Of a stretch of 64,000 bases of DNA, positions 1-64,000 are shown piece after piece (within the stretch, counting starts at the first letter, position 1; each line of letters begins with the position of its first letter). Source of the stretch: Alphaproteobacteria bacterium (GTDB taxonomy: Bacteria > Pseudomonadota > Alphaproteobacteria > MPNO01 > UBA830); contig OZ219790.1 of the NCBI GenBank assembly GCA_964291215.2, positions 1,632,001-1,696,000 of the forward strand. The letters run 5' to 3'. Under the pieces are notes generated by a model. That model saw nothing but the letters and a program-made list of their open reading frames with translations. It searched no databases and had not been told where the DNA came from. Both the position numbers and the translations under genes were made by a program.

Positions 1-1159
1 TCCGGAAAGCGAAACTCTCGTCCGCCGGCGGGCGGATCACTGGAAACCACTCGCGCGCGTCCAAGGCCGTTGGCCGGAAGAACATCTGGATGTCGGGCAG
101 TTCGAGTTCAGGGCGGCTCTTGAAGAAGCCGGTCAGCGACGACGGCGGCAGGGCGACCGGACCCCTCCCGAAGAACATGGCGCGGATCGCATTCAGGAAA
201 AGCCGGTCCATCCGCAGGTGCTCGTGGAATCGCGACGGCGTCGCATATTCATATTCGACGCCGATCGCAGGATGGTCCTGCAGGTTTCCGCCGACCTGGG
301 GCAGTTCATGCCTGGTCTCGATGCCGATCTCCGCAAGATGGTCCCCGGGACCGATCCCGGACAGCATCAGGACCTGAGGCGAGTTGATGGCGCCTCCCGA
401 CAGGATCACCTCGCGCTCCGCACCGACTCGTCTGGTCTCTCCGCCGATGACGTATTCGACGCCGACCGCCTGACCATCCTCGAGCAGGATCCGCGTCACA
501 TGCGCACCGGTCTCCACCTTGACGTTGGATCTCTGCATCGCAGGCCGCAGATAGGCGACCGCCATGCTCTGCCGCCGGCCCCGGTCGACATTGATCTGGA
601 GACGGGCGACACCGTCCTGGACGGCGCCGTTGTAGTCCGGCGTCTGCGGGTATCCGGCGGAGCGCGCAGCGTCGAAGAAGGTGTCGATGATCGGATCGGC
701 AATCGGCGTCGTGCGGATCTTCCACGGACCGTCCGCCCCATGATAGGGGTTGTCACGGCCCTCGAACGACTCCGCCCGCCTGAAATACGGCAGCACGTCG
801 TCGTAGGACCAGCCGCCGAGCCCGGTCTGCCGCCACCGGTCGAAGTCTCCCCGGTTGCCGCGCACATAGGCCATCATGTTTATCGACGACCCGCCGCCAA
901 GCACCTTGCCGCGGGGATGGAAGATCTGACGCCCCCCGAGATGAGGTTCGGGTTCTGACATGTAGGACCAGTTGAAACGCGGGTCGTTCCATACCTTGCC
1001 GACACCGAGCGGCAGGTGAATCAGCATGCTGCGGTCGCGGATACCAGCTTCCAGAACGAGAACCCGGCTGTTTCCGTCCTCGCTCAGCCGGTGTGCAAGC
1101 ACGCATCCCGCGGATCCGGCGCCGACGATCACGAAATCGAAGCTCTCTGACGGTGGCAC
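1..1159 (-). CDS. GMC oxidoreductase (choline dehydrogenase-like), runs off the window start
   Basis: Minus strand from GTG 1159 (GGAG RBS upstream) reads [22 protein letters not shown]...[19 protein letters not shown], the GMC FAD-binding motifs. It is not in the ORF track because the stop is outside the window. Confidence 0.9.
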
Positions 1160-1406
1160 GGTGGAAATTCTCCTGCAAAGCGTGATTCGCACGGCATCCG
1201 CACCTTGGCAAGGCTACCAGAATTCCCCCGGTGCCACAATTCGCCATGACCGGCCGGACGCGCCTCACCGTCTCCGCGGAATGCCGTGACGGGTTCTGGC
1301 AGCGGCCGGCGAAAAACCGCGGGGAAGCGCGGTTTGTGACATGCCGGCGAACGTCGGGACTCTTCCGGAGCACACTCCCCGGCCGGGCGCTGTTCGGCGA
1401 AAGGTC

Positions 1407-1483
1407 TGGCGCGCCCGGAAGGATTCGAACCCTCGACCTGCGGATTAGAAGTCCGCTGCTCTATCCGGCTGAGCTACGGGCGC
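1407..1483 (-). tRNA. tRNA-Arg(TCT)
   Basis: Reverse complement GCGCCCGTAGCTCAG...GCGGA-CTTCTAA-TCCGC...GGTTCGAATCC...CCA folds as a cloverleaf with anticodon TCT. Confidence 0.96.
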
Positions 1484-1645
1484 CTAGTGCCATCATCGCT
1501 CCATAGCACAATGGCGACGAGGATGGGAGCGAGCGGCGCAGATCCACGACGGCTCAGCCAGCATGCGCCGCACTACCGATCCTGTATATTTGGTTCCTCT
1601 GGCGGGCGGATCCGCCACTTGAACAGCGACGGAAGGATGACGGCA

Positions 1646-2413
1646 ATGGGCGGAAGGATTGACGGAAAGAGAACGCTGATCGTGGGCGGCGGCGGTGGTA
1701 TTGGCGGCGCAACCGCCAAACGGTTTCACACCGAGGGTGCCAGCGTCGCCATCATCGATGTCGATGCCGAGGCCGGCGTGCGTATGGCGGACGCGCTTCG
1801 GGAGAGTTCCGGTAGCGGCAGGGTCCTGACGCTCGCAACCGACATCGGCGAGCCCGGCGCCGCGAAGGAGGCCGTAGACCAGGCCGCCGCCGAACTCGGA
1901 GGCCTTGACATCACCGTTCATTCCGCAGCCGCCCGCGAGGCGACAGCCACCATCGAGGAGTTGGCCGTCGAGGAATGGCACGAGGTCGTACGCGTAAACC
2001 TCACGAGCATGTTCTATCTCTGCAAATACGCGCTTCCTCACCTGCGCGCCGACGGCGGCGGCGTGATCATCAACATCGCCTCCCAATTCGGCAGTGTCGC
2101 GACGGCCGGGCGTCCCGCCTATCACGCGACAAAGGGTGCCGTCATTCAACTCACCCGCGCGCTAGCTGTCGAGAACGCAACCGACGGCATCCGCGCAGTC
2201 AGCATCTCTCCTGGGGCCATCGAGACCAACCGCCTTCTGGCCCGCCACAAGACCTTCGAACGGGTGCGCGAGCGGCTTGTGCCCGGACATCCGATCGGAC
2301 GGCTGGGCCAGCCCGAGGAGATCGCGAACGCCGTCCTGTTCGCCGCCAGCGATGAGGCCGCGTTCATGACGGGATCCGATCTTCTGGTCGACGGCGGATA
2401 CACCGCCGTCTGA
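1646..2413 (+). CDS. SDR family NAD(P)-dependent oxidoreductase
   Basis: GGGGGIG Rossmann motif, IINIAS, YHATK catalytic motif, C-terminal TGSDLLVDGG. Start 1637 is also possible. Confidence 0.9.
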   Translation: MGGRIDGKRTLIVGGGGGIGGATAKRFHTEGASVAIIDVDAEAGVRMADALRESSGSGRVLTLATDIGEPGAAKEAVDQAAAELGGLDITVHSAAAREATATIEELAVEEWHEVVRVNLTSMFYLCKYALPHLRADGGGVIINIASQFGSVATAGRPAYHATKGAVIQLTRALAVENATDGIRAVSISPGAIETNRLLARHKTFERVRERLVPGHPIGRLGQPEEIANAVLFAASDEAAFMTGSDLLVDGGYTAV

Positions 2414-2518
2414 CGGGGCGGGAACGGACGGGCCCGTCCGCGAGCCGCGGAACCGGTCTTCGGCCCCCGCCCGCTTCCCCCTGGACAGAATCCGCTGCTT
2501 TCGCCATTCTCCGCCGCC

Positions 2519-3610
2519 ATGCCGCCTATCGCATATTTTCCGGCCGACTATCGCAGCGGGCGCGCCGCCTTCCGCGCCGCGGCCGCAACCGCAGGAGCGC
2601 GGCTCACCAGCTACATGGCGCCGTCGACGGGGCCGGACGGCAAACCACTCCATACCGACGTCGCAGTCATCGGCGCCGAGGACGCACCCCATGTCCTGAT
2701 ATGCAATTCCGCAACACACGGCGTCGAGGGTTTCTGCGGTTCCGGCGTATTCACCGGCTGGCTCGATTGCAACGGCGTCGCGCAGCTTCCAGACTCCGTC
2801 AAGGTCGTACTGATCCACGCTCTAAACTGCCACGGTTTTGCGTGGCTGCGGCGCGTGACCGAGGAGAATGTCGATCTCAACCGGAACTTCGTCGATCATT
2901 CCGCGACACTTCCCGCAAATTCCGAATACCGCCAGTTCCACACAGTGCTGCTCCCGGACAGGTGGGATGATCAGTCGACTGCGCCGATGATCGCCGCGTT
3001 CGAGCGCTATTCGGCCAAGCACTCACCCTTCCGGCTGCAATGCGTCCTGACCGCCGGCCAGTACGAGTACGAGGACGGCATCTTCTATGGCGGGCGGCAG
3101 GAGACGGCGGCGCGCCGACGTTTTCTCAAGATCATCGACGCGCACGCGTCCGGGGCCAGCCACCTCTTCTTCCTTGACTGGCACACCGGTCTCGGGGAGT
3201 ACGGGGCTGCCGAGCTGATCGGGCAGACCCGCCCGGGAACCGCGCATGGCGACCGGGTGTCGCGATGGTTCGTCACCGGTCTGACCTCGACGAAGGACGG
3301 AACATCGTCCTCGGCACCGGTCTCGGGCACCATCGGTTCCGGGCTGCGCCGCCGGCTGGCCGCAGCGCCTACAGAGGTTACGAGCCTGACGGTCGAGTTC
3401 GGAACCTACCCGCCACGCGATGTCCTGATGCCGATCATTGCTGACAACTGGCTGCATCTCAGAGGCGATCCCGGCGACGGGACCGGCCGCAGCATCAAGG
3501 CCGGCATCCGCAGGGCGCTCTATCCCGACCATGATGACTGGAAGGAACTCGTGTGGATGCGCGGACGCGAGATCATGAACCAGGCCATCGAGGGGCTTGG
3601 CAGCCTCTGA
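2519..3610 (+). CDS. DUF2817 / M14-like metallopeptidase
   Basis: SATHGVEGFCGS, RRVTEENVDLNRN, LDWHTGLG and VEFGT motifs. Confidence 0.8.
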   Translation: MPPIAYFPADYRSGRAAFRAAAATAGARLTSYMAPSTGPDGKPLHTDVAVIGAEDAPHVLICNSATHGVEGFCGSGVFTGWLDCNGVAQLPDSVKVVLIHALNCHGFAWLRRVTEENVDLNRNFVDHSATLPANSEYRQFHTVLLPDRWDDQSTAPMIAAFERYSAKHSPFRLQCVLTAGQYEYEDGIFYGGRQETAARRRFLKIIDAHASGASHLFFLDWHTGLGEYGAAELIGQTRPGTAHGDRVSRWFVTGLTSTKDGTSSSAPVSGTIGSGLRRRLAAAPTEVTSLTVEFGTYPPRDVLMPIIADNWLHLRGDPGDGTGRSIKAGIRRALYPDHDDWKELVWMRGREIMNQAIEGLGSL

Positions 3611-3620
3611 CGGCGAACGT

Positions 3621-3929
3621 TCAGTGCGTCCAGTTGTTTTCGCGTCCGAAACGGAAATTGTCGGAATAGCTCTTCGGCTGCGGCGCACGTGTCCGGGGCT
3701 CGATCACCTGGTAGTCGAGCCCTTCACGCTCGCAAAACGCGATCGCATTCTCTCGACTGTCGAAGACCATGCGCAACTGGTTCCTGGTGTCGCCCCGACC
3801 AGCCCAGCCCATAAGCGGATCGCTGACCTGACGGGCACCTGGCTCGAACTCCACGAGCCAGTTCCGCGTCCGCGCCCGGCCGGACTGCATCGCCGTCTTG
3901 CGGGGCTGGTAGATCCGTACCGCCACCAT
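3621..3929 (-). CDS. ETC complex I subunit (NDUFS4-like accessory protein)
   Basis: RIYQPRKTAMQSG...DPLMGW...F.S.E.AIAF...KSYSDNF. Confidence 0.88.
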   Translation of the reverse strand: MVAVRIYQPRKTAMQSGRARTRNWLVEFEPGARQVSDPLMGWAGRGDTRNQLRMVFDSRENAIAFCEREGLDYQVIEPRTRAPQPKSYSDNFRFGRENNWTH

Positions 3930-4137
3930 CCCGTCCCGTTCCGTCTCGATTACCGTCGCGCTTATAATCCCACAGCCGCAGACGAGGTCAAGTTGCACGA
4001 AACTGTTGCAAATGCTAACCTTTCAAATGTTGACCTACGGCAGGCGGAAGCGCTGGCGCTTGAGCGTCGCCAAACGGCTATGCTGCCGGATGCCTATTAT
4101 GTGCGCCTGCTGCGCACCCCAGATGGAGAGCCCTTTC

Positions 4138-5175
4138 ATGCAATTCAGAAAACTCGTACCGCTTGCCGGCGGCGTTCTCGCCGCGACCGCCATTCTGGCG
4201 GCACCGGCTAAGGCTGCCGACTTCGACTTTGCCGGCAAGCAGATCAAGCTGGTGATCGGCTTCGGCTTCGGCGGCACCTACGGCAAGTACACGCGGATGT
4301 TCGCCGAGCATCTGAAGAAACACATCCCGGGCACCCCGAACATCATCGTCGAATCGCGGCCCGGCGCCGGCGGCGTGCTGGCCACCAACTACGCGGCCAA
4401 GGCGATGCCCGCAAACGGTCTCAACTATCTCGTGCCGCCAGACAGTTCGGTCATCGTGCAGCTCATGCGTCCCAAGAAGGCCAAGTTCGACATGAGCAAG
4501 TTCACCTGGATCGGCAGCGCCAACCAGACCAACGTGATCATGGTCGTGCGCAGCGACACCGGCGTCACCAAATGGGAGGATCTCCGCACGACCGCGGTTC
4601 CGATGGGGTCAACGGGCCTAGGCTCGACATCGACCATCATGCCGGGGCTCGTCAACCGCATGCTGGGAACGAAGATGAAGATCGTCACCGGCTACAAGGG
4701 CTCGTCGAAGACCGGCCTCGCAGTCGAGCAGGGCGAGGTGCGTGGCGCCGCGTTCAACTGGCTGTTCTGGAAGTCCAAGTACGAAAGATGGTTCCAGGGC
4801 GACAAGCCCTATGCCCGCGCCGTGCTGCAGCTCGGTCATTTCAAGGATCCGGAACTCCCGAACGTCCCCATGATGAACGACATTGCCGATCCCAAGTATC
4901 TTCCGGTCCTCAAATTCATCGGCGCGCTCGGGCTCATCGGCCGCGGCGTCGCCGCCCCGCCGGGCACTCCGAAAGGCGCCATCTCGGTGATGCGGACGGC
5001 ATGGGACAAGATGGTCGTCGATCCGGCATTCATCGCCGACGCGAAGAAGCGCAAGCTTCGCGTCATTCCGGGGAGCGGAGCCGATATCCAGAAGGTCGTC
5101 AATGACGCCATCGCAAACACTGATCAGAGTGTCGCCAAGCAGGCCGCCGCGCTCGCCTACGGCACCAAGAAATAG
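4138..5175 (+). CDS. Bug/TctC tripartite tricarboxylate transporter substrate-binding protein
   Basis: Signal peptide, GFGFGGTYG, IIVESRPGAGG, GYKGS, APPGTP. Confidence 0.85.
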   Translation: MQFRKLVPLAGGVLAATAILAAPAKAADFDFAGKQIKLVIGFGFGGTYGKYTRMFAEHLKKHIPGTPNIIVESRPGAGGVLATNYAAKAMPANGLNYLVPPDSSVIVQLMRPKKAKFDMSKFTWIGSANQTNVIMVVRSDTGVTKWEDLRTTAVPMGSTGLGSTSTIMPGLVNRMLGTKMKIVTGYKGSSKTGLAVEQGEVRGAAFNWLFWKSKYERWFQGDKPYARAVLQLGHFKDPELPNVPMMNDIADPKYLPVLKFIGALGLIGRGVAAPPGTPKGAISVMRTAWDKMVVDPAFIADAKKRKLRVIPGSGADIQKVVNDAIANTDQSVAKQAAALAYGTKK

Positions 5176-5256
5176 ACCGGCATCGGCGCTCGGTCGCCGC
5201 AGCGGTCGCGAACGGCCCTTCCCCGTGAAGGGCCGTTCGTCTTCTGGCGCAGCATC

Positions 5257-6393
5257 ATGATAACCTACAAGTACAATTCCGCCGACAACCATCTCGACCA
5301 GCGCTGGATTCCGGCAAACCTCTGGCAGAGCCGCGTTACATCGAACTTTCGCCGCAACGCCCCGAAGGTGGTCGAACGCGACGGAAGCTGGGTCTGGGAA
5401 TGGGAGGGCCGCATTTTCGGCGGTCGCGACGGCGGAAGCGCCGACAGCCCCGACAACCGGCGCATTCTCGAAGAGCATTATGGCGCGCATGCGGACGGCC
5501 TGCCGGACGGAGCGCTGCCGCCCGCCGATCCCGAGATCATCCTCCGGCACATGGACATGGCCGGAATCTGGGCCTATGTCGGCTATGCCGCGGTCCGCAA
5601 GTGGCAGGTCGGCGATGTCGCGCTGCGCCACGAGATTCACCGGGTCTACAACGACTGGATGATGGAGCTGAACGCGGTCCAGCCCGACCGTCTGCTCATG
5701 CTTCCGATCATGCCGGTATTCGATCCCGGAGCCACGCTCGTCGAGCTCGAGCGCATGAAGACGCTGGGCTGCAAGGCGGTGGAGTTTCCCGTCGCCGATC
5801 TTGCGGAGGATATCTGGGCGGAATGCTGGGATCCGTTCTGGTCAGCCTGCGAGGACGGCAACGTAACCGTGTGCAGCCACATCGGCGACAGCGCCGGTGC
5901 ACCCTATCCCCCGACCACGCGCGGCGCGCGCATGGCCTATTTCTCATGCGTGCCGTTCAGCGCCGCGAAGCCGATCTCCGAACTTGCGTATTCCGGCACC
6001 CTTATGCGCCATCCGCGGCTGCGCTACAACTATGGCGAATGCCGCGCCGGTTGGGGGCCGATGCTGCTGCAGTGGATGGACCGCCAGGCCGTCGAGCGGC
6101 CCGGCCTGTTCGCCGACACCGGGCTGAAGGACATGCCGAGCGCCTATGTCAGGCGCCAGGTGACGATCACCTACGAGGAGGACTATGTCGCAGGCATGCT
6201 GCTCCACCATCCCGAATCCGGAATGGCGGACATCCTGATGTGGGGTGCCGACTATCCCCACGGCCAGGGCGTGTGGCCGGACGCCGGTCCGGTGATGGAC
6301 CGGATGTTCGAGGGTCTCGACGACGGACTCCGCCGCAAGATCGTGTTCGACCGCTGCCTTGAGGTGTTTGACCTCGAGGGACCACCGGTGTAG
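5257..6393 (+). CDS. Amidohydrolase family protein (Amidohydro_2)
   Basis: SADNH metal motif, WDPFWSACE, MWGADYPH. Confidence 0.85.
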   Translation: MITYKYNSADNHLDQRWIPANLWQSRVTSNFRRNAPKVVERDGSWVWEWEGRIFGGRDGGSADSPDNRRILEEHYGAHADGLPDGALPPADPEIILRHMDMAGIWAYVGYAAVRKWQVGDVALRHEIHRVYNDWMMELNAVQPDRLLMLPIMPVFDPGATLVELERMKTLGCKAVEFPVADLAEDIWAECWDPFWSACEDGNVTVCSHIGDSAGAPYPPTTRGARMAYFSCVPFSAAKPISELAYSGTLMRHPRLRYNYGECRAGWGPMLLQWMDRQAVERPGLFADTGLKDMPSAYVRRQVTITYEEDYVAGMLLHHPESGMADILMWGADYPHGQGVWPDAGPVMDRMFEGLDDGLRRKIVFDRCLEVFDLEGPPV

Positions 6394-6436
6394 GGAAACA
6401 GAACTCTCCGATCGGCCGGAGAAGGAAGGGGAGACC

Positions 6437-6937
6437 ATGGCAAAGCTCAGGCACATCGCACTTTCGGTTCCGGATCCCGAGAAGGCGGCCGACTTCTACT
6501 GCGAGGCCTTCGATATGGTCCGCGTCGGCAAGACGGATTCGCCGCTTGCCAAGGGGTGCTATGTCTCGGACGGGGTGATCACGGTTGCGCTTCTCGCCTA
6601 CAAGACCGACGAATGGGCCGGCTACGTCGAAGGCGAGGACGAGCGCGGCAAGGACCATGTCGGATTGCATCACATCGGCTTCTGGGTCGACGACTTGCGC
6701 GAAGCCGAGGAAAAGATCGAGAAAGCTGGCGGCAAGTACTTCATGGGGCGTCCCGAAGACGATGCACCGAGCACCTTCTACGAGATGAAGTTCCGCGATC
6801 CGCACGGGGTGATCGTCGACTGCACCCATCTCGGATGGGGCGGTTCCGTCAAGGAGGTAATTCCGGCGGACGAGTCGGAGCGCGAGAGATTCCGGAAACG
6901 TTTCGCCGGCACGGCGATCGCAGAGGCCGCCGAATAG
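6437..6937 (+). CDS. VOC (glyoxalase/extradiol dioxygenase-like) protein
   Basis: KLRHIALSVPD, GLHHIGFWVDD, YEMKFRDPHGV. GGAG RBS before ATG 6437. Confidence 0.88.
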   Translation: MAKLRHIALSVPDPEKAADFYCEAFDMVRVGKTDSPLAKGCYVSDGVITVALLAYKTDEWAGYVEGEDERGKDHVGLHHIGFWVDDLREAEEKIEKAGGKYFMGRPEDDAPSTFYEMKFRDPHGVIVDCTHLGWGGSVKEVIPADESERERFRKRFAGTAIAEAAE

Positions 6938-6968
6938 CGAGCGGGACCGCGCCGAATCGGGCACCAGT

Positions 6969-7979
6969 TCACTCCGGGGCCAGACCTCCGGTCGGGGGCA
7001 GCGGGATGCCGCGGCCTGCGGTACGAGCGGCCTCGTAGATGTGGTGGCAGACGGCCACATCGTGCGAAACCAGACCCGCAGTGTGAATCAGCACGCGCTC
7101 GCTGTCGCGCTCGCGTCCGGCAACCCTCTCTGTGACGACATCGCAGATCTCGCCGTGGAGGCGCTCGCGCGGAAATTGCCCGTCACCAACCATCTGCACG
7201 AACTCCGGATACAGCATGTTGGTGTTCCAGTCATCGACCACGACTTTGTCGAACGCTGACCAGCCCCCCGGATCCATCTCCCGCCGCGCCAGCGAGATGT
7301 AGACGGCACCAGGTTTGACCCACCCCTCGCGGGCGTTGATGTCATTCGATGTGGTGCCACCGACGCAGATGTCGGCCGGACGCACCACCTTCTCGATCGA
7401 ATCGACGGCGTCGACCACGATCCCAAGCCGGGATGACCAGTCGGCAGCGAATTTCTCGCGGGTCTCGTGCCGCCGCGAAGTACAGACGATCCTCTCGAAA
7501 TCGTAGAGTGTCAACAGGCACCGGAGCGCGTTGACCCCCATCGTCCCGACGCCGACCAGCCCCAGCACGCGCGGTGCAGCTGGCCCGAGCCAGCGTAACG
7601 CAAGAACGGCCGCCGCCGCACTCCGGATCGCATAGGACCAGTGTTCCTCGACGATCGCCTGTGCCCGGCCTGTAGCGGGATCGGACAGCGTCACATAGCG
7701 CGTGCAATCCAGCTGGCCGACGGTGTTGCGCACACCATCGTCGTAATAGTTGTACATGCGCACGCCCGACGCCGGGATGTCGGGAAGGAAAGCCCCCTTC
7801 ACATGCCAGTGGTTATGCCATGGGGCGGAGGTGTCGATACGCCAAGACAGCGGCGTCGACCATTGCACGGTTCCCCGGGCGTGCATGCGATAGACATCCT
7901 CGCAGATCCGCATCGCGTCCTAGACTCCGAGAAGGTCTAGCGTCTCGCGATAGGGTACGAACAGGACGCCGTCGGGCAT
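6969..7979 (-). CDS. Ornithine cyclodeaminase/mu-crystallin family protein with an in-frame TAG at codon 20 (possible pseudogene or restart at 7913)
   Basis: IRSAAAA, GLVGVGTMG, TAGLVSHD. AAAGGAG RBS precedes ATG 7979, with TAG at 7922-7920. Confidence 0.75.
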
Positions 7980-8012
7980 CTCGTCTCCTTTTGCCGATCC
8001 GGCCGGCCCGGA

Positions 8013-8372
8013 TCAGCTGTCGATCACGAAGTCGAAACTGTCGCCGGCCGGCGCATAGATCTCGAACAGTTCAAGCTCGCCTTCGCCAGCATTGGTAAGC
8101 GAATGCCGCAACCCCGCCGGAATGTAGACCACGTCGTCCTCGCGAATCGTGTGGTTCTTCCCTTCAACCACCAGAAGGCCCGTTCCGCGTTTGACGATAT
8201 AGACATTGTCAGATGAGGTGTGACGGTGATAACGGCCACCCGGCTCGCCGGCGCGAAGCAGGTTAAGATGGACATCGACCGCAGCGACATCGACGAAGCG
8301 CTTCTGGAGGCCGCGTCCCCGCGGCATGGCGACGGCCTCCGCCTCATCGCCACGCACTATCCTGAATTCCAA
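8013..8372 (-). CDS. Cupin domain protein
   Basis: YHRH...YIVKRGTG...IPAGLRHSLTN cupin motifs. GGGAGG RBS before TTG. Confidence 0.82.
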   Translation of the reverse strand: MEFRIVRGDEAEAVAMPRGRGLQKRFVDVAAVDVHLNLLRAGEPGGRYHRHTSSDNVYIVKRGTGLLVVEGKNHTIREDDVVYIPAGLRHSLTNAGEGELELFEIYAPAGDSFDFVIDS

Positions 8373-8391
8373 CGCCGGCCTCCCAGCCACG

Positions 8392-9351
8392 CTACATCCG
8401 GAGCAGCTGCTCCGCGTTCCCGGAAAGGACCTTTCTCTTGTCCTCTGCTGAAAGCGGAAACGCCTCGATCCAGTCGGCGCCGGCCTTGTTGGAAGCAAAC
8501 GGATAATCGATCGAGTACATGATTCGGTCGATGCCGAGCTCCGCGATCGAACAGGTCATGGCGGTATCCGAGAAGTTACCGCTTGTCGTAACGTGGACGT
8601 GCCTGCAGAAGATTTCGCGGAACGAATAGTCCTTGCCGCGGCTGAGGGCGTCGTTGATGCGCCACAGCAGGAACGGTAGCCCCTCGCCGAGATGCCCGAT
8701 GATCACCTGCAGTTTCGGATGAGCGTCGAACACGCCGCTGAGCACCATGCGGATGCCCTGCGTGGCGGTCTCCACGGTAAAGCCCCAGCCAGCCGTGAGC
8801 AGCGCCGGGTGGTCACCAACATAGTCGGCGTAATACGCCTTGACGACATCGGGATGCGGTATCGCGGGATGCAGGTAGATCGGCACGTCAATCGCCTCGG
8901 CGCGCTCGAAGATCGGCCAGAATTCCGGAAGGTCGATGAACTTGCCATGGGTCAGGCCGTGGACCATGCCGCCCTTGAATCCGAAGTCCGATACGGCCCG
9001 CTCAAGCTCGTCGGCCGCGGCCCGCGGATCCGGCGTCGGCAGCGTCGCGAACCCGGCAAAACGTTCCGGATGGCGCCGCACCGTTTCGTAGAGGCGATCG
9101 TTCGCTTCACGGGCAAGCGCAACCGAGCTTTCCGCGTCGAATCGCTGCACCCCCGGCGCGCCTTGCGAAAGCACCTGGACATCGATACCTGCCGCATCCA
9201 TTTCCCGGATCCGGAGGTCGTCGAGATCGTCCAGCCGGTTGCGCACGGGCGTGCCCTCGAATCCCGTGTTCGCATCGTATCTTGCAGCAATGCTCGGGTC
9301 GAAATAGTGCTCCTCGAGCGCAATCACCCGGTATCCGTCACTGCTCGCCAT
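8392..9351 (-). CDS. Amidohydrolase-fold decarboxylase (ACMSD / 2,3-dihydroxybenzoate decarboxylase-like)
   Basis: IALEEH, PIYLHP, IIGHLGEGLPF, TTSGNF, YSIDYPF. Confidence 0.88.
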   Translation of the reverse strand: MASSDGYRVIALEEHYFDPSIAARYDANTGFEGTPVRNRLDDLDDLRIREMDAAGIDVQVLSQGAPGVQRFDAESSVALAREANDRLYETVRRHPERFAGFATLPTPDPRAAADELERAVSDFGFKGGMVHGLTHGKFIDLPEFWPIFERAEAIDVPIYLHPAIPHPDVVKAYYADYVGDHPALLTAGWGFTVETATQGIRMVLSGVFDAHPKLQVIIGHLGEGLPFLLWRINDALSRGKDYSFREIFCRHVHVTTSGNFSDTAMTCSIAELGIDRIMYSIDYPFASNKAGADWIEAFPLSAEDKRKVLSGNAEQLLRM

Positions 9352-9479
9352 CGGCGCCTCCCGCTGTTCGCGCAAGCTCACGCCCGCCAGTCTACCAAGC
9401 GCCCCCTCGGGTGTCAGCCTCGCCACGGCAGCGACGGCAGATTTGACAGCCGTGCCGCTCCGCAGGATTCTTCACCTTC

Positions 9480-10367
9480 ATGATTCCCTCCCACATCGCT
9501 CTGCCCGTCATCGTCATGACGGTATGGGCCTCCAACATCGTTGCCGCGCGACACACCGTCCTGGAAATGCCGGGGTGGCTGGTGATCACCGTCCGCATGG
9601 CCGTGCTCGCGACGCTGCTCATTCCCTTCGTGCGTTTCCCGCGCGCCCATCTCGGCAGGATATTCGCGCTTTCGATCACGATGGGGACAGGTCATTTCGG
9701 CCTGATGTTCGTCGCTCTCCAGCGCGTCGACGCAGCGCCAGCAGCGCTGCTGATACAGACGGCGGTCCCCTTCGCCGCGCCCCTGACCTGGATTCTTTAC
9801 CGCGAACCCCTTGGCTGGCTCCGCGCCGCCGGGATCGCTGGCGCCTTCGCCGGCGTTGCGCTGCTCGTCGGCGGACCCGATGCACCTGCCGGCGTTCCCC
9901 TGTCCGCCGCCGCCATGGTCCTCGCTTCGGCCTTCTTCTTCGCGATTGCCAACATCCAGCTTCGTGGCCTCGGCGAGGTCAATGTCTTCGCGGTCAACGG
10001 CTGGATGGCGGTCTTCGCCGTGCCTCAGATGGCGATCTTGTCACTGCTGCTCGAAAACGACCAGATCGCGGCGCTCTCCGACACCTCCCTTCCGGCAACG
10101 CTCGCCATTCTTCACATGAGCATCGTCGTGAGCATCCTTGGCCATGGCCTGTGGTACCATCTGGTGCCCAAGTACCGGACCAACCAAATCATGCCCCTGA
10201 CCCTGCTAATTCCCGTATTCGGTGTGACGTTCGGCATCGTGCTTCTGGACGAAGGCGTCACCTGGCGCGTCTTCGTCGACGGGCTGATCACGATCGCCGG
10301 TGTCGCCACCGTGATGTTCGACGGCACGCAGAAAGGCGAGGGTCGGGAACAGCAGGCGGCGCCATGA
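9480..10367 (+). CDS. EamA/DMT family transporter
   Basis: About 10 hydrophobic segments arranged as two EamA repeats. Confidence 0.82.
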   Translation: MIPSHIALPVIVMTVWASNIVAARHTVLEMPGWLVITVRMAVLATLLIPFVRFPRAHLGRIFALSITMGTGHFGLMFVALQRVDAAPAALLIQTAVPFAAPLTWILYREPLGWLRAAGIAGAFAGVALLVGGPDAPAGVPLSAAAMVLASAFFFAIANIQLRGLGEVNVFAVNGWMAVFAVPQMAILSLLLENDQIAALSDTSLPATLAILHMSIVVSILGHGLWYHLVPKYRTNQIMPLTLLIPVFGVTFGIVLLDEGVTWRVFVDGLITIAGVATVMFDGTQKGEGREQQAAP

Positions 10368-11041
10368 GGCTGATCGACCGGCCCTCCCCCAATTTTGGCC
10401 ACCGCCCGGCCGCCACAGCGGTCGACACGGTGATCCTTCACTACACCGGCATGCGCACTGCAGCAGAGGCGATCGAGCGGCTCTGCGACCCAGAATCCGA
10501 AGTCAGCGCGCACTACGCGATCGACGAAGTCGGCGAAGTCTTCCGTCTGGTCGACGAGAGCCAACGCGCCTGGCACGCGGGACGATCCAGGTGGCGGGGA
10601 GATACCGACATCAATGACAGGTCGATCGGCATCGAACTCGTCAACCCCGGCCATGAATTCGGCTACCGCGCCTTTCCGGAACCACAGATGGCGGCCCTCG
10701 AAGAACTCCTCGACGATCTCATCCGGAGGCACGATATCCCGCCGGCGCGGATCCTCGGACATTCAGATGTCGCGCCGACACGCAAACACGACCCCGGGGA
10801 ACTGTTCGACTGGCAGAGACTGGCCGAGAAGGGGCTCGCGATATGGCCCGACACCAAAGACACCGACGACACACACGTTGACATGCGTGGGATGCTCACC
10901 GCTATCGGCTATGACGCCGACGCGCCGCTGGCAAGCGTTGTTGCCGCATTCCAGCGCCGGTTCGCACAGGATACAGTCACGGGAGAGCCCGATCTGGCAA
11001 CACGAAAGATCATCGGCGCCGTATACCGGCTCTCACGATGA
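10364..11041 (+). CDS. N-acetylmuramoyl-L-alanine amidase (AmpD/AmiD-like)
   Basis: SPNF, ILHYTGM, VSAHY, AWHAG, SIGIELVN, GHSDVAPTRKHDPG. Confidence 0.92.
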   Translation: MRLIDRPSPNFGHRPAATAVDTVILHYTGMRTAAEAIERLCDPESEVSAHYAIDEVGEVFRLVDESQRAWHAGRSRWRGDTDINDRSIGIELVNPGHEFGYRAFPEPQMAALEELLDDLIRRHDIPPARILGHSDVAPTRKHDPGELFDWQRLAEKGLAIWPDTKDTDDTHVDMRGMLTAIGYDADAPLASVVAAFQRRFAQDTVTGEPDLATRKIIGAVYRLSR

Positions 11042-11110
11042 ATCCCGCAAGACGCATCGTCGCCGACTCTGGAAGCCACGAAACCGCCCCGTCCGCCCAA
11101 CCGGAGCAAC

Positions 11111-11263
11111 CTACAGCCGCGCCGTTATCAGCTCGAAGGCGATATAGCCGAAGAAGAGGACGCCGACCGCCAGATAGAAGCGGGCAAGCCACGGATTCCG
11201 TTCCTTCCTCGTGGCAAGGCCGAGAAAATCAATCCGGTGCTTTTCGCGCGGAAACAGCTTCAT
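11111..11263 (-). CDS. Small (50 aa) single-TM hypothetical protein
   Basis: GGAG RBS before the ATG, C-terminal hydrophobic stretch FYLAVGVLFFGYIAFELI. Confidence 0.5.
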   Translation of the reverse strand: MKLFPREKHRIDFLGLATRKERNPWLARFYLAVGVLFFGYIAFELITARL

Positions 11264-11357
11264 ATCGATCTCCGCGCCCGCAGCCGGTTCGCCGGCAACA
11301 ACGCCGGTGTCACCCGGACAGCTTTGCCTCTGCACCCCGCACTGCCAAGGAACGCGC

Positions 11358-11433
11358 TGGTGCCGGTTGAGGGACTCGAACCCCCGACCTCCTGATTACA
11401 AATCAGATGCTCTACCAGCTGAGCTAAACCGGC
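11358..11433 (-). tRNA. tRNA-Thr(TGT)
   Basis: Reverse complement GCCGGTTTAGCTCAG...CTGA-TTTGTAA-TCAG...GGTTCGAGTCC...CCA. Confidence 0.96.
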
Positions 11434-11502
11434 AACTCTTCCGCGCAGTCATCGCGCCCGTATAGCGCGGCCAGCCAGCCGGAACAAGACGATAGAGTCT
11501 GT

Positions 11503-12102
11503 TCAGCGCTTCGCTTGCGTCTTGCGGCGCAGTGCATCCAGGAGCCCCGCTACCCTGCCCCCGCTCTGACGGATGACAGCGGTGAATTCGTCACGCAGCG
11601 AGATCCGCATGCTCACCCCTTCAAGAAGGACATCGACGATCTTCAGTTCCGACCCGCGGGTCTGGATCCGCCAGCCGACTTCTATCGGCGCCCTGTCCGG
11701 GAGTTCGATCAGCGACGACACCAACACCTGATTCGCGGAAACCTCTGTCGACTTGACCACGCTCAACCGGGCGCTGCCGATCTCGCGGAAGCGCACGGCA
11801 TAAGCCAGAACGGTGAAATCCTCGAACAGGGAAACGAAGCTCTTCCGCTGTTCATCGGTTGCCTTGCGCCAGTACCGCCCCAGCACGAACCGGGAAATCC
11901 CCGGAAGGTCGAAACTCTGCGTCAACAGCCCGCGGAACCGTCGATTATGTTCTTCATCGGCAACCCCTTCTTCGCCGAGAGAGGTCAGGGCATTGGCTGC
12001 CAAATCACGAACGAACGCTTCGGAAGCCGCCGCGTACGCCGGCGCCGCCAGAACCAGAAACACCATGCAGAGGGCGCTTACGCGTGACATTCTTCCAAAC
12101 AC
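11503..12102 (-). CDS. mlaC: Phospholipid-binding protein MlaC/Ttg2D
   Basis: FDLPGISRFVLGRYWR, KIVDVLLEGVSM...RDEF; adjacent to mlaA. Confidence 0.88.
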   Translation of the reverse strand: MFGRMSRVSALCMVFLVLAAPAYAAASEAFVRDLAANALTSLGEEGVADEEHNRRFRGLLTQSFDLPGISRFVLGRYWRKATDEQRKSFVSLFEDFTVLAYAVRFREIGSARLSVVKSTEVSANQVLVSSLIELPDRAPIEVGWRIQTRGSELKIVDVLLEGVSMRISLRDEFTAVIRQSGGRVAGLLDALRRKTQAKR

Positions 12103-12130
12103 CTGCCTTCGTGGCCTCCGTTGAATTCGG

Positions 12131-12940
12131 TTACCTGACGCTCTCGGTGATCACGCGCGCCGGCACACTCGGCGGCGGTACCCGCGGCAGGCGACGGTCG
12201 TCGATCTCCCTGGCCCGGTACTGGCGGTAGAGGCTCCGTGCGGCAGCATAGAAGTCGAGCGAGTTTTCTTCAAGATCGTTAAGCGCACTGTAGTTCCGGG
12301 CGCGGAAATCCAGCACCGAGAGCCCGGCGGCACCCATGCGGAAGCCGACCGGCGTCGTCCATATCACCGGATCGCCCACCGAGTCCACGAGCCGCCCGCC
12401 AACATCCCTGAAATTCGAGGAACCGAGCACCGGGAGGACCAGATAGGGGCCGCTTCCGAAACCCCAGGATGCGAGTGTCTGGCCGAAATCCTCTCCATAC
12501 CCCTCGATTCCGAACTCGGAGGCAACATCAATGAAACCGAGCAGGCCGATGGTCGAGTTGATGGAGAACCTGGTGAACGTGTCGGCCGCAAGGTCCGTCT
12601 TGCCCTGCAGCAGCTCGTTGGCGAAGACAATCGGGGCCCTCAGGTTACCCAGGAAATTGGAAATCCCAACCCGTACCGGACGCGGCACGCCCTTCAGGTA
12701 TGCATACGCGGCCGGGCGCAGCACCGTACGGTCAAGCAACAGATTCGCCTCGAACACAGCCCTGTTGAGCGGCTCGTAGGGATCGTTGATTTCGGCGAAT
12801 GCCTCAAGGGCGTCAGGATCATCGTCCGGTGGCGGCGTCGCGCAGGCCACCATTGCAAGAAACGCGCAAGACATCGCAGCAATGCGGCGGAGACTCCGAA
12901 AGGCGCACCGAGCCGAAGCCCCGGCAGAATCTCGATACAT
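12131..12940 (-). CDS. mlaA: VacJ/MlaA lipoprotein (start approximate)
   Basis: Lipobox VACA, NDPYEPLNR, RFSINSTIG, EDFGQTL, GPYLVLP. Confidence 0.9.
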   Translation of the reverse strand: MYRDSAGASARCAFRSLRRIAAMSCAFLAMVACATPPPDDDPDALEAFAEINDPYEPLNRAVFEANLLLDRTVLRPAAYAYLKGVPRPVRVGISNFLGNLRAPIVFANELLQGKTDLAADTFTRFSINSTIGLLGFIDVASEFGIEGYGEDFGQTLASWGFGSGPYLVLPVLGSSNFRDVGGRLVDSVGDPVIWTTPVGFRMGAAGLSVLDFRARNYSALNDLEENSLDFYAAARSLYRQYRAREIDDRRLPRVPPPSVPARVITESVR

Positions 12941-13151
12941 CTGCTGTCCCAGTTCTGCCACTGCCGCGCCGATCCGGCAGGTTCTCGGACCGGAAACCGG
13001 TGAGACGGGAAGCATCGCAACTCCGGCCTCGACAGGCCCAAAAAGGCCTGCTCCAGGATCCGGCCGTTCGATTGCCCGCCAACCCGGCCTTTGCCACAAA
13101 CGAAAGGGAACGTTACCATCGGGTGCTCCCCGACGCAAGCCTCGGTAGGAA

Positions 13152-13718
13152 GTGGCTGCCGGCGGCGGGATTGTAACCGCGCCTTGCAATTCGTCGTCAT
13201 GCGGGACAAATCGCCTTCAGGAGCACGGACCCATCGTTATCCGGCACGAGATACCCGAGACATGGCGCGAGCATGTCCGCAGCGAATGGTGCGATTACAA
13301 TGACCACCTCAATCTCGCATACTATGTGTTGATCTTCGATCACGCGACGGATGCCTTCTACGACTCCCTCGGTCTAGATCGGTCCTACCGCGAGGCAACT
13401 AACTGTTCGACATTCGCGGTAGAGTCGCACACGGTCTATCTCGCCGAACTCCTTGACGGCGATGAGGTGTTCTGCACGACCCAGATTCTCGACTACGACG
13501 AGCGCCGCCTGCACTATTTCCATCGCCTCTACCACTCGGAAAAGCGGTATCTGTCGGCAACCACGGAACTGCTGGCCGTCCATGTCGATCTCGGCCTTCG
13601 CAAGACCGCGCCGATGACTCCGGGCCTGCTTGAAAGACTGTCCCGAGAACTTGAGGATCATCGCAACTTTCCCCGGCCCGACCAGCAGGGACAGGTTATC
13701 GGAATCCAGCGGAAATAG
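13152..13718 (+). CDS. Thioesterase family (4HBT-like hotdog fold) protein; start uncertain
   Basis: EWCDYNDHLNLAYY..FDHATD, FAVESH..YL.EL. Confidence 0.8.
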   Translation: MAAGGGIVTAPCNSSSCGTNRLQEHGPIVIRHEIPETWREHVRSEWCDYNDHLNLAYYVLIFDHATDAFYDSLGLDRSYREATNCSTFAVESHTVYLAELLDGDEVFCTTQILDYDERRLHYFHRLYHSEKRYLSATTELLAVHVDLGLRKTAPMTPGLLERLSRELEDHRNFPRPDQQGQVIGIQRK

Positions 13719-14056
13719 AGTTTGCTGTCGAGCTCCGCGGTTGCCTTTCCCGGCCGCTTGCGAACGACCATCCCGAACGGGCACGAACAAGGCCTTGTCC
13801 AGACCCGGCGCCACACCGGGTGCAATCGCCTTCGCGAAAGTTGCTGATCCCTGATACGAGGCGGTGTTCGGAAACGAGCGGGATCTGATGGCGGGTCCCG
13901 CGGCCGTATTACCACGGCCCCCTGTCCAGATCTTCGCGTTCCGGTTGCAGGCCGCCAAATTCCCGCTTCGACATCCGGCAGCGGCGGCGGGCACGAGTCG
14001 ACGTTCGCGCAGCCGGGGCTGTATTTCCTAGTGTCGGGGGACTGTATACTGGAGCA

Positions 14057-16291
14057 ATGGAGGAGATACTCGAACCTTCCGACCCCCGGGAGTTGACGAC
14101 GGAGCCGCGCTACATGCGCGGCCTTACCGATGCGCAACGCGAAGCCGTCGAGACCCTGGACGGGCCGCTGCTTGTGCTCGCCGGAGCCGGCACCGGCAAG
14201 ACTCGCGTCCTGACAACGCGGATCGCCCATATCCTGGCCACCCGCAACACCTGGCCGAGCCGGATCCTCGCGGTCACCTTCACCAACAGGGCCGCCAGCG
14301 AGATGCAGGAGCGCATCATCGCGATGACCGGAGAAGATGTTGCAGGCCTCTGGATCGGAACATTCCATGCGGTCTCGGCCCGCATCCTGCGCCGCCACGC
14401 CGAACTCGTCGGTCTGAGGCCAGACTTCACCATTCTCGATCAGGACGACCAGACCAGGCTGGTCAAGCAGGTCCTCGACGCCGAGCAGGTCGACCACAAG
14501 CGATGGCCACCACGAGTCGTGCGTGCAGCAATTGAGCGCTTCAAGGATCGCGGCCTGTCCCCGGAACGGCTGAAGCCCGGCGATATCGGAGATCTCGTCG
14601 ACGGCCGCATCGGTGAGATCTACGGCATGTACCAGGAGCGCCTGGCGACACTCAACTCGGCCGATTTCAGCGATCTCATCCTCCAATGCGTCAGGATCCT
14701 TTCCGAGAATCCCGATATTCTCGCCACCTATCACGACCGGTTCGACTACATTCTGGTGGACGAATACCAGGATTCCAACGTGGCACAGTATCTGTGGCTG
14801 CGGCTGTTGGCACAGGGGCGGCGCAATATCTGCTGCGTCGGGGACGACGACCAGGCGATCTACAGCTGGCGCGGCGCCGAAGTCGGCAACATCCTGCGGT
14901 TTGAACGAGATTTCGAGGGTGCGCATGTTGTCAGGCTCGAGAGGAACTACCGCTCGACGCAACCGATCCTGACCGTTGCCTCGACAATGATCGCACACAA
15001 CAGGGACCGGCTCGGCAAGGTTCTCTGGACGGATGTCCAGGAGGGTGCTCCCGTCCAGGTTTGTGTCGTGGAGAACGGCGATGACGAGGCCAGATTCGTG
15101 TGCGGCGAGATCACGAACCTGCGGCGCCAGGGCGCATCGCTCGACGAGGTTGCGATTCTGGTTCGCGCCGGCTTCCAGATGCTGCTGTTCGAGGAACATC
15201 TGCTTCAAGAGCAGATTCCCTACCGAGTATACGGCGGACCGCGTTTCTTCGAACGTCAGGAGATCCGCGACGCAGTCGCCTACATGCGCGTGATTGTCCG
15301 GCCTAGCGACGATCTGGCCCTCGAACGCATTATCAACGTACCGCGCCGGGGAATCGGCGATGCGACGCTGCAGAAGCTTCGCGAATTCGCGCGCGCGCGT
15401 TCAGTGCCGCTTTGCGATGCCGTGCTCGATCTCGTGAAGACCGAAGAGATCAGCGCACGACCACGACACGAACTTCGGAACCTGATGGCCAATTTCGCGC
15501 GGTGGCGCGCAGATGCCGGGACCGATGGCCATGTCGAACTGGTGCAGATGGTGCTCGACGAATCCGGCTACACGGACATGTGGCTCAAGGCGAGCACGCC
15601 AGACGCCCCGGGACGCCTCGAGAACCTTAAGGAGCTGGTCTCGACGCTCAACGACTTCGGATCGCTTGAAGAGTTCCTTGAGCATGTGAGCCTGGTGATG
15701 GACCGCGAGCGGCGCGATACCGGCGAAATGGTGAGCCTGATGACGCTCCACGCCGCCAAGGGCCTCGAGTTCGCCCATGTGTTTCTTCCCGGATGGGAGG
15801 AGGAGATCTTCCCCAACAAGCGAGCGCTGGCCGATGGCGGCAACCGGGCGCTGGAAGAGGAACGCCGGCTGGCCTATGTCGGGCTCACGCGGGCAAAGCA
15901 GCATGTCCAGATATCCCGCGCAGTCAGCCGGAGGATCTTCAACCAGTGGCTTGCCGGGGTCGAATCCCGCTTCCTCCGGGAACTGCCGGCTGAACATGTC
16001 GAAACGATCGTGCGGACAAGACGCCATGGCGGCACCAGATGGGACAGCGACGGCTTCGACAGCAGCGGTCGCGGGCCGGGCTACCGGCGCCTGCGCGCCG
16101 GGACCCGGAGATCACGCGAAACACAACTGCTCCGAAGCGGAAGCGGCGAGCCGATCGAGGTCGGAACCCGGATATTTCACGAAAAGTTCGGATACGGCAC
16201 CGTGACAGCCAGCGACGCCGGCCGCCTCGAAGTCAGTTTCGAAAAGGCCGGCGACAAGAAGGTCATGAAAGAGTTCGTCAGGCCGGCATGA
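14057..16291 (+). CDS. uvrD: UvrD/Rep/PcrA ATP-dependent DNA helicase
   Basis: AGAGTGKT, VDEYQD, VGDDDQ, TLHAAKGLEF, EEERRLAYVGLTRA. Confidence 0.95.
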   Translation: MEEILEPSDPRELTTEPRYMRGLTDAQREAVETLDGPLLVLAGAGTGKTRVLTTRIAHILATRNTWPSRILAVTFTNRAASEMQERIIAMTGEDVAGLWIGTFHAVSARILRRHAELVGLRPDFTILDQDDQTRLVKQVLDAEQVDHKRWPPRVVRAAIERFKDRGLSPERLKPGDIGDLVDGRIGEIYGMYQERLATLNSADFSDLILQCVRILSENPDILATYHDRFDYILVDEYQDSNVAQYLWLRLLAQGRRNICCVGDDDQAIYSWRGAEVGNILRFERDFEGAHVVRLERNYRSTQPILTVASTMIAHNRDRLGKVLWTDVQEGAPVQVCVVENGDDEARFVCGEITNLRRQGASLDEVAILVRAGFQMLLFEEHLLQEQIPYRVYGGPRFFERQEIRDAVAYMRVIVRPSDDLALERIINVPRRGIGDATLQKLREFARARSVPLCDAVLDLVKTEEISARPRHELRNLMANFARWRADAGTDGHVELVQMVLDESGYTDMWLKASTPDAPGRLENLKELVSTLNDFGSLEEFLEHVSLVMDRERRDTGEMVSLMTLHAAKGLEFAHVFLPGWEEEIFPNKRALADGGNRALEEERRLAYVGLTRAKQHVQISRAVSRRIFNQWLAGVESRFLRELPAEHVETIVRTRRHGGTRWDSDGFDSSGRGPGYRRLRAGTRRSRETQLLRSGSGEPIEVGTRIFHEKFGYGTVTASDAGRLEVSFEKAGDKKVMKEFVRPA

Positions 16292-17175
16292 CGGAGTCAG
16301 GATCGTGGACGATCAGGGTCGACGCCCCGAACGCGGCTGCAGTGCCTGTTCTTGAGGTGGCGATCGCAGATCTGATAGTTGCCGTCTCGGTGCAGCACGA
16401 CGAACGCGCGGGAATCTGGCGGCTTACCGGCCACTCGGCGGAACGGCCCGACCGTTCGGCCGTCGTCCGTTCCCTTGCCGTTGCTGCCCACGCCGCCGGC
16501 ATCGCCACACCCGCAATCACGATTTCCCGCCTCGCCGCGACGGACTGGATCGCCGAACAGGAACGCGCACTGCCGGCGCTCGACATCGGCCGCTTCCGTG
16601 TCTTCGGATCCCACGTGACCGATCCCGTTCCGGCCGGACGCGTCCCGGTCCGGATCAATGCGGGTCTGGCGTTCGGAACCGGACACCACGAGAGTACCGC
16701 GGGCTGCCTCCTCGCCGTTGACCGCCTGTACGGCAGCGGCCGGTCGCCACCCCGAACTCTCGATATTGGAACCGGAAGCGGGATTCTCGGAATCGCGATC
16801 GCGCGGTGGCTCGATAGCCCGGTCATCGCCACCGACATCGATCCGGTTGCCGTGCGCGTGGCCAACGCCAACGCCCGCATAAACGGGGTCTCTGACCGGT
16901 TCTCGGCCCTCGTGGCCGACGGATTCGGCGACGACGAAGTTGTCCGCAACCAACCTTATGGCTTGATCGTCGCAAACATCTTCGAGAGGCAACTCATCGA
17001 CCTCGCGCCCCTGATCGCTCCGGCGCTCGCTGTCGGTGGTCATGTCGTTCTCTCCGGGCTTCAGGCCAAGAGCGCTGACCGCGTCGCAGAGGCCCTTGCG
17101 GCAGCCGGTATCGCGCGCATCGACCGCGTGGAACTGTCCGACTGGACCACCCTCGTCGGTGCGCAGGCACGGTGA
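16288..17175 (+). CDS. prmA: Ribosomal protein L11 methyltransferase
   Basis: AFGTGHHESTAGCL, LDIGTGSGIL, ANIF; ATGA overlap with uvrD. Confidence 0.9.
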   Translation: MTESGSWTIRVDAPNAAAVPVLEVAIADLIVAVSVQHDERAGIWRLTGHSAERPDRSAVVRSLAVAAHAAGIATPAITISRLAATDWIAEQERALPALDIGRFRVFGSHVTDPVPAGRVPVRINAGLAFGTGHHESTAGCLLAVDRLYGSGRSPPRTLDIGTGSGILGIAIARWLDSPVIATDIDPVAVRVANANARINGVSDRFSALVADGFGDDEVVRNQPYGLIVANIFERQLIDLAPLIAPALAVGGHVVLSGLQAKSADRVAEALAAAGIARIDRVELSDWTTLVGAQAR

Positions 17176-17344
17176 CGGCAGCCGTCCGCACGCCGCGGTC
17201 GCAATCGCAGGCATTTCCCACGCTGCATTCAATTTTGCTGTCTTCCACTGTCCGGAGGTTTCACAGACCCAACCGTGCCGGGTTTTCTGGCTTTGGGGCC
17301 GTCCGCGGTCGTCGCCGACGGCGTTATCGGCGCGTAGACGGGTT

Positions 17345-17537
17345 CACGGTGACCCCACGCTGCTAATCCGGCGACGACTGGCGTGATTTTCTCAGTTTGC
17401 GTCGCGCTACAATCGTGCCGCCAAGGCTCGACGGGATTTTCTCGGCACGAAAATTGCGATCAAGGAGGCGATCTGTGATGATCCGAGCCTCAACGCATTC
17501 GGATTTCGCGTCTCCGAATTAGCATGGCATCGTCGTG
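17345..17537 (+). repeat. MITE-like ~190-bp repeat, copy 1
   Basis: Aligns by eye with 41228-41419 (interior reversed) and 61419-61600; imperfect terminal inverted repeats. Confidence 0.85.
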
Positions 17538-17566
17538 GGGCGGGTTGTTTTCGGGTTGTGGGCCTT

Positions 17567-17800
17567 TCAATCTGACACTATTAAGTCCATTGATTTCTGC
17601 ATATCGGCTTTCCGCATCGCTCGGTGATATTCGGTGAAATTGAGGAGGATCTTGTAGTCCTGCCAGAGTTTCTCGGTTCCCGGCAGGGGGTGGTGTTTGC
17701 CGGGGATGAAGCCTGCCACGCGTGCGACCTCGATGGCGAAGACTTTGATGGTCGGTTCGGGGTCGAGAGGTTCACGCGGTTTGTACTGTTTATAGATCTT
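17567..17800 (-). pseudogene. IS4-family (IS50/Tn5-like) transposase C-terminal remnant
   Basis: VARVAGFIPGKHHPLPGTEKLW resembles the A.L.GF.....PG...LW C-terminal motif; cut by the IS66 end at 17801. Confidence 0.6.
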
Positions 17801-17867
17801 GTAACTGCTCACCCCCTGGTTCCGGCTTGATGTCGGGGTAGAACAACGAACGGGTTTTCGTGGAGAT

Positions 17868-17896
17868 CTGACACTGCAGATCGTTTCGGTTAGTGT
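17868..17896 (+). promoter_or_regulatory. Putative sigma70 promoter in an IS66 left end
   Basis: CTGACA-17bp-TAGTGT; the same spacing occurs in three other copies. Confidence 0.5.
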
Positions 17897-17903
17897 GAAC
17901 TTC

Positions 17904-18161
17904 CTAGGCTACCTCCACCAAATCCTGATCCTGGCTGAATGTCACGGCCACATCGAGAGCGCCGTTGCGCGCGATTCGCACCATGTCGAGACCAATCCGA
18001 AGGTCTGTTTCCTTCTCGCGCTGTGCCGGCACACCATGCGTCGTACCGTCCGGAAGCGGGACCCGCTCGGAGCGCGGTTTCCGGGAGGTCACGAGAATCC
18101 CGACGCGGCTCATTGCGGTCAGGTACCGCGCCCGGCACGCCGGATCTTTCCTGGCGTCGGG
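17904..18161 (-). pseudogene. NYN/LabA (PIN-like) domain remnant
   Basis: REKETDLRIGLDMVRIARNGALDVAVTFSQDQDLVEVA matches the NYN EK..D...D....SQD.D pattern. Confidence 0.65.
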
Positions 18162-18685
18162 GTATCTCCTCACCCCTCCGCAGAGGCGGGTTTGGCGTTG
18201 TGCATCTTGATCATGTCGGCGGCGTTTCCGGCGAGTGCGATCTGGATGGCAACGAGCGGGCTGTAGCCGAGTGCGGCCATGGAGGTGAGATAGCTTGAGC
18301 TTCGGCACCAAGCCTCGGCTAGAGCGGGGTTCGGAAGCATCTGGAGACCTTGACCTTTGCCATCCGGATTTTCTGCTCGCCGGTGTTGTTGGTGAAGCTG
18401 ATGTTCGGGTCGCTCATGAAGCACAGGACGAACTCTTCATGCCTTGCGAGACGCTCCTGGAGGTTGTGCGCGTTCGCGATCGGTCCGCGTTTTCCTTTCT
18501 GTCGGGGCGGGATTTCAGGCAGTTCCTTCGCCCCCCGGGTCAGGGTGGTCCGGTAGCGCTTGCGCACGGCGGTCGGCCTCGTTCAGGGTCCTGGATGCGC
18601 TCTTGTCAACCCTGTGGCAGGCAGCAGTTTCTTCATCACGCGTGCCCGGCGGTAGCCGTTGGCGTCGACGATGACGGCCGGTTCC
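18162..18685 (-). pseudogene. IS66 transposase C-terminal remnant with right end
   Basis: AHNLQERL...SFTNNTGEQKIRMAK...SYLTSMAALG. Right end GTATCTCCTCACCCC at 18162-18176. Confidence 0.85.
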
Positions 18686-19979
18686 GTCGCGGTAGGAATG
18701 CGCATTGCTGCGCACCTCCCGCACAGATCCGGACTTGGACGCCAGTCCATCCGGCCTCGGGTGCTTGACGGTAAACCGCCGGTTCAGCCATGGGTAACGG
18801 ATGGGCGGCCAAGGAAGTTTGGTCATGCGCTCCAGTCGCTTCCAGTTGAAACGGTGGCGTTGGGAGCGGCGGCGTATCGCCCGCATCCACCGGCGTTGCA
18901 GCCTTTGGCGGAACGTGCACAGCCATCGGCCCGGAACGACGAAGTAGTCGAGCCAGCCTTGACAGACCCGCCGACCTCCCATATGTCGTGATGCCATCGT
19001 TTGCGGAGCACCTCCTCGATGCAGGTCCTTGCGACCCGTTTTGCGACCGAGCCTGAAGCGCCCTGCCCGGGTCTTCGTGCAGAAGTGCCTGAAGCCCGGG
19101 AAGTCGAACCCGCCCGGCGCTTCCGGCGGTTCGCCGTGGCGAACCGGCCGAACTCGACGATTGTCCGGGTGCAGGTCGAGACCAAAGCGGCCTCTCCCGA
19201 ACATCGCGAAGGTATTGCTCCGCATCCCGCTTGTACTGCAACCCGACCACGATATCGTCCCGGACAATGATCGCTTGACCATCCGGAACCTTCGGGCGCC
19301 ATGCCTTGTGAAACCACAGATCAAGCACGTAGTGCAGAAACACGTTCGCAGGGGCTGACAATGGCACCCTGAGGCGATCCAACACCGGTGTCGCTCCATG
19401 GCGCCAGCGTTCAGCCACTTGCGAATCAGCACCCGCCTGTCGCCAATGCGGTGCTCAAGGAGCATGATCAACCAATCCCTCGGGATCGTGTCGAAGAACC
19501 CACGGGCATCAACAATCCAGTTGACCTTCCGCCGTTCCACCGTGACTGCATCGAGCGCATCGTGCGCCCCGGCCGGAAACCGTAACTGAACCCGAGGAAC
19601 TCCGTCTCGTGGAGCGGTACCAGAATCGTGTCCGTCACCGCCCGCTGCAGAATCTTGTCCTCCAGCGAGGCAAGCGGTCGTTGCCCTCCATCCTCTTTTG
19701 GTATGTATACCCGCCGCGACGGGGGCACCCGATACGCATCCCTGTGCACACGGGCGTGCAGGTCGGCCAGTTCCGCGCCTTCCGCGTACGCGTGCCACGT
19801 AACTTCGTCCACCCCCGCTGCCGCGTCCTTTCTCAAGGAGTGAAACGCAGCGTGCAGGACGTCACGTGGTGGAGCAACGTCACAAGACGCTCTTCCGGAT
19901 TCCTCTTCGCAGCTTGTCGTATGCGCCGCCTGTGACCCGCTTCTGCGCGCGGCGCGGGTCAACCGCATTGCCCTTCCCT

Positions 19980-22900
19980 ATCGCGGTAGGGAACCGGGTT
20001 ACCCCGGTCCCCCCGCACGGATCCGGACGTGCGCTGTTCGCATCCGGCTCTTCCCTCAAGTCCTGACGACAAGGCGCTGGCTTGGCCACGGGTGGCGGAT
20101 GCTGGCTCAGTGGGCAGCGATAAGGGTGTCCAAGACCCTCCAATCGGTGCGGTCCTTTTGGAAGCGTCGCCGAAGGGCACGCAGCAGTTTGCATTGGTAT
20201 ATGAACTCCCGCAGGCTGCTTCCCGGAACGGCGTAGTAGCAGCCGTTGATAACTCACCACTTGGCCGTCTTGTGCCGGTTGTCGTGCCACCGCATGCGCA
20301 AGGCCTCATTGATCCGCCGCAAGGTGCCCGTTTGCGAGACGGTTTGCGACCAACCCTGAACCTGCCTTTCCTCGTCTGCTCGCAGAAGTGCGTCATGCCG
20401 AGGAAGTCGAACGTCTTGCCCACGCTTCCGGCGGTTCGCTCTGGCAAACCGACCGAACTCGATGATTGTCCGGGTGCAGTTCAAGCGGGCCAGTCTCTCC
20501 CCAAGGTCCCAGCGCTGCGCATCACCCAGATGCTGAAAGCCGCACACGAAGTCGTCCGCATAGCGGACAATGATCGTGTCAGCCATCCGCTTGCGCCAGT
20601 GGTTCTGGAACCAGTCGTACGTAGTGCAGGTTCGCAAGGCATGGCGATACGACGCCCCGAACGCAAAAGGTAACTCTCGCCTTCGGGTCCGCCGTTGTCG
20701 GGTTTCGACGGGTCCGCGCCCGGCGAGCCCGAGATCGGGATGGAATGGCGGATAGTGATTTTGTCCTCGGTGACAAGTATCTCCTTCACGAGGAGCCGGA
20801 CGATACGCTGCCGTTCGGCGATGTCCAGAGTTTCGGCTGACGAACGCAGCCGCGCCAGAAAGCCGGTCAGAGTCTCGGCGAGCCGAAGATAAGTCTCTCG
20901 ATCCTTGGCCCGATCGACAGTGGATTGCAGTTCGCGATGCAACGCTTGTTCCTGACGGCGGAGCTCGGGCGTTCTGTTGCGCAACTCGTCGATGGTGATC
21001 AACTCCTCCTGATAGGCCGTGACGAGGCGGTCGATGGCCTTGCGGACCCAGCCGATGCCGAAGGTCGGCTGCTGGCTTGGATCGGAGACACGGGCTGCCT
21101 CCAGTCCGATCTCTGCTTTCACGAGCGCCGGATCTTCGAGCAAGCGGACCAGCCATACGATGTCATCGAGCAGATGCACGGGACGGCTGTTGCACAGCGG
21201 GCCGTTGAGATGGCGCCAGGCGTCGGAACCCAGGCAGCGGTAGTAGGAGATCTTGCGCGCAGTGGTGCGGGCCGACGTGCGATACAGCGCGTAGCCGCAT
21301 TTGCCGCACGCCCCTGCGAGACGCTGGGCGTTTTGGTCCTACGCCTGGAGAAGACCTTGTTGCGTTGCTCTTCGGCGAGGGCGAAGGTCTCTTCGCTGAC
21401 GATCGCCGGCACTGGGATCTCGATCCAGTCTTCCCGCGGCCGTTCGTGACCGGCAGTGTTGCTGTCGGCGAACCCGTCGCGGCGGCGCAGAGGCCGCACG
21501 CTGCGGCGCAACCCGGGTCTTGCACGCCCTTCCCTTGTACTCCGCAGGATCACCACCGAGCGTTCCCAGCGCCCGGAAGACGTGGGGACACTTGTTGAGT
21601 GTGCGAGCGATCGCGCCGATGCTGACGTGATCTTCGGTGTAATGGCGGTAGATCACGGACGCCTGCGGTTCGGTGATTTCGTAGAAAGCGTCGCTGTCCT
21701 GGGTTTTCTTGTGGTAGCCATAGGGTGCGCCGGCGAGGACGGCGACCTCGCCGCGCCCGATGACGCTTGCCGCGACGGGAACGCTCCAGAATCTGCGCCC
21801 GCTCGTATTCCGCGATCATTCCCTGGACGAGGAGATGGTCTTCGGGGGTTTCCATCGACGGCAGGAACACGGTCTCAACGCCGGGCCAGCTCCTCGATGA
21901 TCAGAACCTGATAGGCGGCGGCTCAAGCGATCCGGGGCATGGACCAGGACGGCGCGCCCCTCCGCGGCGAGGTCCCTGACACGCGTTCGAGAACCGCGCC
22001 GGTATAGCCGTCATCCTCGATGACCATGTCGGGCGCCACGCAGTAGCCATGGCGTGTAGGCAACCAAGGCCTGGCTGGCGATCGTGTTGCTATCCCTGCT
22101 CGCCCGAGACCCACAGGGCTGCAATCTTCATGATCGTCTCCTACGTCGTGGGTTGGGATCTTGTGGGCCGGGCACCAGGATCGCGTAGGCGTTCTGGAGC
22201 TTGGCGGCGAGCAGACGATCAAAGTCAAGGTGAACGGCGGGCCGAGAGCTTGAGCGGCGTTCAGCAATGACGACCCATGTCCGAGCGTCTCAAAGCCCGC
22301 GCGACAATCTCCCCTATCGAATCGCCGCTGCTCCTGGAATGCGCCCGCAAAGCCTCCGTGCCTGGAATCTTGATGGTGATCGGGATCACCGCCTCGGCCG
22401 GCTGGCGCACGCCTCCTGGAGGTAGCGATACGCCGTGACAAACCGAAGCGCTGAGACAGGCACCGCTTCGCTTGCCGTCACGCCTTGGGCGAGCAAGGTG
22501 TACGCGGTGCCGCTCGACCTTTTGGGATCGCGATGATCGGGCCATTTGTCATAACGATATTACCGTTTGCGTCTCAAGTCAATCAAAGGGCGGTCGCGCC
22601 AATGCACAATTTCGCGCTCAAAGCGGAAGTTACCTTTTGCGTTCGAGGCGTTACAATCGCCCCTTGCGGTGTTCCCTTGCCAGTCGGTCCCTTCCATGAC
22701 GCCGGCGTCACTTGATGATCAGACCCCCCGATCCGTTTCTCAAGCATCGCAACCAGCTGGTCGCGGTTGTCGAAGAACCCCCGGGCGTCAACGATCCAGT
22801 TGACCTTCCACCGTTCCACCGTGACGGCGCATGATGCGCCCCGTCCGGAAGCCGTAACTAAACCCGAGGAACTCCGTCTCGCGGCACCAGAATCACACCG

Positions 22901-23625
22901 CCCGCTGAAGAATCTTGTCCTCCAGCGAGGCAAGCGGTCGTTGCCCTCCATCCTCCTTGGGTATGTAGACCCTGGAGGCGCCCGGTACGCACCCCTGTGC
23001 ACACGGGCGTGCAGGTCAACCAGACGGTCTTCCAAACCCTCCGCGTACGCTTGCCACACAACGCCCCGCCGCCGCGTCCTTCCTCAAGGAATGGAACGCA
23101 TCGTGCAGAATGTCGACCGTCACGTGGTGGAGTAAAGACGCTCTTCCGGGTTCCTCTTCGCTACCTGCGTTCAGCCGCCTGTGACCCCCGCTTCTGCGCG
23201 CGGCGCGGGCCAACCGCATTGCCCTTCCCTCAAACAACTCCGCAGGCTCCGAAGAACCCTTGTTCGCCGCCTTCAACGGTACTATGGCCGAATCTGACTT
23301 CTCGTTCATCATCGGTTTACGGATTAGTTCCTTTCCTCTGCGGCCCCTCCACGACAGAGGGGCAAGACCTCCCAGGTCCCTGCTTCGGCCATGGTTCTCA
23401 GACCCCGCGGAGCCCCCGTCTGCCTCACCAATACGGCACACAGGGTGTTGCCTTCGGCCACGACCTCGGCACTCCGGTTTCACAGAATCTCGTGGCTCAA
23501 TAGCCCGGCCTGCCGCTCACCAACGCTTCGCCTCACGACGCATGGTTCACGGAGAAAGTGGTGGTTAGCCTCTCTTCCTGCCGGGACTTGCACCCGGCAA
23601 CATTCCACCAGTTAGCCTGGCGCAC
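19980..23625 (-). mobile_element. Group II intron 2, nested in intron 1, degenerate RT retaining YADD
   Basis: 5' GTGCGCCAGG at 23625. 3' AGCCGGATGCG...CACGTCCGGATCCGTGCGGGGG...CCTACCGCGAT ends at 19980. IVRYADDFV, GTPQGAIV. Confidence 0.85.
20648..22654 (-). mobile_element. Large serine recombinase element (degenerate) integrated in the intron 2 RT gene
   Basis: Fragments DDGYTGAVLER, APDRL, GMIAEYERAQILERSRRGK, EIPVPAIVSEETF, C-terminal ESYLLRSGR. 24-bp inverted arms at 20652-20675 and 22628-22651. Confidence 0.85.
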
Positions 23626-23921
23626 CCAGCAACTCCGCAGGCTCCGAAGAACCCTTGTTCGCCGCCTTCGACGGTACCATGGCCGAATCTGACTTCTCGT
23701 TCATCATCGGGTTACGGAATAGTCCCTTTCCTCTGCGGCCCCTCTACGACAGTGGGGCAATTGAAAGACCTCCCGGGTCCCTACTTCGGCGTGTGCCATG
23801 GTTCTCGGACCCCGCGGAGCACCTGCTCGCCTCACCATCGCGGCTCGCAGGGTGTTGCCTTCGGCTTGGCGGACCATCTCGATACTCCGGTTTGACCTGA
23901 ATCTCGTGGCTCGATAGCCCG

Positions 23922-24761
23922 GTCGGGTAGGCCGCTGGCGCGCGCATCCTTAGGCGAAGGCTTTATCCGTCACCGCTCTTTCGATTGCGGGCGGGTTCGC
24001 AGAATCGCCATAGACCACGTTTCCAGCAGCCCCCCTAAAATTCCGTACGTCCGGTTTTCCCGGTTCAAGCATCAGGCACCCACTTGGAGTTCGGTGCGGA
24101 GCCTTCCCACGCCATGGTCAAGGCTGACCCAACCATACCCACGGCATCTCCGAGCGTTTGCTCCGTCCTTCGGCCTTGCAGTCTGTCGGTCGGTGCCGGT
24201 CTCTGCGTACCGGCTTGACCTGCCGCATAGGCCACCTGAGCCCTGAGGTCCTCGTTCGGGACGGGTTGTGTTGTCCCGCCCGTAAACGCTTAGGCGACCT
24301 CATCCGCCAGTCAGGAGGACTCCGCGTCCTTTCCCGTTTCCCGGTTATAGACGCGGTCCTTGACGGGTCACTTCATCCTGTCTGTCCTCCTCACCTTCCG
24401 GTCTTTCACTGCTGATCTGTCCCGGATTGCCGCCGTCTGTACCCCGGGGAACCCGATGCGTGTTCCTCCGTTCTTCCGCATCGACACTGGCCATCGGGTA
24501 GCAACCTTGGCGTTCACCGTCTATCCCACAAATCAGCTTCGTGTGGGTGGGGAATTTCGGGGCTTCCCGTTCGCTTTCGCCCTCCGGTTTGCTCGCCGCC
24601 CTGGCTGACCGAACCGGCTGGACACTGCGTTCCAGCCAGCCCACAACGGCTTCCTACGTCCCAGCTCGCTGGTCCAGGGTCGCCCCTGAACCAATGCTAC
24701 GGCGCCAAACTGAGAATTGCGGGACTTTCACCCGCAAGATCAGCAGCTAGACTCGCTGCAC
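23922..24761 (-). ncRNA. Group II intron 3, ORF-less, nested in domain I of intron 1
   Basis: 5' GTGCAGCGAG, GCGGGTGAAAGTCCCGC, domain V-like GGAAAACCGGACGTACGGAATT, long domain VI ending CCTACCCGAC. No RT motifs seen. Confidence 0.75.
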
Positions 24762-24879
24762 GCCTGCCGCTCCCCAACGCTTCGCCTCGCGACGCATGGT
24801 TCACGGAGGAAGTGGTGGTTAGCCTTTCTTCCTGCCGGGACTTTCACCCGGCGACATTCTGCCAGTTAGCCTGACGCAC

Positions 24880-25063
24880 CCACCGGATAGTCGCACCCGA
24901 ACCCGTCCAGCGCTCCCGGTCGATCCCGATAGAGCGCCGGCGCCTTGCGCTTCATCAGCGCGCCGCCTCCCGGATGCGTTTCCACATACAGACCATGCGG
25001 AGGCTGGAGCCCCGGAAGCAGCTGGCACAGCCCGCTCGTCGCCTTCGATCCAAAGTAGCCCAC
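24880..25063 (-). pseudogene. DNA adenine methylase (Dam/D12-class-like) N-terminal remnant, IS66 passenger
   Basis: MGYFGSK...PPH..YVETH.GGGA resembles the Y.GGK...Y.EPF.GG(G)A SAM-binding motif; further copies start at 28190 and 30795. Confidence 0.7.
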
Positions 25064-25091
25064 TGGCGGTCCCCATCGTTCTCAATGACCG

Positions 25092-25120
25092 TCACTAAAC
25101 GAATCGGGCTGCAGTGTCAA
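25092..25120 (-). promoter_or_regulatory. Putative sigma70 promoter in an IS66 left end
   Basis: TTGACA-17bp-TAGTGA on the minus strand. Confidence 0.55.
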
Positions 25121-25372
25121 ATCTCCACAAAAACCCGTTCGTTGCTCTACCCCGACATCAAGCCGGAACCAGGGGGGTGAACAGTTACCAATCACCAAAA
25201 TAAACCTCTGCGGAGATCGTCATCACCGCACGAACGAACGCTTACGTCGCAATCGTGCCGACGAGAAAAGAGCCGTAGCGGCTGTGATATGCTGGCGAAC
25301 CAGCATTCCCGACTTGTCCGGCGAGCAGGCGGGGTCCCGGGGATTTCGCATCTGGGTGTTCCGGAAGTTCAC

Positions 25373-27355
25373 ATGGTTTCTCGGACGACTGATATCGACG
25401 ACGCCCTGATCCGGGGCATTGCCGCATCTGCCTTCGATACCGCAAGAGACGACGCCGAAGCGGTCTTGGCATCTGTCCTGCCGGATCTCGACGCCGTGCA
25501 ATTACGCCTCCGAATCGAGACCGTACGGAACACCAACGCCGGCGCACCACCGAGCCGCGCGTCGGAAAGGGAGTTGGCGACATTTCGCCAGCTGTTGGCC
25601 GAGCGGAAACTCGACGGCTTTCTCGTTCCGGTGGCAGACGAATATCAGGGGGAGTTCATCCCGCCCAGCGCACAACGCTTGAGATGGCTCAGCGGTTTCA
25701 GCGGATCCGCCGGGCTCGCCGTCGTCCTTGTGGACAGGGCCGCGATCTTCGTTGACGGCAGATACGAGTTGCAGGCCATTGACCAGGTCGATGCCGATAT
25801 GTTTGATTTGCATCATCTGACGCGGTCCCCGCCGCGCGACTGGCTTGCCACCCACGCCAGATCCGGCGCGCGGGTAGGCTTCGATCCGTGGATTCACACA
25901 CCAAACGGCCTCCGCGGCCTCAGCGAAGGATGCCGAAAGGCAGGCGCCGAACTTGTGCCCGCGGTGCCCAATCCCGTCGATACGGTCTGGACTGACCGTC
26001 CGCCGGAGCCAGTCGGCCCGGTGGCGCCGCACGAAATCCGCCACGCCGGCGTCAGCGCCGAGGACAAGCGCCGGCAAATTGCCCGGAAGATCGCCGGACA
26101 AGGGCACAAAGCAGCGGTGATCAGCGCGCCGCCCTCCGTCGCGTGGCTGCTCAATGTACGCGGATCAGACATCGCCAACACGCCACTCCCGCTGAGCCGG
26201 GCCATCATCTATGCCGATGGCCGCGTCGACTGGTTCATCGATCCGCGCAAGGTCGGCGATACCGTCCGCGCAGCGCTTGGTCCGAAAGTCGTGGTCCGGG
26301 CTCCGGACGGATTCGGCCAAACGCTTGACCGTCTTGGCAGTGAAGGCGCCTCCGTCCTGGCCGATCCCGCGACGACACCAGAATGGATCGTGCGGCGGCT
26401 TGCCGACGCGGGCGTTGCGTCCTCGACCAGCAGCGACCCCTGCGAGGCGGCCAAGGCGACAAAGAACCCGGTAGAGCTTGACGGCGCCCGCGCCTGCCAC
26501 ATCCGCGACGGCGCCGCGCTGTGCGAATTCCTCGCATGGCTGTCCCGAAAAGCGCCGGGCGGCGGGGTGACGGAGCTTTCGGCAGCGGAACGCCTGACAG
26601 AATTGCGGCGGCGCGATGCGACCTACAGGGGTCCGAGTTTCGACACCATATCGGGGTCGGGACCCAACGGCGCGATCGTGCACTACCGGGTGTCGGAAAG
26701 GACGGATCGGACCATTGCTGATGGCGACATGTACCTTGTCGATTCGGGCGCCCAGTATCCCGACGGCACCACCGACGTCACGCGGACCGTCTTCATCTCC
26801 GGAGATGCCGCCACACGGCCCTCCGACGAGGCCAAGGACCGCTTCACGCGGGTGCTAAAGGGCCATATAGCCATTGCCACCGCCCGGTTCCCGGAGGGCA
26901 CCACCGGCGGACGGCTCGACACCCTGGCCAGGGCCTCACTGTGGCAGGCGGGCCTCGACTACGATCACGGCACCGGCCACGGGGTCGGAAGCTATCTCGG
27001 CGTTCACGAGGGGCCCCAGCGCATTTCGTCGCGCCAGGATTCGACGGCCCTCGAGCCCGGGATGATCCTCTCCAACGAGCCCGGCTACTATCGGCCCGAC
27101 GCGTACGGCATTCGCATCGAGAATCTCGTCGTCGTGCAGAAATGGGAAGGTGGCGGAGAGGACGGCCGGAACATGCTGTGTTTCGAGACTCTCACTCTTG
27201 CACCGATCGACCGCTTCCTCATCGAATCCGCGCTGCTGACGCCCGAGGAACGGAACTGGCTGAACGGTTACCACATATGGGTACGCAAAACGCTCGCCCC
27301 AAACCTGTCGCCAACGGCAAGACACTGGCTCGAAGAAGTCACGGCCCCGATCTGA
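25373..27355 (+). CDS. Aminopeptidase P family (Xaa-Pro aminopeptidase, M24); start uncertain
   Basis: WLSGFSGSAG, DSGAQYPDGTTDVTRT, HGTGHGVG...VHEGP, SNEPGYY, GIRIEN. Confidence 0.92.
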   Translation: MVSRTTDIDDALIRGIAASAFDTARDDAEAVLASVLPDLDAVQLRLRIETVRNTNAGAPPSRASERELATFRQLLAERKLDGFLVPVADEYQGEFIPPSAQRLRWLSGFSGSAGLAVVLVDRAAIFVDGRYELQAIDQVDADMFDLHHLTRSPPRDWLATHARSGARVGFDPWIHTPNGLRGLSEGCRKAGAELVPAVPNPVDTVWTDRPPEPVGPVAPHEIRHAGVSAEDKRRQIARKIAGQGHKAAVISAPPSVAWLLNVRGSDIANTPLPLSRAIIYADGRVDWFIDPRKVGDTVRAALGPKVVVRAPDGFGQTLDRLGSEGASVLADPATTPEWIVRRLADAGVASSTSSDPCEAAKATKNPVELDGARACHIRDGAALCEFLAWLSRKAPGGGVTELSAAERLTELRRRDATYRGPSFDTISGSGPNGAIVHYRVSERTDRTIADGDMYLVDSGAQYPDGTTDVTRTVFISGDAATRPSDEAKDRFTRVLKGHIAIATARFPEGTTGGRLDTLARASLWQAGLDYDHGTGHGVGSYLGVHEGPQRISSRQDSTALEPGMILSNEPGYYRPDAYGIRIENLVVVQKWEGGGEDGRNMLCFETLTLAPIDRFLIESALLTPEERNWLNGYHIWVRKTLAPNLSPTARHWLEEVTAPI

Positions 27356-27639
27356 TCGAGGGTTTCCGCCTGTCCTGGACCTTGGCAACCAGATTCGACC
27401 GCCTGCAGGGACCGTGTGCAGGCGGAGAATGCCGGCGGCCAGTCCATTACCTCCCGGTCCGCCCGCAAAAGCCCAGCGACCGGCTTCGTCCCGCCGGCAC
27501 GGTAGCGGCGCCATCTGATCGCGGAGCCTGCAGGACAGGTTCGTCCATACTCAATGCTGCACGTAACTGCTCACCCCCTGGTTCCGGCTTGATGTCGAGG
27601 TAGGCAACGAACGGGTTTTCGTGGAGATTTGACACTGTA

Positions 27640-27990
27640 CCCAAGTTGGCACTTTTTGCGTCAGTTGAAGGGGAAATTTATGCGCCAGCCCCGCTCCATA
27701 TAGTATATGTTGGTGCTTCATGTGCTATACTCACTGTATCTGCGGTTTCCTGCCCAAGATGGCCGGTGTAATGCTAGGATATTGCCAATTCGCTCGACCC
27801 CGCCGCCAAACCCGGTATATCTGGAGCCTCGTCAACACAAAAGCCTCCAGCCAACATGTTCATCAGGGCAACCAAAACCCACAGCACCGCAGACGGCAAA
27901 CCCGTCCGCAGCCACCGGCTCGTGCTTTCTCAACGCATCGGCGACAAGGTCAGACAGCGCACCCTGCTCAATCTCGGCACCGACTATCCG
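27640..27990 (+). pseudogene. IS1634-family left end and transposase N-terminal remnant
   Basis: MFIRATKTH...HRLV.SQRIGDKVRQRTLLNLG from 27857. Confidence 0.65.
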
Positions 27991-28065
27991 GTGGGGGGGG
28001 GCTAGCCCCCCAGTGAAACGCGGCGCCATCGTGCTATCCCATGGAGCTGTAAACATTCATGGAGA

Positions 28066-29606
28066 GTAACTGCTCACCCCCTGGTTCCGGCTTGATGTCG
28101 GGGTAGAGCAACAAACGGGGTTTCGTGGAGATTTGACACTGCAGGCCGATTCGTTTAGTGGTGGTCATCGAGAACGATGGGGACCGCCAGTGGGCTACTT
28201 TGGATCGAAGGCGACGAGCGGGCTGTGCCAGCTGCTTCCGGGGCTCCAGCCCCCGCATGATCTGTATGTGGAAACGCATCTCGGAGGCGGCGCGCTGATG
28301 AAGCGCAAGGCCGGGTGATGGCGACGGGCGGCGCGCGAGGAGTTCGAAGCGGCCAAGACCGCGGCGCTGCCGGCAAGGTGGCGGAAGAGGCCGTGATCCG
28401 CGTCTTCGTCATCCTGCTCGACATCATCATCGTCGTCCTTCTGGAGAAGACCACGCACGAGCCGGAACTCCGGTCTGCCGCCGTCACAGACGGACAAGAG
28501 CGTGCCGGGAGCAAGGGCCCGAAGCCGAACCGGCAGATGGGCGACAACCTGCGCAAGACCATCGTCGAGGAGACGGTCGCGGCCTGCGACGCCTGCGGCG
28601 CCGACATCGACGGCCCCGTCGATCGGGAGCGCCGCGTCCTCTATGACATCGTGTTCGAGGTAGTCGAGCGCCGCACCGAGATCAAGAAATGCCCGAAGTG
28701 CAAGGCCCGGGGCCGGTTCCCCGACAACATCCCGTGCAGTACGGCATCGGCATTCAGGCCCTCGTCATCAACCTACTGGTCGCCCAAATGCTGTCCCTGC
28801 GCCGTGCCGTCGCGTTCGTGCAGGCGATCTCCGGCATCAAGCTCTCCGAGGCCTCGGCTATGCTTTCACGATGCGTCATGGGAGGAGGCCGCCGTGGCGC
28901 ACCTCCTGCAACGCCCGATGTCGACGATTTCGGATCAACAGTAAGTGGCTTCATGTCGTGGGACCCTGACGTGCAAGTTCCCGCACCGCAAGCGCGGCCG
29001 GGAGGCAAGAGATCGGCATCATCCCGTGCTACAAGGGCGTCCTGGGCCTCGTACATGGGCTATAACCAGTGTAGCCACCAGTTGTGCGGCAGCCACCTGC
29101 TGCGCGAACTGACCTTTGTTGTCGAGGCTACCGCGCGACTGATGAAGAGCCTGCTCCGCGAGGTCTGCCACAAGGTCAACAAAAGCGCATCCAAGACCCT
29201 GAACGACGCCGGGCCGTGCGCAAGCGCTACCGCACTATCCTCACTCAGGGCGCCAAGGAACTGCCCGACATCCCGCCGCCGCCGAAAGGAAAACGTGGAC
29301 GCAAGTCCGACGCGCACAACCTGCACGAACGTCTCGTGAAACACGAAAACCTGCGCTTCACAGACGACCCCAACGTCAGCTTCACCAACAATGCCGGAGA
29401 ACAGAAAATCAGGATGGCAAAGTTCAAGGTGTCCGGATGCTTCCGCTCCACGCAAAAGCATGGTGCCGGAGCTCAAGCTACCTCACCTCCATGGCCGCAC
29501 TCGGCTACAACCCACTCGTCGCCACCCAGATCGCCCTCGACGGAAAAGCCGCAGACATCATCAACGAGCACTATGAATCAGAACCCAACAAGGGGTGAGT
29601 AGATAC
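28066..29606 (+). mobile_element. IS66-family element (MTase remnant plus eroded transposase) with 8-bp TSD
   Basis: CATGGAGA|GTAACTGCTCACCCC ... GGGGTGAGTAGATAC|CATGGAGA. Transposase fragments NSGLPPS, CPKC, QLCGSHLLREL, FTNNAGEQKIRM. Confidence 0.9.
28133..28161 (+). promoter_or_regulatory. Putative sigma70 promoter in an IS66 left end
   Basis: TTGACA-17bp-TAGTGG; identical copy at 30738-30766. Confidence 0.55.
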
Positions 29607-30733
29607 CATGGAGAAAGCGAATGGACCTGCGACACACTACGACGATCGGGACTGTTTTGGAACATCTGATCGCAAACGGAGCAACGGATCTGGGGCGGAT
29701 CTTTGGTCAGCTCTTCGAGCTTGCGATGCAAATCGAGCGCGAGCAGCACTTGAAAGCGGGCCACCGGACACCGGAGCGACAGGGCTATGCCAACGGCTAT
29801 AAGCCCAAACGGATCGACACCCCCACTGTTACCGTTCAGGTGCCAAAGACGGCCGGTCACGGGGACGACCCGTCCCCAGTCGCTTGAACGCGGCCAGCGA
29901 TCTTCTCGCGCCGTGGCCGTAGCTGAGATGTACATCAAGGGTGTTTCCACGAGGCAGGATGTAATGCGCGAGTTCGGGAGCCTGTCCTCTTCTCAGGTCA
30001 GCCGGGCCACCAGGTTGCTCGATGAAGAACTCGCCGCGCAACCGGCCCCTGATGAAATACCTGGATGCGCGCTATGAAAAAGCCCGCCATGACGGCGTTG
30101 TGCGCGATGTTGCAGTGCTCTCGGCCATCGGAATAGGGGCTGCAGGCACGTTCTGGGGCTCTCTGTGGCGCTCTCCGAGGCCGAGGTCCATTGGAAAGCC
30201 TTCCTGGAAAGCTTGCAAACCCTGCATGGTACGACCTTCATCGTCTCGGATGCCGGGTTGAAAGCGGCACGACGCGCGGTGCTGGGCGCGGCGATGTGGC
30301 AGCGCTGCCAGTTCCACCTGGCGCAAAACGCCGTGCACCGAACAACGGCATCAGGAAACGTATCGGAAAACAGCTCGGAGCCACGCCTCCTCACTCCAAA
30401 CCGCCGAGGCTGAACCGGGCACCCTCGTGGCCAGCTATCGCGACAAGCATCCAGGCTTCCTGGCTGGAAAACAATGCGGGGCTCGCTGTCTTCACCTTGC
30501 CCGATGCTCACCACAAGCGCATGCGAACCTCGAACGGCATCGAGCGACCGATCCGGCAAGAGCTCAAGCGGCGCACCTCCAAAGTCAGGGTCTTTCCGAA
30601 CCTCGCCTCGTTGGAGCGCTTCTCAACCGCGGTCCTCATCGACGAAAAATGGGAAACCGAAACCAAGGCATACATCAAATGGGAGCAGCTCGATCAGCTT
30701 CACGACAATTTCCAGACATCAGGTTGCGTAATC

Positions 30734-31364
30734 AAATTTGACACTGCAGGCCGATTCGTTTAGTGGTGGTAATCGAGAACGACGGGGACCGCCAGTGGGC
30801 TACTTTGGATCGAAGGCGACGAGCGGGCTGTGCCAGCTGCTTCCGGGGCTCCAGCCCCCGCATGATCTGTATGTGGAAATGCATCCGGGAGGTGGCGCGC
30901 TGATGAAGCGCAAGGCCGGGTGATGGCGACGGGCGGCGCGCGAGGAGTTCGAAGCGGCCAAGACCGCGGCGCTGCCGGCAAGGTGGCGGAAGAAGCCGTG
31001 ATCCGCGTCCTCGTCATCCTGCTCGACATCCTCATCGTCGTCCTTCTGGAGAAGACTACGCACGAGCCGGAACTCCGGTCTACCGCCGTCACAGACGGAC
31101 AAGAGCGTGCCGGGAGCAAGGGCCCGAAGCCGAACCGGCAGATGGGCGACAACCTGCGCAAGACCATCGTCGAGCGCCGCGTCGACGCCGAGATCAAGGA
31201 ATGCCCGAAGTGCAAGGGCCGGTTCCCCGACAACATCCCGTGCAGTACGGCGTCGGCATCCAGGCCCTCGTCATCAACCTGCTGGTCGCCCAAATGCTGT
31301 CCCTGCGCCGTCGCGCTCGTGCAGGCGATCTCCGGCATCAAGCTCTCCGAGGCAACCTGCCTCG
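30734..31364 (+). pseudogene. Continuation of the outer IS66: promoter, MTase remnant and transposase N-terminus
   Basis: Near-duplicate of 28131-28850 with additional deletions. Confidence 0.85.
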
Positions 31365-31543
31365 ACCACTCGCCTCCGCGCCCGATGGCACGGGCCTCCG
31401 TCGCCGCCCACAGGCGCCGCGCACGTTCGTTCAGAACCGGACGCAACACCACAAACTTGGATCGCAGCGTATCGACCATCGCTTCCATGACATCATCGAT
31501 GGCAGATCCACACCAAAAAATAACCTATTTTGGCGAGAGACCT
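31365..31543 (-). pseudogene. ISAzo13-family transposase N-terminal remnant and left end
   Basis: LRSKFVVLRPVLNERARRLWAATEARAIGRGG. Confidence 0.75.
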
Positions 31544-31544
31544 A

Positions 31545-31845
31545 AGCACGTCTGCGGGCGGGCGGACAGCGGTCTCGGTCAGTGGTTCGACCACGGCCTG
31601 CCCGCGGCCGCATCCGCTGCGGCGCCGGCAGAGGCGGAGGTGGGGCACGGGTTCGGCCTTGCCGGTCCGAGCCTCTGGCGGTGCTCACCCCCTGGGCCGG
31701 GCTGAGCCTGGCGGGCGCACGCTGCGGCTCGGCACCCGCTACCACATGGACGCGGGGCTTTCGCTCGGCCTCAAGGGCGCGCACCGGCCGGGTCCGGCTC
31801 CCGAAGACAGCCTCATGCTGCGCGGCGCGCTGCGCTGGTCGAACG
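31545..31845 (+). pseudogene. Autotransporter-like beta-barrel C-terminal remnant
   Basis: Frameshifted fragments EAEVGHGFGL, VLTPWAGLSL, LRLGTRY, terminal LMLRGALRW. Confidence 0.55.
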
Positions 31846-31953
31846 CCCGGAGATGGCGCGTCAGGTCTCCGACATGCAGTTTGGCATTTCATTGCTCTAC
31901 CCCGACATCAAGCCGGAACCAAGGGGTGAGCAGTTACTGCTGCACAGGCGTTT

Positions 31954-32760
31954 TCATGTCTGTCCAATAGTCGGCAACCAACTCGGGCGGAACGTGTCCT
32001 CGAACAGGCGCCAGACAATGTCCGGACGCTCGACATGGCAATTATGTCCTAGCCCGTCGAGGACGACAGCATCGAGATCCAGCACCCGCATATCGTCAAG
32101 CGTGCACATCCGGTCTTCGCCGCCGGCAGCAAGCCGTACGCGTGCGTCCGCCGCATGGTAGAAGGTGGCGAGCTCCGGTCCGGCGACGGCATTGACCACA
32201 TTGTCCGCGGCCAAGCGAAAACGCCCGTTCTCTTCCACGACGCCAGCCGTTGCCATGTGCGAATCCGGGGCGACCAGGCCGATCAGTCCCGAGACCTTGA
32301 GGTAACGGTCGATTGCCTGGTCGCGTTCGTCGAACCAGCACACCGGCCTGGCAGCCAGGTCCTTGAGCCTCGCAATCTCCTCTTCGGTCCAGCTGATCTT
32401 CACGCCGAAGGCCAGCGCACAATTCACGGTCACTCCGAACCAGCCGGTCGCCAGCGCCATCGCGACGGCACCACCCATCGAATGGCCGAGAATGACGATT
32501 TCCCGACCCTGCCCGCCGACGGTCGCCGCCACGTCCGCAGCATGGACCGCATAACCGTAGGGCGATGCATGACCGGAACGCCCGTGCCCCCTGAAGTCAG
32601 GCGCGATCCAGCGATGGGGCCAGGCTTCCCGAACAATGGGAATCAACGGATCCCACACCGAAGCGTTGGCACCGAGACCGTGCAGAAGCACCAGTGTCGG
32701 ATCACCGGATCCGCCCTCTTCGAACCACAGCGAACCCCCGTCGGCAGTCGTCGCATTCAT
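31954..32760 (-). CDS. Alpha/beta hydrolase
   Basis: LLHGLG, APDFRGHGRS, GHSMGG nucleophile elbow, GHNCHVE. Confidence 0.88.
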   Translation of the reverse strand: MNATTADGGSLWFEEGGSGDPTLVLLHGLGANASVWDPLIPIVREAWPHRWIAPDFRGHGRSGHASPYGYAVHAADVAATVGGQGREIVILGHSMGGAVAMALATGWFGVTVNCALAFGVKISWTEEEIARLKDLAARPVCWFDERDQAIDRYLKVSGLIGLVAPDSHMATAGVVEENGRFRLAADNVVNAVAGPELATFYHAADARVRLAAGGEDRMCTLDDMRVLDLDAVVLDGLGHNCHVERPDIVWRLFEDTFRPSWLPTIGQT

Positions 32761-32806
32761 TGCGGAATTTCCTCGCGAGCTGAAAGCCGGCCGCTGCCCC
32801 CAAGCT

Positions 32807-34366
32807 TCATTGCGCACCGGAGGAAAGTGCGTAACGCCCGTCTTCCAACCTTTCCAGACCGTGTGTCCTCCGGACGTCATCGAGCGCCGTCACGACCTCA
32901 CGGCCATCCCGGCTACAGGCCGCCTCCATGAGATCCCGGAAGGTCCGTGGGCCAAGCTGCAGTGCTTCCAGCACCGAGCACGGTGTTCCGGCCGCAATAG
33001 TCGGCGGTTCCGGCACCAGATAGTCGGTCTCCGGATTCCACCCGAAGGGGAAGGTTAGATCAAATCCCGCCTTGGCGCCGAGACGCGAACCATCAAGCGA
33101 CGGATCCAGCGGAACCGCACGATAACCGCTGGTCGGGATGAAATCCCTGTCGGCCTGAAAGCGGGTCGCCAGCGCCCAGTCCATCTGCTGATCGGAGAAA
33201 ATGTCGATGTCGGGATCGACCGCAAAGACATGCTTGACATCAGCCTTCGATCCGAGCACTGCAGAAATCGCGTTGCGCGCTTCGCCGGGATAGTTCTGCT
33301 CAATGCAGATGCGCGCATTGAACATCCCGCCGCACGACGGCGTGACATATACGCCACGCGGATTGCGCACCGCGGTCTCAAGGGCCTGCCACACTGCAGC
33401 TTCGGTGCGAAGCGCGCAAAGCTGAGCCGTATCGGTGCAGTCCAGATGCCGCCCGCCTATGGTCAGCGTCTGGAACAGCGCGTCGCGCCGCTTCGTGATC
33501 GCCGTCAGATGAAAGACCGGATTAATCTTCATGTGGCCGTAATAGCCGACATATTCGCCGTACGGCCCCTCGCCCTCGTGCCAGCCCTTCTCGTCCAGAT
33601 AGCCCTCCAGCACGAACTCCGCATCGGCAGGAACCCAGGCATTTATCGTCACGCATTTGACCAAGGGCACCGGGGCGCCACGCACCGAACCCATGACACC
33701 GAGTTCATCCTCGTGGACCGTCATGCTGGTGGCGGCAATGCCGTCGGCAGGATGGGATCCGACGACAAAGGCCATCGGCATGCGTGCGTCCTCCCGGACG
33801 AAGGGCGCATACATGCCCCGGAGATCGCTGGGCGCTACGAGGTCGATGCCCGCTTCCCTGCGTCCGCGAAGCATGATGCGGCGATATCCCACGTTACGTT
33901 TCGTTCCGTCGAGACTGCAGGTGATGTCGATGCCCGCCGAAATGTACGGAGCACCATCGAGTTCGTGCTGGAGATGAACCGGAAGGCGCGTGAAGTCCGC
34001 ATCTCCGCCCTCCCAGACCACCTCTTGGCAAGGCGCCTCAGCCGCGGTGACTTCCACCGGAGCAATGGACCCGCGCAGCCGTTCGATGACGGTCTGCTGA
34101 AGCTTGCCCGGTTCGACACCGAGCGCCATCGCAAGCCGTCGGCGCCCGCCCATGACATTGCCGACGATCTCGGCCTCTTCAGGGCCCACGGCCTCGAACA
34201 GCACAGCCTTGTCATTGCCGTCGAGGCGGGATGCCACATCGATGAGATCCGTACGGGCCCCGACCCGTTCCAGTTCTCCGGTCTCCTCGAGACGTTCGAC
34301 AAAACGCCGAAGCCGGAACGCATCCGGCCCGGATCCGGCAGACTCTGCGGCAGCCGCAGCGTTCAT
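32807..34366 (-). CDS. UbiD-family (prFMN-dependent) decarboxylase
   Basis: DFTRLPVH...DGAPYIS, VPADAEFVLEG, EGPYGEYVGYY, WALATRFQADRD. Confidence 0.9.
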   Translation of the reverse strand: MNAAAAAESAGSGPDAFRLRRFVERLEETGELERVGARTDLIDVASRLDGNDKAVLFEAVGPEEAEIVGNVMGGRRRLAMALGVEPGKLQQTVIERLRGSIAPVEVTAAEAPCQEVVWEGGDADFTRLPVHLQHELDGAPYISAGIDITCSLDGTKRNVGYRRIMLRGRREAGIDLVAPSDLRGMYAPFVREDARMPMAFVVGSHPADGIAATSMTVHEDELGVMGSVRGAPVPLVKCVTINAWVPADAEFVLEGYLDEKGWHEGEGPYGEYVGYYGHMKINPVFHLTAITKRRDALFQTLTIGGRHLDCTDTAQLCALRTEAAVWQALETAVRNPRGVYVTPSCGGMFNARICIEQNYPGEARNAISAVLGSKADVKHVFAVDPDIDIFSDQQMDWALATRFQADRDFIPTSGYRAVPLDPSLDGSRLGAKAGFDLTFPFGWNPETDYLVPEPPTIAAGTPCSVLEALQLGPRTFRDLMEAACSRDGREVVTALDDVRRTHGLERLEDGRYALSSGAQ

Positions 34367-34534
34367 CTGTACCTCCGTTCCGGCTGTGTCTCGAATCCGT
34401 CCACGTCGCAACAGCGCCGGATCAAATCCGGATCGCGGAACCCACCGCCCCGAGCCTCTCCGGTTGCCACAGGACCAAGCCTGCCGCCCTTATATCATAT
34501 GTGTCCGATGAGGTTGCCCCGGAGCCGCAGCCCC

Positions 34535-36152
34535 CAGGGCTGTTCTGTTGTCGTCCCAGCGATCGGCGCATGCTTATTTTGGTCCGGGCATTCCGTTTTC
34601 GCCGTGGCAGTGTGCCGGCGTGGCGACGCTTGCGACCCCGGATTCCCTCCTTCGCGAGGTGACGGTGCGCCCGTGGCGCACGTGAGCTCCGGGACCGTCT
34701 GGTGAAGGAGCATCACTAGCTGCGGTTTCACGGCATCAAGGGTCTGCGCCATGTCGCCCTGCACGGCGAGATCTGGGTGGTCGGCTGGCGGCGCTCAAGC
34801 TTGCTGCACCGCTGGATCGCTGCGGAACAGCAATTCCGGCGCCTGCACGCGAACAATTCCCGGTTCGTTGGGGGGATGCCGAACCTGGCGTGCCTTCGAC
34901 GGCTGGACATCGAGGCCGCGCGTTCCTCGCGGAGACGTTCGTCAAGCGCTTCGCCGGAACCTGCTATCGCGCGGCGAACTGGCGCTCGCTTGACGCTCGG
35001 TCGCGAGCGGCTCCGCGCGCTTCCGTCACCATGGCCAGGGGATCTTCATGTACGAACTGGGGCCGCCGGGACGCGATCCCGGAGAGCGCAGCACGACAGT
35101 GCCGGGCTTTGGCTGCGCAGCCTGTGCCTGGGCGAGGTGTGCCGCAAGCGCTATCCGCTGAGAACCATTCTCGCGGCTCGCCGGCTACCGCGGCGTGACC
35201 GCATTCGCCGCCCTCCAGGAACAGCTTGCGGCGGTGAACTCGTTCTTCAGCCCGAAGCGCTACACCGCACCCACACCTTCCACACCATCCTCGCTGACCT
35301 GCCGCCCGAGACCCTGCCCTGTAGACGGCCCGGCAGCAGACACGACGGCAAGGACATCCGCGGTGCCTCCAGCCGACGGCGGATGATGGGGTCGAGCACG
35401 GATGGTTCTCGGCCAGGCGAAGAGCAACGAGATCCCCCTCGCCAGCAGCATCAACGTCATCGGCCGCATCGTCACCATGGACGCGATGCACGCTCAGCAC
35501 GAGCGGCGGCTTCTCGAGCGCCGCATGTCGTCACGGCGATAAAAAATAACCAGAAGACCATGCTCGACGACCTCAAGGCCATCGACTTCGAGGGCTCGTT
35601 CGAAACCCTCGACAAGGGCGCATCGAGCGCCGCCGCCGTGGTCGACATCTCCGGCGCCGAGCGGGACCGCTGCGCTGCTCTCCACGGTCGCCGCCATCCG
35701 CATCAAGCGCGAGATCTGCAAGACCAAAGAGAGCAGTGTCGAGACCACCTGGTGCCTCACCTCGCTCGGCCCCGAACGCCCCGAGATGCTTCTGGCGCGC
35801 GGGTCATGGAAAATCGACTCCGCTAAGTACGCGATTTCACCTACGACGAAGACCGCTGCAGGGTGCGCCGCGCAACCTCTTGACAAACGCCGCCATCGTG
35901 CGCTGCGGCGGACACTTCATGCCCGAGGCCAACCGGCACTATGCCGCCCGCGCCCGGGACGCGCGCCATCCTCATCCCGTAGATAAACCTTCGCTCCTGA
36001 CCCCGCGCCACAAGCCGGGAACGCGCCGGCGCAACAGGACAGCTCTGCTCGAACACTCGAAAAAGCGTGCCCGTGAGCCCTGATGCACCAGCAGTGACCA
36101 CTGAAACCGGCCCACAGTGAACCCAAGGTGCCTCAACCATGCCAGGTCCCTG
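34535..36152 (+). mobile_element. ISAs1-family element with DUF4338 (DruA-like) N-terminal region, eroded; ends approximate
   Basis: NNSRF..PNLA, ETFV.RFAGTCYRAANW, then DGKDIRG, SNEIP, VTMDAMH, IKNNQ, DFTYDEDR. CAGGG...CCCTG ends. Confidence 0.75.
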
Positions 36153-36314
36153 TCACATCAGCAATCCACAGGCCCGACAAAAGAATGGTCCTGCCGCAGC
36201 CCCACCTTCGCCACCGCCGCCCGGCGCGCATCGACAACGGGCAACCGGTCGCAGCGATGACCTGCGGCACGGCACTTGCGTCTTCAGCCCGCACGAGACC
36301 GGCGGGCCTCGCTG

Positions 36315-40207
<3,893 letters not shown>

Positions 40208-40281
40208 GGCAGGCCGGGCCGGCGGACCGGACTACATGTCCATCGCCGGCGTCCGGGCGGGCCGCGCATCGTCGACCGGGA

Positions 40282-41121
40282 TCAGATCAACCGGTCCCAT
40301 ATTCGCCGGAATAGTCCCTTGTTATCGGCTTCGCGCCGGCCACTGCCGACCCCAGTGACAAGTGCATGGCTGTCGCGGTACCACTCGCTGCCCGGATAGT
40401 TGTGCCCGAGTACAGCGGCAACCTTGCTCGCCTCGTCGGTGATGCCGAGCGCGAGATAGGCTTCGACGAGCCGGTGCAGGGCCTCCGGTACGTGGGTCGT
40501 GGTCTGATAGAGATCGACGACACGGCGGAACCTGTTGATCGCAGCCGAATAGTGCCCGCGTCGGAGATAAAACCGGCCAACTTCCATTTCCCTGCCTGCC
40601 AGGTGACCGTGCGTCACGTCGATCTTGATCTTCGCGTCGCGGGCATAGGCTGTCTCGGGGAACCTGCGCACGACCTGCTGGAGCGATCCGAGGGCCTCTT
40701 CGGTCATGCTCTGGTCGCGGGCGGGATCGGACATGCGCTCGTAGTGGCAGAGCGCCCGCAAATAATAGGCATAGGCGAGGGCCTTGCGGTCTCCGGGATG
40801 CAGCTGGATATAGTGATCGAGCGCCGCAACCGCCTCGTCATACCGGTTGGCCTGATAGTTCGCATAGGCCGTCATGAGCTGGGCCCGGGTCGCCCATTGC
40901 GAGTAGGGGTGCTGGCGCTCTGTCTCCTCAAACAGTGTCACCGCATCCGGGTAATTCCCGCGCTCGAGAGAGTCCATTGCCTCGTTGTAGAGGGTCTCTA
41001 CCGGCCTCTCGACATATTCCTCTTCGGTGGATCCGCAGGCATGGAGTGCGGCGGCCAGCAGCAGTACTGCCGCCAAGCGCGTTGCCTGCACAACCAACAT
41101 TGCTGACCGTGAAGGCGGCAT
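40282..41121 (-). CDS. bamD: Outer membrane assembly lipoprotein BamD
   Basis: Lipobox LHAC, ERQHPYS, RDQ, LAGREMEVGRFY; between lpxC and recN. Confidence 0.93.
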   Translation of the reverse strand: MPPSRSAMLVVQATRLAAVLLLAAALHACGSTEEEYVERPVETLYNEAMDSLERGNYPDAVTLFEETERQHPYSQWATRAQLMTAYANYQANRYDEAVAALDHYIQLHPGDRKALAYAYYLRALCHYERMSDPARDQSMTEEALGSLQQVVRRFPETAYARDAKIKIDVTHGHLAGREMEVGRFYLRRGHYSAAINRFRRVVDLYQTTTHVPEALHRLVEAYLALGITDEASKVAAVLGHNYPGSEWYRDSHALVTGVGSGRREADNKGLFRRIWDRLI

Positions 41122-41227
41122 GAGGCTGATCCCGTCTGTTTCGCGAGACTGTCGGGCCGATCACCGAACCGACCTGTCCTGTATAACGAAACCGAAACCG
41201 TCTGTCAGCCCCGGCCTTCCGGGCGCG

Positions 41228-41419
41228 CACGGTGATCCCATGCTGATTCCGAGACGCGAAATCCGAGTGCGTTGGGGCTCGCGTCATCACAGATGGCCCC
41301 TTGATCGCAATTTTTCGCGCCGAGAAGGTCTCATTGAGCCTTGGCGGCACGATTGCAGCGCGACGCAGACCGAAAAATCTCGCCGATCGCCGCTGGATTA
41401 GCAGCGTGGGATCGTCGTG
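41228..41419 (-). repeat. MITE-like ~190-bp repeat, copy 2 (interior reversed)
   Basis: Interior is the reverse complement of copies 1 and 3. Confidence 0.85.
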
Positions 41420-41431
41420 TCCGGGTACCGG

Positions 41432-42322
41432 CTAGCCGATGGCCGCCTCACCCGGCGCCGAGGCATCGACCATTGCCCACGCCGTTTCATCCGTAAACAG
41501 GGTCCTGAGCAACTGGTTGTTGAGTTCGTGGCCGGACCGGTACGCCTGCACGGCACCGAGGAGCGGAGCGCCGGCCAGATACAGATCGCCGAAACAGTCG
41601 AGAATCTTGTGGCGGACGAATTCGTCCCGATAGCGAAGGCCGCCCTCGTTCAGGACTCCGTCGACGCCGACCACGACGGTGTTCTTCAGGGACCCGCCGC
41701 GCCCGTATCCACTTCGCAGCAGCTCGTCCACATCCTGCTCCATGCCGAAGGTCCGGGCCCGGGAGATCTCGGACCGGAAGCCGCCACCGGCGGGCTCGAA
41801 ACGGTAGCGCTGGCGGTCGATTGCCGTCGCGGCGAAAGCGATCTCGAAGTCGATGCTGAAACGCTCGGCAGGGACGATCGATACCGATCTGGTGTCGTCG
41901 CCGACGGATACCGGCTTGAGGATCTTGACCGTCCTGCGGGCTGCATCTTGTTCGACGATGCCGGCCTTCTCGATCAACGAGACGAAAGGCGCCGCGCTGC
42001 CGTCCATCGCCGGAATTTCGGGTCCATCGATCTCGACCACAATATTGTCGATTTCGCATCCCGCAAGGGCCGCCATCAGATGCTCGATGGTCCCCACAGT
42101 CGCGCCGCGATCGTTCGCGATCGTTGTCGCAAGGCGCGTGCTCGAGACGCCACGCCAGTCGGCAACGATTTCCCGTGCACCGTTCATCAGGTCGGTGCGC
42201 ACGACCCGAATACCGGAATTCGCGTCCGCCGCCTTCAGGGCGAGACCGATCTCGTGTCCCGAATGCAGCCCGACATCGCGGCATTCTATCGAGGTTCCGA
42301 TCGTCTTCTGTCTGACCACCAT
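41432..42322 (-). CDS. lpxC: UDP-3-O-acyl-GlcNAc deacetylase
   Basis: GLHSG, TIEHLMAAL, MDGSA, ARTFG, RHKILD. Confidence 0.96.
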   Translation of the reverse strand: MVVRQKTIGTSIECRDVGLHSGHEIGLALKAADANSGIRVVRTDLMNGAREIVADWRGVSSTRLATTIANDRGATVGTIEHLMAALAGCEIDNIVVEIDGPEIPAMDGSAAPFVSLIEKAGIVEQDAARRTVKILKPVSVGDDTRSVSIVPAERFSIDFEIAFAATAIDRQRYRFEPAGGGFRSEISRARTFGMEQDVDELLRSGYGRGGSLKNTVVVGVDGVLNEGGLRYRDEFVRHKILDCFGDLYLAGAPLLGAVQAYRSGHELNNQLLRTLFTDETAWAMVDASAPGEAAIG

Positions 42323-42536
42323 GCCGATCACGCTGTTTGCTAAATTATTGTGGTGACAGTCATAATTCAGCCACAATCGACATTTGGCAAATCAACAAAT
42401 ATTGCAGGAATATTACGCGCTTGCCGGATTCCTCCGCCACCCGCGGCGTAACTGAACACGGGCCGGCGGCGCCGGGACGCGCCGCCGCCTGCGACCACGA
42501 GAGGCGGCGGCGCGCGCGGTCCCGGAACCGCGGAGG

Positions 42537-44180
42537 TCAGTTAGCCTGGCGTCGCAGGAACGCGGGGATCTCGAGAAGATCATCGTCGACCTGCGAGGTC
42601 CGGATGCGGTCACCCGAATCGACACCCTCGAGCCGGGCCTGCTCCAGTGCCGGCGGCCGTTCGATCGCTACCGATGGCTCTGTCCTGGCCGGCACCTTGG
42701 CCGCCTCGGCATCGGCGGCCTTTCGGGCCTCCTTCCTGCCAGCGCCGGGACCCTTCCGGAAGAGGCCGGTTCCGAACAACCCTGACGATTTGGGTTCCTG
42801 AGCCGGCCGCGCGTCGGCCTTGAACAGATCCGGCGTGCCAGCAGTCTTCGGTGCCCGGTCGCCGTCGGGCGTCAGCGGTACGCCGCCCCGGGTCGGCGGA
42901 GTTACGGTAATGGCCTGCGGCTGCGATATCGGCACCCTCTCGGGCGCGAGTCCGGCAGGCGACGAAGTACCGACGGCAGCCGGATTCGCACCGTCTCTCA
43001 ACACCGCCGGCCGTGCGGTGGGCGGGTCATCCGCTGTCGTGCGCGCGACAGTTGCGTCCTCACCGAGGCCGCCGGGCTGCGTCTCATTACCGTCGTCGCG
43101 GATTTCGGTCACGGGCTCCTCTGCGGCCGGTTCCGGCGGGATGGTCGTCTCGGGCGCTACGGGCTGGGTGCCAGGAACCGCACGCAGCGACGGACGCGCC
43201 GTCTGGCCCGGTACCGGCGCGTCGATGCCGGTGGCCACGACAGATACCCGTATCTTGCCGTCCAATTCGGGGTCAATGGCCGATCCGAACACGATTTCGG
43301 CGTCCCCTCCGACTTCCTCACCGATCCGGTTGGCGACCTTGTCGACCTCGAACAGGGTCATGTCGCTTCCACCCGTGATGTTGATCAGGATACCCCGGGC
43401 CCCCTGCAGCGAGACCTCGTCGAGCAGCGGATTGGAGATGGCGGTTTCCGCCGCCACGATCTCACGATCTTCTCCCTGGCCCTCGCCGGTGCCCATGATC
43501 GCCTTGCCCATGTCGCTCATCACGGTGCGGACGTCGGCAAAGTCGAGATTGATCAAGCCAGGCACCACCATCAGATCGGTGATTCCCCGCACGCCGCTGT
43601 GCAGCACATCATCGGCCATTGCGAAGGCGTCCGCGCAGGTCGTCTTTTCGTTGGCTACCCGGAACAGGTTCTGGTTCGGGATGACGATCAGCGTATCGAC
43701 GTGCTGCTGCATCCCCTCTATCCCCATCTCGGCCATCTTCATCCGCTTGGAACCCTCGAACTGGAAAGGCTTGGTGACGACGCCGACGGTGAGAATGCCC
43801 TGCTCCCGCGCCACTCTTGCAACAACAGGCGCAGCGCCGGTTCCGGTTCCGCCACCCATCCCGGCCGTGATGAACAGCATGTGGGTATCGGACAGGGCAT
43901 CCGACAGGATATCGGCAGCCTCCTCGGCCGCGGCGCGTCCGATTTCCGGCCGGGTGCCGGCACCGAGACCCTGCGTGGTCTCGATTCCGAGCTGGATCTT
44001 GCGCGGCGCAAGATTGTGCGACAGCGCCTGCGCATCGGTGTTGGTGGCAATGAATTCGACGCCTTGCAAATCAGCTGCAATCATGTTGTTGACGGCGTTG
44101 CCGCCCGCGCCCCCGACGCCGATAACGGCTATTCTCGGCGACAGCTGGTCATGTTCGGGAACTGAGAGATTGATAGCCAT
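42537..44180 (-). CDS. ftsZ: Cell division protein FtsZ
   Basis: GMGGGTGTG tubulin motif, INLDFADV, C-terminal [12 protein letters not shown]. Confidence 0.98.
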
Positions 44181-44285
44181 GTTTACCTCCTGGTTGCCAT
44201 GGACAGGGGCGGGGACAGGATGTTCGCCCGGCCTCCGTGGGTGTGGGCGCAGTGCCCGGGATTGCGGTTAATGAACTCCATCGTT

Positions 44286-45569
44286 TCAAAAACACTCCTT
44301 CAGCCACCGGCGAACTCCGAACAGGCGCCTCCCGCGGCCATGGTCGATTTCATCGTCAGGGAAATCGCCATGCCGCTCGAGGCTGTGGCGCAGCAGGCCG
44401 GCGCAGACCGCAAAGGCGGGACCGCCGTTGGCGTCGGGCAGTCCCGAAATGCGAAGCGGACGACCGACCCGGACCTGCTTGCACAGAACCTGTTCGGCGA
44501 AGCGCTGCAGGCCCTGCAGTTGCGCGCCGCCACCGGTAAGAACAAAACGTTGGGAAACCGTCGGGTCGAGATGAGCGAGCTCGAGGCGTTCGCGGACAAG
44601 TTCAAAAATTTCCTCGATCCTCGGCCCGACGATTCCGGCAAGGATCGACCGCCGCACGTGATTGGCCTGCTGGTGCTCGCCCTCGCCGACCACGGGAACA
44701 TCGATGAGCTCGTTGTCGTCGCACAGAGAGGTGCCCGCGTCGCCGCAGAGGATCTTCATGCGTTCGGCATCGCCGAGCGGTGTCGACAATCCGCAGGCGA
44801 TGTCCTTGGTGATGTGATTGCTGCCGACCGGAACGGAGTCTGCGAATACCATCTCACCGCCGACGAACGACGCAATGGTGGTCGTCCCGCCGCCCATATC
44901 GAGAAGCGTCACGCCGATTTCCCTTTCGTCCTCGACGAGGCATGCAAGACCTGACGCGTAGGACGACACCACGACATCCTCGAGCTCGAGATGGCAGTGT
45001 GCGATACAGTTGTGAAGATTGCGGACCGTGGCCGCGGCCGCGGTGACCTGGTGATAGCGAGCACCCAGCAGCTCCCCGAACATGCCCCTCGGATCCCGGA
45101 CCCCCCGGTATCCGTCGATGTCGTAACCAACCGGCTTGCAGTGGAGGACGGCGCGATCTTCTGGCTGCAGGCATTCAAGGCTCTGCCGGCGCATCCGGCG
45201 AAGATCGGCATCGCCGATCTGGTGGCCGTCGAGCGCAACCTCGATCCGGCACATGCTCGAGCGGAACTCGCCTGCCGACAGGTTGACGACGACACGCTGC
45301 ACCTGTTCGCCCGCCCGCTCCTCGGCGACACCCACCGTCTCGACGACGGCCCGCTGGGCCGCTTGCATGTCGACAACGCAGCCATTGCGAATTCCGGCAG
45401 ATGCCTGGTGGGCGGCGCCGATGACGCGAATGCGCCCGTCAGCCTCGGTCTGGGCGATGAAACAGCAGATCTTCGAACTGCCGACATCCAGCGCCGCGAC
45501 GAGTCCGGTGCGTGGTCGGATCACGATCAGCCTCCCCTCCGGTCGCGCCTGCCCGCGCGTTGCCGGCAT
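44286..45569 (-). CDS. ftsA: Cell division protein FtsA (start approximate)
   Basis: ALDVGSSKICC, DMGGGTT, LTGGGAQL. Confidence 0.95.
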   Translation of the reverse strand: MPATRGQARPEGRLIVIRPRTGLVAALDVGSSKICCFIAQTEADGRIRVIGAAHQASAGIRNGCVVDMQAAQRAVVETVGVAEERAGEQVQRVVVNLSAGEFRSSMCRIEVALDGHQIGDADLRRMRRQSLECLQPEDRAVLHCKPVGYDIDGYRGVRDPRGMFGELLGARYHQVTAAAATVRNLHNCIAHCHLELEDVVVSSYASGLACLVEDEREIGVTLLDMGGGTTTIASFVGGEMVFADSVPVGSNHITKDIACGLSTPLGDAERMKILCGDAGTSLCDDNELIDVPVVGEGEHQQANHVRRSILAGIVGPRIEEIFELVRERLELAHLDPTVSQRFVLTGGGAQLQGLQRFAEQVLCKQVRVGRPLRISGLPDANGGPAFAVCAGLLRHSLERHGDFPDDEIDHGRGRRLFGVRRWLKECF

Positions 45570-45570
45570 C

Positions 45571-46434
45571 TCATGTCCGATCCCCCTTGCCGTCCGCACG
45601 TTCCTGTCTTTGCGGCGATTCCGATTCCCGCGTGCGCACGATGAGGCGGCCCGGAAAACGGAGATCAATGGCGACCAGATTCTGTTCGAGCAGCCCGTGC
45701 TCGCGCTCTAGCCGCACCAGACTGTCCCAGGCGTCGCGAGCGCCGGTTTCGGGAAGCCAGACATAGACCCCGCTGTCCATGCGGATGTTCCATCTCCGGC
45801 CGCCGACACGGACGGCGGCATCCACCCGTTTCTCAAGCTCGGGCGCTGCTGCCAGCATCGTCATCAACTCCGCGGCATGCGCCGGTGCGTCGGCGCCGAC
45901 GACAACCAGAAGGTCCGAAAACCCTTCCAGGTCGTCGTGCCGAATCACCGTGCCTTCATCATTGATGAGAACCAGCTGCTTGCGCCGCTGCCACAACGCG
46001 ACCGGCCTCCACTCCGCGATCACCACCCGCAGCGCATCCGGAAAGACCCGTCGTACGCTCGCCGCCCGCACCCAGGACAGCTGCTCCAGCCTCTGCCGTG
46101 CGGCCTCCAGGTCGACGGACAGGAGCGGCGTCCCGCGGGCCACGGCCAGCGCTCCCGAGACCTCCTTCACCGACGCCTGACGCCGGCCTTTCAGATAGAT
46201 CTGATCGACCCGCAGGCCGGCCCCGGCGAGGGTGGTCTCGGCAGTGCTGCGCACATTGTCCATGACCGCCGCCGGCCAACCGGCGTGCCAGGACAGGATA
46301 GCGCCGGCCGTAACCGTCGAGGCGAGCGCAGCCGCGACGGCGAAGCGCCGTATCCACCGCGTTCTGCGCGACGCCGGCCGGCGGCGCCTTTTCGCGGCGC
46401 TTCGGGAGCGGAAGGGCAGCCTCAGGCGTCGCAT
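45571..46434 (-). CDS. ftsQ: Cell division protein FtsQ
   Basis: TM segment plus POTRA domain, RRWNI, IDLRFPGRLIVR. Confidence 0.9.
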   Translation of the reverse strand: MRRLRLPFRSRSAAKRRRRPASRRTRWIRRFAVAAALASTVTAGAILSWHAGWPAAVMDNVRSTAETTLAGAGLRVDQIYLKGRRQASVKEVSGALAVARGTPLLSVDLEAARQRLEQLSWVRAASVRRVFPDALRVVIAEWRPVALWQRRKQLVLINDEGTVIRHDDLEGFSDLLVVVGADAPAHAAELMTMLAAAPELEKRVDAAVRVGGRRWNIRMDSGVYVWLPETGARDAWDSLVRLEREHGLLEQNLVAIDLRFPGRLIVRTRESESPQRQERADGKGDRT

Positions 46435-47342
46435 GTCGCCTGCTCCACCATCCACGACACCAACTCCTCGAAGCCGATGCCAATGTGCGCCGCCGCCTCG
46501 GGAACCAGAGAAAGCGGGGTCATGCCAGGCTGGGTGTTGACTTCGAGGAGATACAGCCGGCCTGGCTCGCCACCGGTGTCGTCATAGCGGAAATCCGCTC
46601 GCGACACGCCGCGGCAACCGAGGACGCGGTGCGCCCTGACCGCATAGTCCATCGCCGCCCGATAGGCCTCCTCATGGATGGGCGCCGGAAGCACGTGATC
46701 GGACGCGCCGGCGGTGTACTTGGCGCTGTAGTCGTAGAATCCGATTCGCGGCCGGATTTCCGTGACGCCCAGTGCACGGTCGCCCATGACGCAGACCGTC
46801 AGCTCACGCCCCGGAACGAATTCCTCGATCATGATCCGATCGCCGAGCCGCCAGTCGCTGACATCGGCATCACGCCTGTCGCCGGGCTCCTGCACGATCC
46901 GGACGCCGACGCTCGAACCCTCGTTGGCCGGCTTGACGACAGCTGGCAGCGGTCCCAGATCCGCGCACAGATACTCGTCCCGCGCAAGAATGCGATGCGC
47001 AGGACACGGAATTCCGACCGCGGCAAACAGCTGCTTCGCTGCAGGCTTGTCCATGGCAAGCGCCGAGGCCAGCACGCCCGAATGGGTATACGGGATACCT
47101 AGGCATTCGAGAACTCCCTGCATGCAACCATCCTCGCCGTAGCGCCCGTGAAGCGCGTTGAAGACCACGGCCGGACGCGGCTCAAGTTGCGTGAGGAGAT
47201 CGTCAAGCTGCCTTTCGACGCGGATCGGGCGGACATCGTATCCGGCGCTGGCGAGCGCCTTCAGCACTTCGGAGCCGCTGGTCAGCGAGACTTCACGCTC
47301 GCTGGACCAGCCGCCCATCAGGACCGCCACCGACCCGGTCAT
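46422..47342 (-). CDS. ddl: D-alanine--D-alanine ligase
   Basis: GGWSSEREVS, ALHGRYGEDG, EGSSVGV, LEVNTQPGMT. Confidence 0.96.
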   Translation of the reverse strand: MTGSVAVLMGGWSSEREVSLTSGSEVLKALASAGYDVRPIRVERQLDDLLTQLEPRPAVVFNALHGRYGEDGCMQGVLECLGIPYTHSGVLASALAMDKPAAKQLFAAVGIPCPAHRILARDEYLCADLGPLPAVVKPANEGSSVGVRIVQEPGDRRDADVSDWRLGDRIMIEEFVPGRELTVCVMGDRALGVTEIRPRIGFYDYSAKYTAGASDHVLPAPIHEEAYRAAMDYAVRAHRVLGCRGVSRADFRYDDTGGEPGRLYLLEVNTQPGMTPLSLVPEAAAHIGIGFEELVSWMVEQATCDA

Positions 47343-48283
47343 CGGCAGGGTCCTCCGACCGAAGAGGCGGCCGGCCTGCCGATTCGTCTGATCTCCCATT
47401 CCAGTTTGACGCCGCTATGGGCCAAAACCCGCGCCCGAATCGTCTCGCCGAGCGTTTCGATGTCAGCAGCCGTGGCGCCGCCATCGTTGATCAGGAAGTT
47501 ACAGTGCTGTTCAGAAACACGGGCTCCGCCGACTGACAGGTCGCGGCAACCGGCGGCTTCGACCAGCTCCCAGGCGCTGGCACCGGGAGGATTCTTGAAA
47601 GTCGACCCGCCCGTGCGCACCTGCATTGGCTGGTCGGATCGGCGGCGGTCCGCAATCGTGGCCATGCGGCAGGCGATGTCGGCACTGTCGCCCGGAATGC
47701 CCTGGAAGCAGGCGGAGACGAAGATCCAGCCTTCGGGGACGGCGCAATGCCGGTACGACATCCCGAGTTCGACCTTCGAGAGCGTATGCAGGTCACCGCC
47801 GCGATCGACCAGCCTGGCGTCGATGACGATGTCGGAAACCTCGCTGCCATAGGCGCCCGCGTTCATGCGAAGCGCCCCACCGACCGTTCCCGGAATCCCG
47901 GAAAGGAATTCTGTGCCGGCGAGGGCGCGGTCGCGACAGGCGCGCGACAGGGCGGCGCCGAGCGTTCCGGCACCGGCCTCGACACGGCCCGCATCGCCGA
48001 AGGCGATGCTCGAAAACGGCCGGCCCAGCGTAACCACTACACCTGGAACGCCGCCGTCGCGAACCAGCAGATTGGCGCCGATCCCGATGACGGTAACGTC
48101 GATATCGGGATCCAGGCCGCCGAGGAAGTCCTGGAGATCCTCGATGTCGGCGGGGCGGAACAGGATCTCAGCTCGCCCGCCGGTGCGAAACCAGGTGAGC
48201 GAGGCCAGTGCCGCATCGCGGTCGATGCGTCCGCGCACGGGCGGCAGCCCGTCGCCGGGATGGGTTGCGGCGGCGGCGAGCAT
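47339..48283 (-). CDS. murB: UDP-N-acetylmuramate dehydrogenase
   Basis: GIPGTVGGALRMNAGAYG, GSTFKNP, HCNFLIN. Confidence 0.96.
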   Translation of the reverse strand: MLAAAATHPGDGLPPVRGRIDRDAALASLTWFRTGGRAEILFRPADIEDLQDFLGGLDPDIDVTVIGIGANLLVRDGGVPGVVVTLGRPFSSIAFGDAGRVEAGAGTLGAALSRACRDRALAGTEFLSGIPGTVGGALRMNAGAYGSEVSDIVIDARLVDRGGDLHTLSKVELGMSYRHCAVPEGWIFVSACFQGIPGDSADIACRMATIADRRRSDQPMQVRTGGSTFKNPPGASAWELVEAAGCRDLSVGGARVSEQHCNFLINDGGATAADIETLGETIRARVLAHSGVKLEWEIRRIGRPAASSVGGPCR

Positions 48284-48285
48284 GG

Positions 48286-49725
48286 TCAGGTCCTCTCCGC
48301 CCGGCCGGCCCCGGCCATATTCCACAACTCCTCGAGCGACCCCGGAAGTTCGTGCGCCCAGCTGGTAACGTCGCCGGCTCCGAGACAGACAACAAAATCC
48401 CCGGGGCGAGCGACATCGGCGACGATGCCGGCCAGCGCGGCCGGATCCTTGAGATCGATGACGTGGCGGTGCCCGTGGGCCCGAAGCCCCTGCACGAGCG
48501 CCGTTCTGTCGATGCCGGGGACCAGGGCCTCGCCGGCCGCATAGATGTCGGCGACAATGACGACATCGGCATCATCGAAACACGTGCAGAAGCCGTGGAA
48601 GAGATCGCTGACACGAGAATAGCGGTGCGGCTGAAGGACGGCGACGACCTTGCCGGCCGCGTTTGCGCGAGTCGCTGCAAGAACCGCGGAGATCTCCCGC
48701 GGATGGTGGCCGTAATCGTCGATCACGGTGACGTCATTGACGACGCCGGTCCTGGTGAAGCGCCGGCTGACGCCACCGAACCCGGCCAGCGCGCGCCGCA
48801 CGGTATCGGGTTCGATGCCCATTTCGTCGGCGATGGCTATCGCCGCCAGGGCATTCCGGGCGTTGTGGTCGCCGGCCATCGGCAGCGTGAACCGCCCGAG
48901 TGCACGCACCGGTCCCATAGCCCGGTCGGCAGCGACGACGGCAAAGCTGGTGCCGAGAGTGCTCGCCGCAAGCTCGGTGATCCGGAAATCGGCCTGGGGG
49001 CTGAAGCCGTAGGTCACGATCCGTCGATCCGACACCGACGGAATCAGCGCCTGCACGTCCGGATCGTCGATGCAGAGCGTCGCGAAACCGTAGAAGGGTA
49101 TGTTCTGGATGAAGGACACGAACGCGTCTTTCAGGGAATCGAAATCGCCGTAGTGATCGAGATGCTCGCGGTCGATGTTCGTTGTCACGGCGATGGTCGC
49201 CGGCAGCTTGACGAAGGTGCCGTCCGATTCGTCGGCCTCGACGACGATCCAGTCGCCCTTGCCGAGCCGTGCGTTGGTGCCGTAGGCGTTGATGACGCCG
49301 CCATTGATGACCGTGGGATGGAACTCGCCGGCGTCGAGCACGGCCGCGACGATCGATGTCGTCGTCGTCTTGCCGTGGCTTCCGGCGACCGCGATCGACC
49401 ACTTGAGGCGCATGAGCTCGGCGAGCATCTCGGCCCGCGGGACTACCGGAATAAGGCGCGCGCGCGCCTCAAGAACCTCGGGATTGTCCGACCCGATGGC
49501 CGATGAAATCACCACTGCGGCCGCGCCCGCGACCCGGGCCGGATCGTGGCCGATCGTGACCTCGATGCCCAGCGACCGGAGGCGCCGGACGCCGCTGCCG
49601 TCCGCGATGTCGGTACCGCGCACCGAATAGCCGAGATTGTGGAGTATCTCGGCGATGCCGCTCATGCCGATGCCGCCGATGCCGACGAAGTGGAAAATCC
49701 CGATATCGAAGGGGAGCGGGCTCAT
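48286..49725 (-). CDS. murC: UDP-N-acetylmuramate--L-alanine ligase
   Basis: HFVGIGGIGMSGIA, GSHGKTTTT, EADESDG, DDYGHHP. Confidence 0.96.
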   Translation of the reverse strand: MSPLPFDIGIFHFVGIGGIGMSGIAEILHNLGYSVRGTDIADGSGVRRLRSLGIEVTIGHDPARVAGAAAVVISSAIGSDNPEVLEARARLIPVVPRAEMLAELMRLKWSIAVAGSHGKTTTTSIVAAVLDAGEFHPTVINGGVINAYGTNARLGKGDWIVVEADESDGTFVKLPATIAVTTNIDREHLDHYGDFDSLKDAFVSFIQNIPFYGFATLCIDDPDVQALIPSVSDRRIVTYGFSPQADFRITELAASTLGTSFAVVAADRAMGPVRALGRFTLPMAGDHNARNALAAIAIADEMGIEPDTVRRALAGFGGVSRRFTRTGVVNDVTVIDDYGHHPREISAVLAATRANAAGKVVAVLQPHRYSRVSDLFHGFCTCFDDADVVIVADIYAAGEALVPGIDRTALVQGLRAHGHRHVIDLKDPAALAGIVADVARPGDFVVCLGAGDVTSWAHELPGSLEELWNMAGAGRAERT

Positions 49726-50849
49726 GCCGTGGCCTCTCGGAGCCCCGGAGCGGCGTCCAGCAGCTGCTCGAACCGGTTGACCAGCGCAGCTGCCGCGTCG
49801 CGGCCGCCGGCGCGGCGCATCGCAGCGGCTGCAGTGGCGAGGAGCTCGGGTCCGACGACGAATTCCTCGAAGCGGAGGGCCAGCGCTTCGGCAGTGAAGG
49901 CGCCCCCGGGGATCAGCCACGCGCCGCCGGCCTCCTCGATGGCCCGGGCGTTCGCCGTCTGGTGGTCGTCCGTGGCATGGGGATAGGGCACGAGTATGGC
50001 CGGGCGGCCGACCTCGGCCAGCTCCGCCACCGTCGAGGCGCCCGAACGCGCAACAACCAGATGCGCCGCCGCCATGCGCGCCGCAACGTCGGTGAAGAAG
50101 CGGGCGAGTTCGGCATCGATGCCGCTCCGCCGGTAGGCGCGCCGGACTTCCTCGATGTCCTCGGGACGGCACTGCTGGACCACCCGAAAGCGGCGGCGCA
50201 TCGCATCGGGTAATCGCGACAAGGCGGCAGGCACCACGTCGCTGAACACGCGCGCCCCCTGGCTGCCGCCAAGCACCAGTACCCTGATCTCGCCGTCCCC
50301 GGCGACGCTTTCCGGGTAGGCCAGCATCCGCGCCTCGCTGAACGCGCCGCGGACGGGATTGCCGGTCGTCACCGCCTTGGCGCGTCCGGCATCACCGAGT
50401 CCGGCGGTTGTCTCGAAAGAGGTCGCGACCGCTGACACCCGCCGCATGACGAGGCGGTTTGCTCGTCCGAGCACCGCGTTCTGTTCGTGGATCAGGCTCG
50501 GCAGGCCTTGCGCCACGGCTACGAGCATGGTCGGCATCGAGGGATATCCGCCAAAGCCGATCACGCCGGCCGGCCGCAGCCTGCCCAGCAGCCGCCAAGC
50601 CTGGATAACTCCCGCACCGATGGCGAGCGCGGCGCCGATCCGCGCCAGCGGCCCGCCGGCCGAGCCGGCCGAACTGATTCGGTGGGCGCGAACGCCGTCC
50701 ACGCCGGTCTCGAAATTCTCGCCCCGCCGGTCGGTCGCGAGCGAAACCGGATAATCGCGGCGGACGAGCTCCCGGGCGACAGCGACAGCCGGGAACAAAT
50801 GTCCCCCCGTGCCGCCGGCGGCCAGCACGACATGGCGGGACGGTGTCAT
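49722..50849 (-). CDS. murG: Lipid II GlcNAc transferase
   Basis: GGTGGHLFP, HEQNAVLG, GGSQGA, RSGAST. Confidence 0.96.
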   Translation of the reverse strand: MTPSRHVVLAAGGTGGHLFPAVAVARELVRRDYPVSLATDRRGENFETGVDGVRAHRISSAGSAGGPLARIGAALAIGAGVIQAWRLLGRLRPAGVIGFGGYPSMPTMLVAVAQGLPSLIHEQNAVLGRANRLVMRRVSAVATSFETTAGLGDAGRAKAVTTGNPVRGAFSEARMLAYPESVAGDGEIRVLVLGGSQGARVFSDVVPAALSRLPDAMRRRFRVVQQCRPEDIEEVRRAYRRSGIDAELARFFTDVAARMAAAHLVVARSGASTVAELAEVGRPAILVPYPHATDDHQTANARAIEEAGGAWLIPGGAFTAEALALRFEEFVVGPELLATAAAAMRRAGGRDAAAALVNRFEQLLDAAPGLREATA

Positions 50850-51970
50850 GAGGCCGTCACCTGTTCCGGGCGACGCCGCGTCATCGCGAGAAGCAGGCCG
50901 ATCCCGAGGGCAGTCGCGGTCAGGGAGGAGCCGCCGTAGCTGACGAACGGCAACGTCATGCCCTTGGTCGGTATCAGGTGGAGCGTCGAGCCCATGTTGA
51001 TCAGGGCCTGCACCCCGAACAGAAATGCCAAGCCAGAGCCTGCAAGGAGGGCGAACAGATCGGTCTCGCGCATGATCCGAACGAGGCTGCGCAGCACGAT
51101 GAAGCCGAACAGGGCGATGAGCGCCAGACAGAAAACGGTGCCGAATTCCTCGCCGGCGACGGCGAACACGAAATCGGAATGCGAGTCGGGAAGCGCGTTC
51201 TTGACCGTGCCTTCGCCGGGCCCGAGTCCGAACAGGCCGCCTTTGCGGATAGCCTCCAGTCCACGCTCTATCTGATAACTGTTGCCGGCTTGCGGATCGA
51301 GAAAGTTGTCAACCCGCTTGGAGACGTGCGGAAACGCCAGATAGGCGCCGATCATCACGCCGATACCGCACAGGGCCAGGACGGCGGTGGTCAGGAGACG
51401 GAGGCCGGCGATGAAGAACTGGCCCATCCAGACCACCGCGACGACCACGGCCATTCCGATGTCCGGCTGGCGGGAAAGAAGGAATATCAGGAGACAGAAC
51501 ATCGCTGTCGAGATCAGGTTGCCGCTTGGCAGCGCGCCGCTGCGGCAGCCGGCGAACAAGGCCGCGGCGACGACTGCAAAGGCCGGCTTGAGAAACTCCG
51601 AGGGCTGCACGACGATCATGCCGAGCCTGAGCCAGCGGCTGGCACCCTTGATCTCGCTGCCGACGACGAACGTCGCGACGACGAGAGGAACGGCAATGAC
51701 GAGCACCAGGACTGAAACCGCCAGCGCGCCGCGCGGCGACAGCAGCGAAACCGCGAACATCGCGGCGACGGCGACGAAGAAATGGAAACTCTGGCGCCAT
51801 GCGAAGTAGAAGTGGTCGAGCCCGTAGCGATCGGCTGCTGACGGGCTCGCGGCGAACGCCATGAGAATCCCGGCAACGATGAGGAGGCCGAGTGCAACCA
51901 GGGTCGGCCGATCCACGGTCCACAGCCAGCGGCCAACGATCGAGGTGTCGGAGCGGGCGAAGGCGGTCAT
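50846..51970 (-). CDS. ftsW: SEDS glycosyltransferase FtsW
   Basis: GASRW, QPSEFLK, QPDIG, PDSHSDF, KGMTLPFVSYGGSS. Confidence 0.95.
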   Translation of the reverse strand: MTAFARSDTSIVGRWLWTVDRPTLVALGLLIVAGILMAFAASPSAADRYGLDHFYFAWRQSFHFFVAVAAMFAVSLLSPRGALAVSVLVLVIAVPLVVATFVVGSEIKGASRWLRLGMIVVQPSEFLKPAFAVVAAALFAGCRSGALPSGNLISTAMFCLLIFLLSRQPDIGMAVVVAVVWMGQFFIAGLRLLTTAVLALCGIGVMIGAYLAFPHVSKRVDNFLDPQAGNSYQIERGLEAIRKGGLFGLGPGEGTVKNALPDSHSDFVFAVAGEEFGTVFCLALIALFGFIVLRSLVRIMRETDLFALLAGSGLAFLFGVQALINMGSTLHLIPTKGMTLPFVSYGGSSLTATALGIGLLLAMTRRRPEQVTAS

Positions 51971-53349
51971 CTCGCCTCTCCCGACGCGCCGTCGAGGACA
52001 AGGGCGCGGAAATGTTCGCCGCGAGCCGCAAAATTCCGGTAGCGGTCGAAAGACGCTCCGGCGGGCGACAGCAGAACCACCGGCTCCCGTGCACGGTCGA
52101 CCGCAGCCTGGCATCGGGCCGCGTGCACGGCGCGCTCCAGGGAATCGGACTGCGTGCACGGAACACGGCCCCGGAGCTCGCGGCCAAAGGACGCAGCCGC
52201 CTCCCCGATCAGGTAAGCATGGCTGACATTGCCGAGCCAGGGGGCGGCGGGCGACAGCCCGTCTTCCTTCGCGATCCCGCCGGCGATCCAATAGATCTTC
52301 GAGAAGCTCGCGAGCGCCCGCGCCGCTGCGGCACCGTTGGTCGCCTTGGAATCGTTGACGTAGCGGATGCCGTCGATCACCGCGACGGTCTCCATCCGGT
52401 GCGGCAGCCCGCGGAATGTCGGCAGCGCCGCGCGGATGGCATCGGGCGCGATCCCGAGTATCCGCGCCGCCGCCCACGCCGCGGCCGCGTTCTGCCAGTT
52501 GTGCGGTCCGCGCAGGCTGGAGGCTGCCGAGAGGTCGCAGGATTCTCCGTCCGCATCATCGACCAAGGTTCCATCAACGACAGTAACCCCGGTGCCGGCG
52601 CCCGCCGAAACAGGCCGTACGGTGAACCGGCCGCTGCCGGCAAGCTCGTCGTGGATGGCACGGCAGCGGTCGTCGTCAATGCCGATAACGGCAGACTGCG
52701 GCCGGCCGTCCCGCGCGTCGCGGAAGATGCGTTTCTTGGCAGCGGTGTAACTGGCCATGCTTCCGTGGCGGTCGAGATGGTCCGGGGTCAGGTTGAGAAG
52801 GATGGCGATGTCGAAGGCGGTGTTGCGCGTCAGCTCGAGCTGGAAGGAAGACAGCTCGAGAATGATCACCTCGCCGGGCGCGGGCGGATCGAGATCGAGC
52901 ACCGGGCGTCCGATATTGCCCCCGAGCTGGGCCCGGCGGCCGGCCGTGCCGCAGATATGGGCCAGCAGCGCCACCACCGTCGACTTGCCGTTTGTGCCGG
53001 TGACGGCGACGAGAACCGCATCGCGGCAGCATTCCGCCATGAGCTCGATGTCGCCGATGACGGCTATGCCGGCGGCGGCGGCGCGCTCGACAACCGCATG
53101 CGGCCGCGGATGGGTGAGCGGCACGCCCGGGCTGAGAACAAGGGCCGACTGCCGCGCCCAGTCTATTCCGTCCGGCTCGACGAGCGGTATGTTCTCGGCG
53201 GCGGCGGCCGCGCGCGAGGCCGCCGCGTCATCCCATGCCACCACCTCCGCGCCGCCCGAGACGAGAGCGCGGGCGGTTGCCCGCCCCGAGGCGCCGAGGC
53301 CGAACACGGCGAGGTTCTGCGCCGCTCGTGTAGTCACGGGAATCATCAC
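51967..53349 (-). CDS. murD: UDP-MurNAc-L-Ala--D-Glu ligase
   Basis: TGTNGKST, ELSSFQL, NDSKATN, LLSPAGASFD. Confidence 0.96.
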   Translation of the reverse strand: MMIPVTTRAAQNLAVFGLGASGRATARALVSGGAEVVAWDDAAASRAAAAAENIPLVEPDGIDWARQSALVLSPGVPLTHPRPHAVVERAAAAGIAVIGDIELMAECCRDAVLVAVTGTNGKSTVVALLAHICGTAGRRAQLGGNIGRPVLDLDPPAPGEVIILELSSFQLELTRNTAFDIAILLNLTPDHLDRHGSMASYTAAKKRIFRDARDGRPQSAVIGIDDDRCRAIHDELAGSGRFTVRPVSAGAGTGVTVVDGTLVDDADGESCDLSAASSLRGPHNWQNAAAAWAAARILGIAPDAIRAALPTFRGLPHRMETVAVIDGIRYVNDSKATNGAAAARALASFSKIYWIAGGIAKEDGLSPAAPWLGNVSHAYLIGEAAASFGRELRGRVPCTQSDSLERAVHAARCQAAVDRAREPVVLLSPAGASFDRYRNFAARGEHFRALVLDGASGEAR

Positions 53350-53356
53350 GGCAAGA

Positions 53357-54445
53357 TCACCTCAGCTTCAGGGTAGCCAAGCCGACGAGGGCGAGGATGG
53401 TCGCGATGATCCAGAACCGGATCACGATCGTCGATTCTGCCCACCCCTTCTGCTCGAAATGATGATGGAGCGGCGCCATGCGGAAAACGCGCCGGCCGGT
53501 GAGTCTGAACGACACCACCTGCACGATCACGGAGATTGTCTCGAGCACGAACAGCCCGCCAATGACCGCAAGCACAAGCTCGTGCTTGGTCACCACGCTC
53601 ACGGCGCCGAGCGCACCGCCGATGGAGAGCGAACCGGTGTCGCCCATGAACACGGTAGCCGGAGGGGCGTTGAACCACAGGAACCCGAGGCCGGCGCCGA
53701 CCAGGGCGCCGCAAAACACAGCCAGCTCGCCGGCGCCGCGTACGAAATGAATCTGCAAGTAGCCGGAAAATACGAAGTTGCCCGCGAGATAGGCGATAAG
53801 GGCAAAGCAGGCGGCCGCAATCAGCGCCGGCATGATCGCGAGGCCGTCGAGGCCGTCGGTCAGGTTGACCGCGTTGGCGGAGCCAACCAGGACGAGGACG
53901 GCCCACGGAACGAAGAACCAGCCGAGCGGCAGGAGGACATCCTTCAGGAACGGCACCGCGAGGCCGGTCGACAGCGGCGCCGGGGTCAGGTGCATGATCC
54001 ACAGCGCGCCGCCGCCACCGGCGGCAACAAGCGCGAGGAGCTTTGTCCGCCCGCGCAGCCCATCGCTCGAGTTCCGGGTCAGCTTCAGGTAGTCGTCGAC
54101 GAAACCGACGGCGCCGAATCCCAAGGTGACGAAGAGCACCGCCCACACATAGGCGTTGGCGAGATCGGCCCACAGGAGGGTCGCGATGCCAATCGCGAGC
54201 AAAATCAGCACGCCGCCCATGGTCGGCGTCCCCTTCTTGGTGATCAGATGGCCAGCCGGGCCGTCGAGGCGGATCGGCTGGCCCGCACCCTGGTATTGCC
54301 TGAGGCGGCGGATGACGGCCGGGCCGAGAACGAAGCTGACGAACAGCGCGGTCACGATCGCTCCGCCCGTCCGCAGCGTGATGTAGCGGAACAGGTTGAA
54401 CGGCCCGAACTCATCGGCCAACGGGAACAGCAGGTTATAGAGCAC
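53357..54445 (-). CDS. mraY: Phospho-MurNAc-pentapeptide transferase
   Basis: [36 protein letters not shown]. Confidence 0.97.
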
Positions 54446-55871
54446 GACCCGACACCCTCATTTGCCGATCCGCAGCCGCCGGATTCGCGTTTTCCACGAT
54501 GGCGTCGACGACGCGCGACAGGCCTACCGCATTCGAGGCCTTGACGGTCACGATGTCGCCGCCCTGCAGATTGTCGACGAGGCCGGACACAATGTCGTCG
54601 ACCCGGTCGGCAACGAGACCGAGACGGCCGGCATCCAGCACCTCGGCCAGCGCGCGCATCTCGCGACCGACGAGATGGACGAGGTCGATTCCGTTACGCT
54701 CGATGTCGGCGCCGAGATCGCCGTGCGCCTGGCGTGAGACGCCGCCGAGTTCGAGCATGTCGCCGAGGACGGCGATACGCCGGCCGCCGGCCGGGGTCAT
54801 GGCGCCGAGGGTGGCCAGCGCCGCTCGCATCGAGTCGGGGTTGGCGTTGTAGCTGTCGTCCACGAGCCTAAGCTCGCCGTCTCCCCAGCGCAGGGTATGG
54901 ACCATGCCACGCCCCGGGAGCGCAGGCAGCGTGGGCAGCGCGGCGGCGGCCTCGCGCATGCTGGCACCGAGGCCGTGGACGGCGCACAGCACGGCCAGCG
55001 CGTTGCACGCCCAGTGTGCCGCGGGCTGGCCGACCCGGAATTCGAGGCGTTCTCCGCGCCACGACGCGCTGACATCGAGCCCGTTCCGGTCGGAGCGGGC
55101 GGCGATGAGGCGCAGGTCGGCATCCGGGTGCCTGCCGAAACCGACCGTCTCGGCCGCACCGGCAGCACGCGCGGCATCCGTGAGCAGCTCGTGAAACGGG
55201 GTGTCGAGATTGATCACCGCGATACCGCCATCAAGTCCGGTGAAGATCTCCGCCTTGGCGCGGGCGATGGCCTCGAGCGAATCGAAATACGCCCTGTGCG
55301 CAGGAGCGACGGCGGTCACGACCGCGACCCGGGGCGCGGCAAGCGCCACGAGGGGCACGATTTCCCCGGGACCGCTCATCCCGATCTCGAAGACTCCGAA
55401 AGCGGCGTCCCGGCGCATGCGGGCGAGCGACAGCGGGACGCCCCAGCAGTTGTTGAGGCTGTGCTCGCTCGATGCGGTCGCGCCCTGGGCACCAAGCACA
55501 TGGGCCAGCGCCTCCTTGACGCTGGTCTTGCCGACGCTTCCGGTCACCGCGGCAATGCGGGCGCCGGTTCTCCGGCGGGCGGCACGGGCGAGGCCGTTCA
55601 GCGCTTCGAGCGTGTCGTCGACGACAAGCACCGGGCCGCTGCCCGGCTCTACCGGCGGCGTCGACACCACCGCGGCGGCTGCACCGGCCGCGAACGCCGG
55701 TTTGACGAAGGCGTGGCCGTCAAGGCTGGGACCCCGGATGGCCACGAACAGGTCGCCTTCCTGCAGGGTTCTCGAATCGATGGAGACGCCGGTCGCCCGC
55801 CACCGGCCCGACGACCGGCCGCCGGTCGCCACCTCGGCCTGTTTCGATTCCCAGAGGGCGGAGCCTGTCAT
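54435..55871 (-). CDS. murF: MurF ligase
   Basis: [31 protein letters not shown]. Confidence 0.95.
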
Positions 55872-57331
55872 TGCGCCGTCCCCCCCGAGGCCGCGACGGC
55901 CACGCGCGCAACCTCCGCATCATCGAAGGGGACGACCGTCGTGCCGACGATCTGGCCGGTTTCATGACCCTTGCCGGCCACCACCAGCATGTCGCCGGCC
56001 CCGAGCCGGCGCACGCCCTCCGCAATCGCCTCGGCGCGGTCTCCGATCTCGGTCGCATCCGGCACCGCAGCAAGGATCTCGGAGCGGATCGACGCGGCAT
56101 CCTCGGTGCGCGGATTGTCGTCGGTAACGATGACGGCATCGGCCAGCGAGGCGGCAACCCTGCCCATCATCGGCCGCTTGCCCGGATCGCGGTCGCCGCC
56201 GCAGCCGAACACCGCGACGAGGCGCCTGGCGCCGTGGGCGCGCAGCGCCCCGAGGACGGCACCGAGCGCGTCCGGCGTGTGCGCGTAGTCGACAAAGACC
56301 GGCGCCCCGCCGGCGCTGCGCGCAACCAGCTGCATGCGACCGCGGATTCCCGCAAGTCTGGTGCAATGATCGAGAACGGTCTCCGGGTCCGCACCGGTGG
56401 CCACGACCAGCCCTGCGGCGCAGACGGCGTTGCGAACTTGGAACTCCCCGACGAGCGGGATCTCAACACTCGTCGCGCGGCCGAACACCTCGATCTCGAG
56501 AACGTGACCGCAGGGCGACGGCGCGATGCTGGCGAACCGGAGATCGCAGCCCTTGCGGCCATAGGACATGACCGAGCCGCGGACACCCGCCGAAACCGGC
56601 TCAAATTCGGGAATGTCGGCATTCAGGACGGCGACGCCGTCCAGATCCAGGAGCTCCTCGAACAGGCGCCGCTTGGCTGCAAGATACAGCGCCGGCGTCG
56701 CGTGGTAATCGAGATGGTCGCGCGAGAAGCTGGTAAATCCGGCAGCCTTGAGCCGGACGCCGTCCAGGCGTCTCTGGTCGAGGCCGTGGCTCGAGGCCTC
56801 GAGCGCAACGCACTCCACGCCGTTCCGCGCGAGATCCGCAAGGCAACCATGCAGCGCGACCGGCTCGGGCGTGGTCAGGTCGGGATCAGAGGTCCCCGCG
56901 GGCCCGCACACCCCGAGAGTGCCGATGCTCGCCGCAGCGCGGCCCTGCATCGACCAGAGCTGCTGCGTGAAGCAAGTGACCGAGGTCTTGCCGTTGGTCC
57001 CGGTGACGGCGACTGCCGTGTCCGGCTGGCGGCCGGCGTGGGCGGCGGCGATCCTGGCGAGGCTCGCACGGACATCCGGCGAGGTAAGCAGGACGACGCG
57101 GTCGTCCTCGAGCGCAGTTCCGTCGGGAGCAAGCACCGCCCGTGCGCCGCGTGCGATCGCATCGGCGATAAAGCGGCGCCCGTCGGTGCAGGTCCCGGGC
57201 AGGGCGGCAAACAGGAAACCCGGCGCGACATCGCGGGAGTCGGCCGCGATTCCGGTGATCTCCGGACCGCCGGCGCTGTCCGCCATCCTGTCGCGCTCCC
57301 CGGCCCGCTCAATGAGCTCAGCGAGACGCAA
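55868..57331 (-). CDS. murE: MurE ligase (meso-DAP)
   Basis: TGTNGKTS, EASSHGL, VDYAHTPD, DDNPR, AGKGHE. Confidence 0.95.
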   Translation of the reverse strand: MRLAELIERAGERDRMADSAGGPEITGIAADSRDVAPGFLFAALPGTCTDGRRFIADAIARGARAVLAPDGTALEDDRVVLLTSPDVRASLARIAAAHAGRQPDTAVAVTGTNGKTSVTCFTQQLWSMQGRAAASIGTLGVCGPAGTSDPDLTTPEPVALHGCLADLARNGVECVALEASSHGLDQRRLDGVRLKAAGFTSFSRDHLDYHATPALYLAAKRRLFEELLDLDGVAVLNADIPEFEPVSAGVRGSVMSYGRKGCDLRFASIAPSPCGHVLEIEVFGRATSVEIPLVGEFQVRNAVCAAGLVVATGADPETVLDHCTRLAGIRGRMQLVARSAGGAPVFVDYAHTPDALGAVLGALRAHGARRLVAVFGCGGDRDPGKRPMMGRVAASLADAVIVTDDNPRTEDAASIRSEILAAVPDATEIGDRAEAIAEGVRRLGAGDMLVVAGKGHETGQIVGTTVVPFDDAEVARVAVAASGGTAQ

Positions 57332-59021
57332 CCTGGCGCCCTCCGTCGAGATCGAGCGCCAGCGCCGTCCTGGCGCTGTCGTTGCCGTCGACTGGCAGGA
57401 CTCCGAGGATCGGGGCGATGCGTTCGATGACCGACCTTGCTGTCGGCACCGCGACCCATCCGCCGGTGGCGCGGCCGTAGGTCTCCGCATTGCCCTTCGG
57501 CTCGTCGAGCATGATGTGGATCACGTAGCGGGGATCGTGCATTGGGAACACGCCGACGAACGACGACAGCAGAGACGACTTCCTGTAGCCGCCTCCGGAC
57601 GCCTTCTCGGTCGTCCCGGTCTTGCCGCCGATCAGGTAGCCCGAGTTGCCGGCCTTGCTGGCCGTGCCCTTCTCGACGACGAGCCGCAGCAGGCGCCTCA
57701 TATGGTCCGATGTCGTCGGCGAGACGACGCGGCGCCCGGCTTCGGCCTGCGCTTCCTCGCGCCTGAGAAGCGTCGGATCGCGATAGATGCCGCCATTGAC
57801 CACCGCCGACACCCCGGCGACGACATGCACCGGGCTGACCGCGAGTCCGTAGCCATACGATATCGTGATCGAGTTTATCGCCCGCCAGCGGGGCGGCGAC
57901 ATCGGCGTCCCGAGCTCAGAGAATTCGAGCTGGATTGGCTTCAGCATTCCCAGTCTCGACATGAACTCGAGATGCCGGTCGAGCCCGACGGCGCGCGCCA
58001 TCCGGGCCGTGCCGATGTTCGACGAGTAGGCAAAGATCTCGGTGACCGAGAGCCAGCGATTCCTGGGGTGATAGTCCTTGACCAGATACCTCGCCACGCG
58101 CAGCGGCTTGGTCGCGTCATAACGGTCCTGGAGGCCGGCGGTGCCGGTGTCCAGAGCCATCGCCGTCGTGAATATCTTGAACGTCGAGCCCATCTCGTAG
58201 ATGCCGAGCGTGGTACGGTTGAAACGCACCTTCTCGTCGGCGGCATCGGGGGTATGGGGGCTGAAGGTCGGAAGCGAGACCATGGCGACGATCTCCGCAG
58301 TGTCGACATCCATGACCAGTCCGGATCCGCCGATCGCCCGGAACTTCTCAAGCGCGCGTCCCAGTTCGCTCGCCACCGCATGCTGCACGCGGACGTCAAT
58401 GGAAAGCGCAAGGCCGTCGCCGCCGGCACGCAGCGCCTCATCGAAGTGGCTCTCGATTCCTGCAAGACCGCGCCCGTCGATGTCGGTGAACCCGACCACA
58501 TGGCTGGTGAGCGAACCCAGCGGATAGATGCGCCGGGATTCCTTGCGGAACGCAAGGCCCGGTATGCCCATGCGGTTGACGCTGTAGTGCTGGTTGGGTG
58601 TCAGATGCCGGCGCAACCACACGAATCCGCGGTCGGAAGCGAGTTTTCGCTCGACCGCCCCGCGGTCAAGTCCGGGCAACGCGCCGGCCAGCTGCTCCGC
58701 CACTTTCCGGGGATTGCGGATCCTGCGGGGATCGGCGATGAGCGAGGCCGAAGCCAGGCTCGATGCGAGGAGCGTACCGTTGCGGTCGACGATGGCGGCG
58801 CGGACCGCCGCCGGTCCGGGGCCGGAGACCGGACGCGCCGGCTCCCCGGCGTGGCGCTGGCCGCCGTCACGGGAAAACAGGCTGACATCGACGAGGCGGA
58901 CAGCAGTGACCAGGAATGCGGCAAGGAACAGGGTGCCGACCAGGAGAATCCGGTTGCGGGACGTATCGAGCGCGGCCTTCCAGTAACCGTCGAGGCGAGT
59001 CTTCCGGGATAGATCGATCAT
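57318..59021 (-). CDS. ftsI: Penicillin-binding protein FtsI/PBP3
   Basis: GSTFK (SxxK), SSN (SxN) and GKTGT (KTG) motifs; dcw position. Confidence 0.93.
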   Translation of the reverse strand: MIDLSRKTRLDGYWKAALDTSRNRILLVGTLFLAAFLVTAVRLVDVSLFSRDGGQRHAGEPARPVSGPGPAAVRAAIVDRNGTLLASSLASASLIADPRRIRNPRKVAEQLAGALPGLDRGAVERKLASDRGFVWLRRHLTPNQHYSVNRMGIPGLAFRKESRRIYPLGSLTSHVVGFTDIDGRGLAGIESHFDEALRAGGDGLALSIDVRVQHAVASELGRALEKFRAIGGSGLVMDVDTAEIVAMVSLPTFSPHTPDAADEKVRFNRTTLGIYEMGSTFKIFTTAMALDTGTAGLQDRYDATKPLRVARYLVKDYHPRNRWLSVTEIFAYSSNIGTARMARAVGLDRHLEFMSRLGMLKPIQLEFSELGTPMSPPRWRAINSITISYGYGLAVSPVHVVAGVSAVVNGGIYRDPTLLRREEAQAEAGRRVVSPTTSDHMRRLLRLVVEKGTASKAGNSGYLIGGKTGTTEKASGGGYRKSSLLSSFVGVFPMHDPRYVIHIMLDEPKGNAETYGRATGGWVAVPTARSVIERIAPILGVLPVDGNDSARTALALDLDGGRQVASR

Positions 59022-59365
59022 GGCGAATTCCTCGATACGGGCTGGGCGGAAACGGTCGGCGTACGTGCCGCCGCGCCGCGCCGCTCCCGCTTGCCGTCGG
59101 CAAGGAAGCCCTCGATGGTGCGGATCTGCTCGGATCTGGGTGCATCCAGTCCAAGCAGGCGGCGCCCGAGATCCTCGAGCCGGGACGGCTGGTTGAGGTG
59201 GGTCCATTCGGCGTCCAGCACCGCGATTGCCCCGCGCTCGGTCGCAATCTCGGCGTGCACGCCGTGCAACTCTTCCTCGAGTTCCTTCACGTTCTGCTTC
59301 ACGACGAAGATCGTGACGGCCGTCGCTATGACAAATACAGTCCAGAGGGCGGTTGCAGGTCGCAT
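59018..59365 (-). CDS. ftsL: Cell division protein FtsL
   Basis: TM segment plus coiled coil, L.AEW.HLN.P.RL; between rsmH and ftsI. Confidence 0.85.
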   Translation of the reverse strand: MRPATALWTVFVIATAVTIFVVKQNVKELEEELHGVHAEIATERGAIAVLDAEWTHLNQPSRLEDLGRRLLGLDAPRSEQIRTIEGFLADGKRERRGAAARTPTVSAQPVSRNSP

Positions 59366-59388
59366 GTCTTCGCTTCCGTTTTTCTCGG

Positions 59389-60339
59389 TCACTCGTCTGC
59401 CAGGCGCTCGGCAATCCGAAGCCGGGCCGAGCGCGCACGCGGGTTGCGCCGGATTTCCTCCTGAGACGGCTTGCGCGCGCCGCCGCGGCACGGCCTGAAG
59501 GTCGGCCTTTCCGTAGCTTGGGGAAGCGCCGGTGCATGGCGCGAGACGGATCGCCGGACCCCCGACCGCTTGCGGAGGAAGCGCTTGACCAGCCTGTCCT
59601 CGAGCGAATGAAACGAGATCACGGCGAGACAGCCGCCGGGCGCGAGAACCACTTCGGCGGCGCAAAGTCCGCGCCCGAGTTCCTCGATTTCCCGGTTGAT
59701 AACGATGCGAATCGCCTGAAATGTGCGCGTGGCGGGGTCCAGGCGCTGATGACCGGCAGTGCCGTGGGCGGTACGGACGATGGCGGCGAGCTGTCCAGTC
59801 GTCGTGATGCGCCGACGCCCGCGTGCGTCGGCGATCGCCGCCGCGATCCGCCGCGCACGGCGTTCGCCGCCAAAACGGAAAATGACGTCCGCAAGCGCCG
59901 CCTCATCGGCATCGTTGACGAAATCCTCGGCGCTCGCGCCGCACGATTCCTGGCGCATGTCGAGAGGGCCATCATGGCGAAAGCTGAAGCCGCGGGCCGG
60001 ATCGGTCAGCTGCATCGCGGATACGCCGAGATCGAGCGCAATGCCATCGACCCTGGTCACGCCGCGTTCGGCGAGGAGTTCGTCCATGTCGCCGAAGCGC
60101 CCCTCCATCACTGCGAGCCGTCCATCGAACTCGCGGACCAGTTTAGCGCCGCGCGCCGCTGCTTCGGGATCCCTGTCGATGGCCCAGACAGCGCAGTCGG
60201 CGGCGTTCAGGATGGCTCTGCTGTGCCCGCCGCCACCGAACGTGCCGTCGACATAGCAGCCGCGGTCGCGGGGGCGCAGCGCCTCGAGCATCTCCGCCAC
60301 CATCACCGGCTCGTGATGATCTGCGGCGCCGGCCGTCAT
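59389..60339 (-). CDS. rsmH: 16S rRNA m4C1402 methyltransferase
   Basis: DGTFGGGGHS, DLGVS..QL, GPLDMR, SFHSLEDR, NPRARSA. Confidence 0.96.
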   Translation of the reverse strand: MTAGAADHHEPVMVAEMLEALRPRDRGCYVDGTFGGGGHSRAILNAADCAVWAIDRDPEAAARGAKLVREFDGRLAVMEGRFGDMDELLAERGVTRVDGIALDLGVSAMQLTDPARGFSFRHDGPLDMRQESCGASAEDFVNDADEAALADVIFRFGGERRARRIAAAIADARGRRRITTTGQLAAIVRTAHGTAGHQRLDPATRTFQAIRIVINREIEELGRGLCAAEVVLAPGGCLAVISFHSLEDRLVKRFLRKRSGVRRSVSRHAPALPQATERPTFRPCRGGARKPSQEEIRRNPRARSARLRIAERLADE

Positions 60340-60809
60340 TTGCCGTCCTCCGTGGCCAGCCGGTCACGCAGCGTCTCGAGCGCGGACTCGAGCTGCTTGC
60401 TGTGATTCTCGGGGGACCAGATCTGGATGCGGTTGCCCCGACCCGTGAAGGTCGCGCGTCCGTCGATTTCGGCATGCGCCAAGAGGTGGGACGGGAGCAA
60501 CACCCTTCCGTCGTTGTCGATCAGCAGGGGCGTAGCCAGCCCCATCATCGTCTCGACAACGGAATCCTTGTGATCCCCGAACAGGACGCGCTCGAATTCG
60601 CCCTCCTCGACATTCCGATCCGTGCGTTGCTGCATGAGCCTGTCGAATACCGTCTTCGGCAGGCTCTCGATTGATTTCTGCCGGGGCGAGGGATAGGCGA
60701 CCAGTTCGCGGCAGCCGAAATCAGCAAGCCTGTCCCGAAACTGGGCAGGCACCGAGACCCTGCCCTTGCGGTCGACCCTGTTTTCGTACGTCGAGATAAA
60801 CGAGGTCAC
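60336..60809 (-). CDS. mraZ: Transcriptional regulator MraZ
   Basis: VDRKGRVSVPAQFR, IDNDGRVLLP, QIWSP. Confidence 0.92.
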   Translation of the reverse strand: MTSFISTYENRVDRKGRVSVPAQFRDRLADFGCRELVAYPSPRQKSIESLPKTVFDRLMQQRTDRNVEEGEFERVLFGDHKDSVVETMMGLATPLLIDNDGRVLLPSHLLAHAEIDGRATFTGRGNRIQIWSPENHSKQLESALETLRDRLATEDGK

Positions 60810-60860
60810 AACCTGATCCGCCTCTGTTCATGCAACGGCATGCGAAAGCTGTCATTTTAA

Positions 60861-60906
60861 TATGGGATTTTATGGGTATCAATGCCTGTTCATGGGAAAT
60901 CATGGA
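60861..60906. promoter_or_regulatory. 10-bp-periodic ATGGG repeats upstream of mraZ (probable MraZ operator)
   Basis: ATGGG at 60862, 60872 and 60892, degenerate at 60882 and 60902. MraZ is known to bind phased TGGG-type repeats. Confidence 0.6.
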
Positions 60907-61014
60907 TATTTTTATAGATTGATTTTTTTTATTTGTACTTGTTTTGTTCTAATAGCGGCGTATCGAAACAATGCGCTGCCGCGGCATCGTGCTGCCTGGA
61001 TGGCGGCAGGAGGA

Positions 61015-61377
<363 letters not shown>

Positions 61378-61418
61378 CGCCACAAAGACTGAACCGCGCC
61401 ATCCACCGGGTCAAGTTC

Positions 61419-61600
61419 CACGGTGATCCCACGCTGCTGATCCGGCGACGACTGGCGAGATTTTCTCAGTTTGCGTCGCGCTGCAATCGTGCCGCCAAGG
61501 CTCGATGGGACCTTCTTGGCACGAAACTTGCGATCAAGGAGGCGATCTGTGATGAGCCCCAACGCATTTCGCGTCTCCGAATTAGCATGGGATCGTCGTG
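61419..61600 (+). repeat. MITE-like repeat, copy 3
   Basis: Aligns to 17345-17537 with two short deletions (5 and 6 bp). Confidence 0.85.
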
Positions 61601-61664
61601 GCCGCGTTCCATCGGGGCCCGCCCCTGCCGCCGCATCGAACGCAATCCGGAAACGGAGGCGTCA

Positions 61665-62900
61665 TCACCCCGTGCCCGGCCCTTCCCCGCGCATGACGGT
61701 CAGCGACAGAATGGACAGCGCCGAGCCCAGCGCCATAACGACAAGAGCCGCGGTCCACGCTCCGCCAGAACCGCTTCCTCCCGCCGCGTCGAGCGCGATA
61801 CCAAAGGCAAGGGGGCCCAGCACGCCCCCGGAGAAACCGACAAATGCCTGCACCGCAAGGGTCGCGCCACGGCGCGACGGGTCGGCGGCCGTTATCATGC
61901 CGGCCGATGTCGCCGAATTCCTGCCGTAGGAAACCATGCCGAACAGGATGCAAAGCACAAGCGGAATTTCGTAGCGCATCTCGGCGGTCAGCGCTATCGC
62001 AACGGCGAGGACGAGCGACGCGATGGCAACGCAGACCAGCAGCGCACGACGGTTGAAGCGCACCGCGAGTTCGCCGAACACCATGGCTGCGGGCGGTCCG
62101 ACCAGCGCGACCGCCGTCGCCCAGGCCGCAGCGCTCAGGACAATGTCGCCGTCGCCGGTTCGTTCGGCAAGGAAGACGAAGAAGCTGACCAGCCAGATCC
62201 GGCTCGTGAACACCTCCCAGGCAATGCCGAGGAAAGAGAAGACGTACCCCATCACCGCCCGGTTGCAAAAAACCGGCCGGAAATCGAGCACGGCCCCCCG
62301 CCCCGCCGGGTCGACCCTGGGCGGCGCCGCAGGAAGCGCCGCGGCCACCACAAGCGCGGCCCCGAGAGCGCCGCAGCCGGCGACGGCGAAGGCCCAGTGC
62401 CAGCCGAGCCAGTCGGCAAAGACGCCGCCCGACAGGATCGAGAGGCCGGATCCGAATCCGAAGACCGCAGTATAGTAGGTCACGCCGCGCTGCTGCACCG
62501 GCCCGTCCAGAAGCTGGTCGGCCAGCGCCTTCATGCCGGGAGCATAGGTACCCGCAAGACCGATTCCGGTCAGTATGCGAAACGCGACGCCCGACCACAG
62601 GCCGTCGGCGACAAATCCGAAACCGAAATTCCCGACCGCCCCGACTATCGCCGAGGCCAAGTAGATCCGACGCGGATCAACGCGGTCCGTATAGGCTGTC
62701 AGCACCGGCACGGTCGCGATGTAGCCGAGAAAGAGCGCGCCGCCGAGCCATCCGGCCTCGCTGTTCGACAGCGACCAGTCGCGGCTGATCTCGCCGAGCA
62801 CCGCAGCCGGAGCCATGAAGCCCAGGAGCGAGAGCACGAGAGCGACGCAGAGCGAGGCCACCAGCAGCACGGGAGACCGCGAACTCATTGGCGGCGGCAC
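61665..62900 (-). CDS. MFS transporter
   Basis: About 12 hydrophobic segments, TDRVDPRR motif-A-like loop, GLAGTYAPG. Confidence 0.88.
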   Translation of the reverse strand: MPPPMSSRSPVLLVASLCVALVLSLLGFMAPAAVLGEISRDWSLSNSEAGWLGGALFLGYIATVPVLTAYTDRVDPRRIYLASAIVGAVGNFGFGFVADGLWSGVAFRILTGIGLAGTYAPGMKALADQLLDGPVQQRGVTYYTAVFGFGSGLSILSGGVFADWLGWHWAFAVAGCGALGAALVVAAALPAAPPRVDPAGRGAVLDFRPVFCNRAVMGYVFSFLGIAWEVFTSRIWLVSFFVFLAERTGDGDIVLSAAAWATAVALVGPPAAMVFGELAVRFNRRALLVCVAIASLVLAVAIALTAEMRYEIPLVLCILFGMVSYGRNSATSAGMITAADPSRRGATLAVQAFVGFSGGVLGPLAFGIALDAAGGSGSGGAWTAALVVMALGSALSILSLTVMRGEGPGTG

Positions 62901-62938
62901 CCGTCTCCGGTACGGCCGGTCATGATCTTGCCACCGGC

Positions 62939-63931
62939 CTAGCCGTCAACCGCGACCACGATCTTGCCGAGCGCCGAGCCCGCTTCCATCATCGCGTGCG
63001 CCTCGCGGATCTCCTCGAACCGGAACACCTGTTGCAGCGAACTCCGGTAGATGCCGCGCTCCAGGCCCTTGAGGAAAGCCTGCAGCGACGCGGCGTCCAT
63101 CGGCGTCTGCGAACTCGAGAAATACGTCAATCTTGTCGTCGACGGGATCTCGGCGCCCGGGGAAAACTCCCTGAGCGTCCACTCCCCGCCCAGGATGCCC
63201 GCCATGCAGAGCGTTCCGCCGGTCCTGATGCAGGCAAACGAGTCGACGAGGACGGCCGTTCCGACGAGATCGAACATCTTGTCGACGCCATCAGCGACGA
63301 TTTCGCGGACGGAGGGTGCGATCCTGCCATCGTCGATCAGGACATGTTCCGCGCCGAACTCCCGCAGCCGTTCCCCGGCGGCGCAGCGGCGGGATGTCGA
63401 GAGAACCTTCACCCCTCGGACCCGTGCATAGTCGGCAGCCATCAGCCCTACCGCCGACGTCCCGCCCCTGATCAACAGCGTGTCGCCCGCCGCTATGCCG
63501 AGGCCGAGTTCCAGCGCGCCCCACGCGGTATGGAAGGTCTCCGGCACAGCGGCGAGCGCGGGCCAATCGAGCGACGTGTCAACGACATGAACGCTCGCGC
63601 TCGGCACGGAGACGTACTCGGCATAGGATCCGTCATATTCTCGGCCCATGCCGCCAGTGGTCGCAACGACCTTCTGTCCAGGCGTGAACGGCGTCCCGGG
63701 CGCGGCCTCGACCTCGCCGGCGCACTCGATACCCAGCACGCGGGGAAACTTGACAGTGGGCGAATGCCCGAGACGCGTATAGAGTTCTCCGCGATTGAGG
63801 CCGAAGGCCTTGACGCGGATCAGCACCCGCCCTTCGCGCACCGGCGGCCGCGGCCAGTCGCCGCGCAGTTCAAGCACGTCCGCGCCGCCGGCCCTCTCGA
63901 CAACGATCGCGCGCATCCCGTCCGATGTCAT
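62939..63931 (-). CDS. MDR family (quinone oxidoreductase-like) dehydrogenase
   Basis: VKAFGLNR, VLGIECAG, GSYAEY, IRGGTSAVG, GKIVV. Confidence 0.88.
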   Translation of the reverse strand: MTSDGMRAIVVERAGGADVLELRGDWPRPPVREGRVLIRVKAFGLNRGELYTRLGHSPTVKFPRVLGIECAGEVEAAPGTPFTPGQKVVATTGGMGREYDGSYAEYVSVPSASVHVVDTSLDWPALAAVPETFHTAWGALELGLGIAAGDTLLIRGGTSAVGLMAADYARVRGVKVLSTSRRCAAGERLREFGAEHVLIDDGRIAPSVREIVADGVDKMFDLVGTAVLVDSFACIRTGGTLCMAGILGGEWTLREFSPGAEIPSTTRLTYFSSSQTPMDAASLQAFLKGLERGIYRSSLQQVFRFEEIREAHAMMEAGSALGKIVVAVDG

Positions 63932-64000
63932 CCCGCCCCCGTCTCTGCGCCCTCGGGATCTTCCCCGCAGCAGCACCCAGGATAGCATCGAGAGGGGTTT

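Follow-up and report, generated by a model that had tools for sequence, protein, structure and literature searches.

The window analysed here is a 64,000-nucleotide stretch of an alphaproteobacterial genome (hereafter G000), one third of which consists of repeats. Remnants of IS elements, group II introns, a large serine recombinase element and MITEs were found in it alongside an intact peptidase M24 gene (Table 1). As an earlier note on this DNA had stated, the flanking core genes are intact, and they match read-derived contigs exactly. Four other genomes of the genus (G001 to G004) were used for comparison, giving five in total. In a scan of 3 of 64 database parts, the FtsZ sequences that came closest belonged to marine Rhodospirillaceae-like genomes.

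Table 1. Repeats and internal control in the window (positions are those of the window; gaps are short losses in alignments).
Feature	Position	Strand	Copies and deletions
MITE copy 1	17345..17522	.	~100 copies; matches end of a 12-copy element family
IS66 family B remnant	17799..18685	-	15 copies; 3 of 6 aligned deletion sites exactly common to family A at 81% identity
Group II intron RT remnant 1, chimeric	18686..19975	-	14 gaps of 4-13 bp vs intact G001 homolog
Group II intron 2, 3' half	19980..20646	-	46-copy family; 9 gaps of 5-6 bp
Large serine recombinase element	20647..22657	-	inside intron RT gene; 3 copies; ~18 deletions per kb vs intact G001 copy
Group II intron 2, 5' half	22658..23628	-	Rfam RF02005 at 23393-23590; 24 gaps, 20 of 5-7 bp
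Further group II intron 5' remnant and 10-copy repeat	23626..24882	-	RF02005 at 23800-23964; six 6-bp gaps in the repeat
Intact peptidase M24 gene, internal control	25289..27355	+	identical in X1 and X2 read contigs
IS66 family A copy	28066..29607	+	~165 copies; 26 short gaps, 23 of 5-7 bp, vs 20 substitutions
IS256 (Mutator) copy	29610..30733	+	87 copies; 17 gaps, all 5-7 bp
Second IS66 family A copy	30736..31364	+	loss of roughly 100 bp at 31169
4-copy repeat, probably the autotransporter fragment of the earlier note	31524..31850	+	no Pfam match
8-copy IS, ISAs1 in the earlier note	34535..36193	+	label not confirmed by Pfam; 17 gaps, 11 of 5-7 bp
MITE copy 3	61418..61585	.	carries 5-bp and 6-bp losses

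The earlier note had described dense short deletions in the mobile remnants. Alignment of positions 20641-22800 with an intact G001 relative revealed 43 gaps, 42 of them on the window side; 38 were of 5-7 bp and none of 1-2 bp, with substitutions at 9.2%. The individual examples were also recovered: the pieces missing from MITE copy 3 are present in copy 1, and the IS66 copy at 31169 fuses the GTCGAG hexamers found at 28564 and 28663 in the longer copy. The two diverged RT 3' halves share the same joint, at which an intact G001 relative retains the 8 lost bases, both IS66 families miss 6 bp at a homologous site, and the 6 bp missing from intron 1 cover the YA codons. Pfam did not confirm its ISAs1 label and gave no match for the repeat that is probably its autotransporter fragment. 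It had overlooked that the deletions are of a fixed size, 5-7 bp, and have a start motif.

An artefact of assembly, polishing or library preparation in repeats was considered. Read support comes from read-derived contigs (X1 and X2), so that the evidence is at contig level, and all three read sets belong to a single study; the fine mosaic among copies could also partly be a consensus over strains. However, with the G001 outgroup used to define deletions, X1 contigs cross 15 without a gap, including 3 on a contig of single-copy depth, and X2 contigs carry a different deletion set in the same element. Over 19341-19533 of RT remnant 1 a read contig at single-copy depth (depth 46) shows zero differences. 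Young 12-copy families, 8 identical G002 copies and the full set of 96 CRISPR repeats are free of such deletions. The 41 gaps of 5-7 bp present in 891 intact genes are without exception in-frame 6-mers, and in all coding alignments 55 of the 65 gaps of this size are 6 bp long, which is a mark of selection. The assembly artefact that the earlier note had raised is thereby excluded; for the deletions themselves this explanation is largely refuted, and we regard it as very improbable overall.

Indel sites between repeat copies number 4,376, and at 2,488 of these the size is 5-7 bp, while 2-4 bp forms a trough and true insertions are nearly absent. The lost piece in G000 tends to begin at purine-pyrimidine-C. 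Microhomology, with which the deletions had been said to be flanked, is enriched without being the rule: among 1,330 sites, 3 bp or more was found at 31% (about 7.5% by chance) and none at 25% (51% by chance). Microhomology-mediated end-joining should leave microhomology at most junctions and a broad range of sizes, whereas here it amounts to 0-1 bp at 50% of the sites and the size peak is narrow. The hallmark of the deletions is size, not microhomology. Sequence predicts which sites are used (AUC 0.84), with use rising from 0.3% to 43% as microhomology increases. About 85% of possible sites with 4-6 bp of microhomology are nevertheless unused, and some sites that have none are deleted in nearly 90% of copies. 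The site score did not correlate significantly with the fraction of copies deleted in any of eight families (rho -0.16 to 0.30). No strong or distal recognition motif was found within 50 bp of the deletions, and no consistent hairpin signal around the junctions. A replication-strand bias of the motif, as would be left by a primer footprint, was not significant, at weak power and with noisy orientation calls, for common alleles (0.549 vs 0.558), private deletions (42 vs 57) or single-copy deletions (38 vs 31).

The load of deletions follows copy number. Between families of 2 copies and those of more than 80, the density of 5-7 bp indels among paralogs climbs through 0.49, 1.06, 1.78, 3.98, 6.1, 7.8 and 8.6 per kb, as measured with 892 low-copy tiles and 300 of the 2,430 high-copy ones. 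Substitutions (0.02-0.06) and indels of 1-2 bp are flat over the same range. Across 56 families, which are not independent, the load correlated with copy number (rho 0.67) and hardly with substitutions (rho 0.22, p 0.10). Copies of large, older families carry about 8-21 deletions per kb; young families are free of them, and the majority of the old ones are dead. Single-copy broken genes, in contrast, contain 18 deletions in 80.9 kb (90 genes), or 0.22 per kb, at least 30 times less than older repeat families. Four IS-split genes have zero 5-7 bp deletions, while the elements inside them have 119 in 8.3 kb. Of the 47 clusters returned by a frameshift model for heavily decayed single-copy genes, only 7 had at least three switches. 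Slippage that escapes mismatch repair and acts equally on all unselected DNA was rejected on the difference between 0.22 and about 8-21 per kb. Since single-copy genes are barely eroded and shared descent cannot supply the deletion load, the process depends on repetition, and the targeted version put forward in the earlier note survives on both counts. As for RIP-like damage, the deletions are confined to repeats and depend on copy number, apart from a weak single-copy background; the excess lies in deletions rather than in C-to-T point mutation.

The single-copy background is a low-rate, weak version of the same process: 5-7 bp gaps in single-copy intergenic DNA number 98 in G000 and 24 in G001, and 6-bp coding gaps 55 and 2. 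Leakage from repeats into their flanks was rejected, as intergenic deletions occur at 0.25 per kb within 200 bp of repeats and at 1.24 beyond 3 kb. Ordinary neutral decay would explain these numbers, together with the microhomology dose-response and the small families that share most deletions as if by descent, by a genome-wide slippage or end-joining mutator acting on old dead elements, with MutS removing 1-4 nt errors, eroded copies spreading in trans and conversion unbiased. However, when eroded copies of 10 families were set against the least eroded copy of each family, they differed by 0.15-0.69 deletions for every substitution, whereas new or single-copy events give a ratio of about 0.01. 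Neutral decay cannot raise this ratio with copy number, cannot favour 5-8 bp over 3-4 bp alleles in frequency, and has to reckon with intact polA, dnaQ, recA, recJ, xseA and rnhB. The single-copy controls, the copy-number series and the deletion/substitution ratios contradict it, and we consider it improbable. Of the slippage or end-joining bias on unselected DNA that the earlier note had proposed, the weak single-copy version exists, but a genome-wide bias alone is unsupported.

The distribution of deletions among copies suggests how the load builds up. Copies are fine-scale mosaics in which all four gametes occur in 72-89% of SNP pairs and 55-80% of deletion pairs more than 30 bp apart, a non-tree pattern expected of gene conversion. 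New deletions are rare: in 14 families 12 isolated private deletions of 5-8 bp were found vs 1,106 private SNPs, and at 100 sites of 5-7 bp only one copy is intact. The share of deletion alleles above 20% frequency is 40-53% for lengths of 5-8 bp, but that level is exceeded by only 1 of the 14 alleles of 3 bp, none of the 13 of 4 bp and 2 of the 39 longer than 40 bp. Flank diversity of deleted copies, expressed relative to intact ones, increases with distance from the deletion: 0.29 (1-3 bp), 0.62 (4-7 bp) and about 0.9 (beyond 20 bp). The part of this footprint nearest the deletion, at 1-3 bp, may partly be an alignment effect or reflect SNPs that protect a site. Linked alleles stand at 11.7 per 1,000 at 2-4 bp from deletions vs 2.1 far away, the footprint being confined to about 7 bp, and deletion-SNP linkage beyond 3 bp is near background. 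Sharing between families depends on similarity, as gene conversion requires: exactly the same deletion was found at 7 of 12 sites at 87% identity, 19 of 45 at 85% (G002) and 3 of 6 at 81% (42-58%), vs 10 of 127 (5 by chance) in seven family pairs at 62-73%. At deletions common to distant families, foreign flanking alleles were seen at 0 of 211 diagnostic positions 1-3 bp away, so independent recurrence also happens.

These data are, in our judgement, somewhat better accounted for than not by deletions of 5-7 bp that seldom originate, do so at loosely preferred sites, and are then passed one-way from copy to homologous copy through deletion-biased gene conversion, the converted patches being a few bases long. 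The observed pattern of origin is loss of a 5-7 nt piece that starts at purine-pyrimidine-C, helped by microhomology but not requiring it. On pairing of a deleted copy with an intact one, 5-7 nt of the intact strand would loop out; such a loop would be poorly repaired by MutS, clipped and sealed, and the short allele would therefore win. The section consulted of a study of bacterial mismatch repair gives efficient repair of loops to about 4 nt, declining over 5-8 nt (PMC2504288). MutS and MutL are intact here and deletion sizes have a floor near 5 nt, as expected of slippage products that escape mismatch repair. The direction of conversion, from long to short, is read from frequency spectra rather than from a three-genome test. 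Small families can be heavily eroded: the 3-copy recombinase element has ~18 deletions per kb and families of 5-8 copies 12-17, and distinct deletion alleles per copy-kb in small families reach 1-4, above the single-copy rate. Copying would thus need past copy numbers above those of today, or a raised rate of origin in repeats.

Erosion of low-copy families would be easier to understand if each copy were damaged afresh, that is, if repeat pairing recruited a nuclease that cuts at the motif and removes 5-7 nt from every copy independently, a deletion analogue of RIP in which shared deletions mark hot spots. We hold this rather unlikely, even though several observations suit it: the motif and size are oriented and species-specific (purine-pyrimidine-C with 5-7 bp in G000, ATC with 5-6 bp in G002), of 48 overlapping deletions that differ in length, 35 have an end in common, vs 22 of 69 at random, the same deletion occurs on several SNP backgrounds differing 3-6 bp away, and distant families show recurrence without foreign alleles. 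A continuous range of site strengths should, however, give many private deletions, and only the 12 isolated ones were found; the motif is weak and lacks a distal element, most sites rich in microhomology stay unused while some devoid of it are deleted in most copies, and deletion frequency is unrelated to site score. The active repeat-directed process of the earlier note thus stands as far as dependence on repetition goes, but frequencies fit one-way copying better than fresh damage, and no guide-dependent nuclease fits.

Genes for recA, mutS, mutL, polA, dnaQ, xseA, recJ, rnhB and cas1 are present in G000 and its relatives. Ku and ATP-dependent ligase (LigD) genes were found in 0 of the 5 genomes, and Ku-LigD end-joining was rejected. 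Family searches of G000 detected no TopIB, RecT, NucS or Prim-Pol; deletions of the topoisomerase IB/ribonucleotide type, which need TopIB present and RNase HII lacking, were rejected, as TopIB is absent and rnhB intact. SbcD was below the cut-off in all 5 genomes, and DinB was found in 4 of 5, being undetected in G001 (93% complete). A guide-directed nuclease (pAgo or CRISPR) was rejected as well: Piwi had no match in G000, and although two CRISPR loci are present there, 0 of 118 extracted spacer-like pieces match full-length outside the array. The families searched yielded no loop-clipping enzyme that is particular to the affected genomes.

A second species, G002, has its own version of the process, with copies carrying up to 29 deletions (fewer than 20 copies examined). 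The closest relative appears to be free of the signature, and in 10.7 kb of G001 mobile DNA only 2 gaps of 5-7 bp lie on the side of the relatives; repeats in G001, G003 and G004 are too few for a family test. It is possible, if on balance doubtful, that a patchily distributed novel enzyme system recognises paired repeats and excises a measured 5-7 nt piece whose start is set by a motif. It would be a prokaryotic deletion-based counterpart of RIP with species-specific ruler and motif, a genome defence under which transposons and group II introns are destroyed the more, the higher their copy number.

In fungal RIP, C-to-T changes are made afresh by a methyltransferase-like enzyme. The process described here resembles it in that damage is concentrated on repeats, high similarity is needed and transposons are killed, but differs in that the change is a deletion, apparently copied from already damaged copies. 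A closer parallel is deletion-biased nonallelic gene conversion, described, in the parts of the report used here, for Drosophila and primate paralog pairs with a bias of about 3.4:1 (Assis and Kondrashov 2012, PMC3280953). There too a deletion is copied from the paralog in which it arose, conversion is far faster than mutation, paralogs shorten in concert and the rate tracks similarity; what sets the present case apart is the bacterial host, the family size of up to 170 copies, the narrow 5-7 bp class, the start motif and the few-base patches. For bacterial pseudogenes, the portion consulted of Danneels et al. 2018 (PMC6054270) gives deletion sizes that follow a power law and an insertion-to-deletion ratio near 0.76. 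Deletions exceeding insertions, microhomology at many junctions, some 6 bp excess and frequent absence of Ku/LigD are common to both, whereas the 2-4 bp trough, 5-7 bp dominance, near absence of insertions and copy-number-dependent load are not. The degraded IS archives of Wolbachia (PMC3205602) likewise crowd a genome with dead IS and show conversion among non-functional copies, but the excerpt used describes ordinary substitutions and deletions, with neither a fixed-size class nor directional spread. A bacterial fixed-size deletion process was not reported in the literature searched, most subscription journals and supplements being outside its scope.

The mechanism would be an undescribed bacterial route to wreck jumping genes, deletion-biased conversion itself being published for flies and primates. 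It leaks into genes as in-frame two-residue losses, and points to a candidate nuclease with a 5-7 nt ruler that two species have and the closest relative apparently lacks. Ectopic gene conversion and loop repair in bacteria could be measured in this natural setting. In the usual view, bacterial IS copies are lost by selection and by large deletions. In this genome entire families, making up a third of the chromosome, are being killed in place by deletions of a fixed size class whose load scales with copy number. On either leading reading this amounts to a copy-number-sensing brake on mobile DNA, one not described for bacteria in the literature searched.

Deletions in the mobile DNA of the window are not an artefact. 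The earlier note had described short losses in mobile remnants, and all five of its sequence examples were borne out on re-checking. It had also asked that an assembly artefact be excluded first; the deletions are present in contigs assembled from three public read runs, all from one study, read support here meaning assembled contigs. In one set, X1, contigs without gaps run through 15 deletions defined by the outgroup and reach 31 bases or more beyond each on both sides; a contig of single-copy depth holds three of the 15. In a second set, X2, the same element carries a different deletion set. Young families, eight identical IS66 copies of G002 (a second species of the genus) and all 96 CRISPR repeats were clean of deletions. 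Surviving deletions in coding DNA were mostly in-frame 6-mers (55 of 65).

The source genome, G000, is alphaproteobacterial (6.15 Mb, 64% GC, two contigs), and its GC skew suggests a single circular chromosome. Repeated DNA makes up about one third of it.

Repeat families, loci and other features of the source genome
Feature	Location	Copies	Remark
IS66 A		~165	family represented in the window
MITE		~100	family represented in the window
IS256		87	family represented in the window
Group II intron		46	family represented in the window
IS66 B		15	family represented in the window
8-copy IS			family represented in the window
Serine recombinase element	window 20647-22657	3	inserted in intron RT gene
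First RT remnant	window 18686-19975		chimera of two intron families
Young IS66 family	G000:C1:141536	12	transposase frames open
Family taken together with the preceding one	G000:C1:924085		transposase frames open
CRISPR, type I-G-like	G000:C1:574173-591998		96 identical repeats; type by eye from translations
Cas9 locus	G000:C2:2063990-2069571		16 spacers; type by eye from translations
Frame-switch cluster	G000:C1:859739-861707		three to five predicted frame switches

The large recombinase element lies in its group II intron RT gene together with two small upstream ORFs. The same kind of insertion was found in the closest relative, G001 (L025, contig G001:C139), the host RT genes of the two genomes belonging to different RT subfamilies, and an empty insertion site is also present in read contigs. 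The element resembles a site-specific intron parasite. In its 5' part the first RT remnant closely resembles the 46-copy intron family, with which that part has six deletions exactly in common; its 3' part is a member of a 5-copy family. At the end of the 12-copy young IS66 family stands an ORF that, judged by eye, encodes a Dam-like methyltransferase, and a fragment of it lies within eroded IS66 A. Spacers of either CRISPR locus gave no match to resident IS families.

Comparison of the recombinase region with its intact G001 relative revealed 43 gaps in 2.1 kb, 42 of them on the window side; 38 were 5-7 bp long and none 1-2 bp. A genome-wide word search for indels of 1-16 bp between repeat copies yielded 4,376 distinct sites (1 bp, 636; 2-4 bp, 380; 5-7 bp, 2,488). 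Deletion sizes in bacterial pseudogenes follow a power law in the published account (PMC6054270), whereas in G000 repeats the 5-7 bp class dominates. Microhomology, which the earlier note had seen at the junctions, is indeed enriched but optional: 25% of 1,330 sites have none, compared to 51% by chance. Of possible deletion sites, 0.3% are used where microhomology is lacking, and the share rises to 43% where it spans 6 bp. The lost pieces are polar, with a start that tends to be purine-pyrimidine-C. Local sequence predicts used sites with an AUC of 0.84 over 18 family groups (microhomology alone, 0.755). Deletion sites showed neither a hairpin nor a distal motif, and no replication-strand bias was seen in G000, where orientation calls are noisy.

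Single-copy DNA was compared over 1.70 Mb of G001's 5.0 Mb, with 1,003 of 1,444 called genes having a usable match. Relative to G001, 5-7 bp deletions occur at 0.05 per kb in 891 intact G000 genes and 0.22 per kb in 90 broken single-copy genes, and 111 kb of intergenic DNA holds 98 such gaps on the G000 side versus 24 on the G001 side. The excess in broken genes and intergenic DNA therefore shows a weak genome-wide version of the process in the G000 lineage. Large older repeat families carry about 8-21 per kb. Seven genes were split by insertion, four of them by inserts of the family set analysed; these four, one of which is interrupted close to its beginning and could still be functional, have zero 5-7 bp deletions, and their inserts have 119 in 8.3 kb. 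Between paralogs the 5-7 bp rate is 0.49 per kb where there are two copies and climbs steadily, reaching 8.6 per kb above 80 copies, while substitutions stay flat. Across 56 families, deletion load correlates with copy number (rho 0.67) and not with substitutions (rho 0.22, p 0.10). The 3-copy recombinase element and several families of 5-8 copies do not fit this trend, since their erosion equals that of the largest families. The depth of the element relative to core differs by run (~1.5x, 3x, and 8x for one part), and our guess is that its copy number was once higher.

The further intergenic DNA of G000 lies from high-copy repeats, the more 5-7 bp deletions it has (0.25 rising to 1.24 per kb), the opposite of what leakage from repeats would give. 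Coding alignments show in-frame losses in G000 versus G001 of 55 vs 2 (6 bp), 12 vs 0 (9 bp) and 7 vs 2 (12 bp), with no excess at 3 bp; these could be the same bias at work between strains. The tabulated frame-switch cluster and six others, all with three to five predicted switches, are rare single-copy regions and candidate dated pseudogene controls.

Assembled repeat copies are mosaics in which SNP linkage is lost beyond ~30 bp. In 14 families of up to 70 copies each, only 12 isolated private 5-8 bp deletions were found against 1,106 private SNPs; the 12 are a lower bound, since filtering for isolation selects for cold sites. By contrast, survival in one copy only was seen for 100 sites of 5-7 bp. 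Alleles above 20% frequency make up 40-53% of the 5-8 bp class, 1 of 14 at 3 bp and 0 of 13 at 4 bp. Set against the least eroded sibling of its family, an eroded copy shows 0.15-0.69 deletions per substitution, compared to ~0.01 for new events, a ratio that neutral ageing fails to explain. Unlike site use, the extent of allele spread is not predicted by local sequence. Flank diversity in deleted copies is lowered within ~7 bp only. Families at 81-87% identity share 42-58% of deletions exactly; at 62-73% identity, 10 of 127 are shared (5 by chance). We propose that 5-7 bp deletions originate rarely and are then copied one-way between repeats in very short patches. Some deletions, however, are common to distant families without foreign flanking alleles, and 35 of 48 overlapping deletions have one end in common. 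Both observations suggest that preferred cut sites are real, and they leave room for a second, less probable explanation, in which repeats trigger fresh excision at such sites.

IS66 and intron copies of G002, which has ~70% nucleotide identity to G000 in core genes, also carry the signature, with up to 29 deletions in eroded copies. Pairwise gaps, from pairs that are not independent, numbered 136 (3 bp), 34 (4 bp), 1,327 (5 bp), 1,760 (6 bp) and 166 (7 bp), and the deletion start, ATC, is sharper than in G000. The signature is absent from the assembled mobile and single-copy DNA of G001, whose repeats are poorly assembled. A DinB-type polymerase was not found in the 93% complete assembly of G001, the one relative without the signature, and is present in the other four genomes.

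The 5 nt floor of deletion size coincides with the loop size beyond which bacterial mismatch repair weakens, as described in PMC2504288. Both mutS and mutL are intact in G000. None of the gene families searched provided a candidate enzyme, and literature searches found no bacterial description of such a process.

Fungal repeat-induced point mutation (RIP) depends on repeats. The G000 deletions likewise do, but the chemistry of RIP is not theirs. In the way it works, the G000 process most resembles deletion-biased nonallelic gene conversion, known from a published study of flies and primates (PMC3280953); its host, its scale, its fixed size and its motif set it apart. We consider the deletion process of G000 real and surprising, and there is a fair chance that a dedicated enzyme is behind it.
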